From Candidatus Kerfeldbacteria bacterium (GTDB lineage: Bacteria; Patescibacteriota; Patescibacteriia; UBA9570; XYC2-FULL-38-9), in the NCBI GenBank assembly GCA_016182555.1, contig JACPGJ010000006.1:1-53289 (forward strand): a stretch of 53,289 nucleotides of DNA, in the 5' to 3' direction. Below are positions 1 through 53,289 of this stretch, piece after piece (position 1 is the stretch's first letter; every line of letters starts with the position of its first letter). The translations under genes and the position numbers were made by a program. Under the pieces are notes generated by a model. The model made no database searches. It saw nothing but the letters and a program-made list of their open reading frames with translations, and was not told the DNA's origin.

Positions 1-150
1 AAAGAAGGAAAACGATACAAAGAAGCAACTGTCGCAACAGCAAGAAAAATACTCTACCGAGTATTTGCCGTATGGAAAAGAGGCGCGCCCTACGAAAAAC
101 GTAATGATATTTCCTCTGAGAAAAATGTATCTAAAAAGTTATCCACTTGA
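1..150 (+). mobile_element. IS110-family transposase, C-terminal fragment (5' part outside window)
   Basis: Frame +1 reads KEGKRYKEATVATARKILYRVFAVWKRGAPYEKR...KKLST*, matching the GKxxKxAxxAxARK...Y tail typical of IS110/IS1111 transposases. TTGACA at 147-152 overlaps the stop codon. Not in the ORF track. Confidence 0.75.
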
Positions 151-256
151 CACGAGATTCCAGGTCTCGAACTGGCAGGTGGTGGAGAAAAAAGTGCGGT
201 TTTGTTGGGCGAATGAATGGGACATGGCCGCACGGAACGGTACATTTTGCGGAATG

Positions 257-328
257 AGCGGGTAGCGGGAGTCGAACCCGCGTCATCAGTTTGGAAAACT
301 GAGATAATAGCCGTTATACGATACCCGC
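257..328 (-). tRNA. tRNA-Gly(TCC)
   Basis: Cloverleaf GCGGGTA...TACCCGC; anticodon arm TCAGT-TT-TCC-AA-ACTGA; T-loop GTTCGAC. Confidence 0.95.
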
Positions 329-426
329 AAATGAGTGACGTAGGAAATAGTGTAGCTGAAATACTCTATTTAATCAAGAGAATGGTATTTGATGTTCAAA
401 AAATAATTTCTATGAATCGGTGACTG

Positions 427-1545
427 TTATTTTTTACCACCGGTTTGAAAATACATAGCTCGTTTGTCTGGATCAATCAATGTTTCGTATGCTTCAGATA
501 ATTTTTTAAATTCTGCCTCTTTCTTTTCATTGCCTGGATGAAGATCAGGATGGCACTCCTTTACTAATCTATAATACGTGGGTCTAATGATTGTTTTAAT
601 TTCTTTTTCCGTTTTACCCACAAAATCTTTTATTGTCACACCAAAAATATTCAAAAACTGTAAGGATTCCACAGAAGCTTTTTGAATATCAAAATGGAAT
701 ACTCGATCATCATCCAATACTGATTTTTTTGCATCCTCAGCTGACATCATGCCAGTAAGCCACGCGAAAGCGGAATCTCCTTGAGAAAAGCCACTTTTTG
801 AAAATGCTCGTTCATGCTTTTCGCATAGTTCCATAACACGCTGACGCAAGGCTTTGAAATCAGCAATGGTACGAGAATTATAATGTGCTATACTCGTTGA
901 ACGAGATTCAGCAAGCATGGCACTCCATACCGCTCGATCAACCAAAAGTGTTCTGCGAATATTCGCCAGGGTACGAAAATCAACCGGTAAAATGAGCCCT
1001 TTCGCTGAAGGGGTGTCTTGTAACGGTTGAACTGTTTCACGAACTACGGCCAATAACCCACGAAGTTCATCAGCATATAATTGCAGCGAAGAAGGCCCTC
1101 GAGCATCACGCCTCTCCTCCAATTTAGACTGTAATGGAATAACATCTGCTGGTATTCCCTGAAAAGCTGCTGCTGGTAGAGCGCCATAGATTCCTTGTAA
1201 AATAGTATCAATTCCCTCTACAATACGTTGAGTTGATTCCGCACACTGTCTTTGCTTATCTGCTCTATATGGTTCCTCTTGCCGTCCAGCGACACCAAGC
1301 GCTGAACCTTCTGATCCGAACGCGCCACTCCATATCACTGTCGTTACTGGTTGTAAAAACAATTCCTGGATGCGTTGTGTTACACGATACACATCTTCTG
1401 TTTTTGAACGATCACTCCCATCAAACTGTGCGGCAAATTTTTGTTCTAAATCTGTAATTGTCGTGCCTAAAGCTGACCAACCCTCTTTGTCAGCTGGATC
1501 CTCTTGTTTTGGTGATTTATCAAACCAGTTCTTAAAAAAACCCAT
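427..1545 (-). CDS. Protein with C-terminal J-domain (DnaJ-like, type III)
   Basis: C-terminus YYRLVKECHPDLHPGNEKKEAEFKKLSEAYETLIDPDKRAMY carries the HPD motif. The N-terminal ~300 aa are not recognised. Confidence 0.85.
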   Translation of the reverse strand: MGFFKNWFDKSPKQEDPADKEGWSALGTTITDLEQKFAAQFDGSDRSKTEDVYRVTQRIQELFLQPVTTVIWSGAFGSEGSALGVAGRQEEPYRADKQRQCAESTQRIVEGIDTILQGIYGALPAAAFQGIPADVIPLQSKLEERRDARGPSSLQLYADELRGLLAVVRETVQPLQDTPSAKGLILPVDFRTLANIRRTLLVDRAVWSAMLAESRSTSIAHYNSRTIADFKALRQRVMELCEKHERAFSKSGFSQGDSAFAWLTGMMSAEDAKKSVLDDDRVFHFDIQKASVESLQFLNIFGVTIKDFVGKTEKEIKTIIRPTYYRLVKECHPDLHPGNEKKEAEFKKLSEAYETLIDPDKRAMYFQTGGKK

Positions 1546-1584
1546 GAACGTGTATTTAAATAAAGTATTATTAAAAATAATGAA

Positions 1585-1650
1585 CTATTTTTTCTTGTCC
1601 TTTTTTGGTTTCTTTGTCTCTTTTTTATGCGAGTTATTTCCTTTAGCCAT
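1585..1650 (-). CDS. Putative 21-aa Lys-rich small protein MAKGNNSHKKETKKPKKDKKK
   Basis: Clean ATG..TAG frame below the ORF-track cutoff, 39 nt upstream of and co-oriented with the J-domain gene. Confidence 0.55.
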   Translation of the reverse strand: MAKGNNSHKKETKKPKKDKKK

Positions 1651-1745
1651 AAATAGAAAGTGATTATGTTATCGTCATTTACTGAAATGAGTATATCCTA
1701 AAAGCACATTGTTTACAAGCCACTATTTGTTATTGAGAATGGTAT

Positions 1746-1775
1746 TTGACAAACGCAACTCAGTTGCATTATAGT
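1746..1775 (+). promoter_or_regulatory. Sigma70 promoter with palindromic operator (putative Zur box)
   Basis: TTGACA (1746-1751), 18 nt, TATAGT (1770-1775). The spacer holds the inverted repeat GCAAC-TCA-GTTGC. ATG lies 6 nt after the -10. Confidence 0.75.
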
Positions 1776-1781
1776 ATATTC

Positions 1782-2204
1782 ATGCCACTTCATATAACAC
1801 TTATTGAACAATTGAAAAATGCAGGACATCGCATGACCACCACACGACGTGAAATTATTATACTGCTCTCTGAATGCACCGCGCCCATTACGGCGATGGA
1901 ATTATTGGCCCAGTTAAAAAAACGTCACCGTGCGGTGAACAAAACGACAGTGTACCGTGAGCTTGATTTCTTACAAGCACAACAGTTGATTCATGTTGTC
2001 CAATTTGGTGAAGGACACAAGCATTTTGAACTTGCCGAAACGGAACACCATCATCATTTACGTTGCATAAAATGTGAACGTGTAGAAGATGTGCATGTTG
2101 ATAATGAATTGCGGTTAGCGGAGAGACAAATTCGCAAAAAAAGTCGGTTCAAAATTATGAATCATTCTCTGGAATTTTTTGGTTTATGTGTACAATGTCA
2201 ATAA
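1782..2204 (+). CDS. zur: Fur-family regulator, Zur-like
   Basis: RMTTTRREII, NKTTVYRELDFL, HHHHLRCIKC...HSLEFFGLCVQC; directly upstream of znuCB. Start moved from TTG 1746 to ATG 1782. Confidence 0.88.
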   Translation: MPLHITLIEQLKNAGHRMTTTRREIIILLSECTAPITAMELLAQLKKRHRAVNKTTVYRELDFLQAQQLIHVVQFGEGHKHFELAETEHHHHLRCIKCERVEDVHVDNELRLAERQIRKKSRFKIMNHSLEFFGLCVQCQ

Positions 2205-2205
2205 T

Positions 2206-2982
2206 ATGAATCCCAACCCAACCTCTCCATCTCCATCCAGCAGTTGTGTGGAATTCCACCGCGTGAATTTCCAATATGATAGCACACCCGTCTTGCACGA
2301 TATTAATTTTCGTATTGATTTTGGAGATTATGTGGGTATTTTAGGGCCGAACGGCAGCGGAAAAACCACTGTACTGAAAATTATGTTGGGTTTGCTCAAA
2401 CCGACCAGCGGTATGGTGAAGCTCTTTGGCGAAGACATAAACTATTTCAAAGATTTTTCTTGGATTGGGTATGTCTCTCAATGGGTGTCGCATTCGGGGT
2501 GGGGGTTCCCGGCAACTGTGCAAGAGGTGGTGCGTACTGGTCGTATTGCCAAGGTAGGCATACTGCGCCGGTTTCAACCAGAGGATTATGCTGCGGTTGA
2601 ACAAGCAATGGAAACGACGGGTATTCGTCAATTTGCTAACCGTTTAATTACTCAGTTGTCGGGCGGTGAACGGCAGCGCGTATTTATTGCACGTGCCTTG
2701 GCTGCACAGCCGAAGATGCTTATTTTAGACGAACCCACGGTCGGCGTTGATTTACCTTCTCAAGAACAATTTTATACCTTGATTCGCAAGTTGAATGAAG
2801 AAATGGGCATGACGATTATTTTTGTTTCACATGATATTGACGTGATCACTCACGAATCAAAAAATATTCTGTGTTTAAACCGTGAGCTCATTTGTCATGT
2901 GGCATCAAAAGATTTTATTAGCAGTGAACACTTAGAAAAATTGTACGGACGCAAGGGGAAATATATTTTACACGGACACTAA
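2206..2982 (+). CDS. znuC: Zn/Mn ABC transporter ATP-binding protein
   Basis: Walker A GPNGSGKT, LSGGERQRV, ILDEPT, VSHD; C-terminal CLNRELICH. Confidence 0.92.
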   Translation: MNPNPTSPSPSSSCVEFHRVNFQYDSTPVLHDINFRIDFGDYVGILGPNGSGKTTVLKIMLGLLKPTSGMVKLFGEDINYFKDFSWIGYVSQWVSHSGWGFPATVQEVVRTGRIAKVGILRRFQPEDYAAVEQAMETTGIRQFANRLITQLSGGERQRVFIARALAAQPKMLILDEPTVGVDLPSQEQFYTLIRKLNEEMGMTIIFVSHDIDVITHESKNILCLNRELICHVASKDFISSEHLEKLYGRKGKYILHGH

Positions 2983-2983
2983 T

Positions 2984-3784
2984 ATGCTAGATATCTTTCA
3001 ATTCGATTTCATGATTCGTGCATTTATCGCTGGAGGAGTAATTGCTATTTGCGCTCCGTTCATTGGTACGTTTTTAGTGGTACGTAGATATTCTTTAATG
3101 GCCGATACCTTGGCGCATGTGGCATTAGCTGGTGTGGCTGTCGGGTTGCTCACCAAAACTCAACCCATAGTGACCGCCATCATTGCGGCGGTGGTTGCGG
3201 CCATTGGTATTGAACGTTTGCGTAGTACGAAGCGTATTTTTGGTGAATCTGTATTGGCACTTTTTCTTTCGGGAAGTTTAGCGATTGCGGCGGTGTTGCT
3301 GAGCCTGGCAAAAGGATTTAATGTGAATTTATTTTCTTTTTTGTTTGGCAGCATTGCAACCGTTACCCCCACAGATCTTTCTATTATTGTGACATTAGGC
3401 ATCGTCGTGTGTGTTCTTATTCTCGCGCTCTATAAAGAATTATTTTTTGTTTCATTTGATGAAGAGTTAGCGAAAGCGAATGGGTTACGCGTGCGAATGT
3501 TAAATATGTTATTGGTCATTTTAGCCGCGGTGACAGTGGCATTGGCTATGCGCATTGTGGGCGTGCTGCTCATTGGTGCGCTGATGGTCATTCCGGTTAT
3601 TACCGCCATGCAAGTGGCGCGTAGTTTTCTTCACACAATGGTTATCGCTGTCATGGTTTCCCTGGTTGCGGTTTATAGTGGGCTTTTCTTTTCCTATTAC
3701 TTGGATTTAGCCAGTGGTGGCACAATTGTCGTTGTCGCGCTTCTCTTTTTCATTATCAGTACGGTTATTCAAAAACGAGTATAA
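2984..3784 (+). CDS. znuB: Zn/Mn ABC transporter permease (ABC-3)
   Basis: FMIRAF, LMADTLAHVALAG, FLFGSI, SFDEELA, VGVLLIGALMVIP motifs. Confidence 0.93.
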   Translation: MLDIFQFDFMIRAFIAGGVIAICAPFIGTFLVVRRYSLMADTLAHVALAGVAVGLLTKTQPIVTAIIAAVVAAIGIERLRSTKRIFGESVLALFLSGSLAIAAVLLSLAKGFNVNLFSFLFGSIATVTPTDLSIIVTLGIVVCVLILALYKELFFVSFDEELAKANGLRVRMLNMLLVILAAVTVALAMRIVGVLLIGALMVIPVITAMQVARSFLHTMVIAVMVSLVAVYSGLFFSYYLDLASGGTIVVVALLFFIISTVIQKRV

Positions 3785-3794
3785 TACACAAAAT

Positions 3795-3823
3795 AAAACA
3801 GCCCTCGTTGTGAGGGCTGTTTT
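3795..3823. terminator. Bidirectional intrinsic terminator
   Basis: AAAACAGCCCTC-gttgt-GAGGGCTGTTTT between convergent genes. Confidence 0.85.
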
Positions 3824-3833
3824 GATATCGACA

Positions 3834-4667
3834 TTATTCTTGTTCTGTATCGTCTGTGCCTTCGTTCGTGTTGTTATCTGTCCAATCTTTTTCCATGACA
3901 CGTAAGCGTACTTCGGCTTTTGCTAAGTTTGCTCGTGCTTTCAAAAATGATTTTCCAGCGCTGGCCATATCTTCCACATCGGAGTCATCATCACCATCTT
4001 TTGCTGCAGCGTAGAGTGTTGCTCCCGCGTCATAATCTGCTTGTGCAAGTATAATTAAAGCTTCAGTGCGAGTCGTGTCATAACCCAGTGTTTGATAAGC
4101 ATCAGCGGTGAGCTGTGCATAGTTTAAGCTCCATTGCATGTACGTATTAAATGCTTTCACTTTCAATTGCAGGAATTCGAAAGCTGTGTCTTTGAACGCG
4201 TCTTTGTTTGCAACAAAGTAATCTTCAATCTCTTGCAGCTGCGCATCTAATTGCGCGGTTGCTTCTTCTTCTGTGATTGTTGTTGCTTGGAGGTCGGCAT
4301 CAATTGCTTGCACTGCTTCTAATTGTACACGAACCTCTGAACGGATCACCATAAGTTGAGTGAACATGATTTTTTTCTCTGCAACATTTGCAAAAAGAAG
4401 AAAAGGAATTTTTGAATAGGCCGTTTCAATGTCGGCGTCTGCTTGCGTCAACACATCTTCTGCGGTTGCGATGCGTATTTCAACATCCGACGCACCGGAA
4501 TCTTCTAACGCTTGAATTTCCGTGATACGGGATTCAATACGTGTTTGTAATTCATTGACTGCTGCTTGCAATTTTTCTTGTGCGGTTTGCGCATGAACAG
4601 CAGGAGCTGCCACGAACAGAATACTGAGCATCGCTCCAGATAGAGCGCCGATCGTTTTTTTCTTCAT
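3834..4667 (-). CDS. Secreted, Ala-rich helical hypothetical protein
   Basis: Signal peptide MKKKTIGALSGAMLSILFVAAPAVHA; long open frame; start placed at ATG 4667. Confidence 0.75.
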   Translation of the reverse strand: MKKKTIGALSGAMLSILFVAAPAVHAQTAQEKLQAAVNELQTRIESRITEIQALEDSGASDVEIRIATAEDVLTQADADIETAYSKIPFLLFANVAEKKIMFTQLMVIRSEVRVQLEAVQAIDADLQATTITEEEATAQLDAQLQEIEDYFVANKDAFKDTAFEFLQLKVKAFNTYMQWSLNYAQLTADAYQTLGYDTTRTEALIILAQADYDAGATLYAAAKDGDDDSDVEDMASAGKSFLKARANLAKAEVRLRVMEKDWTDNNTNEGTDDTEQE

Positions 4668-4775
4668 AGAAAACGTTGAATGATTAATTATTGTATAGTA
4701 TATCCTCAACAATACTGTTGAGTCAACGCGTTATTGGTCGAACTGGGGTTACAGTGTATGGGTATGGCGTTGATT

Positions 4776-4849
4776 TGGTCGGGCTGCCGAGAATTGAACT
4801 CGGTCTACATCCACCCCATGGACGCGTACTACCGGTATACTACAGCCCG
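4776..4849 (-). tRNA. tRNA-Pro(GGG)
   Basis: CGGGCTG acceptor; anticodon loop ATGGGGT; encoded CCA. Confidence 0.93.
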
Positions 4850-4935
4850 TTATGGTAAAAACTATTGTAGCACATCAACTGTGTGCGTCTACCTGCCCGC
4901 TAGCCCGTGCTTTATTTTTCCTTTATACTATGTGC

Positions 4936-5448
4936 ATGAAAGAATTATTTTTGACGTATGACGATATTCATCGTCTGTGCCAGAAGGTGGCCAAAGAGAT
5001 AACCGTAGACTCGTGGAAGCCTGATTGTATTGTCGCTATCGCTGGTGGTGGACTGATTCCTGCCCGTATTCTGCGCTTGTTTTTGGAGGTGCCTATTTAT
5101 GTGATTAGTGTACGCCGATATGACGATACAAAACTCGTGAGCCAAGTTCCACAAATCATGCAGTGGTTTGATGACCCGGTGCAACAAGTGGACGGCAAGC
5201 GTATATTGCTTGTGGATGAAGTGGACGATACCCGCGTGACTCTTGCATTTTGTGCGAAGAAAGTGCTGGCGGAAAACCCAGCGAGTTTGCGTATTGCGGT
5301 ACTCACTCAAAAACAGAAACCGAAAGACGCGGAGTTACCTGAAGATGTAGAAAAAGTGTACGCTGCAAAAATTATTGACGACCTGTGGGTGAACCACCCA
5401 TGGGAATCTCAAGATATTGAAAAGCATAATGCTGGCATTCGTACATAA
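4936..5448 (+). CDS. Type I purine phosphoribosyltransferase (xanthine/hypoxanthine-guanine type)
   Basis: IVAIAGGGLIPARIL and PRPP motif ILLVDEVDDTRVTL; C-terminal WVNHPWE. Confidence 0.88.
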   Translation: MKELFLTYDDIHRLCQKVAKEITVDSWKPDCIVAIAGGGLIPARILRLFLEVPIYVISVRRYDDTKLVSQVPQIMQWFDDPVQQVDGKRILLVDEVDDTRVTLAFCAKKVLAENPASLRIAVLTQKQKPKDAELPEDVEKVYAAKIIDDLWVNHPWESQDIEKHNAGIRT

Positions 5449-5470
5449 TATGGGGGATTTTCAGAGAAAT

Positions 5471-5499
5471 AAAAAATACCCGTATCACGGGTATTTTTT
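5471..5499. terminator. Bidirectional intrinsic terminator
   Basis: AAAAAATACCCG-tatca-CGGGTATTTTTT. Confidence 0.85.
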
Positions 5500-5503
5500 G
5501 TTG

Positions 5504-5577
5504 TCGGGGTGGTGGGACTCGAACCCACGACCCCCTGGTCCCAAACCAGGTGCCCTAGCCAACTGGGCCACACCCCG
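5504..5577 (-). tRNA. tRNA-Pro(TGG)
   Basis: CGGGGTG acceptor; CCTGG-TT-TGG-GA-CCAGG anticodon arm. Confidence 0.95.
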
Positions 5578-5681
5578 AAAAGAATCGCCGATGTATACTA
5601 TCAAATCGAGCGAAAAAGGCAATAGCTTATATAAAAAAATAGAACGCCCCATAATGAGGCGTCTATTTTTTGCGCGCAGTG

Positions 5682-5753
5682 TGCCGGGGGCCAGAATTGA
5701 ACTGGCTACGCCTGCCTTTTCAGGGCAGCGCTCTACCAATGAGCTACCCCGGC
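5682..5753 (-). tRNA. tRNA-Phe(GAA)
   Basis: GCCGGGG acceptor; CTGCC-CT-GAA-AA-GGCAG anticodon arm. Confidence 0.95.
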
Positions 5754-5776
5754 ATATACGGGAGCTATTTTCCGTG

Positions 5777-5850
5777 TGGGCATGTCTGGACTTGAACCAG
5801 AGGCCTCCTCATTATCAGTGAGGTGCTCTAACCAGCTGAGCTACATGCCC
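5777..5850 (-). tRNA. tRNA-Ile(GAT)
   Basis: GGGCATG acceptor; CCTCA-CT-GAT-AA-TGAGG anticodon arm. Confidence 0.95.
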
Positions 5851-5942
5851 AAATTTTTTTTGACTCGGCACAAGATATGCTACCAAAAGTGTATGATGTT
5901 GTAAAGTCACACCCCGGTGATCAATGATTCAATTGATGATTG

Positions 5943-5972
5943 AAAAATGCCCCCAGGTGGGGGCATTTCTTT
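5943..5972 (-). terminator. Terminator downstream of the 16S rRNA gene
   Basis: AAAAATGCCCCC-aggt-GGGGGCATTT hairpin with a T-tract on the minus strand. Confidence 0.75.
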
Positions 5973-6780
5973 GACCGCTGAATACACGATAAGCATCACA
6001 AACCAAAACTGATATTTTTTCACACATTCATAATTGAATGTTCGACCAGTTGAGGCTCATCAACCGAAGTTGAGTCCTCATCTTCTCCCTAGAAAGGAGG
6101 TGATCCACCCACAGCTTCCGCTACGGGTGCCTTGTTACGACTTCATCCTTGTCACCAGTCCTACCTTCGTCCTTTCTTACTGAAAGGCCTTCGGGTATTA
6201 CCGGCTTCCCTGATGTGACGGGCGGTGTGTACAAGACCCGAGAACGTATTCACCGCGCCATGGCTGATACGCGGTTACTAGCGATTCCAACTTCATGAGG
6301 GCGAGTTGCAGCCCTCAATCCGAACTGGGGGAAGGTTTGATGGGATTTGCTCCACCTTACGGTTTGGCGTCCCATTGTTACTTCCCATTGTAGTACGTGT
6401 GTCGCCCCGGTCATAAGGGACATGCTGATTTGACGTCATCCCCACCTTCCTCCCTGTTGTCCAGGGCAGTTTGGTATGACACGTAGTAACATACCATAGG
6501 GGTTGCGCTCGTTAACGGACTTAACCGTACACCTCAAGGCTCGAGCTGACGACAACCATGCAGCACCTGTCTTAGCGCTCCCTTGCGGGCACCCCCCCGT
6601 TTCCGAGAGGTTCGCTAGATGTCAAGACCTGGTAAGGTTCTTCGTTTGTTGTCGATCCCCGTCAATTCCTTTGAGTTTTAAGCTTGCGCTCGTACTCCCC
6701 AGGCGGGATGCTTAACGTGTTAACTTCATGATACCGGGGGGGTCGACTCCCCCAATACCTAGCATCCATCGTTTACGGCG

Positions 6781-6816
<36 letters not shown>

Positions 6817-7072
6817 CGCTTTCGCTCGTGTAGTGTCAGGTGCGTCCAAGTAAGTTGCTTTCGCCATCGGTGTTCCTGCTGATATTAACGCATTTAACTG
6901 CTACACCAGCAATTCCACTTACCCTTTCCGACCTCTAGTTGAGTAGTTTCAAGCACGGATCCGAAGTTAAGCTTCGGGCTTTCATGCCTGACTTACACAA
7001 CCACCGTTGAGCTCTTTACGCCCAGTAAATCCGGATAACGCTTGGGGCCTTCGTATTACCGCTGCTGCTGGC

Positions 7073-7999
7073 CACTAAAATTGATTTTTAGATCTATGTG
7101 GACTATATCACCTTCCATAATTATGGAGGCTCGGCGTCTGATAGAAGTTTAATTCCTGAATATCAGGTACCTTCTATCTCACCCTTACGGGTTCAGTCTC
7201 TGAGGGGTCAAGATGTTTAAATAATGGGAGCTTATACGCAAAACAACTAAGAATATACGGCTGAATGGTTTGAAGAAATTGATCTCGACCACGTTTGCCG
7301 ATATATAATTTAATATACTTTTTCCCTCGTGAAGAAGGAGATTGGATTGACGATTCAATTGAAAATGTATTCCAGAGTACTGTTTGGAGAGTTTTGACCT
7401 CTTTTATAGAAAAGGCATCGGTACTCATTGAAAAAGAGTAATGATATTTTTCTCTAAAATCGAGGGTTCCATCATCCATATACCAAATAGCCAGTGTGAG
7501 CGGTGATTGAAAGAGTTTGGTAATAGTAGAAGGAATAATTTTTCGACCGCCTTGGTAAAATAGTTTTTTTATAGTCGTGAATTCTTCAATATAACGAGTT
7601 CCAAAGTACCATTGATTGTTATCTTGCCGGTGCTGCGGAGGTGTTTTGACTAGGTGAGAAAATTGCTCATATAGCCAGAAAACATACTCTTTTTTTGCTG
7701 CAGTCTGCTTGATTTGCAATCGAGTGCCAATATAACCGTTATATTCTAGTGATCCATCACCAAGGAGTAATCCGATCAGTATATCTTGTTGTTGTTGCGA
7801 TAAGATATTGACCATTATTGTATCATATCCGACTTCCCTGCTGATTGTCTATCGGGATCTTGAATGAATTCAAGACGCAGCCCCATACTAGATTTCCAGC
7901 ATATAAGCCAAGTTTGCTATTCGTCTTACGACGAAAAGTCGCGCACGGTATTTTATCTACGAAATTTTATTGCTATTTGTACTGCTATGTACTTTTTTC
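7073..7999 (-). mobile_element. Group I intron at 16S position 516 (E. coli numbering), 927 nt
   Basis: Exons join as GCTAACTTCGT|GCCAGCAGC. The 5' exon ends in U and the intron ends in G. Core elements P (ATGCTGGAAA), Q (AATCAGCAGG), R (TCAGAGACT) and S (GATATAGTCC) occur in order. Confidence 0.93.
7174..7815 (-). CDS. Intron-encoded double-motif LAGLIDADG homing endonuclease
   Basis: LIGLLLGDGSL and LAIWYMDDGT motifs; ORF starts after Q and runs through R. Confidence 0.92.
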   Translation of the reverse strand: MVNILSQQQQDILIGLLLGDGSLEYNGYIGTRLQIKQTAAKKEYVFWLYEQFSHLVKTPPQHRQDNNQWYFGTRYIEEFTTIKKLFYQGGRKIIPSTITKLFQSPLTLAIWYMDDGTLDFREKYHYSFSMSTDAFSIKEVKTLQTVLWNTFSIESSIQSPSSRGKKYIKLYIGKRGRDQFLQTIQPYILSCFAYKLPLFKHLDPSETEPVRVR

Positions 8000-8124
8000 A
8001 CGAAGTTAGCAGCCCCTTATTCCTGTGGTACCATCGCAAGTTTTTCCCACAGAAAAGCAGTTTACACTCCGAAAAGCGTCTTCCTGCACGCGGCGTCGCT
8101 CCCTCAGACTTTCGTCCATTGGGG

Positions 8125-8179
<55 letters not shown>

Positions 8180-8423
8180 AGGCGGGTCATGCTCTCACAC
8201 CCGCTACCCGTCGTCGCCTTGGTGAGCTTTTACCTCACCAACTAGCTGATAGGCCAAAGGTCCCTCTCGAAGCGAAAAATCATTTACATAGGAATGTCAT
8301 ATGACCTCCTATGTCCATCGGGTATTAGCCACCGTTTCCGGTGGTTGTCCCCGTCTTCGAGGTAGGTTACCACTGTCTTACGCACCCGTTTGCCACTATA
8401 TCGTTCGACTTGCATGCCTTAGA

Positions 8424-8463
<40 letters not shown>

Positions 8464-8764
8464 AATAAAAGAACACTTGATTGCTTAAAGATTGCTCTTT
8501 AAGGCTTTTTTGAATATTGCGTGAACGCAATATCCGGATTTACAGAATTGGTTTATTATCTTATCGTGTATTCAGTTGTCAAATGGCAGACGTTTCTAAA
8601 TCCGCTCCGCAAAAAATATTTCTGCTATTCGCGGAGAATGCAGTACCACTTAAGGCGCAAAAAAACGTCTAAATTTAGGCAAAATGCTTTGTGTTCCGCC
8701 CAAGTTTAGCCGTTTTTCCTACAAAGATTAAATTGTAAGGAAGTTATTTTTCAATTGCCTGTAT

Positions 8765-8793
8765 ATAATACAGATAGTCTAAAAAGCTGTCAA
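8765..8793 (-). promoter_or_regulatory. rRNA promoter
   Basis: Minus strand TTGACA-17 nt-TATTAT about 300 nt upstream of the 16S gene. Confidence 0.75.
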
Positions 8794-8862
8794 GCGGCGA
8801 AGGGTTCGTATTCCAGCACACATTGTGCACAATTTGTAAACACATATACAGGATCAGAAATG

Positions 8863-8931
8863 ACCGTTCGCGCCAGTGCCCCTTCACTAGCCGCTAATCG
8901 CTGAATCGTTCAGGAGCACTGCCGCTACGGT
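8863..8931. repeat. Structured palindromic element, partial copy C
   Basis: ACCG-TTCGCGCCA-GTGC...GCAC-TGCCGCTAC-GGT shares both outer arm motifs with the element at 48983-49069 (minus strand). Confidence 0.55.
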
Positions 8932-8939
8932 TAAAATTG

Positions 8940-9593
8940 TTATTCTACTTTACCAGAGTGATATTTACGCCATTCGCTAATTTTTTTGTGGTCGCCGGAA
9001 AGGAGAACCGGTGGCACACTTTGGCCTTCATATATTTCGGGGCGAGTATATTGTGGGTATTCTAAATAGCCTGGTTGGGAATGTGATTCGTCGGTGGACG
9101 ATTCCTCGTGACCCAGCACACCAGGGCGTAGGCGTGAAACAGCGTCAATAATCACCAATGCGCCTAATTCTCCACCGGTAAGCACAAAGTCACCAATCGA
9201 TATTTCTTCATCAACATAATGCAATACACGTTCATCTACCCCTTCATATCGTCCGCAGATCAATATCAGTTGGTCGTAGTCTTGAGCCAGTTGTTGTACT
9301 TTTGTTTGAGTAAGCCGCGAACCTTTTGCAGAAAGGAGAATGCAGCGTGAACGTTTTCGACGGCGAATGGATTTGAGTGTTTTGGCGATGGGTTCAACCT
9401 TCATCACCATTCCTGGTCCGCCCCCGTATGGGCTATCATCAACAGTATGATGTTTGTCTGTCGTTTTATTCCGTGGATTAAAAAAACGGACATCTATTTT
9501 TTTTGCTTGTCTGGCTCGTTTCAAAATACTGGCACCGAGTACTGAATCAAAGAGTTCCGGGAAAATAGTGACGACGTCAAAACGAATATTCAT
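8940..9593 (-). CDS. trmD: tRNA (guanine37-N1)-methyltransferase
   Basis: VDDSPYGGGPGMVMK, ICGRYEGVDERV, SIGDFVLTGGE, LEYPQYTRP. Confidence 0.98.
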   Translation of the reverse strand: MNIRFDVVTIFPELFDSVLGASILKRARQAKKIDVRFFNPRNKTTDKHHTVDDSPYGGGPGMVMKVEPIAKTLKSIRRRKRSRCILLSAKGSRLTQTKVQQLAQDYDQLILICGRYEGVDERVLHYVDEEISIGDFVLTGGELGALVIIDAVSRLRPGVLGHEESSTDESHSQPGYLEYPQYTRPEIYEGQSVPPVLLSGDHKKISEWRKYHSGKVE

Positions 9594-10303
9594 TACTGAA
9601 GCACTTCGTTGGTATTTTCTTCCCCGCTGTTCACATTTGGAAAATCGGTAGTGGTTTCATCATTTGTATCTTCATCCGTCGGGTTTTCCACGGTGTCATT
9701 AGTCAAGTCGATGACATCACCGGTATTTGCTTCGCCATTTTCTTCATCGAGTTGCAGATCCTCGAAATCATCTTCATTAAAGGGTTGATATTTGATGCCG
9801 GTAATTTTCCATTTGCGGAACGGCTGTTTAAACAACGACCAGGTGTCATTTGCATCGCGTTTCAATTTGATTGTGACATCATCTTGAAATTCATCGAAAC
9901 CAACCGTGACAAAAGCATGATAATGGTGAGCAAAGTATTTTGGTAATGGTTTAATTTCTTTTTCTTGGTACCCGTATTTGTTGATTTGTGGAATTTGTTC
10001 GCCATTTTCTTCTGTGAACAATAATTGGGAGCGCCAGGCTTCGTCTGATGTGACTGCGGTTGTCACTGTTTTGGCGGCAATCCAATCTTCGACAAACCAT
10101 TGAATATTTTCTTGTTTACCTGGTTTTATCGTGTCACTCACATACGACATTGCTTTTTCTTGGTCTTTGGCTTCTAATGCGCTGAGGAATGCATTTAGTG
10201 TGCGTTGTGGGCTCGTCATCCATAATCCAATGGCCACGGCTACAAAAACGATGACCACAGTACCCAGAACGATGAAGAGTATTTTTTTTCCACGTGAGAG
10301 CAT
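9593..10303 (-). CDS. Membrane-anchored hypothetical protein
   Basis: N-terminal TM helix and acidic C-terminal tail; stop overlaps the trmD start. Confidence 0.75.
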   Translation of the reverse strand: MLSRGKKILFIVLGTVVIVFVAVAIGLWMTSPQRTLNAFLSALEAKDQEKAMSYVSDTIKPGKQENIQWFVEDWIAAKTVTTAVTSDEAWRSQLLFTEENGEQIPQINKYGYQEKEIKPLPKYFAHHYHAFVTVGFDEFQDDVTIKLKRDANDTWSLFKQPFRKWKITGIKYQPFNEDDFEDLQLDEENGEANTGDVIDLTNDTVENPTDEDTNDETTTDFPNVNSGEENTNEVLQ

Positions 10304-10422
10304 AAAATATTCAATTACTCATTAATAAAGACATCATTAGTATACTCCATGTTAAAAAACTTTCAAAATGCGAAAATTAAAAATCCCGCCGTGCGGCAGG
10401 ATTTTTGGTTTTATCGTTGATA

Positions 10423-10779
10423 TTAGATATCGAGGTTATCAATCGCACTGGATGTGGAATTCATTGATGGAGCAGGAGCGTCCATGGATGAATCCATTGG
10501 TCGTTGTTCATGACGACGCATGCGATCTCCTTCTGGTTCGTTAATCTTCAAGTTCACACGAGCTTGGTTCTTCGCTCCAACAACACGCAATAATGTGCGA
10601 ATTGCTTTTGCGGTAGCACCTTGGCGGCCGATGACCTGACCCAAATCTTTTGGATCAACAGTGAGTGTAATCAGTACACCCATTTCATCTGTGCGACGTT
10701 GCGTGGAAACCGCATCTGGGTTGTCAACGATAGATTTGACAACGAATTCCACGAACTGTTGGTCTTTGTACTCTTCCAT
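10423..10779 (-). CDS. khpA: KH-domain RNA-binding protein
   Basis: FVVKSIVDNPDAV...DLGQVIGRQGATAKAIRTLL; follows rpsP. Confidence 0.92.
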   Translation of the reverse strand: MEEYKDQQFVEFVVKSIVDNPDAVSTQRRTDEMGVLITLTVDPKDLGQVIGRQGATAKAIRTLLRVVGAKNQARVNLKINEPEGDRMRRHEQRPMDSSMDAPAPSMNSTSSAIDNLDI

Positions 10780-10896
10780 TGCAGTAGAGTTAATGGTTAT
10801 CACGCTGTATTATATTTTGTGTATGAATGGTCAGCGTGTCATCCGTTCATCCACAGTAATGAATATCATATCATATACACAAGGTGTGTCAATGAA

Positions 10897-10925
10897 CAAA
10901 AACACCCGCTGCATGAGCGGGTGTT
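10897..10925 (-). terminator. Terminator after rpsP
   Basis: AACACCCGCT-gcatg-AGCGGGTGTT hairpin with a T-tract on the minus strand. Confidence 0.7.
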
Positions 10926-10941
10926 ACAGTATTGTGCTGAT

Positions 10942-11289
10942 TTATTTTTTTGCTGGGGTTGCTTCAGGGGCGGTTCCTTCTGTTGCTGCTGCCTCTCCTT
11001 CTGCAGATTTTTTATTCATATGCACCACGCGTTTTTTCTTCCCAGTCATGATACCAGTTTCGATGAGCATATTGTGTACAGTAGGTGATGGTTGCGCGCC
11101 TTTCGATAACCAATAAAGAATGCGTTCTTTATTCAATTGCATTTGTTCTTCACGCTTTGGTAAATGTGGGTTATACGAACCCAGAGTTTCTTGTGCGGCT
11201 GATTTTGGTGCACGCGTTTTTTCTTGCAACACCATGCGGAACGCCGCAGTATTTTTTCGCCCGATACGAGCGAGTCTAATCGTAAGCAT
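10942..11289 (-). CDS. rpsP: 30S ribosomal protein S16
   Basis: MLTIRLARIGRKN..FRMV..LGSYNP..YWLSKGAQPSPTV; TTGACA-17-TATACT promoter upstream. Confidence 0.96.
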   Translation of the reverse strand: MLTIRLARIGRKNTAAFRMVLQEKTRAPKSAAQETLGSYNPHLPKREEQMQLNKERILYWLSKGAQPSPTVHNMLIETGIMTGKKKRVVHMNKKSAEGEAAATEGTAPEATPAKK

Positions 11290-11443
11290 TGGAGGATAAT
11301 CAATAGTCATTAAAACGAGAGCACGCGATAGTGCCATTCAGTATACGGAATGGGGAGTAATTGTCAAGCATTCTATTGTCATTCTCAGAAAAAGGGGATA
11401 GCATAGAAGCTAGAAATAATAATTATTTTGATGAGCGCACTCT

Positions 11444-12340
11444 ATGGCGGAATTACAACCCTTTAGGCAAGTATTGAGAACAAGCTGGGAAACGTATACG
11501 AATCAATTTCGGTTTTTCCTGATTGTCGTCCTCTGTTTTGTTTTTCCATTGCAATTATTGAGCTCGTGGGCATTACCGAATCCATTGAGCGAACAATTGA
11601 TGGATCGGTTAACGCAAAGCGACGTGACCACCGCGAATGTTTCTCATATTGCAACGGATTTGGTGAGGCAGCAATTGACCGAGAATGATGACACGAGAAT
11701 GATGGTTGGATATGGAGCGTTGGTCATCTCCTGGCTATTGTCGTTTTATTTAATGGCAGCAATAATATTGGGTGTTTGGCGGGTGGCGAAACATGCACCT
11801 GGCGATCAGGAACAATTAGTCGTACAAGATATACTTCGTGATGCAAAACAATATTGGTGGCCGCTGTTTTGGACCCAGCTGCTTATGAGTTTGTTATTGG
11901 GTTTTTTCTTCGTTTTATTTATTATTCCGGCTATTATTTTTTCTGTGTATTGGGCATTTGCTGGTGTTGCCGTTGTCGTTACCAATAGAAAATATATGCA
12001 CGCCTTGCAATATAGCCGTCGAATTGTTCGGGGATATTGGTGGCCAACCGCCGCACGTTTTTTCCTCGTTGGCGCAATGGTTAGTATTGTAGTGACTATT
12101 ATCAGTATTCCTGTGGCGACATTGGCCGGGCAATTTTCTGCGATCCAAGCCGTGTTGGTGGCGATTAGCGAATTGATGGGATTATTTATTTCTGTATGGA
12201 CGGTCTATTATTTTCAAGATTTGCAACGTGTATATGAATCACGTCTGTCTGCCGGCACACAAACAACGGGCCATGTGATTGAACAGCACGCAGAAGAAAA
12301 CGAACAAGAAGAATCTGAACAAGATCACCAAGAAGAGTAA
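11444..12340 (+). CDS. Multi-pass membrane protein
   Basis: About 6 hydrophobic segments; ALQYSRRIVRGYWW motif of a broad uncharacterised membrane family. Confidence 0.75.
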   Translation: MAELQPFRQVLRTSWETYTNQFRFFLIVVLCFVFPLQLLSSWALPNPLSEQLMDRLTQSDVTTANVSHIATDLVRQQLTENDDTRMMVGYGALVISWLLSFYLMAAIILGVWRVAKHAPGDQEQLVVQDILRDAKQYWWPLFWTQLLMSLLLGFFFVLFIIPAIIFSVYWAFAGVAVVVTNRKYMHALQYSRRIVRGYWWPTAARFFLVGAMVSIVVTIISIPVATLAGQFSAIQAVLVAISELMGLFISVWTVYYFQDLQRVYESRLSAGTQTTGHVIEQHAEENEQEESEQDHQEE

Positions 12341-12342
12341 TA

Positions 12343-15030
12343 CTATTCTTGGACTAATTCTTCCGCTTCGGTGAGTTCAACGCTGAGGATATGTGATTTA
12401 CCTTCTTTGCCAACAGTGACACCATAGAGAATATCGGCAGCGCGCATAGTGACGCGGTTATGGGTGATAATCACAATTTGTGTTTTGTGGCTGAGCTCCG
12501 AAATAATGGCTGCGAGTTTTTCTGAATTTTCTTCATCTAATGCTGCTTCAACTTCATCGAGCACGACAAATGGAGATGGATTGTGTGCAATAATTGCGCA
12601 GAGCAGCGCAATAGAGATAAGCGATTTCTCTCCGCCAGAAAGAGCAGTCACATTCGTGATTTTTTTCCCTGCGGGCGATGCCATAACATCAATGCCCGAA
12701 ATGACTTTTTGTCTCTTCTTCTTTTTGCCAATCAGTTCGCGTTCTTTTTCTTGTTGAATACTTTCTGTGGCGCCATCAGACACTACGGTATCAGTCGCAT
12801 CAACGTTTTCTTCTTCAGTATCGGTGAGCATTAATAATTTTGCTGCGCCTCCACCAAAGAGCACCGTGAAATATTTTTGGAAATGTTCATTGATCCGTTT
12901 AAAGTTTTTTTGGAATTGTGCATGAATGGTTTTATCTAATTCATCAATGATTTTTTCGAGTGAAATAATTGCCGTAGAAAGATCGGTTGTTTGTTTTTGT
13001 AAGAAATCAAAGCGTTCTTTGGTTTCTTCATATTCTTTCATCATCTCTGGGTCAATGCTACCGATGGATTCCAATTGGCGACTGAGTGAAGCCATCTTTT
13101 CTTCAGCGGCATGGCGTGCAGTCAATGGTTCGCCGGTGTAATGATAAATGGCGTCAATAGATTCACTTGGCAATGCTCGCGTAATGGTATTTTGTACATC
13201 TTCTCGGCGTGTTTCTATTCGAGCAATATGAATTTCAATACTATTGGCTTGTTGGCGGATAGCGGTGAGTTTGCGCTGCAGTGTACGAATATCGCTTTGA
13301 ATACTCACTAAACGCGTTTTCTTTTCTTCTTCTTCTTGGTTGAACTGGTCAATGTTCGCGCGAACCGCATTCAATTTTGTATCGTCGTGTGCAATCTGTC
13401 CTTCTAATTCGTTGAGTGTTTCATGTTGACGTTTGATTTGGTCTTGTGCTTCGTTACTTTCTTTTTCTGCACTGGCAGCCGTGATATCAGATTGAATGGT
13501 TGCCAGTTCGTCTTCACCGCGGCGAATTTGCGTATGCAGCATCTGTACTTTTGCACGACAAGATTCAATACTCACTCGCAGTTCATTCAGTTGGTGTTGA
13601 GCGGTGTCGCGTTCTTGCACTAATCGTTCCAACAGTTGTTCCTGATGTTTCATTTCTACACGTAGTGCTTCCACGGCGTCTTTTTCTTCTGCATGTAGGC
13701 GATCCATAAATTCGGCAAATTGTTGTGTAAGGCGTTTGCCATGTGACTGGACACTTTTGAATTCTTCCAGCGATTTTGTTTGCAGTAATTGGCGCAAGAA
13801 ATCTTGTTGTTGTGCAAATAAATTTTGTAGTTCGGTTTGAATTTCGGGAATCGTCATCGCATGTGATCGTGTTTCAATCTGTTCTTTCAATTTCAAAATA
13901 TTGTATTCTTGTTCACGAAATTCATTCTTGAGCGATTCCACATTTTTTTCGGCACGCGCGAGTTCGTTTTGTTCACGGTGCATCTGCTCTTCTAATAATT
14001 GTACGCTGCCAGCTTGCTCTTGAATGTCTTTCAAAATTTCATCTTCTTTGCGTTTCATCCATACGAGGCTGAGTTCCCCTTGTTTTTGATGCTCTAATTC
14101 TAACTTGCCTTTTAATACGGCTTGTTCTTTTAATAAAAAACTTTTGTGTTCGAGCAGCTCATTAAACTGTTGTTGGAGTTGTTGATAGCGTTCTCCACGG
14201 GATGCTTCTTGCGAAATAGCGTCGCTTGCTGTTTGTGCGGTAGCAAGGTCTGATTCTAATTGTTGTGTTGTCGTTTGTTGTTGCGCCAGCTCTGTTTTGA
14301 GTGTGTGATGCTCCGCGGTTAATTCGTTCCACAGTGAACCATAGTATTGAATTTGGAGTGCGCGTAATTCTGTTTCTAATTTTTCCCGTTTTTCTAAGCG
14401 TTTCACTTGGCGCGTCAATGATTGTAAATGTGGTTCAATTTCGGTCAACAATACTTCGCCTTGTACCAAGTGTTCTTCAGTGCGGATCAATTTATTTATG
14501 GCTTGGTCGCGTTTAATTTGAAATTCACGCACGCCGGTGGCTTCGTCAAGAAATATTTTTCTCTCTTGAGGTGTGGCATTCAGGAAATGGGTAATCATGC
14601 CTTGGCCAATAACTGCATAAGATTTTTGACCAAACTTGGCTTGGGCAAGCATGAGGATAATATCTTGCAAACGCACCTGCGCATTATTCACCCGATATTC
14701 CGATTCGCCGCTGCGGAAAATTTTACGAGAGATGACCACCTCATTGTAATCGAGCGGAAGTTTATGGTCGCGGTTATCGAGGTGGAGTTCGACTTGTGCC
14801 ATGCCCAGACGAGAGAGTTGATCGGAACCGCCAAAAATAACATCATGCGAAGATTTGCTGCGCAGTGTTTTCATGCTCTGTTCTCCTAATACCCAGCGAA
14901 TGGCATCGGCGATATTAGATTTTCCTGAACCATTTGGCCCAACAATAGCCGTGAAGTTTTTTGGGAATTCAAAAACAGTTTTATCGGCAAAAGATTTAAA
15001 CCCGTGGAGAACCAGTTTATCTAAACGCAT
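12343..15030 (-). CDS. smc: SMC-family chromosome segregation ATPase (short form)
   Basis: GFKSFA, GPNGSGKSN, long coiled coil, LSGGEKS, VLDEVEAALD, IITH. Confidence 0.92.
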   Translation of the reverse strand: MRLDKLVLHGFKSFADKTVFEFPKNFTAIVGPNGSGKSNIADAIRWVLGEQSMKTLRSKSSHDVIFGGSDQLSRLGMAQVELHLDNRDHKLPLDYNEVVISRKIFRSGESEYRVNNAQVRLQDIILMLAQAKFGQKSYAVIGQGMITHFLNATPQERKIFLDEATGVREFQIKRDQAINKLIRTEEHLVQGEVLLTEIEPHLQSLTRQVKRLEKREKLETELRALQIQYYGSLWNELTAEHHTLKTELAQQQTTTQQLESDLATAQTASDAISQEASRGERYQQLQQQFNELLEHKSFLLKEQAVLKGKLELEHQKQGELSLVWMKRKEDEILKDIQEQAGSVQLLEEQMHREQNELARAEKNVESLKNEFREQEYNILKLKEQIETRSHAMTIPEIQTELQNLFAQQQDFLRQLLQTKSLEEFKSVQSHGKRLTQQFAEFMDRLHAEEKDAVEALRVEMKHQEQLLERLVQERDTAQHQLNELRVSIESCRAKVQMLHTQIRRGEDELATIQSDITAASAEKESNEAQDQIKRQHETLNELEGQIAHDDTKLNAVRANIDQFNQEEEEKKTRLVSIQSDIRTLQRKLTAIRQQANSIEIHIARIETRREDVQNTITRALPSESIDAIYHYTGEPLTARHAAEEKMASLSRQLESIGSIDPEMMKEYEETKERFDFLQKQTTDLSTAIISLEKIIDELDKTIHAQFQKNFKRINEHFQKYFTVLFGGGAAKLLMLTDTEEENVDATDTVVSDGATESIQQEKERELIGKKKKRQKVISGIDVMASPAGKKITNVTALSGGEKSLISIALLCAIIAHNPSPFVVLDEVEAALDEENSEKLAAIISELSHKTQIVIITHNRVTMRAADILYGVTVGKEGKSHILSVELTEAEELVQE

Positions 15031-15093
15031 AGGCTGGATTATACCAGAATTATCCTGAAAATGGTATACTTTAACAAGACTATTTTATCATGG

Positions 15094-15181
15094 TCCTTCC
15101 ATGGTCCTGTGCGATCATTCTTCGAGAGCTTCGTTTTGCTTCGCAAATACGTGCTCTCTCCAGAATGAACGCGAAGGCCAT
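15094..15181 (+). repeat. Structured palindromic element, copy A
   Basis: Long imperfect hairpin; its 50-nt core is 45/50 identical to 48983-49069 (minus strand). Confidence 0.8.
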
Positions 15182-15200
15182 ACTCCTATAACTCTATTTT

Positions 15201-16544
15201 ATGCATACATACAAAAAAATTTGGTTTGCCTTAGTGCTGTTGAGTGCAGTTGTTTTTCCATCATTCGTTTTTGCAGCCGGGCCACAGATTACGATAGATA
15301 ATACCGAAGACGCTGTAACCATTTTGAAAAATCCAGACAGTTTTTCTGGAGAAACGTTTATATTGTCCTATGACGGCGCTCAAGATATTCAGGCGATGCG
15401 GATCAATCGTGATGACGTGTATTACGTCGTGACGGCAGTCAAAAAAGCCAATGCCATTCGTTTACGATTATATACTAATGCCGGAGAGAAATTAGCTGGG
15501 CGTTTGGTATTTAGTAAAACGGATGAACAAGCATTCGGTGCAATGAAGTTTGATGTGCTGACGAATAATGAACAAGTGGCTTTTCGCGTTCGCACGGTGA
15601 AAATGAACGCCAGCGGCCGCCCAACACGTTTTTTGCGTAAAACATTTTATATTCGCCCCACCAGCGACCATACGATGAAGCGGCGTACCGCTGGTGTGAA
15701 AAAAATTGAGTATCCGAATTTTTCCGATAAAACAAATGAAGAAGGTGGGCTGGCATTATTGAACTATCAACGTCTTGCTTCGGGCATTTTGCCAGTACAG
15801 CGCACCACGGAATTGGATTCTGGTTGCGCCTTGCATGTAGAGTATTTACGGTTGAATGACACGCTTTCTCACTTTGAGGAAGAAGGAAACCCGGGCTATA
15901 CCGAAGAAGGGAGTGCTGCGGGTCAAGCGAGTAATTTAGCTGGCATGTACAACAATACGAGCATGATTAAAGCCATTGGTATTTGGACCACTGCGATTTA
16001 TCACCGTTTGCCGATGTTCAATAATGGTTTGCAGTCGGTGGGTTGGGCGGTGTCCAGTACGAGTGCCAGCAATTATAATTATGCCTGTATTAATGTGGGG
16101 ACGAGTAAAGATTATGGCGAGCTGACCCAAAGCGGTACGGAAAATAATTTTACCTATTACGATCCCTATAACCATGACCCCATTCCCTACCCAGGGGTTG
16201 GACAAACCCATATTCCAACGACCTTTGGTACGGGTGAATCTCCGGATCCGTTGGAAGATTTTAACGGAACGTATCCAGCAGGTGAACCGATTTCGTTGAT
16301 ATTTTCTGACAATGATACGGTCTCAGATATGGCAATGACTCTCACTGATGCCAGTGGGAATTCCCTATCTGGTTATTTCCGTGCACCAGATGATCCTGAA
16401 GACCCAAATAGCATTTACCAAGGTAATAGCGTAACATTTATTGCTGAAGAGCCGCTGGATTCTGCCATGACCTATACAGTGAATGTGACCGGAAAAGTGA
16501 ATGATACTTCCTACTCAAAAGAGTGGAGTTTCACCACGGAGTAG
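15201..16544 (+). CDS. Secreted CAP (SCP) domain protein with C-terminal Ig-like domain
   Basis: Signal peptide; LNYQRLASGI...LDSGCALHVEYL...SHFE...WTTAIYHR; C-terminal PLDSAMTYTV...WSFTT. Confidence 0.8.
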   Translation: MHTYKKIWFALVLLSAVVFPSFVFAAGPQITIDNTEDAVTILKNPDSFSGETFILSYDGAQDIQAMRINRDDVYYVVTAVKKANAIRLRLYTNAGEKLAGRLVFSKTDEQAFGAMKFDVLTNNEQVAFRVRTVKMNASGRPTRFLRKTFYIRPTSDHTMKRRTAGVKKIEYPNFSDKTNEEGGLALLNYQRLASGILPVQRTTELDSGCALHVEYLRLNDTLSHFEEEGNPGYTEEGSAAGQASNLAGMYNNTSMIKAIGIWTTAIYHRLPMFNNGLQSVGWAVSSTSASNYNYACINVGTSKDYGELTQSGTENNFTYYDPYNHDPIPYPGVGQTHIPTTFGTGESPDPLEDFNGTYPAGEPISLIFSDNDTVSDMAMTLTDASGNSLSGYFRAPDDPEDPNSIYQGNSVTFIAEEPLDSAMTYTVNVTGKVNDTSYSKEWSFTTE

Positions 16545-16570
16545 GATAAAGGATAGCGAGTTAAGCGCGC

Positions 16571-17281
16571 TTATTCGTGTTCGTAGGTGAGCCAATTTTT
16601 TTTATGGAGAGCAGCTTCTGCCGCTTTCATTTGTGCTTCTTGTTTTGATGTGCCTTCCCCTGTGGCAATGAGCTCATCATGCAGGTATACACCGACGATA
16701 AATATTTTGTTGTGGTCTGGGCCAGATTCTTTCTGTACACGGTAATTTGGTGTTGCGCCAACTAATTCTTGTGCCGCTTCTTGGAAGCGACTTTTGGCAT
16801 CCAGGTACAATTTGTATTTTAAAATGTGCGGCAACTTTGAAATAATATTTTTGTGAATAAATGTCGCGGCAATGTCATATTCTTTATCCAAATAAATAGA
16901 ACCGATAATTGCTTCCACCGCATTCGCTAAAATAGATTGTCGTGCTTTGGTGTTGCTATCTTTGGCTTCACCGCGGGATAAATACAAGAATTGTTCAATT
17001 TCGAGTTGTTCCGCAATAATGGAAAGCATTTGTGAATTCACTAAACTCGCTCGCCAATTCGTTAACTCCCCTTCTGGATTCGGGTAGGTGGTAAAGAGAT
17101 GTTCCGTGACGACCAATTCTAATACGGCATCACCTAAAAATTCTAAGCGCTCATTGTGGTCGAGTGGAAAATCGCGGTGTTCATTTAAATAGGAGCGGTG
17201 AACCAGGGCTTGGCGCAACAAATTTGGATTACTGAATTTAACCTCTAGGGTTTTTTCAAGCTTTGCAATATTTTTATCCAT
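16571..17281 (-). CDS. rnc: Ribonuclease III
   Basis: ALVHRSY, NERLEFLGDAVL and a C-terminal dsRBD (DAKSRFQE...GTSKQEAQMKAA); start placed at MDKNI. Confidence 0.97.
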   Translation of the reverse strand: MDKNIAKLEKTLEVKFSNPNLLRQALVHRSYLNEHRDFPLDHNERLEFLGDAVLELVVTEHLFTTYPNPEGELTNWRASLVNSQMLSIIAEQLEIEQFLYLSRGEAKDSNTKARQSILANAVEAIIGSIYLDKEYDIAATFIHKNIISKLPHILKYKLYLDAKSRFQEAAQELVGATPNYRVQKESGPDHNKIFIVGVYLHDELIATGEGTSKQEAQMKAAEAALHKKNWLTYEHE

Positions 17282-17292
17282 AGGTGTGTATG

Positions 17293-17341
17293 GATGTCGG
17301 ACGTCGCCGGTGTTGTCATAACACCTCCAACGTTCAACATC
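17293..17341 (-). promoter_or_regulatory. Long RNA hairpin in the rnc 5' leader (candidate autoregulatory RNase III site)
   Basis: GAUGUUGAACGUUG-GA-GGUGUU-augac-AACACC-GG-CGACGUCCGACAUC; the G-U pairs form on the mRNA strand. Confidence 0.6.
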
Positions 17342-17363
17342 AATCAATGAATTATTAATTTTT

Positions 17364-17831
17364 TTATGATGGTGTCGTGCCAAGAGTTTTTCGTTCCCCG
17401 TCTTCATCAAGCTCACCATTTTTTTCCATATCGCGGAAGATAGAACCAAGGACGCCATTCACAAATTTCCCAGACGATTCTCCGCCAAATGATTTGCCTA
17501 ATTCAATCGATTCGTTAATGGCAACTTTTGGTGGGATATCGGTATCCATTTTCAATTCATAAATACCGATACGCAATACATTGCGATCGATATTGGTGAT
17601 CTGTTCTAGCGGCCAATCTGGTGCGTAGTGTTGAATCGTTTCGTTAATCGTTTGCACGTGGGCAATAATGCCATTCAACAGTTTTTTGGTAAACTCCGCA
17701 TCATCAAATTTTTCCGCGAATTCGGCTAAATTGTGTTCCAAAATACTTTCCAGTGGCTTTGTGCCATTGTAGAAATCCCATTCAAAGAGTGTTTGGAGGG
17801 CAATGATGCGTCCAAGGTGGCGATTTGACAT
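17364..17831 (-). CDS. nusB: Transcription antitermination factor NusB
   Basis: [51 protein letters not shown]. Confidence 0.97.
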
Positions 17832-17857
17832 ACAATGAAATGAACCGCTTCGGCTAA

Positions 17858-18082
17858 TTATTTGTTTTCTTTGGTGCTCGCTTTACGAATTTTTTTCTCT
17901 ACCACCGTTTGTTTTTTCAGCACATCTTTCCCTCGGTATTTCCCACATGATGGGCAAGCATAATGAGGTTTCATTGGTTGTTTGCATGATGGACATTCAA
18001 TCACCGTTGGAACTGAAAGGGCATGGTGAGAACGACGGTTACGTGTTCGGCGTTTACTAATACGTTTTTTCTGTACAGACAT
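17858..18082 (-). CDS. rpmF: 50S ribosomal protein L32 (Zn-ribbon form)
   Basis: [15 protein letters not shown]...CPSC...[13 protein letters not shown]. Confidence 0.95.
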
Positions 18083-18170
18083 ATGTTGATTTTATTATTC
18101 CTGTCCACGGACTATACAGGATACATCCATTTTTTGCAAGTGTCGCCTGAGATAGTGTATGATACAGCAC

Positions 18171-18902
18171 ATGGTGAACCATTACCTTATAGCCAATTGG
18201 AAAATGCATAAATTGTCAGCTGAAGCGCTGCAGTTTATTGCTGGGTTTAGCTCTACCAGCCTCCCAGACAATACGGCAGTTATTATTGCCCCTTCTTTTC
18301 CATTATTACCCGTTATGCGTACGGCAATAGAAGGAGCTCGACTACCGGTCATGCTTGCAGCTCAAAATATGTTCTACGAAGAACATGGGGCATTTACAGG
18401 TGAAGTTTCCCCGCAGCAAATTTATGATGCCGGCGCCAAATATGTCATTATTGGGCATTCTGAGCGTCGAACATTGATGAATGAGCACTATAATATGCTT
18501 TCCCAAAAGTTGAAAGCGGCGTTGACGGCAGAGCTTACTCCCATTTATTGTCTTGGTGAAAACCTTCAGGAACGTGAGGCCGGCCATTCAAAAGAGGTGG
18601 TTTCTGGCCAAGTACAGCAATTAGTAAAGGATTTTTCTTCTGCCGATATTCGCAAAATGATTATTGCTTATGAGCCAATATGGGCGATTGGCACCGGAAA
18701 AAGCGCTACGCCAGAGGAGGTAGAGGAAATTCATGCACTGATGGCTACTATGCTGCCACCTGGAATGCCAATGGTCTATGGTGGTTCGGTGAATGCCCAA
18801 AATGCTCAACAATTTTTACAACAGCCGCATATTTCCGGTTTGCTTGTTGGTTCGGCGAGCCTTGACATTCAAGAATTTCAGCGAATTCTAGCAATTTTTT
18901 AG
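18171..18902 (+). CDS. tpiA: Triosephosphate isomerase
   Basis: IANWKMH, GAFTGEVS, IIGHSERR, AYEPIWAIGTG, YGGSV. Confidence 0.97.
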   Translation: MVNHYLIANWKMHKLSAEALQFIAGFSSTSLPDNTAVIIAPSFPLLPVMRTAIEGARLPVMLAAQNMFYEEHGAFTGEVSPQQIYDAGAKYVIIGHSERRTLMNEHYNMLSQKLKAALTAELTPIYCLGENLQEREAGHSKEVVSGQVQQLVKDFSSADIRKMIIAYEPIWAIGTGKSATPEEVEEIHALMATMLPPGMPMVYGGSVNAQNAQQFLQQPHISGLLVGSASLDIQEFQRILAIF

Positions 18903-19063
18903 AACATAAAATATAATATTTTGCAAACATATTTTGCAAGCCATTTGACTTATAACTGTTTTTATGGTATCATTTCATTTGTTATAGGTGTGTCTTTTGT
19001 CCAGGAGGCGAAAACCACCAAAAAAGTGTGTAAAAAAGAAAAACAAAATAAAATTTCAAAATT

Positions 19064-22000
19064 GTGGCTACGTTTGTTGAATCTATCCACCAAGCAGAAT
19101 TGAAGCTGCTTCGTGGACACTATGGTCCACTGAAACGACTGGGTATGCAAATACAGTTGTTGTTTTTGTATATCGGCTATGCAGCGTATTCAGCGTGGTT
19201 CATGCTTTTTTCATCTTCGCGCACCAGTTTTACTTCTCTTTACCACCAAGACCAGCAAGGCACGTGGGCACAATCGTATGATGATCATATCCATTTGCAG
19301 CGTGGCTTACGTCTATTTTCCCTTTCGTCATTATGCGTCATTGTGCTGTCATCGGTGGTCATTTTTAGTATCGTGGAATTTGTTTTTCCTCCCAGTGCCA
19401 CTTTTTTTGCGCAAGCAGCTGATAATACCTATACCGTCACTACGAGTGCAAATTCTGGGTCTGGTTCACTGCGTACCGCTATTAATAACGCTAATGGGAG
19501 TACGGGGTCGGTAGAAATTGTATTGAATATTGTTGATGTTGATAAAACGATCGAGTTAGTCACTGCACTGCCTACGCTGACCAAGCCGGTAGAATTTACG
19601 ACACAGCAATTGATGCCGGTTGTTGTTGATGGTGAATTATTGGCTCCAGGTACTGATTGTTTTGAAATCGCTGCCGGCGCTGAAGGAACGACGCTCGTTG
19701 GAATGGGCTTTCGTTATTGTCCGGGAAATGATTTGGTGGTGTCTGCAGCCAGTGGAATTACGATTGGTGGAGATGTGACAACAGAATATGTCTATGTTTC
19801 TGGCGCCGGTGAAAGTGGATTGATATTTGGTGCATCAAATTCAACGATTATGGGGGTGACCGCAGGATATCCGGTTGCGGTGAATCTTGACCCACACGAA
19901 GAAGGGAACGCACTATATGGAATTCATGTCACCGGTGATAATAATACATTGACGAATATTACCAGTGTGCAAAATGCCATGGCAGGAATATTCATTGATG
20001 CCGGAGCAGAAGGAAATACAATGACCAGTTCTTTTATTGGTGTTCGTGCGGCCATAGCTACTAGCGGTCTTGGAAATGATAGCTATGGTATTTTTATCGC
20101 CGGAGACAACACCATGATTGGCGGGACAATGAATCAAAAAAATAGTATTTCGAATAATGGCGGGAGCGGAGTGTATATCAGTAACGCGACCGGGGTACAA
20201 ATACTGAGTAATAATATTGGCGTCGATGAAGAGGGTGATGATGCGGCGGCTAATGGGAGTTTTGGTATTGAAATGAGTAACGCAGATAGTGTAGATATTG
20301 GATGGGGTGGTTCAGCGGGCAACGGAAATACGATTGCCAATAATAGTAGTGGTGGCATGCAATTAACCACGTGTACGACTGCGACGATTCGTAACAATGA
20401 GATCTATACAAATACCGGTGACGGCATCACCGTAGTTGGTGGATCAGATCATATTATTGCAGCCAATAGGATTGGTACAGATTTGCTCGGCACCGCTGGA
20501 TTGGGTAATACAGATTTTGGTATCTCCCTTTCTTCTGCAGCAACAGATATCCTGGTTGGAGGCAGTACATCTGATGAAGCAAATATGTTTGCCGACAATA
20601 CCAATGGCGGCGTGCAAATAAGTGGCAGTGGTTCAGTGCGTAATTTCATTTCGCAAAATCATTTTAGCAATCAGACCACCGGAAAAGCAATTAGTGTGGA
20701 AGATGGTGCTCAACAATCTATTCTCACGCCTGTTATTACCGGTGCTGGCTCTGAGTTGATTCATGGCATGTATGCAGAAGAGCATGGCGTTGTTCAAATT
20801 TATCTGGATGGTGTCTACTTCACCGAAGGTAGGAGTATCGATGCCTCCGGCGAATGGAGTGTCAGTAATGATTTCACCAGTGAAATGACACAGAGTATTA
20901 TGGCGTTGTCGATTGATGCTCTCAATAACACCTCAGAATTTTCTGATTCAGCGGTTTTTACGACAGAGCCACGCACATTGACTGTCACCGACAGTGCCAC
21001 ATTTATAAACACAATGACGGTTGAGGCAGAATTAGATGGTGGTGGCACGCTGTACTATACGTTAGATGGTTCTACTCCAACGGTAAGCTCGACCTCTAGT
21101 GAGAGCCCGTTATCATTGACGGTTGATGAAACAACGACGATGAATATTTTCGGTACGGATATCAACGGCAATGATACCAATATTCAAACCGAAACATATA
21201 CAAAAGAATCTGATTCAGATAGTGATGATGGTGATGGCGGAAGCGATGATAACGATGGTGATAATGACAACGGAGAAGGTGATAATACCGGTGATGATGA
21301 TAATGACAACGTTGACGCTTCACGGTTTAGTTATTTGAAACCCACTAATATGTTGATCAACGGTCAACCGGTGTACGAAGCAGACAAGCGTATCTTTGTT
21401 CCGCGGAATAAGATTCATATTGTGGGAACAGGTGCAAATGAGAAAGATCGTATTCGTTTGATTATAAAAAACAGTAAAGATATTTCAGTGGATAGCGCCT
21501 GGGAAGATGTCGAAGATCAAACATGGCGCCATACTGTTTCTGAGCCATTACAAAAAGGAAAAGTGTATTCTGTGAATGCAAAGGCACAAATCATATTGCC
21601 ACCACAGAAAGAATCTGCGGTAAAAACCCTCGCGACCATTGTGGCTTCTCATCCGGCGCCGCATATTGCCACGCTCACTGGCGATGTGACAGTGACGACT
21701 CAACCAGAAAAATTAGTGTTTGGTGGAGCATTTCAAGAGAAAATGGATGCGGCGGTATTTAAAATTCAAGACCAACAAACTGGTCAAATAGTCAACGAAT
21801 GTCGTATCGATGATGCAGAAAAAACGGTTGATGGTCAGGAAGGGGCTTGCACATTAACGGACACGTTAACGACTGGGCAATATCGAGTATTATTTCATTC
21901 ATTAGACCATCAGTTATTGAGTGCACCAGATTTTACTCAATTAGTAGTGACTCCGGCCGTGGACCGTTCTGTATTGAATACCGACGAGCGCAATACCGAT

Positions 22001-23527
22001 TTTGATTATCGCATCACGACGAGTGCAAACCCACTGGTGGTTGGCTTGGGTCCAGAAGGAGCGCTTGCGCGAGTATATTTGAATGGAGAACTGGTTGGTG
22101 AGGCTACATATATTTCTGCTATTGGTTGGCAGTATGCATTAGATTTGAGTAGTCAATCACGGGGCAAAGATTATTTGTTGGCATTGAAATTTTTTCACCC
22201 AGAAAGTGGGAAAGAATATGTCGATGCAGCGATCTCGTATGCATTCCATTATGGATATACCGTGGTACAGCCGGTTGTGCATACCAGCATACCCGCTCAA
22301 GTCGTTGTTGGTACTGTTTTGCCAATTGATATTGGAGGTGGCGCAGGAAATACTGTGCGTGTATATGATAATCATCATCTCATTGCCGAACAAGCGATTA
22401 TAGATAACATTACTGGAGCAACCGGTATGATCACTATTGATTTACCAACCGTTTCTTTAGGTGAGCATACAGTAACAGTGCAGACAGAAGATTTTATTGG
22501 CCTCAACAGTACAGTGGTGAGTGTTGCATATACTGTTATTTCACGCCCAGTGATAACACCACCTACAGAACAAACTCCATCTACAGTTGATGAAGAGGAA
22601 AATGGCGATCAAGAAACACCGGGCACGCCACCGTCGGATGCAACGGATGAAGATGATGAAGATTCAGAACAAACGAATACGGACACCGGGAACAATAGTA
22701 ACGATGGTGATAATGGAAATGCCAATTCAAATAGTGATTCACCCAATGATGGGGAAGCAGAAATTCCAGATGAATGGAAAACACCAGTGACGAATCCGCA
22801 AGAGCAAGTGGTGGTGAAAGAGCGTTTAAATCAGTATAATAGCGAATCGTTGAATGTGAGTGCAGAAGTACAAGTGCAGAATGCGCAAGGAGAAGTGATT
22901 GATACGATTCCAGTGGAGCATACGGTCAATACACCAACCGTGCTGACAAGCCAACGTGTCATTGGGTTGAAACCATTAAATTTTTTGGGCCTGGGGAGTA
23001 CGGTTCAAGATTCGGTAGTGACGTTTAGTGGCCAAACTGATCCGTATGCAGAAGTTCGTTTAACCATCCATTCTAATCCGATTGTACAAGTGACGCGTGC
23101 CGATGTAGAAGGAAAATGGACCATGACTGTTCCTGTGAGTGTGTTGCCTCCTGGAGATCACACGGCGAGTGTACAAACGACTTCACGTGGTGTGACTTCT
23201 GATGAAGTACAGATCGCCCAGTTTGTGGTGATGGAACAGAGTAAGATGAGTAATACAACTTGGATATTTATTATCAATATTGCGATTGCGATGATTGTAT
23301 TGCTGGTATCGATTGCCATGCAGATTCGATACCGTGGTAAACGCATGGCGAATTACACAACCCCACCGATTGCCGCTCGTTCCACCGATACCGGTGCAAG
23401 AAGTGATGCTGCGCAAATTCAGTCCATTGCTCAAGCGAGCGAACAGCATTCTACAACAATAAGCAACTCCAATACTGGTGAGACAGAAAAACCATCTTCA
23501 ACGCATCACTCTCCGCTATCGGAATAA
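19064..23527 (+). CDS. Large membrane-anchored surface protein (beta-helix repeats, Fn3-associated and Ig-like domains)
   Basis: YTVTTSANSGSGSLRTAINNAN start motif, Asn/Gly-rich beta-helix repeats, LYYTLDGSTPT, Asp-rich linkers, VTFSGQTDPYAEV Ig-like domain, C-terminal TM helix. Start codon uncertain. Confidence 0.82.
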   Translation: MATFVESIHQAELKLLRGHYGPLKRLGMQIQLLFLYIGYAAYSAWFMLFSSSRTSFTSLYHQDQQGTWAQSYDDHIHLQRGLRLFSLSSLCVIVLSSVVIFSIVEFVFPPSATFFAQAADNTYTVTTSANSGSGSLRTAINNANGSTGSVEIVLNIVDVDKTIELVTALPTLTKPVEFTTQQLMPVVVDGELLAPGTDCFEIAAGAEGTTLVGMGFRYCPGNDLVVSAASGITIGGDVTTEYVYVSGAGESGLIFGASNSTIMGVTAGYPVAVNLDPHEEGNALYGIHVTGDNNTLTNITSVQNAMAGIFIDAGAEGNTMTSSFIGVRAAIATSGLGNDSYGIFIAGDNTMIGGTMNQKNSISNNGGSGVYISNATGVQILSNNIGVDEEGDDAAANGSFGIEMSNADSVDIGWGGSAGNGNTIANNSSGGMQLTTCTTATIRNNEIYTNTGDGITVVGGSDHIIAANRIGTDLLGTAGLGNTDFGISLSSAATDILVGGSTSDEANMFADNTNGGVQISGSGSVRNFISQNHFSNQTTGKAISVEDGAQQSILTPVITGAGSELIHGMYAEEHGVVQIYLDGVYFTEGRSIDASGEWSVSNDFTSEMTQSIMALSIDALNNTSEFSDSAVFTTEPRTLTVTDSATFINTMTVEAELDGGGTLYYTLDGSTPTVSSTSSESPLSLTVDETTTMNIFGTDINGNDTNIQTETYTKESDSDSDDGDGGSDDNDGDNDNGEGDNTGDDDNDNVDASRFSYLKPTNMLINGQPVYEADKRIFVPRNKIHIVGTGANEKDRIRLIIKNSKDISVDSAWEDVEDQTWRHTVSEPLQKGKVYSVNAKAQIILPPQKESAVKTLATIVASHPAPHIATLTGDVTVTTQPEKLVFGGAFQEKMDAAVFKIQDQQTGQIVNECRIDDAEKTVDGQEGACTLTDTLTTGQYRVLFHSLDHQLLSAPDFTQLVVTPAVDRSVLNTDERNTDFDYRITTSANPLVVGLGPEGALARVYLNGELVGEATYISAIGWQYALDLSSQSRGKDYLLALKFFHPESGKEYVDAAISYAFHYGYTVVQPVVHTSIPAQVVVGTVLPIDIGGGAGNTVRVYDNHHLIAEQAIIDNITGATGMITIDLPTVSLGEHTVTVQTEDFIGLNSTVVSVAYTVISRPVITPPTEQTPSTVDEEENGDQETPGTPPSDATDEDDEDSEQTNTDTGNNSNDGDNGNANSNSDSPNDGEAEIPDEWKTPVTNPQEQVVVKERLNQYNSESLNVSAEVQVQNAQGEVIDTIPVEHTVNTPTVLTSQRVIGLKPLNFLGLGSTVQDSVVTFSGQTDPYAEVRLTIHSNPIVQVTRADVEGKWTMTVPVSVLPPGDHTASVQTTSRGVTSDEVQIAQFVVMEQSKMSNTTWIFIINIAIAMIVLLVSIAMQIRYRGKRMANYTTPPIAARSTDTGARSDAAQIQSIAQASEQHSTTISNSNTGETEKPSSTHHSPLSE

Positions 23528-23530
23528 AAT

Positions 23531-23564
23531 AAAAAACAGCCGTACTTTTTCCGGCTGTTTTTTT
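23531..23564. terminator. Bidirectional intrinsic terminator
   Basis: AAAAAACAGCCG...CGGCTGTTTTTTT between convergent genes. Confidence 0.8.
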
Positions 23565-23574
23565 AAATATGTAT

Positions 23575-26500
23575 TTAGATCAATGTGACGGAAGCCACAA
23601 TATCTTTTGCTTCCTTGAAGCGCATCAATCGTACACCTTGCGTGGCTCGACCAAGAACACTAACGGATTTTAGCGGCAAGCGAATCACTTGTCCTTGAAC
23701 AGAGATAATCACTAAATCTCGCTCCTCTTCAGTAGCTTGGATGGCAAACGCCGAGATAATGCTTCCAGTTTTCGGCGTAATATTCGCTGTTTTGATACCC
23801 GAGCCGCCGCGGTTTTGTATTTTGTATTGTGACAGAGTACTTCGTTTTCCAAATCCGTTCGACATAATCACTACTAACTGATCATTTTTTTCTCCGCCGT
23901 TGCTGACAATGCTCATACCGCTAATACTGCTCTTTTCTTTCAGTTTCATGCCGCGTACACCTGCAGCGGTCCGGCCCATGGCCCGAACATCTTTTTCGTT
24001 GAAGCGAATGGCTTGGCCATTGTCAGACACCAGAATGATATGATCTTTTCCGGTCGATGGTTGAACCCACATGAGTTGATCGCCATCTTTAATTTTGAGC
24101 GCGATCAAACCAGAGCGGCGGACATTGCTAAAATCAGCCAATTCCGTTTTCTTAATGACTCCATGCTGCGTCACCATGACTAAATATTTTTTGTCCCCTA
24201 AATTTTCTAGGCTCAGCGTGGCGGAGAGCTTTTCTTCCGGCCCGAGTTGTAAGAAATTGACTATCGCTTGTCCTTTTGCGGTGCGCGAAGATGGTGGAAC
24301 TTCATAGGCTTTCAATTGGAACACACGACCACGGGAGGTAAAGAATAATAAATCGGCATGGGTATTAGTCATGAACATATCAGAAACCGAATCTTCTTCT
24401 TTTGTTGTTAAGCCAATAACGCCTTTCCCCCCACGGTGTTGTTTTTTGAATGTATCTGGTGGTAAGCGTTTAATATATCCATCGGTCGTGATCATCACCA
24501 CGGTTTGTTCTTTCGGAATTAAGTCTTCTTGCGAGAATTCACCAACGGGGTGTGGCACCACTTGTGTCCGGCGATTGCTGCCGTAATTGGTGTTGATTTC
24601 AAGAATTTCATTTTTCACCACGTTCAAAATATTTTTACGTGAAGAGAGAATCGTTTTCAGTTCTTTAATCAATTTTTGTTTTTCTTTCAATTCTTCTTCT
24701 ACGCGTAAGCGTTCTAAGTTGGCCAACTGTTGCAATTTCATTTCGAGAATAGCCACTGCTTGGCGTTCCGTCATGCGGAATTTTTTGATCAAATTTGTTT
24801 TTGCATCATTGCGATCTTTCGATTTTTTAATCGTGTTGATCACATCATTAATTTTTTCGAGCGCCATGACTAAGCCTTCCAAAATATGTGCACGGTCTTC
24901 GGCTTTGCGTAAATCAAATTCGGTGCGGCGTTTCACCACCACCTCACGGTGTTTTACAAATTCTTCTAATACCATTTTCAGGGTGAGAACGCGTGGTTGA
25001 ATGCTATCGACTAATGCGAGCATGTTCACGTGGAATGTTTCTTGTAGTTGCGTCAGTTTATAGAGTTGGTTCAATACTTTTTTTGGATACGCCCCTTTTT
25101 TTAGTTCGACAACTACCCGCACGCCGTCACGGTCAGATTCATCACGTAAATCTTTAATTTGGTCAATTTTTTTATCACGCACCAGCAGCGCAATTTTTTC
25201 AATCAACGTCGCTTTGTTCACCATGTACGGAATTTCGGTAATCAAAATTTGGTGCGCGCCACCATTGCCTTCGACAATTTCTGCGCGGCCTCGCATGACA
25301 ATTGGCCCACGTCCGGTGGCATACGTTTGCAAAATATCTTTTCTATTAAAAATTTGTCCGCCGGTTGGAAAATCGGGTCCTTTGACATGCTCCATCAAAT
25401 CTTCCACGGTCACTTCCGGGTTTTCAATCAGCATCATGAGTGCATCACACAACTCGCTTAAGTTATGGGGCGGAATACTCGTCGCCATACCCACGGCAAT
25501 ACCCACGGTACCATTCACTAATAGTTGCGGGAATTTGGCCGGCAACACTTTTGGTTCTTGGTGGACACCATCATAGTTTGGCATGAAGTCGACAGTTTCT
25601 CGGTCGATGTCGAGCAACATTTCTTCTGCAATTTTTGTGAGCTTGGCTTCAGTATTGTGGTTAATGAATCCATTGGCTGTAAATGAATGGCACACACTAT
25701 CCACTCGTACGGAATATACTTCCGTTTCATTTTGCATCTCTTCAATCGTTTGAATACGGTCAAAAAGGTACTCGTGTTTCAGTAGCCATTCAATGAGTTT
25801 GCAGTCTTGTGGAGAGAAATATTTTTTGAAACGAGTATAATTTTTTTCTAACGCATTGTAGCGATCGAAATTATTTCTGCTCACAAAATCTTGCGTGTAT
25901 CGCGCACGAAGATATGCGTTCAAAAATGGAATGAAATCATTTTTGCTCAACCGAGCATCATTGACTTCATGAATACGGTGCAGCACCGCTTTTTTTCGCG
26001 TAGAATAAAAACCGATCTCTTTTTCAAAACGGAGAATATTTGGTCGCCCACTGATGCACAGTTTATAGCACTCATTCCGTTTATCCTGTGTTGGCGCGGT
26101 GGTCACAATACCAAAATTCAGTAAGACGGTTTTTAATTCTGAAATCAACTGTGCACTTTTGGAGCAATACACCAGTTCAACCACCTGTCCACCATGGCGT
26201 TTATCGGTATGAAAAACCACCGACCCATCACTTTCGAATAAGCCACGTAAAAAAGCGCTAACACTTTTTTTTGTGGATTGCAGTACAGAAAATGGAATCG
26301 TTTTTTTATCTGCACGAACATTATGCAACCCAGCGACCTCTAATAAGTCAACAGCCGTTTTTTGATAAAAATCAAATTCGAGGCAATCACCTTTTATTGT
26401 GCGTTCATACACCCGTGTTCCAGCAAATTCTGCCAGCAGCGCGTCACGAACCGTTTCGTAATATTGCCGGTCTTTATTGTTAAAAATAATTTTGCCTTGA

Positions 26501-27375
26501 TGAAAACTGCCTTCGGCAACCAATGCGCCCATCGCAAATGCTAAACGAGGGGTCATTTTTTTTGGTAAACGAATCGGTGTGGTGCGTACACGTTTTGGTA
26601 GACGCAGCGTGGTTAAATCAAAATCTGTTTTGGCAAACAGCGAACCCCGACGATTGATGAGTGCATAATCTTGTGTGGTTATATCTTTCAACAATTTCCA
26701 GTTCAACGTTGGGAAGCCAAATTCATTTAACGACCAACACATCACGGGGTGGTTTTGAGAGCCCATGAGGCGGTAGCCATGTTGGGTGGTGATGCGCACA
26801 ACGCGATGCTTTCCAGAATTGAAAAATCGTGACGCACGAACGGTTTTATTTTTATAATTCACTACAGAAAGGTTCACCGCTGTTTCTTCTTTGGAAGAAA
26901 TAGAAGCGATAGGAATCATTCCGCGGTCACTCAAGAGCAAGGTGTCTCCACTGACACAATAGCGCATGGCGGCAGCCGAATCTCCATCCATTGAACCAAA
27001 GTTTCCTTGGCCGTTCACGAGTGGATTACGCATGGCAAAATCTTGTGCCATACGCACCATGGAATCATACACTGCCACATCTCCATGTGGATGATATTTA
27101 CCGAGTACTTCACCGACTACAGTAGCAGATTTACGAAATTTGGCGTTGGCTTTTAAACCGATATCCCACATGGCATACAAAATACGACGGTGTACCGGTT
27201 TCATGCCGTCGCGAACATCTGGTAATGCGCGTGTCACAATGACGGACATGGCATAGTCAATATAGGAATTGGACATTTCTTCAACAATCGGACGAGGATT
27301 GACGTGCCCAATATTATTTTTCCCCGGTTCAACGGTGTTGCTGCGCGCTTGCGGTGAAGAATTTTTTTTTGCCAT
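23575..27375 (-). CDS. gyrA: DNA gyrase subunit A, intein-containing
   Basis: [28 protein letters not shown]|intein|TEAK, GyrA-box QHRGGKG, C-terminal pinwheel repeats. Confidence 0.98.
25654..26958 (-). mobile_element. Intein (435 aa) with LAGLIDADG endonuclease in GyrA
   Basis: Starts CVSGDT and ends [10 protein letters not shown] followed by Thr; endonuclease motifs MGALVAEGS and [11 protein letters not shown]. Confidence 0.95.
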
Positions 27376-27380
27376 AGAAG

Positions 27381-27623
27381 TTAATCAATTATGGTAGATA
27401 AGGAGTGGAACCCGGTACCGAACAGAGAACCAATATTGTGAAAGAGTTGTTTTGCCCCCGGTGTGCCATTGCGTGGCGTGGTGAGATTGAAGGGAAGTGT
27501 CGCGATCCAGAATAAGATGAGGATGAGACAAGCGAGGCTCACCAGCAGTGCGAATTTGCGCTGTTGTTTTGGGGTGACCGTGGGTTGTGGAGTAGATGTT
27601 TTTTTCCCAGAGCGTGCGGGCAT
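27381..27623 (-). CDS. Small single-pass membrane protein
   Basis: One TM segment; fills the gap in a co-directional operon upstream of gyrA. Confidence 0.65.
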
Positions 27624-27632
27624 AAAAGCAGA

Positions 27633-28238
27633 TTAAGCAATATCGAGTATGGTGATTTGTGTTTCTTCTGCGGGTAAATCGCGCACTTTTAAAATGACTT
27701 TTTTTTCTGGCGTAATGTTTTTTACCCCCATTTCCTTCAGAAACGCGTCAATAGGATCAAGCGCTGAGGTTGTTTTCCCAGTGGCGTATTGCACAGGAAT
27801 AATGACCCGTGGCTCCAGTTCGCTGATCAGCGTCGCACGAGTTGCGGCTGTGCCACCGGTCACCGGAAGAAAAAGAAGATCAACACCTTCTAAAAATTTG
27901 ACTGTTTCGTCACTCAGCGCATGAGCAGCGATACCAGGATACCCAATGCGCATGCCTTCACTTTCAATCATGTACACGGTTTGACCGTTGCTATTTGGAA
28001 GACCGTAGACAAAAAAATCTTTCACTTCATATTCGCCGGGGCCGCTAATCACAAACGGTTCACCTTGTAAGCGTTCGAAGTTGTTGCATTGGTCATTATT
28101 TGGGTCACTGGAGGCGACAATGTCCACCTTCAATTTTGGCATGCTAAGAGAGCCGGAATCTTGAAATGGATTCAAGAGGAGAGTGCCTTGTTGGGTCTGT
28201 AGTTTCACGCAGCTAAAACCGTGCCAGGTAATATGCAT
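27633..28238 (-). CDS. Metallo-beta-lactamase-fold protein (Lactamase_B_3-like), degenerate metal site
   Basis: MHITWHGFSC, GPGEYEV, VDLLFLPV, LEPRVIIPV family motifs; no HxHxDH. Confidence 0.8.
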   Translation of the reverse strand: MHITWHGFSCVKLQTQQGTLLLNPFQDSGSLSMPKLKVDIVASSDPNNDQCNNFERLQGEPFVISGPGEYEVKDFFVYGLPNSNGQTVYMIESEGMRIGYPGIAAHALSDETVKFLEGVDLLFLPVTGGTAATRATLISELEPRVIIPVQYATGKTTSALDPIDAFLKEMGVKNITPEKKVILKVRDLPAEETQITILDIA

Positions 28239-28337
28239 AGAAGGGAAAATAAGTAATTTTTTAGGGTATCGTTACCCCTGGATTTTAGCAAACCAGAGGA
28301 AATAATTCAACTCCGCGGGCGATGAGATGTGTGAAAG

Positions 28338-28367
28338 AAAAACCGCTCGAGGGTGAGCGGTTTTTTT
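28338..28367. terminator. Terminator after rpsA
   Basis: AAAAACCGCTC-gagggt-GAGCGGTTTTT. Confidence 0.8.
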
Positions 28368-28370
28368 GTG

Positions 28371-29648
28371 CTATTTTGCAGCTTCTTCGGTGGGGGTGGA
28401 AGTTTCTTCCGCGTTCTTTTCTTCTGTTGCTGCAGTTGGCTCTTCTGCCGGCGTTGGTTCAGTTGCCGTTGGAGCGGCTTCTTTTTCTGTTTTTTCTTTG
28501 TCTTCTTTCCCTTCAGCGGCCTCCTCTTTCTCCTTACTTCCTGGGCGTGGAGTCAGTTGTTTAACAGATAACCCAAGGCGGTGATGATCTGGTTCAATAG
28601 ACACAATCTTGAATTCGCGTTCTTCACCAGATTTTAATACTTCTTCTGGGGAATGAATCTTTTTCCAAGAGAGTTCAGAGATATGAGCAAGGCCATGAAT
28701 ATCGTTATCCAGTTCCACAAATGCACCAAATGGGTTTAATTTCAACACTTTTCCTTTCACCATATCGCCAATTTTGTATCTTACTGCCACATCTTTCCAT
28801 GGGTCTTGTTGCAGGCGGCGCATGGACAACGAAATTTTGCCACCTTCAATAGCGATAATTTGAGCGGTAATCGTGTCGCCAACATTGATGACATCTTTCG
28901 GGTTATCAATACGTTGCCAAGCAAGTTCTGAAATATGTACTAATCCTTCTAGTCCTTCACCAAATTCAACGAATGCCCCGAAATCGACTACTCCGGTGAC
29001 TACGCCAGTCACATTGTTGCCTACTTTATATTCAGATAATTTCGCTGATTGTTCATTTTCACGAGCGGCTTTTTCAGAGAAAATTAGCTTATTCTCTTTT
29101 TCATCCACGTCAATAATGCGTACCTTGAATGCTTGGCCAACGTATGTTTGCAAGCGTTGTAAAATTTTGGCTTTATTTGCACCTTCCACACGTGGATAAT
29201 GCTCAACAGCTAACTGGGATACCGGTAAAAAGCCGGATACATTTCCTGTACGGGCAATCAACCCACCTTTATTTGCATCGAGAATATGCGCATCCACAAT
29301 TTCTTGTTCACGGAAGAGGCGAGCCAGTTCTTCCCAGGCTTTTTGGTGCCCTGCTTCACGGAAAGACAACTCAATCTCTCCTAATTCATTTTCAATATCG
29401 AGAACCGTTGCTGTAACCTGTTCACCGGGCTGTAGATTTGTATAGAGACCAGATTCGTCTACTAATTCTGGCCCACGCACCACGCCGGTGGCAATACCGC
29501 CGAGATCGATATGAATTTCATTATTCGCCGCAGAAATAACTACCCCTTCCACAATATCACCAACGTCTGGTAATGTAATTGGGTGTTTTTCGAGTAATGC
29601 TTGCATCTGGTCTGCTCCAGATGTTTGTGCTTGCTTGGATTTGGCCAT
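28371..29648 (-). CDS. rpsA: 30S ribosomal protein S1 (four S1 domains)
   Basis: GFLPVSQL, FGAFVEFGEGLEGLVHISEL, FGAFVELDNDIHGLAHISEL; acidic tail. Confidence 0.93.
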   Translation of the reverse strand: MAKSKQAQTSGADQMQALLEKHPITLPDVGDIVEGVVISAANNEIHIDLGGIATGVVRGPELVDESGLYTNLQPGEQVTATVLDIENELGEIELSFREAGHQKAWEELARLFREQEIVDAHILDANKGGLIARTGNVSGFLPVSQLAVEHYPRVEGANKAKILQRLQTYVGQAFKVRIIDVDEKENKLIFSEKAARENEQSAKLSEYKVGNNVTGVVTGVVDFGAFVEFGEGLEGLVHISELAWQRIDNPKDVINVGDTITAQIIAIEGGKISLSMRRLQQDPWKDVAVRYKIGDMVKGKVLKLNPFGAFVELDNDIHGLAHISELSWKKIHSPEEVLKSGEEREFKIVSIEPDHHRLGLSVKQLTPRPGSKEKEEAAEGKEDKEKTEKEAAPTATEPTPAEEPTAATEEKNAEETSTPTEEAAK

Positions 29649-29852
29649 AATTATCAATTATTGTTAACCGAAACGTGACCACGTTTGCGGCGCTGGTAGT
29701 CCAGCTGTTGTAAATAGAGAATGCCATGATATCAGAAAATATTTTTCCTGGCAAGTCAAGGGTCATGCCAGACATGCTAGCGCTTGATTATCGTGTGGGT
29801 TTGCCGTATAATGCGTTCACAAGAATTAATGAAATTATTTCAGAAAACGATC

Positions 29853-32800
29853 ATGCCCAAAAAACAACAACAACCAAAAAATCTTTTTCGTCATTTCTTA
29901 GGTTTTTTGCTCATCTTTATTATCATCGCTTCGGTGTTATCGCTCTACAATTCGCCGTTTCATAAACCAGAAAAAGTGCCGTTTAATACGGTTGTGGAGT
30001 ATATTCAGCAAGGAAAAGTGCAGGACATTCAGGTCATTGAAGGCTCTCAGTTGAAAGTGACGTTGAATGACGAAGCGAGTACGGTGGTTGAATCGACCAA
30101 AGAAAGTAATGAAGCATTGCCAACGCTGCTGACAGCATACGGCATCACGCCAGAGCAACTCGCGAAAACCAGTATTTCTGTGGAAGGTACTAGTGGGTGG
30201 AAATTTTTTGTGGTGAATATTTTACCTATTCTGTTGCCAGCAGTTTTCATTATCTTCTTTTTCTGGTTGATGATGCGCCAAGTGCAAGGAACGAACAACC
30301 GCGCTATGATGTTTGGCCAAAATACAAGCAAATTGGTTGACCCAGAACGCAAAAATAAAACCACCTTTAAAGATGTAGCTGGAGCCACTGAAGCCAAAGA
30401 AGAGTTGACCGAAATTGTGGATTTTCTGAAAAACCCGAAAAAATATACTTCTATTGGTGCTCGTATTCCGAAAGGCGTGTTGCTGATGGGGCCTCCGGGA
30501 ACGGGAAAGTGTATTACCGGTGATTCTCTTGTGCTGACCAATAAAGGCATGATGCGTATTCAAGATGTGCCAAAATATTTCTTTGTCGATCCAGTGACCG
30601 ATAAAGTGCATGGTGCACAGGTTCCTGCCGTGGACCCAGCAGATTTATCAACCGCAACCGTTCCTGCCAGCCATTGGTATGATTTGGGTATGCAGCAAAC
30701 ATTGCGTATTCGCACCCAGCTCGGCTATGAGCTGGAAGGTACCCCAGAACATCCAGTATTGGTGTTGGACACGGGTGGCAGCATTCAATTTCGCCGTCTA
30801 GATGAATTAAAAGAAGAAGACAAGGTGGTCATCAAATATGGCACGAAACAATTTGGTTATTCAACGGCCATTCCTGATCAAGAAACGGCTTATATCATCG
30901 GTTTGCTGATTGGTGATGGATGCGTTACAGTTCGAGATCGACTCATCTTCTCCACTAGCGACGCAGAATTGTTACAGAAATTCAGTTCGTTTTTTGCAGA
31001 ACGGTTTGGATATGCAGTAAAGAAAACGAGCGGTCCGTATGATTGGATGGTTTCTGATCAAGCCATTTCAAGATTGTTTAGACAAGAGTATGGATTGGGT
31101 GCGTTGTATGCAAAAGACAAGGTAATTCCGGATACGATTTTACAAAGTCCAGAACATATTGTTCGTGCATTTTTGCAAGGGTTGTTTGATACTGATGGCA
31201 CAGCAACGAAAGATGGACAAGTGCAATTTTCCAGCGCAAGCAAAACGTTGGCAAAACAAGTGGGGTGTTTGCTGTTGAATTTTGGAGTAGTGAATCGAGT
31301 GCATGAACGTCAATTGAAAGTGAATGGTAAGAAATATTTCTATCTGGATATCACCGGTGATTTTTTGCGTGCGTTCTCTGAAGAAATTGGTTTTCAATTA
31401 ACACGAAAACAGCAGCGAGTGAATGAATATGTCGTCACGCATGAAACAAATTCGAATACAAATTTGTTGTATCATCAACAAACGGTATTTTCAGCTATTT
31501 GGAAAAAATTGGAATTGGCTGGCGTGGCGGTATATTCTACATTTGAACAGGCAAGCGGAGGAATGAATTATAAAAATTTGATTCGATATGTAAGTGGAGA
31601 GCGGAATCCCTCAGTGACCACGGCACGGAATTTTACAACTGCGGTGATGGAACTCGATTCAACAATGAATACACTGCCAGCATTCAACCAGTTAAATCGT
31701 TTAGCCAACGATAATTTCTATTTTACACCAGTGACCAAAATTACGGTGGGAGAAGCACGGGTGTATGATTTTACCGTTCCGCAGCGTCATTCATTTATTT
31801 CTAATGGGTTGGTGTCGCATAATACATTACTCGCTCGTGCAGTGGCAGGTGAAGCGAATGTGCCATTCTTTCATATTTCTGGTTCAGAATTCGTGGAAAT
31901 GTTTGTGGGCGTGGGTGCTAGCCGCGTGCGTGATTTTTTCCGTAAAGCCCAGAAAGCCGCACCAGCAATTTTATTCATTGATGAAATTGATGCCGTTGGG
32001 CGCCAGCGTGGAACAGGTTTGGGTGGTTCGCACGATGAACGTGAACAAACATTGAATCAAATTCTGACTGAAATGGATGGTTTTGATAACGAAACAAATG
32101 TGATTGTCATTGCTGCGACCAATCGCCCAGACGTTCTGGATCCGGCATTGTTGCGCCCTGGTCGGTTTGACCGCCGAGTCATGTTAGACCTGCCAGACAT
32201 TCGTGAGCGTGAAGAAATTTTGCATGTGCATGTCAAGAATAAAATGTTGCAAGAAGACGTGAAACTGAAAGTGCTGGCTCAGCGTACCACCGGTTTTTCT
32301 GGTGCGGATTTGATGAATTTGCTCAACGAAGCTGCCATTTTTGCGGCGCGTGAAAACCACAAAAAAGTATCTATGGAGAATTGTTTGGAATCGATTGATA
32401 AAGTATTACTTGGCCCACAACGCAAGAGTGTGAAGTATTCTGATCGTGAGAAATCTATTACGGCGTATCATGAAGCTGGCCATGCATTGGTAGCGCACAT
32501 GTTGCCCGATTCTGACCCGGTGCACAAAATTACGATTATCCCCCGTGGTCGCGCTGGTGGATATACATTGAAGTTGCCAGAAGATGATAAAAAGTTGCAT
32601 TCGAAGAAAGAATTGCTTGCCGATATTGCGGTTGCATTGGGTGGACATGCGGCAGAGCAGTTTCAGTTTGATGACATTACGACCGGTGCGTCGAGTGATT
32701 TAAGCAAAGCCACGAAACTCGCACGGAGTTTAGTGATGCATTACGGTATGAGTGAGAAAATGGGGCCACGAACATTTGGGGCAACGAGTGAGATGGTGTT

Positions 32801-33059
32801 TTTGGGCAAAGAAATTCACGAGCAGCGTGATTATAGTGAACAAACCGCGCAAGAGATTGATGCTGAAATTGCTTCTATTATTTCTACACAGTATACGGTG
32901 GTAAAAGAATTGATGAAAAAATATACACACAAACTCGATTTGATCGCTTCGAAACTGGTGGAAGTGGAAACCATTGAACGAGAAGCATTTGAAGCGTTGC
33001 TTGCCGATGTTCCGCCTGTCGGTAGCGCGGCTTCTCCTGTTGCCGAAGCAGCGGCATAG
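29853..33059 (+). CDS. ftsH: ATP-dependent zinc metalloprotease FtsH, intein-containing
   Basis: Two TM helices, TFKDVAG, GPPGTGK|intein|[30 protein letters not shown]. Confidence 0.97.
30510..31823 (+). mobile_element. Intein (438 aa) with LAGLIDADG endonuclease in the FtsH Walker A motif
   Basis: Starts CITGDS; block B GTPEHP; IGLLIGDGC and [10 protein letters not shown]; ends VYDFTV...[10 protein letters not shown] followed by Thr. Confidence 0.95.
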
Positions 33060-33082
33060 GAGTATAGTAGAGGAGGAATTCT

Positions 33083-34057
33083 ATGCAATTGTATCGCACT
33101 CTTTTTCAACAATCTTGGTTGATCACCAAACGCCATAAGCTGTTATGGTTTTTTGGTTTCTTCGCTTTGTTTTTTGGTGGAAAAGGGTTGGACATTGAAT
33201 TGTTTTTCACGAATGCGAAATTGATTGGCAGTCACGCCAGCCCATTTCAGCCGACATTTTGGGAACAAAAAAATTGGACCACGGTATTAGATCTATTTGG
33301 TTGGCGCGCTTCGGTATTGATTGCGTCACTGTTGCTGCTTGGTCTGCTCGCGCTGGCCGTAATGATGATTTCGCAAATTGGTTTAGTGGATGCCTTTGGC
33401 CGATACGCTCGTGCCAAGAAATCGGCCACTATATATACTGTTGATCATGCATTGCAAGCAACCCGTGAGCATTTTTTTCCGGTGCTTGGGGTGAATGTTC
33501 TTGGGCGATTGGTGGTGTACGGGTTGTTGGCCGTGGTTGCTTCGCCATTATTTTTTGGCCGCTATAACACATCACATTTTACTTCAACTGTGGTGCTCTT
33601 TTTTGTCTTGATGCCCATTGCCGTGGTTGTTTCCTTAGTAGTGAAATATGCGGTGAATTTTATGGTGTTAAAAGATTATACATTCCGCGAAGCGTTGCGT
33701 TCTGCATGGCAACTCTTTCGAAGAAATATTGGTCTGTCCATTGAAATGGCGGTGGTGATGTCGATGGCGTTTTTTGTAGCGAATGTGGTGGGTATTGTTG
33801 TTGGAGTGTTGGTGACCATGCCGTTGTTATTGCTCGCCATGGTATCTGCGCTGTTGTTTCAATCCGTGGCTATGGTAGCGCTCTATTATTTTGCTGTGTA
33901 TTTTGCGATTGTGGTGGGGTTAGTTGTGACGGCAATTATTTTCTCTGCATGGCATTTTGGAAATTGGACGTTGTTGTTTTTGGAGTTGACAAAAGAGGAT
34001 AAACGGTCGACAATACACCGGCTTTTCCGCGGTGAAAAAATCACCGGCATTTCATAA
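33083..34057 (+). CDS. Multi-pass membrane protein
   Basis: Multiple TM segments; LLWFFGFFA N-terminal motif. Confidence 0.75.
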   Translation: MQLYRTLFQQSWLITKRHKLLWFFGFFALFFGGKGLDIELFFTNAKLIGSHASPFQPTFWEQKNWTTVLDLFGWRASVLIASLLLLGLLALAVMMISQIGLVDAFGRYARAKKSATIYTVDHALQATREHFFPVLGVNVLGRLVVYGLLAVVASPLFFGRYNTSHFTSTVVLFFVLMPIAVVVSLVVKYAVNFMVLKDYTFREALRSAWQLFRRNIGLSIEMAVVMSMAFFVANVVGIVVGVLVTMPLLLLAMVSALLFQSVAMVALYYFAVYFAIVVGLVVTAIIFSAWHFGNWTLLFLELTKEDKRSTIHRLFRGEKITGIS

Positions 34058-34084
34058 TATTTTCTGATTATCCGTACGCACTAG

Positions 34085-34158
34085 GCTCCCGTAGCTCAGT
34101 TGGTTAGAGCACCGAGCTTATATCTCGGCGGCCTCAGGTTCAAGTCCTGACGGGAGTA
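34085..34158 (+). tRNA. tRNA-Ile(TAT)
   Basis: GCTCCCG/CGGGAGT acceptor; CCGAG-CT-TAT-AT-CTCGG anticodon arm; GTTCAAG T-loop. Confidence 0.9.
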
Positions 34159-34171
34159 CAGATAATAGGTA

Positions 34172-34202
34172 TAAAAAATCACCCCTGCGCGGGGTGGTTT
34201 TT
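34172..34202 (+). terminator. Terminator after tRNA-Ile(TAT)
   Basis: AAAAAATCACCCC-tgcgc-GGGGTGGTTTTT. Confidence 0.8.
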
Positions 34203-34391
34203 ATTCTTCTGAATATCACTGCAGTGGTGTACAGAAGAATAACGAATGACGAGCCTACAGCCTCCTCTCTATTGGTTCGTCATTCACGCCTTGAGGCCTT
34301 AGAAGCAGTCGCTCTTGACAAAGTGAATGAAATGCTGAATATATATACGTCGACTCAACGATGAGTTTGACTTTTATGGCCCCCAACCCTC

Positions 34392-35059
34392 AAAGAAAGA
34401 AGGGAAAGTACATGAAAACGCTCTTTCACAGGTTCTCTCTCGCCGTTGCTCTCCTGTGTTCTTCCGTCGCCTTCGCTGAAGACCCCGCACCTGCTCAAGC
34501 ACCGCCTCTGGATGCGAAGGATGCGACGGCCATTCGGAACGATGTGAAGCAGCTCGGGCAGATCTTCGGCATCCAGTCGAACTTGCCTGCAACTCCTAAG
34601 TCTCAGGATGGGACAACGAAGGATTCTGCGCCTCAGAAGACCATGGCCGATGTTGCCGACAAGGCTGTCACCATGGCCGGTCAGGCCATCGCCAGCATCG
34701 CTGCCAACGTCCAGAAGGTGGCGCCCGAGGTCTGGCGAATCATGTTGCTTCAGCAGGTAGTGAAAGGGGTCAAAGGGATCATCATCCCGGTCGGCATCCT
34801 GATCCTCCTGCAGGTCTACATCTTCTTCGTTAACCGCTACTGGTGGAAGGCGCCTGAGGCTCCGAAAACCGAACCTGATGACACGCATACGTGGCGTATT
34901 ATTATTACCCGCGTCGTGCCCATCATGTTCTCGTTCGGATTCGCCATCTGGTGTTTCGTCGCGCTGGCGGATGCGGCGGGGTATCTGATCAATCCCGAAT
35001 TCTACGCGATTCAGGATCTCCTCAGAATCATATTGAGCTCAAACGAGGTCCCTCAGTAA
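34392..35059 (+). CDS. GC-rich membrane protein with signal peptide, likely horizontally acquired
   Basis: Signal peptide ending AFA, two TM helices, C-terminal INPEFYAIQDLL; codons end in C/G unlike the neighbouring genes. Confidence 0.75.
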
Positions 35060-35441
35060 CACAATGGAGGAAATATGGGCAACCATATTCGAGATGGGCC
35101 GTAGAGCCTATCAACGCTGCTGTACAGCAAATGTACAGATGAAAAGAGCATACAGCTCCAGCGTTCGGTAGGCTTTTTTCATTCCATTACTCACTTTGAA
35201 GGTGGTACGGTTCTATTGCAAAGTTAACCAATAATGAAAGAGAAATTACAACTTTACTGCACAAACTTCTTGCGTAATCTTTTGCTTTGCAACAGTTTCT
35301 GCTATTTGGTTCCAGTATATCATTGCATCAGCATTTCTCAGGATAATCGCAAAGAGTTCGTGTGAGTTCTGTGCTAGAGTACAAAACAAACAATTGACAG
35401 TCATCACAAAGCTGCGTAGACTACACAATGCTTTCTTATAG

Positions 35442-35518
35442 GGGCGGTTAGCTCAGTTGGTTAGAGCGCTTGCTCGACACGCAAGAGGTCACAAGTTCGA
35501 ATCTTGTATCGCCCACCA
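35442..35518 (+). tRNA. tRNA-Val(GAC)
   Basis: GGGCGGT acceptor; CTTGC-TC-GAC-AC-GCAAG; encoded CCA. Confidence 0.92.
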
Positions 35519-35613
35519 CATGCTAGTACATCAGAGCCTGCAAATGCAGGTTCTTTGTCGCCGGTGCTTCGGCCGTGCTACAATAGACCGGTTAACAAGA
35601 TAATGATTATTTT

Positions 35614-36477
35614 ATGCCTGTTCGTAAATCAAACAAACCCAAAACGACGCAAAAAAAAACACGCCCAACGCGCAAATTGAAACCGCGCGATGGTGCTATG
35701 CCGAAACCGTCATTTACGCATACATACCAGACGCCATCACAGCGCAAAACCTATAGCCAAGAAGAACAAACCCGTAAAGCTACACTGGCTGGCGAAGTGA
35801 TTCACCCATCAGAATTTAAAAGTGGCCGCGCGACCTGGCGTATTTTTCGTATTATGGCCGAATTTGTGGAAGGGTATAATTTTTTATCGAAATTGACTGC
35901 AGATATTACTATCTTTGGTTCTGCACGTACAAAACCGGGAGAAAAGTATTATAAAGTAGCAGAGAAACTGGGTCGCTTGCTTGCACAAGAAGGATTTTCG
36001 GTGATTACGGGCGGTGGCCCAGGTATTATGGAAGCGGCGAATAAAGGAGCCTACGAAGCTGGTGGTGAATCGATTGGCCTTGGTGTGCAATTGCCTTTCG
36101 AACAGCGTATGAACGATTATATTTTGCATGGTATTGGTTTCAATTTTTTCTTTACCCGAAAAGTCATGCTCACTTCGCCATCACAAGCATTTATTGCTTT
36201 TCCCGGTGGCTATGGCACGATTGATGAAATTTTTGAAGTGCTTACATTGATTAAGACTCACAAAATGCAGCCGGTACCAGTGATTTTAGTTGGCAAAGAA
36301 TTTTGGGGACAATTGCGCAAGTTTTTGAAAGAACAGATGCTCGACAAACACCAAACCATCAATGAAGAAGAGCTTCATGTGTTTGATATTGTGGATACCG
36401 CAGAAGAAGCTATACAAATTTTGCGCCAACGCATTGTATCGCGTGATAGCATGACTCAAGTATTGAATCAGGAATAG
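35614..36477 (+). CDS. LOG family nucleotide phosphoribohydrolase (TIGR00730-like)
   Basis: IFGSAR, ITGGGPGIMEAANKGA, FFTRK, PGGYGTIDE. Confidence 0.93.
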   Translation: MPVRKSNKPKTTQKKTRPTRKLKPRDGAMPKPSFTHTYQTPSQRKTYSQEEQTRKATLAGEVIHPSEFKSGRATWRIFRIMAEFVEGYNFLSKLTADITIFGSARTKPGEKYYKVAEKLGRLLAQEGFSVITGGGPGIMEAANKGAYEAGGESIGLGVQLPFEQRMNDYILHGIGFNFFFTRKVMLTSPSQAFIAFPGGYGTIDEIFEVLTLIKTHKMQPVPVILVGKEFWGQLRKFLKEQMLDKHQTINEEELHVFDIVDTAEEAIQILRQRIVSRDSMTQVLNQE

Positions 36478-36500
36478 CCACCTTAACGATTTCATTATCT

Positions 36501-37445
36501 ATGCCCAAAAAAATTTCGCCAAAAGAGTTTGTGGTGATTGTTGACCAAGCGCACAATGATTGGCGATTAGATCAATTTCTCACCGAACAGATGACGGGTG
36601 TTTCACGTTCGCAAATTCAACGGTTAATTGTGGGAAAGCGAGTGCGCGTGAATGACAAAGCGGTGAGTAAGCACCATTTTTTGCGTACGGGTGACCATGT
36701 GGTGGTGATGCAAGATGATGTGTCTGATGCCCCACAGGAAAAACCAGCAGTTATTATTCCAACGATTTCGATTCTTTTTGAAGATGATGCATTGATTGTT
36801 TTGGATAAACCGGTTGGAGTATTGGTCCATGCGGCTGCGCATTCTTCTGATTCGACGGTGGTTGATTTTTTACTTAATCATTGTTCGCAAATTGCGAGCG
36901 TAGGAGATGATGCAGCGCGCCCAGGCATTGTACATCGGTTAGATAGACCGGTGTCTGGTGTGTTAATCGTGGCGAAAACGGCAGAAGCATTTACGGCATT
37001 GAAAAAACAGTTTAGTGAACGCACAGTGGAAAAGGAATATCGTGCTATTGTTCATGGTAAACCATCCCGTGAAGTAGATACGATTCGGTTTGTGATTGCG
37101 CGCTCTCGCACCCGTTCTGGGAAAATGGCCGCACGACCAGAGCATGAAGAAGGCAAAGATGCTTGGACCGAATATGAATTGATCCAGTCCACGCCACCAT
37201 ATAGTGAATTGCTTGTGCGCATTAAAACTGGGCGAACTCACCAAATACGTGCTCACTTAGCCGCGATTAACTGTCCCGTTGTTGGCGATCCATTATATAC
37301 TTCGAAGCAATATCGGTCTGGCAAATATCCACGGCTGTTTCTCCATGCCCATCGGTTGAGTATCACCCACCCCTTGACTCACAAAAAGATGACTTTTGTA
37401 TCGCCTATACCCGCCGTGTTTCCAGAATTTCTTCAGCGGGCTTGA
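36501..37445 (+). CDS. RluA/RluD-family pseudouridine synthase with S4 domain
   Basis: RLDQFL...SRSQIQ, DKPVG, RPGIVHRLD, TGRTHQIRAHL. Confidence 0.95.
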   Translation: MPKKISPKEFVVIVDQAHNDWRLDQFLTEQMTGVSRSQIQRLIVGKRVRVNDKAVSKHHFLRTGDHVVVMQDDVSDAPQEKPAVIIPTISILFEDDALIVLDKPVGVLVHAAAHSSDSTVVDFLLNHCSQIASVGDDAARPGIVHRLDRPVSGVLIVAKTAEAFTALKKQFSERTVEKEYRAIVHGKPSREVDTIRFVIARSRTRSGKMAARPEHEEGKDAWTEYELIQSTPPYSELLVRIKTGRTHQIRAHLAAINCPVVGDPLYTSKQYRSGKYPRLFLHAHRLSITHPLTHKKMTFVSPIPAVFPEFLQRA

Positions 37446-37511
37446 AACTTGACGCAACAGGCTGTCTTTTGTATACTACGAAAGCTTTGAATTTTAATTG
37501 AATTTTTTTGT

Positions 37512-38048
37512 ATGTCCGATACGGAGAAAAAACCTGAAGAAGAAGGCCAAACAGAGCCACAAACAACCCCAACAACACCCGAAACTACGCCAACTCCAGC
37601 AGAAACCGCTCCCGCAGCAGCGGTGGAAGAGACGCCTGCTCCAGAACCAGTGGAAGACCCAGAAAAAATTGCGCAGCAAGAAGCCTTGGCTAAACAACAA
37701 GCCGAAGAAGAACGTATGGCTGCCGAGACTCTGGCTCGTACTAAATATGATTCCCTTCGCCCGGGCATGACTATTCGTGTTCACCAGAAAATTAAAGAAG
37801 GAGAAAAAGAGCGTATTCAGGTTTTCCAAGGCATGATTATTGCATTGCGTGGAAAGACACATGAAACGAAAACCATCACCGTTCAGAAAAATTCATTTGG
37901 CGTGTTGGTTGATAAAATTTTCCCCCTTGCCTCACCACTCATTGATAAAATTGAAATCGTCAAAGTGGCTCGTGTTCGCCGCGCCAAATTATATTTCTTG
38001 AAGAAATACGGCAAACGCCTCAAAGAGACATTGGTGAGACAATCGTAA
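37512..38048 (+). CDS. rplS: 50S ribosomal protein L19 with long N-terminal extension
   Basis: RPGMTIRVHQKIKEGEKERIQVFQG...VRRAKLYFL. Confidence 0.95.
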   Translation: MSDTEKKPEEEGQTEPQTTPTTPETTPTPAETAPAAAVEETPAPEPVEDPEKIAQQEALAKQQAEEERMAAETLARTKYDSLRPGMTIRVHQKIKEGEKERIQVFQGMIIALRGKTHETKTITVQKNSFGVLVDKIFPLASPLIDKIEIVKVARVRRAKLYFLKKYGKRLKETLVRQS

Positions 38049-38072
38049 TATAACGTGGCCACGGCCACACAC

Positions 38073-38155
38073 GCCCAGGTGGCGAAACTGGTACACGCAC
38101 TACCTTGAGGTGGTAGCGCCCACAAGGCATGGAGGTTCGAATCCTCTCCTGGGCA
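38073..38155 (+). tRNA. tRNA-Leu(GAG)
   Basis: GCCCAGG acceptor; CTACC-TT-GAG-GT-GGTAG; long variable arm. Confidence 0.95.
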
Positions 38156-38255
38156 CAGCGATATTGTGAGGCTCATTGGCATGCATGGAACACCATTGAA
38201 GTTTTTTCAATATTTTGTTACGCTAGAGTCATAAAATAAAAATGAACAATAGCGT

Positions 38256-38540
38256 ATGAACCACCATGCCATGCAGAGCAAGGATGTTACGCTTGAAAAT
38301 TGGCAATTTGCTCTTGCTCCATTAAGCGAAGAGGAACAGCGAAAAATTCATGTCGCGTTGCTTGGGGTGCATACCTTAGCGCAACATGTGCGTACGGATA
38401 GTTCGGTTGGCGAACTTGATTTTGTTGCCGGGTGTATGGCCGACCTGATTTGCAACGACATTAACACAAAAGTACAGATACGCAAGTTACTCAATCATGC
38501 ACTGGCCCGTGCGCTGCAAGAAGGCGCAGAAAAGAAATAA
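38256..38540 (+). CDS. Hypothetical protein
   Basis: 94-aa ORF filling the space between two tRNA genes. Confidence 0.55.
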   Translation: MNHHAMQSKDVTLENWQFALAPLSEEEQRKIHVALLGVHTLAQHVRTDSSVGELDFVAGCMADLICNDINTKVQIRKLLNHALARALQEGAEKK

Positions 38541-38543
38541 TAA

Positions 38544-38620
38544 GGACGGTTAGCTCAGTTGGTTAGAGCATCTGCTTTACACGCAGAGGGCCGCAGGTTC
38601 GAGTCCTGCACTGTCCACCA
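38544..38620 (+). tRNA. tRNA-Val(TAC)
   Basis: GGACGGT acceptor; TCTGC-TT-TAC-AC-GCAGA; encoded CCA. Confidence 0.95.
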
Positions 38621-38641
38621 CATATAGTTATTACATCCATC

Positions 38642-39682
38642 ATGGACAAAAAAATCGAGCAATATATTCGTGAGCAGATTTTGCCACACTATCCCATCAA
38701 TGGAGTGTTGCATATTGCGCCGATTGAATTGAGTTTAATCAACCGGAATTTTTATATTCACACACAAGAAGGTGCGTTCATTTTGCAGCGCATGGCCAAG
38801 ATTTTTACCACGGCGACAGTGGAAGATATGGCGAAAGTGATAGAACATTTGACACACAAAGGTATTTCCACATTAGAACTTATCCCAGCAATAGATGGCC
38901 ACTGGTATTATGAAGACCAGCGTGGGTATTTGTGGAAACTCATGGTCGCGGTAGATGGCGAGACCTACCATGTCGTGCCTAACACTCATATTGCGTATGA
39001 AGCCGGAAAATTACTTGGTGCGTTTTTATATGGTTTGAAAGATTTTGATTATACGCAATTAAAAAATCCGCTGCGTTTGCATAATACGCAAGAGATTATT
39101 GATCGGTACAATAGAGTTTTTGAACAGCTTTGTGCGCAAGAATCAGACGAGATATTTCGTGAGGCATATATCTCTATTCATAAAGAATTACCCCAGTCTT
39201 TACTGCCTGCCACATTACCATGGTCCGTTGTGCATGGTGACCCTAAAATATCGAATTTTATTTTTGGGCATGGGTCTGATGGGCAAGGGATTTGCATGAT
39301 CGATTTAGATACGACGATGCACCATACGCCGCTGGTGGATATCGGCGATGGTTTGCGTTCGTGGTGTGGGCAGCATGAGGAAGATCCGAACAACACATTT
39401 GCGCTGGATATTTTTGAAGCAGCAATGCGTGGGTATTTTTCAGTGATGCCGCTTTCGCCACTCGAAGTGAATCATGTGTACACGGCGATTCGTATGATTA
39501 CGCTTGAACTGGCAGCGCGCTTCGCCACCGATGTAGTGGACGATAACTATTTCGGTTGGAACGATGCCTTATTCCCTTCGCGCAAAGCCCATAATCGTGC
39601 CCGGGCATATAGCATGGTGGCGTTGGCACGAGATGTTGCTACCAAAGAACAAGAAATTCGTGATATACTTCACGGTATATGA
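38642..39682 (+). CDS. APH/choline-kinase-fold phosphotransferase (N-acetylhexosamine 1-kinase-like)
   Basis: LINRNF, FILQR, VHGDPKISNFIF, CMIDLDT, DIGDGLRS, LELAARF..D...DNYF. Confidence 0.8.
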   Translation: MDKKIEQYIREQILPHYPINGVLHIAPIELSLINRNFYIHTQEGAFILQRMAKIFTTATVEDMAKVIEHLTHKGISTLELIPAIDGHWYYEDQRGYLWKLMVAVDGETYHVVPNTHIAYEAGKLLGAFLYGLKDFDYTQLKNPLRLHNTQEIIDRYNRVFEQLCAQESDEIFREAYISIHKELPQSLLPATLPWSVVHGDPKISNFIFGHGSDGQGICMIDLDTTMHHTPLVDIGDGLRSWCGQHEEDPNNTFALDIFEAAMRGYFSVMPLSPLEVNHVYTAIRMITLELAARFATDVVDDNYFGWNDALFPSRKAHNRARAYSMVALARDVATKEQEIRDILHGI

Positions 39683-39909
39683 AATATCTATTTGGTATAC
39701 TACTCATTGTTTTAGGATTCGTCGTTATTTGGAAAACGAATTGGTTTCTTCAAATGTTTGGCCGTAATGCCTGGGCAGAAGAAAAATTTGGATATGGTGG
39801 AACATGGACGATGTATAAAATACTGGGTGTTCTTTTGATTATCGTCGCATTCTTGGTCATGTCTGGTGGTGCATTCAAGGTTCTTGACTTTCTCTTTATC
39901 CCAGGCTAA
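39679..39909 (+). CDS. Small two-TM membrane protein
   Basis: ATGA overlap with the kinase; FGRNAWAEEKFGYGGT between two TM helices. Confidence 0.75.
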   Translation: MKYLFGILLIVLGFVVIWKTNWFLQMFGRNAWAEEKFGYGGTWTMYKILGVLLIIVAFLVMSGGAFKVLDFLFIPG

Positions 39910-39937
39910 ACTGTGTAGGCATTTTCGTATATCTTAC

Positions 39938-40010
39938 GGGCCCGTAGCTCATTTGGTAGAGCACCTGCTTTGCACGCAGGGGGCGAGGAGTTCGAGTCTC
40001 CTCGGGTCCA
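39938..40010 (+). tRNA. tRNA-Ala(TGC)
   Basis: GGGCCCG acceptor with G3-U70; CCTGC-TT-TGC-AC-GCAGG. Confidence 0.95.
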
Positions 40011-40055
40011 CAACTGCTACATATAAAAACGAGATTATTTTTTAACAAATTTTTT

Positions 40056-41231
40056 ATGGGTAGTAAATGTTTAGTTTCACTCCTCATCGCGATACTATTT
40101 GCAAGCCCTTTGATCGCATTTACAGCCACAAGCGATACGGTTTTTGATTTTACGGACCAAATAGGGACCACTGCAAATAACACAAAGCTTTTTAAATATA
40201 CAGGTAAATTGTATGCGATTCATTCACATGGGGATCAATTTATCACGGAGAAATCGGACGACACTACCAATCCTATTCAAGTATCGGTTGCAACCAATCA
40301 AGATCTGAGTTCTTGGGCGGATGTTTCAAGCTCTGCTCCATTTTCTACGTTGACTGACCATGTATTTGAGATAGAAAAGTTTTTCACTTTCAAAAAATAC
40401 ATCTATGCCTTTGTTGTCACCACAGAGAATACCCCCGAGTTATGGCGCTTAAGGAAAAAGCGTGACGGTGCGGTTTGGGAACAAATTGGAGAAGATGTTT
40501 TTTCAACTCAACTCATAGATTTCACATCTGCAGTTGTTCGGCTTGCCACCGTCAACGTCAACCCAGCTTTATTTGTCATTGGGCACACGGTTAATGGTAA
40601 TCATATATATAAAACAACCGATGGTGTGCATTGGCAACGCGTCAACGCGAACGCTCTTTTTGTAGGTGATGGAACAGCTCCAATAGTGCGTCTTGTGAAA
40701 CACACAGTTGATGATACTCGTTATGCATATGCTTTTACTCAAGATGGTCAGGTACTGCGCGCAGAACTCGATCATATGGATACTTGGGAAAATGTTTTCA
40801 CTATTCAAGCAGTCAGTAGTGATGCTGATACTCCGAATCCCGATTTCACGCTCACCTCAGCCGGTCAAATTGGCGGGAAATTATATGTGATTGGACAAGC
40901 GGAAAATGACGAACCGGGCGGACAATTATTTGTTTCTACAGATTGGGAAACAGCATCTCTCACTCAATCCTTCAACAACAGTTCTGGGAATTGGATATTC
41001 CATAAATTTGCTTCCAATAATACACTCTATATTTTAGCCGATGTGAATGAAGGTATGGCATGGTTTGCACGCATGACAGATAATAACACCACTGAAACGC
41101 TTTTATTGAGTGATGTTGATTTTGATCATGATGAGTCGGCGCAGTTCACGAGTCTGCTTACTTATAAAGACAGAAATTACTTTTCTTATCGCACATCGAA
41201 CGGTTCGCTGATCTATTCTTTATCGGAATAG
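40056..41231 (+). CDS. Secreted beta-rich (possibly beta-propeller) protein
   Basis: Signal peptide; Asp-box-like IYKTTDGVHW and LFVSTDW. Confidence 0.7.
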   Translation: MGSKCLVSLLIAILFASPLIAFTATSDTVFDFTDQIGTTANNTKLFKYTGKLYAIHSHGDQFITEKSDDTTNPIQVSVATNQDLSSWADVSSSAPFSTLTDHVFEIEKFFTFKKYIYAFVVTTENTPELWRLRKKRDGAVWEQIGEDVFSTQLIDFTSAVVRLATVNVNPALFVIGHTVNGNHIYKTTDGVHWQRVNANALFVGDGTAPIVRLVKHTVDDTRYAYAFTQDGQVLRAELDHMDTWENVFTIQAVSSDADTPNPDFTLTSAGQIGGKLYVIGQAENDEPGGQLFVSTDWETASLTQSFNNSSGNWIFHKFASNNTLYILADVNEGMAWFARMTDNNTTETLLLSDVDFDHDESAQFTSLLTYKDRNYFSYRTSNGSLIYSLSE

Positions 41232-41372
41232 ATATGCGTATTTAATCTGTCGGAAGTAAGTTTGAAATTTTTATAACCATTATGAAAATAAAATTGGCAC
41301 ATATTTTCCTCAATCAAGAAAAAATGATATCCTTATCATATTCATACATCATTACCAGTAATTTTTTGAATT

Positions 41373-42803
41373 ATGCCTACCCCGCAACAACACTTCGGTT
41401 CTACGCCTGAACCAGTGGATATGTTTGATGCGCTTCCGCAACAGCAACAATCAGCGCAAGTGCAACCCATGCAGCAACCCCTGGCTGCACAACCCGCAGC
41501 ATCTCCAATGCCGACTATATCGCCCGAACCATTGATGAATCAGGGGGAAATGAATATTCCTACTACGCCACCGCGAAAAAAGAAAAAAATTATTCTTCTC
41601 TGTGTGTTGCTTGTCGTGTGTATGCTGATTGGTGTAGGCGCCTACGCCGGATATTCTTTTTATTATTCTCCGCAGCGTGTAGCCAAAAAAACTATAGAAA
41701 ATTTTTTGCAAATTAAAACGGTTGCCTATGCTGTAGATATTACTCCAGAATTTGTTGCTGATCAGCCATCATTCATGCCAGTATTGGGTCACGGTCTGAG
41801 CGGTATTCGTGCAACGATTGCTGGGCACAGCGATATGCGTGATCAAGATAATCCACGAGGTACAGCTGATGTCAGTTTGTATATGAGTGACAGTAGGGGT
41901 GGTGAAGAAATTTATTCATTTGAAACAAAAAGTATAGACCATAGCCTGTATTTGAATATTAGTCGCGGACCATCTTTTCCCTCGTTTCCCTCAGACAAGG
42001 TAGAGAATCAATGGATTGAATTGAACACCCAAAAATTAGCCGAAACGTTTCCACTGCCACGAAATATTAAAAATAAGTTGGAAAATGTAAAACAATCGAA
42101 GCTCACCAATGAACAAAAACAACAATTAAAAAATGCCTTTGTTCAGCATCCTTTCATTTCGTTGGGTCAACGCGTGGGTGCAGAAGACATTCATGGGGTG
42201 AAGACCAATCACTATACGACCACAGTCGATAAAGAGGTATTGAAAGCATTTTTGCAAACAGTACAATCCATTTTGAATAATGGTATTGTATCGTCAGAGA
42301 AGATTGATGAATTTTTGCAAGATTTCGATCATGCTTCAGCTGTGCAATTCGATGTTTGGATTGGGAAAAAAGATTATCAACTCTATCAATGGAAGTTAGT
42401 GGTACCAATAGATACACAGAGCTTCAAATCTCTTTCCGTGACGGGGCAATTATGGGATCATAATGTGTCCGTAGATATTGCCGCGCCAGAAGATGCTGTG
42501 CCGCTTGATGAATTTATACAAACTGCTTTCGGTATTGATATCAATGCATTAACGAAAGAGTCTACACCAACACCAGAGGTAGAAAATGTGAATGACGATG
42601 ATGTGACCGTGAGTGAAGAAACGACAACCACGAATGGTGACCGTGATTCAGATGCTGATGGATTGTCCGACGAAGATGAACAACAATATGGTACAGATCC
42701 AAAAAATTTAGATTCGGATAGTGATGGTTATACTGACTGGGAAGAGGTGGAATATGGATACAATCCTATGGGCGCTGGTGCATTGCCCGCGAGCGATGAA
42801 TAA
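41373..42803 (+). CDS. Membrane-anchored protein with C-terminal Ca-binding (TSP3-like) repeats
   Basis: Pro/Gln-rich N-terminus, one TM helix, DSDADGLSDEDE..GTDPKNLDSDSDGYTDWEEV..GYNP. Confidence 0.8.
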   Translation: MPTPQQHFGSTPEPVDMFDALPQQQQSAQVQPMQQPLAAQPAASPMPTISPEPLMNQGEMNIPTTPPRKKKKIILLCVLLVVCMLIGVGAYAGYSFYYSPQRVAKKTIENFLQIKTVAYAVDITPEFVADQPSFMPVLGHGLSGIRATIAGHSDMRDQDNPRGTADVSLYMSDSRGGEEIYSFETKSIDHSLYLNISRGPSFPSFPSDKVENQWIELNTQKLAETFPLPRNIKNKLENVKQSKLTNEQKQQLKNAFVQHPFISLGQRVGAEDIHGVKTNHYTTTVDKEVLKAFLQTVQSILNNGIVSSEKIDEFLQDFDHASAVQFDVWIGKKDYQLYQWKLVVPIDTQSFKSLSVTGQLWDHNVSVDIAAPEDAVPLDEFIQTAFGIDINALTKESTPTPEVENVNDDDVTVSEETTTTNGDRDSDADGLSDEDEQQYGTDPKNLDSDSDGYTDWEEVEYGYNPMGAGALPASDE

Positions 42804-44825
42804 TTAGTGTATACCGATAGCGCGAACGACGCGCGTTCCAGAGATGAGCTGATCTTGATGCATGAGTTGGACCGGATAGTATTTCACGATTGGTTCACCA
42901 GTATCATTTTTGGGCGCGCTAAATGTAAAAGTAATCGTGCCTTGTGCTCCGGGTGCCACCAATTCAGAAAATGTACCTCGTTCTTTATTGTTGAATAACA
43001 GTGTCACAGTATCATCCCAGGTTTGTTCACCAGTATTTTGAAATGTGAAAGAGACATCTTGGCTAGTTTCATGGACCATTGCTAATGGAAATGTCGTTGC
43101 TGTGAGCGTGCCTGCATACGAATGAATAAAATGAAATGACGCTGTTCCATTGGATTTAGCAATTTTGCGTTTTCCGACATAGAGCTTCGTCAATATATTT
43201 TTTTGTACGGGGTCTTTCGGTGTGCGGATTTGGAAGGTAAAGCTCGCTGTTTCGTTTGGCGCAACACTGGTTTCATTCATCGCAATATGCCCATGGTCAT
43301 TTTCCCACGATGCATGACGTAATCGAGTGCGGTTTGTGCCTAGGCCATTAAATATTTTTAATCGCGTTGATGTTTGTTCCCATGTGCGGTCACCGGTATT
43401 GGTATAGGTCACCGTGACCATGACCGGTTCACCAATTTCTACATGCTCTAAATCTATTGGAGCTTCTTCTTGTTCGTCCGCGGTTTCTGTGTCGCTTGGT
43501 GATATCGCCGTGACGGCACTGAGTGCGCCACGAAATGGATGTTGGGTGAGCGTTTGGTATTGTTGCTGTGCGAGTGAGCGAATATGGTCTACATCATCAT
43601 GCACGACGGTTCCTGGGCAAGTAGTGGCATCTAAATCTCGATGCCCAACAATACGATTGATATCTTGGCCCAGTAAGTTTGTTTGAGAATTCGGTTTGAT
43701 GTGCAAATGTGCAGAAAGTGTCCCAATGAGTTTTCCGAGCGCGGCTTCCATTTCCGGAGTGAGTTCTGTTTCTGTATCGCAAACAGAGTCATAGCAACCG
43801 AGTAAGGCAATACCAATAGTTCCAATATTAAAATTTGTATTTGTTTCACTGTTGTACGTATGCCCACCAATCACGCCGAGTTTTCCTTTGCGTCCTTTAT
43901 AAATATTCCCTGAACGATCGATTAAAAAATTATATCCAATATCACCCCAACCGTTGACAACCGTATGCCAATAGTGAATGGCCCGTACGGTGGCTGCGGG
44001 GTCATCGCCACCGTCTCCGCCAGCAGTATGGTGCACGACAAATGCTTTTACCTTGGCATATTCTGGTACCCATGTTGGGTTACCTTCTTCATCTTGGGCT
44101 AATGTTTCATCAGCGCCCCAGTTTTCTCTGGAAATAATTTCGTCTTGCAAAGTTGCATATGTTGTTGTTTGCTGTGCTGCTGAAAATGTCGTTTCACCAC
44201 TCGATTGTGCCGAAAAACCACTTTGCATGGCCGCATCTGTTATTGGCTGTTGCGTATTGTAGTAGATAATTTGTACCTCTTCCACTTGTGGGCTTGTTCC
44301 ATCTGCCTGCCGACGTAGAGTGACGTCAACACTCAATGAATTAGCACGAGAAACAATCAACGGTTCTGTGACATGTTTTCCTGTAGGCAGTTGTTCTTTC
44401 AGATCATCACCTAGTGTGGGGAAATCGCGAGAGATATATTCATTCGAATCTTGAATGTGTGCGGTAAATGACACTGTGGGACTTTCTCCTTCTTCTGGGT
44501 CGCTCCCTTGACCATACCAGATGATTCCCACGGCAGAAAATGTGAATGCTGTTTCGGGAAGAGTAATAGTGTAGGATGTTGATTCTTGTCCGTTTGGAAT
44601 GAGCAGTGTTTCCGTATCTATAGTGGAGCTGCTGGAAGCAGAAAGTGTTTGTGGAGAAGAGGTTGGAGTATTGAATGTACGAACATCTAGTATTCCATGA
44701 GGAATCGATTCGGCAGCGAATACCGTATCTGTTTGAAGAAAAAAGAGGAAAGAAAGAAGGATGACGAGCGATAGACTACCAACTCGTTTATTACACCAGT
44801 AATTGAGTAAAAATGAATGTGCCAT
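42804..44825 (-). CDS. Secreted N-acetylmuramoyl-L-alanine amidase (Amidase_2/PGRP) with C-terminal Ig-like domains
   Basis: IISRENWGA, VVHHTAG, GWGDIGYNFLID, GHRDLDATTCPG; two NTGxxTW Ig-like repeats. Confidence 0.9.
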   Translation of the reverse strand: MAHSFLLNYWCNKRVGSLSLVILLSFLFFLQTDTVFAAESIPHGILDVRTFNTPTSSPQTLSASSSSTIDTETLLIPNGQESTSYTITLPETAFTFSAVGIIWYGQGSDPEEGESPTVSFTAHIQDSNEYISRDFPTLGDDLKEQLPTGKHVTEPLIVSRANSLSVDVTLRRQADGTSPQVEEVQIIYYNTQQPITDAAMQSGFSAQSSGETTFSAAQQTTTYATLQDEIISRENWGADETLAQDEEGNPTWVPEYAKVKAFVVHHTAGGDGGDDPAATVRAIHYWHTVVNGWGDIGYNFLIDRSGNIYKGRKGKLGVIGGHTYNSETNTNFNIGTIGIALLGCYDSVCDTETELTPEMEAALGKLIGTLSAHLHIKPNSQTNLLGQDINRIVGHRDLDATTCPGTVVHDDVDHIRSLAQQQYQTLTQHPFRGALSAVTAISPSDTETADEQEEAPIDLEHVEIGEPVMVTVTYTNTGDRTWEQTSTRLKIFNGLGTNRTRLRHASWENDHGHIAMNETSVAPNETASFTFQIRTPKDPVQKNILTKLYVGKRKIAKSNGTASFHFIHSYAGTLTATTFPLAMVHETSQDVSFTFQNTGEQTWDDTVTLLFNNKERGTFSELVAPGAQGTITFTFSAPKNDTGEPIVKYYPVQLMHQDQLISGTRVVRAIGIH

Positions 44826-45065
44826 GAAGCATTTTTGAGTTTAGTTATTATACCTCAAAAATTCCTTTTTGTCCAGCGTTCACTGAATACAAAATGTATA
44901 CAAAAATTTGTCAAAGTATATGTAAATAAATTATACATCGATCAACATTTATTAAAAATAGTTACAAAAAATCCGCTGAATAATTCAGGGATTTTTTGTC
45001 TTCATTGATGATCATCATTGAGAAATGAGGGTTTTGAAAAGGTGAACCCACAACCGACTGTGCTA

Positions 45066-46631
45066 TTAACCTGGCTGGAATGCGTAACCGCGGCCCGGTG
45101 CTGCATTTTCATGGGAAGACATTGCACGAGCAACATAGGTCACATGCTCTTGCGCTTCCTGAACAGTGATTGAGGTAAAACAATCGTACCACGCCTCTTC
45201 ACATTCCCAGGGAACAACGAGTGTATCTTTATACTGATGAAATCGTTGTTCCCAAGTGCTGCGTGAGATCTCTTTTCCTGCAATCGCTGCAAGCTGCTGA
45301 GCATAGTTGTAATCGTGGAACACTTGACTTGAAGGTGACCCGTGATTGAGCCAGTAGATATCAGTTTCACACTGATCCAACTGTATGCCTAACGCAGAAC
45401 GAGCCCATTCAAAGAATTCGAGTGAACGTTGGCAGGATTCGTGTGTTTCTCCGGATGAACCGAAGATCAGCGAAAAGTGCAGGTGGGCACCGCTTGAGGC
45501 AATATGGCGTACTGCCTGGCGGTTTTCTTCAATGCGTGAACCACCCGATTGCGTCGCTTTCACAACACCGCGTGCGAGCATCCGTTCATCGCCAGAGTCC
45601 ATCCCGACATTCACCAGAAGCCGACCACCAGTCAGTGACAGCCAGTCTTCTAAGTATTCTGGATGTCGAGATATCCCCCATGCCCGGCCGTACAACATCA
45701 GTCCTTCGCTGAAGTGTGCACCCAAACTTTGCAGTGTATGGCACACCGAACGCATTTCATACGCGGAGTCGGTTACATTGAAGAGATAATTTATCCCAAA
45801 TGCTTCATACACCTCCAGCAGTTCTTTGAGATATTCCTGCGTGGGAAGCCGTATGTCCGCCACACCAGCGATGGTGCAGTAGGAACAGACATCGGCTGTG
45901 CCCGTACGGGTGCATCCTTGCGCGAATAGTGAGAGTGCATTCCGTACCTGCGCAGTGGTGATGTGTTTGTGGCCGAATACAGTACGATAGTTGTGCCACA
46001 CCTTCTGCCAATACTCGTCTCCGAACAGATCGAGCTTGGGTACCACGAACACATCATGCGGATCGAACTTTCCCTGTTGTCGAAGTTGTGCACGCATTTC
46101 TCGTTCGGCTTGAATAACCACGCGCTCGTTGGACGGAGTGAATCCACCAGGAACAACAGCCACTCCTGGAATGTTGAGTTTGTTCAGATTAACCGATCCG
46201 ACTTGCCGCACAAATTCGCGCACAGCTGTGAGGCTGTTGCTGGTGAATACGGCATCAATTGGATGATCTGGAAGTCGAAGCAATTGATCGACTCTGAAAA
46301 TTGCGGAATCGTTGCCGGCAATGATAATGCGTGCACCAAGATTTTTTGCTTGTCGCGCTAGCTCAATTCCTCGCTCCATGCCAGTAGCAACCAGACTCAA
46401 GCCGACCATGTCACCTGGCTGGACGATCCGTTCCAGATCAACATAGCCTTGAACGAGTTCGTCGTGCAGAACAACCTCCCACCCTTCTTCATGTACAACT
46501 GTGCCGACCGTAAGTATACCCAGGTGAGGCCACAGCCGGTACTGGGTGGTATCCCCAGAGAGAGTGTTGATGGTATGCTCGACATTGATCAGAACCAGTC
46601 GACTATTTTGAATATGCTGTGAAAGAGCCAT
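45066..46631 (-). CDS. B12-binding-domain radical SAM protein
   Basis: N-terminal PHLGILTVGT / VGLS / IIAG cobalamin-domain pattern; QGC-X8-CSYC; VGMDSGDERML; LIFGSSGETHESC. Confidence 0.78.
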   Translation of the reverse strand: MALSQHIQNSRLVLINVEHTINTLSGDTTQYRLWPHLGILTVGTVVHEEGWEVVLHDELVQGYVDLERIVQPGDMVGLSLVATGMERGIELARQAKNLGARIIIAGNDSAIFRVDQLLRLPDHPIDAVFTSNSLTAVREFVRQVGSVNLNKLNIPGVAVVPGGFTPSNERVVIQAEREMRAQLRQQGKFDPHDVFVVPKLDLFGDEYWQKVWHNYRTVFGHKHITTAQVRNALSLFAQGCTRTGTADVCSYCTIAGVADIRLPTQEYLKELLEVYEAFGINYLFNVTDSAYEMRSVCHTLQSLGAHFSEGLMLYGRAWGISRHPEYLEDWLSLTGGRLLVNVGMDSGDERMLARGVVKATQSGGSRIEENRQAVRHIASSGAHLHFSLIFGSSGETHESCQRSLEFFEWARSALGIQLDQCETDIYWLNHGSPSSQVFHDYNYAQQLAAIAGKEISRSTWEQRFHQYKDTLVVPWECEEAWYDCFTSITVQEAQEHVTYVARAMSSHENAAPGRGYAFQPG

Positions 46632-46775
46632 TGTCTATCCTCCTATAACTGCAGTTGTATGTCTTAAGACAAGGGTACCGTACAGGAAAATAGAAAAAAT
46701 AAAATAGATACTTTGACAATAGGTGAGTTTTTTGCTAAAATTAAATAAAAATACTGTATAATTTTTTTGACAACA

Positions 46776-47588
46776 ATGTCGAATAAAAACATAAAAAGCT
46801 CTCCACAAGCAAAATTTGGCGAATTTCTGCGCACTCTTGGTCTCTCTGAAAATGAAACAGCAGTGTATTTGGCTTCGTTGCAGCTGGGTAACGCTATTGT
46901 GAAAGATATTGCAAAGCGAGCACGGCTGAACCGCACAACAACATATAATATTCTGCTACAGCTGCGAAAAATGGGAATTGTGTCGAGTTATCAAAAGAAC
47001 AATATTATTCATTTCAGTGCGGCTGAACCGCACCGCATTACCGATTTATTGAATAAACGGATACAGAAACAGAATGAGTTGAAAAATTTACTCAATAATT
47101 TACTACCAGAAATTAAAGTGTTATATCGCAAGCAGGCGTCTGGTGCTTCTATCAAAATTTTTGAAGGTATTGATAGCATGCCCGATATTTATGGGAGTGT
47201 GTATCGTAACCTGCGTCCGAATACAGAAAGTTTGGAGTTTACGAACTGGGGTGGAAAATATGATTTGTTTCCTGAGCAATTTCGGTATGATATGTTTGAA
47301 AAATTACAAAAACAGGGCATCTGGTCACGTTCAATGCTCATTGAAGATGACATGACGCGTTCATGGTACGAAAAATCCAAAGAAGGAAATCTTGCAGAGC
47401 AGCGAAAAAAAATTAAGCTACTATCAAATCCTGGTTGGGATTTTTTTTGTAATATTGAATTATACGAAAACCGTTTCGCGATTGTGACGTATAAGGATGA
47501 TATTGATTTTCAGGGTGTGCTCATTGAAAGCAACGAATTATCTTCAATGTTTCGTTTTCTCTTTGATGCCGTATGGAGTGTAGAGTAA
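46776..47588 (+). CDS. TrmB-family transcriptional regulator
   Basis: LGLSENETAVYLASLQLG...IAKRARLNRTTTYNIL wHTH; IKIFEG...IYENR-like C-terminal domain. Confidence 0.88.
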   Translation: MSNKNIKSSPQAKFGEFLRTLGLSENETAVYLASLQLGNAIVKDIAKRARLNRTTTYNILLQLRKMGIVSSYQKNNIIHFSAAEPHRITDLLNKRIQKQNELKNLLNNLLPEIKVLYRKQASGASIKIFEGIDSMPDIYGSVYRNLRPNTESLEFTNWGGKYDLFPEQFRYDMFEKLQKQGIWSRSMLIEDDMTRSWYEKSKEGNLAEQRKKIKLLSNPGWDFFCNIELYENRFAIVTYKDDIDFQGVLIESNELSSMFRFLFDAVWSVE

Positions 47589-47659
47589 ATTTAACTTTAA
47601 AAGTAGAGAATTGGTCAATACTTTGTTCAATGCAAAGAATACTTTCCATCAGGGTTGGA

Positions 47660-48970
47660 TCACGATGCATTTTTTTCCTCTATCGCGAATAGTTTTTGTA
47701 CAAACAGGAGACTCAACCAAAACCAGAAGAGGATTGAGAGATCGTTTTTGAAATAGGGCACGTCAACTAGTCCATAGACAAGAATGCTGATAAAGACGCC
47801 AAATAATATGAGGCCCAGTGGTTTTTTTGCGTGAATGGTTTTCGCAATAGTGATGAAACTATAGATCAATATCATCATGATCCAGATCAAACCAAGCAGC
47901 CCAAGCTGTACCCAAAAATCGAAAAAGATATTATGCGCATATTCTAATAATTCAATATGTGAAGGTAGGCGGTAGATATCATAGAGGATGGGAAATCCCG
48001 CAAGACCGGAACCGACAAACGGATGGGCACGAAGCAAGTGCAGCGTTCCTGTCCATAGTGCTAGGCGAACATCTCCAGAGACATCTTGAAACAGTAACAC
48101 GTGGCGAATAGGTGGAAGTGTCAACGCCAGCATTAGGCCAACTGTGCCAATAGTGAGGGTTGCCCACCGCCATTTGGTGAAGAGTAGCATGCAGCCGGTC
48201 GCAGCGATCACCGCAACAATAGCACCGTCAGATCGTGAAACAATTAACGCTCCAAAACAGAGGATGATCATACACACCATAGCAAGATTTTTTTTTCTTC
48301 CGGTAAAAAAACCACTCAGGAGTGTCCCGATGAGCATAGTCAGGATAGGTGCAATGTAGAGCCCAACAGCATTTGGGTAACCATAGAAAGCGGTTGCTCG
48401 GCGATTGGGAAGGTCGTGCCACGGTGCCGGAATATGCCAGCCAGTGAAATATTGAAACACGGCCACCGCAGCGATGATTGTTGCCGAAAGCCCAAGTGCG
48501 CTGAGGCAGAGCGCCACGTCTTTTCGTGTACGAATAGACTGTGTGCAGATGATAAAAAAGAGAATGGGTTCAATGATATAGGCTTTCCATATCCCTGCTC
48601 CTGCCCGTATATCAGGAGTCACGAGAAGACCAATGACTGAAGCAATAAGTAATAAGGCTATATTTCCATACCAGAATTTGTTGCTCGCGTCCTTCAACAG
48701 GCTTAGGGGGGTAGACCACCGTGTCATGGTGAGCCTGTCGAACCATGAAGGGATGAACGCGCGGAAGGGTGTAGCGAGCACGATACTTTTTATGATATGT
48801 ATGAAAAAAAGAACTATAATCATCACTTCAAGCAATGTGAATGGAATGCCAAATATGGAAAAACGAATGAGGTAACTGGGAAGTAATAGTAAAACAAAAG
48901 CAACGCCCCATACTCGATTTTTGATAGTAAGAACAATAGTAATAATGCTGAAAAGTATGGCGATGATCAT
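47660..48970 (-). CDS. O-antigen ligase-like (Wzy_C) membrane protein
   Basis: RATAFYGYPNAVG, SRSDGA, RLALW...PFVGSG, YAHNIFFDFWVQLGLLG. Confidence 0.88.
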   Translation of the reverse strand: MIIAILFSIITIVLTIKNRVWGVAFVLLLLPSYLIRFSIFGIPFTLLEVMIIVLFFIHIIKSIVLATPFRAFIPSWFDRLTMTRWSTPLSLLKDASNKFWYGNIALLLIASVIGLLVTPDIRAGAGIWKAYIIEPILFFIICTQSIRTRKDVALCLSALGLSATIIAAVAVFQYFTGWHIPAPWHDLPNRRATAFYGYPNAVGLYIAPILTMLIGTLLSGFFTGRKKNLAMVCMIILCFGALIVSRSDGAIVAVIAATGCMLLFTKWRWATLTIGTVGLMLALTLPPIRHVLLFQDVSGDVRLALWTGTLHLLRAHPFVGSGLAGFPILYDIYRLPSHIELLEYAHNIFFDFWVQLGLLGLIWIMMILIYSFITIAKTIHAKKPLGLILFGVFISILVYGLVDVPYFKNDLSILFWFWLSLLFVQKLFAIEEKNAS

Positions 48971-48982
48971 GTTATGAGTGTA

Positions 48983-49069
48983 TCCGGCTGTAGCGGCAAT
49001 TCTGGAGAAAGCACGGCTTTGCGAAGCAAAACGAAGCTTTCAAAGAATTGGCGCGAAAGGCCGGAAGGA
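48983..49069 (-). repeat. Structured palindromic element, copy B
   Basis: Long hairpin between two ligase genes; homologous to 15094-15181. Confidence 0.8.
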
Positions 49070-49082
49070 TAAACATATCTAT

Positions 49083-50513
49083 TCATAAAGAATGACGTTT
49101 TAGCAACACCATATTTTGTAATGCAATCAGCAGACCAATGGTAAACCAGACATGAACAATATAGAGAATGGAAAAAGTATTGTACTGCACTAAAATAGCG
49201 ACGAAGGCTGTGGTTGCGCCGACAAGCACAGCACGAACGAATGCATCTTGCGCACGTTGTATCGCTTTTAATGAACGAACAAGCACAATCAGGAAAACCA
49301 GTATCATGCTTCCAAAACCAAGAACGCCGGTTTCTGCGAGTAATTCTAAATATTCATTATTCACAATATGCCAACCTTGATCTGGAATGATATAGGGATG
49401 TCCGCTTTCATAAGGACCAAAACTTCCTGGGCCGATACCAATAATCGGGTGTGTATGAAATGCAACCAACGCTACTTCAAACATTTCTACACGTTCGGAG
49501 TATGATGCCCCAGAAAAAATATTGGTGACATGTCCAAGGAAATTTTCTGATAATGTATCAATGCCAATAAAGCGAAACACGATAATCACACCGAAAACGA
49601 AAGCGACCAATGCGCTGGTGATCGTACGCATACTGAGCAGTTGACGTTGAAAGAAATAGTAACAAAGAATAAGGCCAATACTGATGCCAAAAGCAATATA
49701 CCCACCCCGAGCAACGGTGAGTAACAAATTGAGTACGCCAATACCAGCAATAACTAACAGCTGTAGCGGAGTACATTTTTTCACCTGCGCAATAAATAAT
49801 GAAATCACGATAGATAATGGCGCCAGCAAGTAGTTGGCAAAATAGAGTGGTTCCAGCGCCGTGGATTGAACACGCGGGAAACCGAGCACTTCTTTTGTAT
49901 AGAGCTCACGTAAGCCAGTCAGTGCTGTGGGGAGGCCAATGAGATCGCCGACAAATTGATAGAGTCCGAATACACACACGAGAAACAATGAAATGAAATA
50001 CCACGTTAACAGTTGTTGCAGTTGTGTGGTGTTTTGCACCAAAAATGGAATCATGAGGCCGATTGCGATGGTAAATATGGTGAAACAGAACACCAGCACA
50101 GACCGATCCAAGTTTGGTGCATTAAATAATCCGCATACATTCACAAAAAGAAAAATGATGATTGGCCAGACAATGGGGTTTTTGGGTAGGCGGAAGCGCC
50201 GAGTGCCGAGACCATTCACCACCAGTGAAATCATGATGCATAGCGCGATAATTTGAGACGGTCGTATAGTGGAACCGGCAAAGTCATATGAACCAATGCG
50301 TTCAAACGGCAGGAAAAAAATAAATAGAAGCATGCCATGCCACGGATTGTTGATAATCAGCATGCCGATGAGCACACAACCTAAACCGCCAAATAGAAGA
50401 ATGGGTGAGGTGCGAGTACTCAGCCAACCGAGCAGCACAATGAGTGCGCCACTGAATATCCACCACAAGAGGGGGAGGGCTTTGATCCGATGTATCATGG
50501 ATTGCAGGGTCAT
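49083..50513 (-). CDS. O-antigen ligase-like (Wzy_C) membrane protein
   Basis: RVQSTALEPLYFANYL, TVARGG, HPIIGIGPG, NNEYLELLAETGVLG. Confidence 0.88.
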   Translation of the reverse strand: MTLQSMIHRIKALPLLWWIFSGALIVLLGWLSTRTSPILLFGGLGCVLIGMLIINNPWHGMLLFIFFLPFERIGSYDFAGSTIRPSQIIALCIMISLVVNGLGTRRFRLPKNPIVWPIIIFLFVNVCGLFNAPNLDRSVLVFCFTIFTIAIGLMIPFLVQNTTQLQQLLTWYFISLFLVCVFGLYQFVGDLIGLPTALTGLRELYTKEVLGFPRVQSTALEPLYFANYLLAPLSIVISLFIAQVKKCTPLQLLVIAGIGVLNLLLTVARGGYIAFGISIGLILCYYFFQRQLLSMRTITSALVAFVFGVIIVFRFIGIDTLSENFLGHVTNIFSGASYSERVEMFEVALVAFHTHPIIGIGPGSFGPYESGHPYIIPDQGWHIVNNEYLELLAETGVLGFGSMILVFLIVLVRSLKAIQRAQDAFVRAVLVGATTAFVAILVQYNTFSILYIVHVWFTIGLLIALQNMVLLKRHSL

Positions 50514-50520
50514 ACGCTCC

Positions 50521-51591
50521 TTATCCTACAACACGTTCAATAATTGACAAGGTTGCTGTTGCGGTTTGTTCCCACGAAAATTGTTGAGCATGTCTGAATG
50601 ATTTTTGTTGCATCTCTTGGCGGAGTTGATTGTTTTGTAAAAGCAAATCCAGTCGTGCGCGAATGGATTGTACATCATACGGATCAAACAATACCCCAGC
50701 TTCTCCGGTCACTTCTGGCAGGGACGTATTTTGTGCCACAGCCACGGGTGCCCCACAGTTCATGGCTTCCAATGCGGGTAGCCCAAACCCTTCAAAGAGT
50801 GATGGCATGATAAAGAATAGGCACGCATTATACAGTGCAACCAGTTGTTCTTGGGTGATGTAATCAAGAATGATCACCGTCTCTTGCATATGGTATTTAC
50901 GAATCGTTTCAAATATTTCGGCATACTCCCATCCTTTTTTTCCGACAATGACCAGTTTTGTTTCGCCACGTTTGGTGAATGCAAACGCTTCAATGAGTCG
51001 TGCAAAATTTTTTCGTGGTTCCAAGGTGCCAACACTGAGAATAAATGGTGTGGTGATTTTCATCTCGTGCAGTGATTTTTTTATTCCCTCCACATCATCC
51101 AGTACCCGAAATTCTTTTCCAGCGGCAAGTGGTACTACCTGAAGTTTCGACTCATCAATATGGAGATAATCCACAATAGTTTTTTTTGTATATTCAGAAA
51201 CGCAGATTAATTGTTCTGCGCGTTTGAATGAACGAGGAAGAAGCTTGGTCCAGTAATATGCTGCGGCACCAGAAAAACGATCTGGGTGAATGATACCGAA
51301 GATATCGTGTGCAGTCATCACCACGGGTTTTGGAAAACGTGGTGCAGAAAATGCGGGCGTAAAAAGCACATCAATTTTTTTGTTCAGAAATGATAAGGGC
51401 ACACCAATTTGATCCCAGAGAATGCGCTGGGGGGTGCGTAAGTTTTTTTTTACCCGATGTAATTCCACCAATTCATGATTTCCGGGTAATGCATGTAGTG
51501 CGCTGACAATATGTTCGACATAAAAACCGAGTCCGCTTTTTTGTCCGGCCGTTGCGGCCATGTCGATACCAATGCGTAATGATTTTTTCAT
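50521..51591 (-). CDS. Glycosyltransferase family 4
   Basis: VGTLEPRKN, PSLFEGFGLPALEAM..G, SLPEV. Confidence 0.95.
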   Translation of the reverse strand: MKKSLRIGIDMAATAGQKSGLGFYVEHIVSALHALPGNHELVELHRVKKNLRTPQRILWDQIGVPLSFLNKKIDVLFTPAFSAPRFPKPVVMTAHDIFGIIHPDRFSGAAAYYWTKLLPRSFKRAEQLICVSEYTKKTIVDYLHIDESKLQVVPLAAGKEFRVLDDVEGIKKSLHEMKITTPFILSVGTLEPRKNFARLIEAFAFTKRGETKLVIVGKKGWEYAEIFETIRKYHMQETVIILDYITQEQLVALYNACLFFIMPSLFEGFGLPALEAMNCGAPVAVAQNTSLPEVTGEAGVLFDPYDVQSIRARLDLLLQNNQLRQEMQQKSFRHAQQFSWEQTATATLSIIERVVG

Positions 51592-51596
51592 AGTGA

Positions 51597-53090
51597 CTAT
51601 TTTATGCGCACCAATGAACGTAATTCCTGTGGACGAATGGCGCGGGTGAGAAAAAGCGCTGCGAGATAAATGATGCCACCCAGTGGAACAAGCAGAGCAA
51701 GGGCAATGAATGCGAAGGTGAAATGTGATAGAGTGATATGCCTGTTGTTCAGGAAATATTGTAATGCGCGGAGCAGCAGACCGAGCACGATATACATCAC
51801 CGCTGCCGATACAATAGATTTAATGAATCGGTTCAAACCCACGTTGATATGCGCTGTACGCAAAATTAATGTGAGTGAAATCAGCATCATCGCCACTTCA
51901 GAATACACAGTCACCCATGCCGCGCCAGTAATAGAAAATCGAGGGATGACAACCATATATCCAAGCAATGAGGTGAGGGCAATAAAGAAATAGCCCCAGA
52001 CCATCGCACGTTGTCGGTTCACTGCTACGACGATATAGCCGGTGAGCGTGCCAATAAATATAGCAGCGGTGGCAATAATGAGTATGCGTAAAATATGTTC
52101 TGAATGTACGCCATCATCTCCTTGAATAATGGTCATCATCATCGGGGCGAGTACCCACGTACCCGCAATCATCGGTAGCGCAATCATCGCCAGAGCATCA
52201 AATGATTTTTGAAATAATTCTTGAAAACGCATTTTGTCTTGTTGTTGCCAAGCACCAGCGAGAATCGGCAAGGCGAGCCCAGTAAACATCGCTGGTAGGG
52301 AGACCAGTACTTCCAGAATTTTGTAGGGCGCACCATACCATCCAATTTCTTGACTCGTTTTGTAGAAACTGAGCACCACCACATCGCCTTTGAAATAGAT
52401 TAACCCAAACGCGATTGAGAGAGCGATTGGCCAGGCTTCGGTGAGAACAGAACGACATACCGCCCGGTCAAACCTAAAATGAATAGAGAAATATTTTCGT
52501 GAAGCAAAAAAGTTAATAAAGAAATTCGTTGCACTTGAAAGAACCAAGGTGAATAGAATTGCTAGTAAGCCAAGGTGGAGCCAGATAACCGCCACGGTTG
52601 CCGCACACAAAACAATTTTTCCAACAAATTCCGCAATCGCAATCCAGCTGGTTCGCAAAAATTTTTGAAAAATGGCAGCGATGAGCTGGTTGAGTGAAAT
52701 AAAGAGAAAGAAGAGAGAAGTGAGAGCAATGCCACTTATCATTTCTCCAGAATATTGAGGGTGTCTGAAACTGATGAGCCATGCGCCAAGGGGAGCGGCG
52801 GCAAGAAAAATAATTCCAGAAATTAAGCGTACGGTGAAGATGGTATCCACTACTATCGATTCACGGCCATCAATATTTGCCATCCGTTTCACCAAAATAA
52901 CATAGAGGCCCAGATCCATGAGAATACCGAAGATTTGAAGGAAGGAAAGAATGGTGGTGTATTGTCCAAAGCCAGTATCGTGTAAGTGGCGATACACAAG
53001 GCTGGCAACGACCAAAGATAAAACCGTACCAGCAATTTTGCCGACCATTTGAATGGCCGTATTATATGCAATTTTTCTTCGTAGTGACAT
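51597..53090 (-). CDS. Wzx-type polysaccharide flippase
   Basis: RKIAYNT, FGQYT, DLGL, D...LS....IGWY..PYK; about 12-14 TM helices. Confidence 0.9.
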   Translation of the reverse strand: MSLRRKIAYNTAIQMVGKIAGTVLSLVVASLVYRHLHDTGFGQYTTILSFLQIFGILMDLGLYVILVKRMANIDGRESIVVDTIFTVRLISGIIFLAAAPLGAWLISFRHPQYSGEMISGIALTSLFFLFISLNQLIAAIFQKFLRTSWIAIAEFVGKIVLCAATVAVIWLHLGLLAILFTLVLSSATNFFINFFASRKYFSIHFRFDRAVCRSVLTEAWPIALSIAFGLIYFKGDVVVLSFYKTSQEIGWYGAPYKILEVLVSLPAMFTGLALPILAGAWQQQDKMRFQELFQKSFDALAMIALPMIAGTWVLAPMMMTIIQGDDGVHSEHILRILIIATAAIFIGTLTGYIVVAVNRQRAMVWGYFFIALTSLLGYMVVIPRFSITGAAWVTVYSEVAMMLISLTLILRTAHINVGLNRFIKSIVSAAVMYIVLGLLLRALQYFLNNRHITLSHFTFAFIALALLVPLGGIIYLAALFLTRAIRPQELRSLVRIK

Positions 53091-53289
53091 AAGATTGGTG
53101 TTGCGATCGTACCATTTTTTACTCTGGACAGCAAGTGAATTTTTTGCTATGTTATTTAAAATTGAAAAGTGGACTGGCGTAAAGTTGAAAACCGGACTAA
53201 TTGTGGATAAGTGGGAATAACGGTGCTTTCGTTCATACTGATGTGGTTAATCAATAACCATAGATACGTATGAGCAAAGGGCAATTACA

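Follow-up and report, generated by a model that had tools for sequence, protein, structure and literature searches.

A hairpin-forming element in two copies before envelope or secreted-protein genes of Candidatus Kerfeldbacteria: a candidate palindromic insertion element

Why does one hairpin-forming sequence stand directly before the start codons of two unrelated genes in a 53,289-nucleotide stretch of a Candidatus Kerfeldbacteria genome (contig JACPGJ010000006.1; the whole of this stretch is termed the window)? A preliminary description, made from the DNA letters alone, offered two answers: an undescribed cis-regulatory RNA or a REP-like hairpin that moves as single-stranded DNA. Of these two readings, the second, taken broadly as a palindrome that is mobile or selfish, has more in its favor. 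The sequence is probably, though far from certainly, a non-autonomous palindromic insertion element, similar in behavior to Rickettsia palindromic elements (RPEs) or hairpin-forming MITEs and co-transcribed with the downstream gene as a by-product. It is not a member of the RPE or MITE families, to which it has no known sequence relation.

The two 50-mers first noticed, at 15117–15166 on the forward strand (copy A) and 49049–49000 on the reverse strand (copy B), were both located in the window and are identical at 45 of 50 positions. They share an exact 21-nt core, found at 15127–15147 (+) and matched directly at 49018–49038 (−), which forms the tip of the hairpin as a 5-bp stem with a UUC triloop. 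On the opposite strand, the core tip reads GCGAAGC in both copies, as had been observed. A search of the window with a 20-mer and up to three mismatches returned copies A and B alone, and 100 dinucleotide-preserving shuffles of the window gave no match (chance expectation 0). A covariance model built from A and B (termed R1) likewise found no third copy in the window, and the count of two covers this one 53-kb window only, which makes up its complete contig.

The similarity of the copies exceeds the 50-mer and runs from a TCCTTCC 5ʹ tail through an ATAAC 3ʹ tail. The whole element, consisting of 5ʹ tail, hairpin and 3ʹ tail, measures 105 nt in copy A (15089–15193, +), which lies between 9-nt direct repeats, and 112 nt in copy B (48971–49082, −), which occupies the space from the stop codon of an upstream Wzy_C gene to the ATG of the downstream one; both are non-coding. 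TCCTTCC does precede both copies as described, at 15094–15100 (+), where it is unpaired, and at 49063–49069 (−), and direct reading finds the 8-nt sequence ATGGTCCT twice at this end of copy A (15090–15097 and 15101–15108). The 13-nt 3ʹ tail, ATAC...ATAAC, spans 15180–15192 (+), unpaired except for 15180–15181, which close the hairpin, and 48971–48983 (−), abutting the ATG at 48970. The next ATG lies about 8–10 nt beyond the 3ʹ end of the element in copy A and 0 nt beyond it in copy B. The outermost tails, TCCTTCC and ATAC...ATAAC, have no mutual complementarity. Between A and B, conservation is highest at the tip and lowest at the stem base, and both tips hold a perfect 13-nt palindrome in which TTTG and CAAA are separated by five bases. 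Downstream, a CAP/SCP protein follows one copy and an unrelated Wzy_C protein the other, and the similarity does not extend past the start codons; the element is thus dispersed and not a duplicated gene start. A small open reading frame was considered and rejected: a frame is open through copy A and another through copy B, and since the two differ, the element holds no conserved peptide.

The hairpin is present as described but larger than had been stated. It comprises 81 nt in copy A (15101–15181, +), with 32 pairs in the minimum-energy fold, and 83 nt in copy B (49065–48983, −), with 29 pairs. The folds have energies of −38.8 kcal/mol (A; z −5.30) and −38.6 kcal/mol (B; z −5.56), a stability matched by 0 of 200 shuffles, and both leave the 3ʹ tail and the start-codon region unpaired. 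When a 29-pair structure was drawn by hand on the A/B alignment, 57 of its 58 cells were standard pairs, compared with 36%–47% for slid controls; five of the 29 pairs are changed on both sides and one goes from C-G to U-G. Column shuffles reached the same pairing and change values in 16 of 500 cases. The compensatory changes claimed earlier are real and extend to additional ones in the outer stems, where the pairs at alignment columns 2–82 and 3–81 are changed on both sides; with two sequences as a thin basis, they are suggestive. No T run follows the long hairpin in A or B, and a terminator scan called nothing at copy A and, at copy B, just the 7-bp hairpin of the tip, whose T tail is poor. 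An intrinsic terminator was ruled out, the T tract being absent.

Such pairing could belong to a cis-acting RNA hairpin present in the leader of the CAP-domain mRNA and in the transcript between the Wzy cistrons. Protein binding or RNase III cleavage of this hairpin, with its conserved tip and tails, would set the expression or stability of envelope-gene mRNA. This explanation is a possible but rather unlikely one. It is favored by the five pairs changed on both sides, by the conservation of the unpaired tails, by a start-codon region left free in both folds and by an RNase III gene within the window (16571–17458). Additionally, each sense-strand fold contains one G-U pair, which on the opposite strand is an A-C mismatch. 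However, the covariation is weak, coming from two sequences and equaled by the 16 of 500 shuffles, and folding energy has no strand preference: for the hairpin alone, sense and antisense values are −37.3 and −37.0 kcal/mol in copy A and −36.4 and −40.0 kcal/mol in copy B. Two hairpins with the same tip in other genomes, L037 and L044 (discussed below), fold at −66.9/−66.7 and −26.7/−34.0 kcal/mol on their two strands. As folding is about equal on either strand, it makes no case by itself for a sense-strand RNA.

The position of the copies fits a cis-acting role. Copy A lies between a divergent SMC gene (12343–15030, −) and a gene for a secreted CAP/SCP-domain and Big_5 protein (15201–16544, +; Pfam). 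Copy B is part of a glycan cluster on one strand (Wzx, GT4 glycosyltransferase, Wzy, element, Wzy), where the Wzy_C genes on its two sides are poorly related to each other, and the gene downstream of it (47660–48970, −; Pfam) encodes an O-antigen-ligase-like membrane protein. The claim that both copies are in sense orientation 5ʹ of a cell-envelope gene thus stands: each is sense to its next gene, 0–10 nt before the start codon, and both next genes are envelope or secreted. Since the copies lie on opposite DNA strands and cumulative GC skew rises monotonically over the whole window without changing sign, their orientation follows transcription and not replication (n = 2). This tracking of transcription counts in favor of a cis-acting RNA. 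More broadly, the two orientations are slight evidence for selection on the transcript or for a regulatory role, and slight evidence against a replication-strand, single-stranded DNA mechanism of the REP/RAYT or IS200/IS605 kind.

A promoter had been placed before copy A, and direct reading does find an extended −10-like sequence, TGGTATACT, at 15062–15070 (+), but a consensus promoter scan did not call it because a −35 match is absent. TATAAT-like boxes occur 2–10 nt before several other start codons of the window, and few of its genes have a Shine-Dalgarno sequence. The window looks like part of a Patescibacteria (CPR) type genome; the closest homologue of its triose-phosphate isomerase has at most 50% identity, and the best named match is a Patescibacteria MAG. 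The window also holds other selfish elements: an insert of about 720 nt, encoding a LAGLIDADG endonuclease, interrupts the 16S rRNA gene, and inteins are found in GyrA and FtsH.

No known family accounts for the element. Over the whole window, Rfam at gathering score reports rRNA and tRNAs only and nothing at the copies, and among Rfam 15 families neither copy reaches any gathering score; the family that went unrecognized at first reading has no match there. The lack of an Rfam family also counts against a cis-acting RNA. With E values up to 10 allowed at both sites, the output consists of Flavo-1 (RF01705; E 0.36) and three snoRNA-type matches (E 1.8–4.5). Flavo-1 is a hairpin-shaped motif, as is the element, and the sole Rfam model besides snoRNA noise to match it. 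This match is sub-threshold (16.9 bits, where the gathering score is 42), is confined to the forward strand of copy B, antisense to the gene, omits 40 nt of the element and leaves copy A unmatched, and it was treated as noise. Phage and plasmid collections gave just 22–29-nt matches at chance level (E about 1). In the open-access papers searched, no description was found of such elements in Patescibacteria/CPR or of the core sequence.

The distribution of the tip in other genomes is more informative. The exact 18-nt tip was scanned over 185,579 species genomes, one genome per species, and was found in 97 stretches holding 99 matches, where about 17 would be expected by chance for an 18-mer, counting both strands of 596 Gb and assuming equal base use; the window's own genome is absent from the 97 stretches. 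By a motif rule, 30 of the 99 matches (28 loci) belong to a multi-copy palindrome of Omnitrophota, Planctomycetota and a few other MAGs, in which the 18-mer is part of one arm and not the tip. Six loci of this palindrome are in the MAG MHGA01, and at two loci (L070 and L075) it lies inside an RNase P RNA gene (Rfam, 194.9 and 187.8 bits). Several other matches, including five Acinetobacter loci and four Woeseiaceae-type loci, are ordinary coding sequence common to orthologues. Classing the 99 matches by the pairs that enclose the tip was abandoned as noisy, coding matches scoring like true hairpins.

Closest to the window copies in build are L037 and L044. In L037, from a Paceibacterota MAG, the 18-mer is the tip of a hairpin that spans about 114 nt of a CTP synthase open reading frame; in L044, it is the tip of one that spans about 69 nt of a GatB open reading frame. 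The 24 nt around the tip are identical in the two, and both hairpins lie between two Pfam domains, and translation in one common frame yields LRFASQKS in each. Set beside solved structures, 36 residues of the CTP synthase correspond to 6 in 3nva_A, and 64 residues of GatB to 30 in 3al0_B. Because these linkers are longer than in the structures, the inserts are extra, translated, in-frame sequence of about 100 nt. A hairpin-adapter or assembly artefact was rejected for these elements, as the arms have mismatches and bulges and the L037 and L044 genes stay in frame on both sides.

The CTP synthase linker is evidently a recurrent landing place for inserts. In an alignment of 120 Paceibacterota proteins, made up of that of L037 and 119 other listed matches, the linker has its minimal length of 14 residues in 33, 15–24 residues in 25 and 25–64 residues in 62, these last being at least 11 residues above the minimum. 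An LRFA-type insert is present in 3 of the 120, which are mutually nearest relatives (77%–80% identical). Some of the other inserts in this linker may resemble peptide motifs of other palindromic repeats. A peptide search with the L037 insert (residues 368–411) found it in 1 of 14 candidates, the L037 protein itself.

Are the window copies related to these translated inserts? All four sequences share the 18–19-nt tip and a size of about 100 nt, and in each the arms are complementary although their sequences are unrelated. Some short motifs of the arms, for instance one of the TCCTT type on the 5ʹ side, recur at comparable spacing from the tip, and by direct reading the 8-mer ACGCGAAG is present in the 3ʹ arm of both copy A and L037. 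Model R1 scores copy A at 104 bits, copy B at 104.6 bits and L037 at 29 bits (E 5e-5); in the search of all 97 loci, it also gives 30 bits to L091, an unrelated Omnitrophota palindrome. As L037 is not separated from the Omnitrophota palindromes, which score up to 30 bits, R1 is no test of homology. An alignment of the four with MAFFT and RNAalifold recovers the 5-bp tip stem only and is uninformative because the arms are left unaligned. Judged from the shared sequence features, the window copies and the L037 and L044 inserts are likely to be homologous.

This relation weighs against a cis-acting RNA. Of the features expected of a leader RNA, sense orientation and proximity to a start are found in both window copies; the same-tip relatives are also sense but lie inside coding sequence, and the covariation comes from two sequences. 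The occurrence of elements with the same tip in the coding sequences of CTP synthase and GatB speaks against a dedicated 5ʹ-UTR regulator. The earlier proposal of an undescribed cis-regulatory RNA therefore keeps its sense position 5ʹ of a start codon and its kept pairing in its favor but is weakened by the coding occurrences and by strand-equal folding.

The tip palindrome has a further possible interpretation, that it is a DNA operator bound by a dimeric transcription factor which controls both downstream genes. The perfect 13-nt palindrome is common to A and B and upstream of genes in both cases, and TTTG-N5-CAAA is the search pattern for LexA boxes reported for Leptospira, which the same 13-mer fits (PMC3789691). 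In that report, a Leptospira gene with this exact 13-mer upstream shows no UV response, so the match to a LexA box is considered incidental. An operator would, moreover, make some 35 further base pairs of kept complementarity superfluous, would not account for the same tip inside coding sequences in other genomes and would stand, in copy B, within an operon and not at a promoter. This possibility is highly improbable.

Signs of insertion are seen at both copies and differ between them. On each side of copy A stands the 9-nt direct repeat CTATTTTAT, a candidate target-site duplication, at 15080–15088 (+) and 15194–15202 (+), the right-hand repeat taking in the first two nucleotides of the CAP-domain gene's start codon. 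In a random-placement test within the window, with equally spaced 30-nt flanks, a shared run of at least 9 nt arose in 85 of 20,000 placements (0.4%, P about 0.004). Removing the element and one repeat leaves the TATACT box 16 nt before the ATG, somewhat longer than the 2–10 nt at other start codons of the window. A flanking repeat of this sort is typical of insertion and argues against a cis-acting RNA. Copy B has flanking repeats of 4 nt only, which is not significant, and fills the 112-nt gap between the two Wzy genes base for base. Neighboring cistrons of the glycan operon are 5 and 7 nt apart, and the gap that holds copy B is the sole long one. Direct reading places one ATGA with the stop codon of the upstream Wzy_C gene at 49083–49086 (−) and another with the start codon of the downstream Wzy_C gene at 48967–48970 (−); were copy B and one ATGA removed, the genes would overlap by a 4-nt ATGA stop/start, a common arrangement of coupled genes.

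An insertion element is suggested by dispersed copies before unrelated genes, by the 9-nt repeat at copy A and by the splitting of a tight operon by copy B. Several observations count against it. Just two copies were seen in 53 kb, and among the 38 open reading frames of the window Pfam identifies no transposase, HUH, RAYT, TnpA or TnpB gene. There are no conserved terminal inverted repeats, and copy B, L037 and L044 lack a significant flanking repeat (4 and 5 nt in the last two). Finally, both copies have the same orientation at the start codons of envelope or secreted genes, which would suit a cis-acting role.

If the element is mobile, it may move as single-stranded DNA. In this explanation, which is decidedly unlikely, the GCGAAGC-tipped strand would belong to an element of the REP/RAYT or IS200/IS605 (PATE) type and be moved by an HUH (Y1) transposase encoded elsewhere. 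GCGNAGC is described as an extraordinarily stable DNA mini-hairpin (PMC13037366), and the GCGAAGC tip is on the strand opposite to the genes. The conserved tip and variable arms, as though tip and shape were what a protein recognizes, and the multi-copy palindrome carrying the 18-mer in Omnitrophota and Planctomycetota (the 30 of 99 matches) also agree with it. Against it stand the missing HUH, RAYT, TnpA and TnpB genes in the 53-kb window and the location of the copies on opposite strands under a GC skew of constant sign, contrary to a replication-strand rule. IS200/IS605 elements transpose without target duplication, in conflict with the 9-nt repeat at copy A.

Size and sequence also separate the element from REPs, which are 20–40 bp long and bear a GTAG or CGTC tag, according to the account in PMC3733652. 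At about 100 nt it is far above this range, its hairpin exceeds 80 nt, and direct reading finds neither tag common to A and B. It does resemble REP/BIME sequences in being an intergenic or intercistronic palindrome within an operon and, in copy B, a possible 3ʹ-end barrier for the mRNA of the upstream cistron, although a RAYT gene is absent from the window. The suggestion of a REP-like or single-stranded DNA mobile hairpin thus survives in part: the in-frame inserts, the 9-nt repeat and the split operon uphold a mobile or selfish palindrome, whereas the REP/RAYT form of it is not supported, given the length, the missing tag, the lack of HUH, RAYT or other transposase genes in the window and the opposite strands of the copies under a GC skew of one sign.

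Among the systems considered, RPEs offer a close parallel in behavior. They are described as dispersed, hairpin-forming elements of about 100–150 bp that are found in intergenic regions and in frame within unrelated housekeeping genes, where they are still translated, and as encoding no transposase of their own (PMC10969869). The 81- and 83-nt hairpins in 105- and 112-nt elements, the intergenic location of the window copies and the same-tip in-frame inserts in CTP synthase and GatB are all reminiscent of them. In-frame insertion into coding sequence, a trait of RPEs, is absent in the window copies, which are intergenic, and present in L037 and L044, whose homology to them is likely. Compared by description only, the element differs from RPEs in its very distant host lineage, in the two copies seen and in the position of the window copies outside coding sequence. 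It also differs in that the tip is conserved while the arms diverge and that a 9-nt repeat flanks copy A.

Correia (NEMIS) elements of Neisseria and other hairpin MITEs such as ERIC are likewise small and non-autonomous; as summarized in PMC10969869, they lie mostly just upstream of genes and are co-transcribed as long hairpins, and RNase III cleavage or altered mRNA stability may follow. Copy A shares with them a candidate target-site duplication. For Correia elements this is a TA duplication, unlike the 9 nt in copy A and the absence of a duplication in copy B. The terminal inverted repeats that mark a MITE, and that are conserved in Correia elements, are not conserved here, since the outer stems of A and B differ and the ends are the least conserved part; in a typical MITE the pattern is the reverse of that seen in the window, where the base is least and the tip most conserved. 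Furthermore, no parent transposase was identified by Pfam among the 38 open reading frames of the window, and no parent insertion sequence is known for the element.

Taken as a selfish palindromic insertion element, the hairpin would insert into short spacers and, in other lineages, also into genes, with survival there limited to copies that keep the frame. Copy A is presumed to have inserted between a −10 box and a start codon, duplicating 9 bp of its target, and copy B into an ATGA stop/start overlap. Arm complementarity would be kept because the element requires a hairpin, whether of single-stranded DNA or of RNA, to spread or survive; alternatively, mismatches in a quasi-palindrome may be corrected arm against arm. 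The tip may be conserved as the part recognized by a putative mobilizing enzyme. Once in place, the element would be transcribed into a 5ʹ UTR (copy A) or an intercistronic RNA (copy B) and form a stable hairpin there. Any effects on mRNA stability or processing would be a by-product and not its purpose; RNase III cleavage, or a 3ʹ barrier that protects the upstream Wzy message, is possible.

A wider and more speculative version of this proposal, unlikely as it is, joins the window copies to a cross-phylum superfamily of hairpins with a fixed tip and variable arms, built around the 18-nt core with GCGAAGC on the other strand. Its members would lie in 5ʹ spacers, in the linkers of CTP synthase and GatB of Patescibacteria-type MAGs and in peripheral helices of RNase P RNA (Omnitrophota), and would be spread by a putative enzyme that reads the tip and not the ends. 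If true, this would explain why conservation falls from the tip to the stem base, and it would represent a mode of mobility unlike that of classical MITEs.

The locus illustrates that kept pairing beside a gene start is insufficient to call a regulatory RNA, as the same type of hairpin is translated elsewhere as a linker insert. If the insertion-element reading is true, it would reveal an undescribed family of small palindromic insertion elements in an ultra-small, deeply branching and otherwise streamlined bacterium. Such elements would then inflate the number of apparently novel structured RNAs in scans of uncultivated genomes and account for unusual insertions found in RNase P RNA and conserved proteins. 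And if the tip is a recognition site across phyla, it would point to a putative new mobilizing enzyme.

The 18-mer at the tip of the element's hairpin, used as the query in a scan of 185,579 species genomes, also occurs within other structures. Nearly a third of the hits (30 of 99) are accounted for by a multi-copy palindrome with C-rich and G-rich ends that holds the 18-mer within one arm and is found in metagenome-assembled genomes (MAGs) of Omnitrophota, Planctomycetota and other groups (matched stretches L001, L006-L008, L011, L014, L019, L022, L023, L027, L028, L030, L035, L039/L058, L050, L054, L057, L059, L070, L072, L075, L078, L081, L082, L091, L093 and L097). Six of its loci are in one single MAG, and at L070 and L075 the palindrome sits inside a gene that Rfam identifies as RNase P RNA. 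The 18-mer is placed differently in two Saccharibacteria MAGs. At L042 (1995-2040), it caps a perfect 17-bp hairpin and a run of T comes next, an arrangement that looks like a terminator, and at L071 (about 2001-2030), it lies immediately ahead of the dnaA start codon.

In Paceibacterota, one CTP synthase (P0001, encoded at L037) carries a hairpin with the 18-nt tip in the linker ahead of its GATase domain. Among 120 orthologues from this phylum (P0001 and P0004-P0122), the linker measures 14 residues in 33 and up to 64 in others, with many low-complexity, unrelated inserts. This inter-domain linker looks like a hot spot of in-frame insertions within the phylum.

Strong hairpins also occur elsewhere in the window, two of them within coding sequence. 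The first, GC-rich (GC 0.59) and folding at -38.4 kcal/mol over 100 nt, occupies 48681-48780, 200 nt downstream of copy B of the two-copy element, and spans about residues 64-97 of the Wzy_C ORF (47660-48970). It encodes a hydrophilic, variable loop, with at least 13 residues extra relative to most of 60 aligned homologues, and is possibly an in-frame palindromic insert; no further copy was found in the window or in the 97 stretches matched by the 18-mer scan. The second, a long hairpin at 45881-45980 (-44.7 kcal/mol), ranks third in stability among the window's 100-nt folds and falls at about residues 217-250 of a B12-binding/radical SAM ORF (45066-46631), near where the radical SAM domain begins. 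The fold scan also returned two neighboring strong hairpins, with stems of 21 and 12 bp, at 34201-34300, directly after tRNA-Ile(TAT) (34085-34159).

The 16S rRNA gene (6093-8461, minus strand) is matched by the rRNA model as two pieces, the first covering model positions 9-546 and the second the remainder. Because these pieces are split by about 720 nt (about 7183-7905) that encode a LAGLIDADG_2 endonuclease (Pfam match; ORF 7174-7815), the insert looks like an rRNA intron or an insertion with a homing endonuclease. Inteins, marked by Intein_splicing and LAGLIDADG_3 Pfam matches within the host domains, are present in GyrA (23575-27375, minus strand) and FtsH (29784-33059, plus strand).

The window covers the entire contig, and among 5.8 billion proteins, the closest homologue of its triose-phosphate isomerase (18159-18902) reaches only 50% identity; judged from these sequences, the organism is without a close sequenced relative. 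Shine-Dalgarno sequences are nearly absent from the start regions of 30 window genes, despite a 16S 3ʹ end with CCTCC. Several of these genes, including those for SMC, a phosphoribosyltransferase, S16 and a TrmB-like protein, have a TATAAT-like box 2-10 nt ahead of the start codon. Together, the scarcity of Shine-Dalgarno sequences and the position of these boxes suggest that leaderless mRNAs are frequent.
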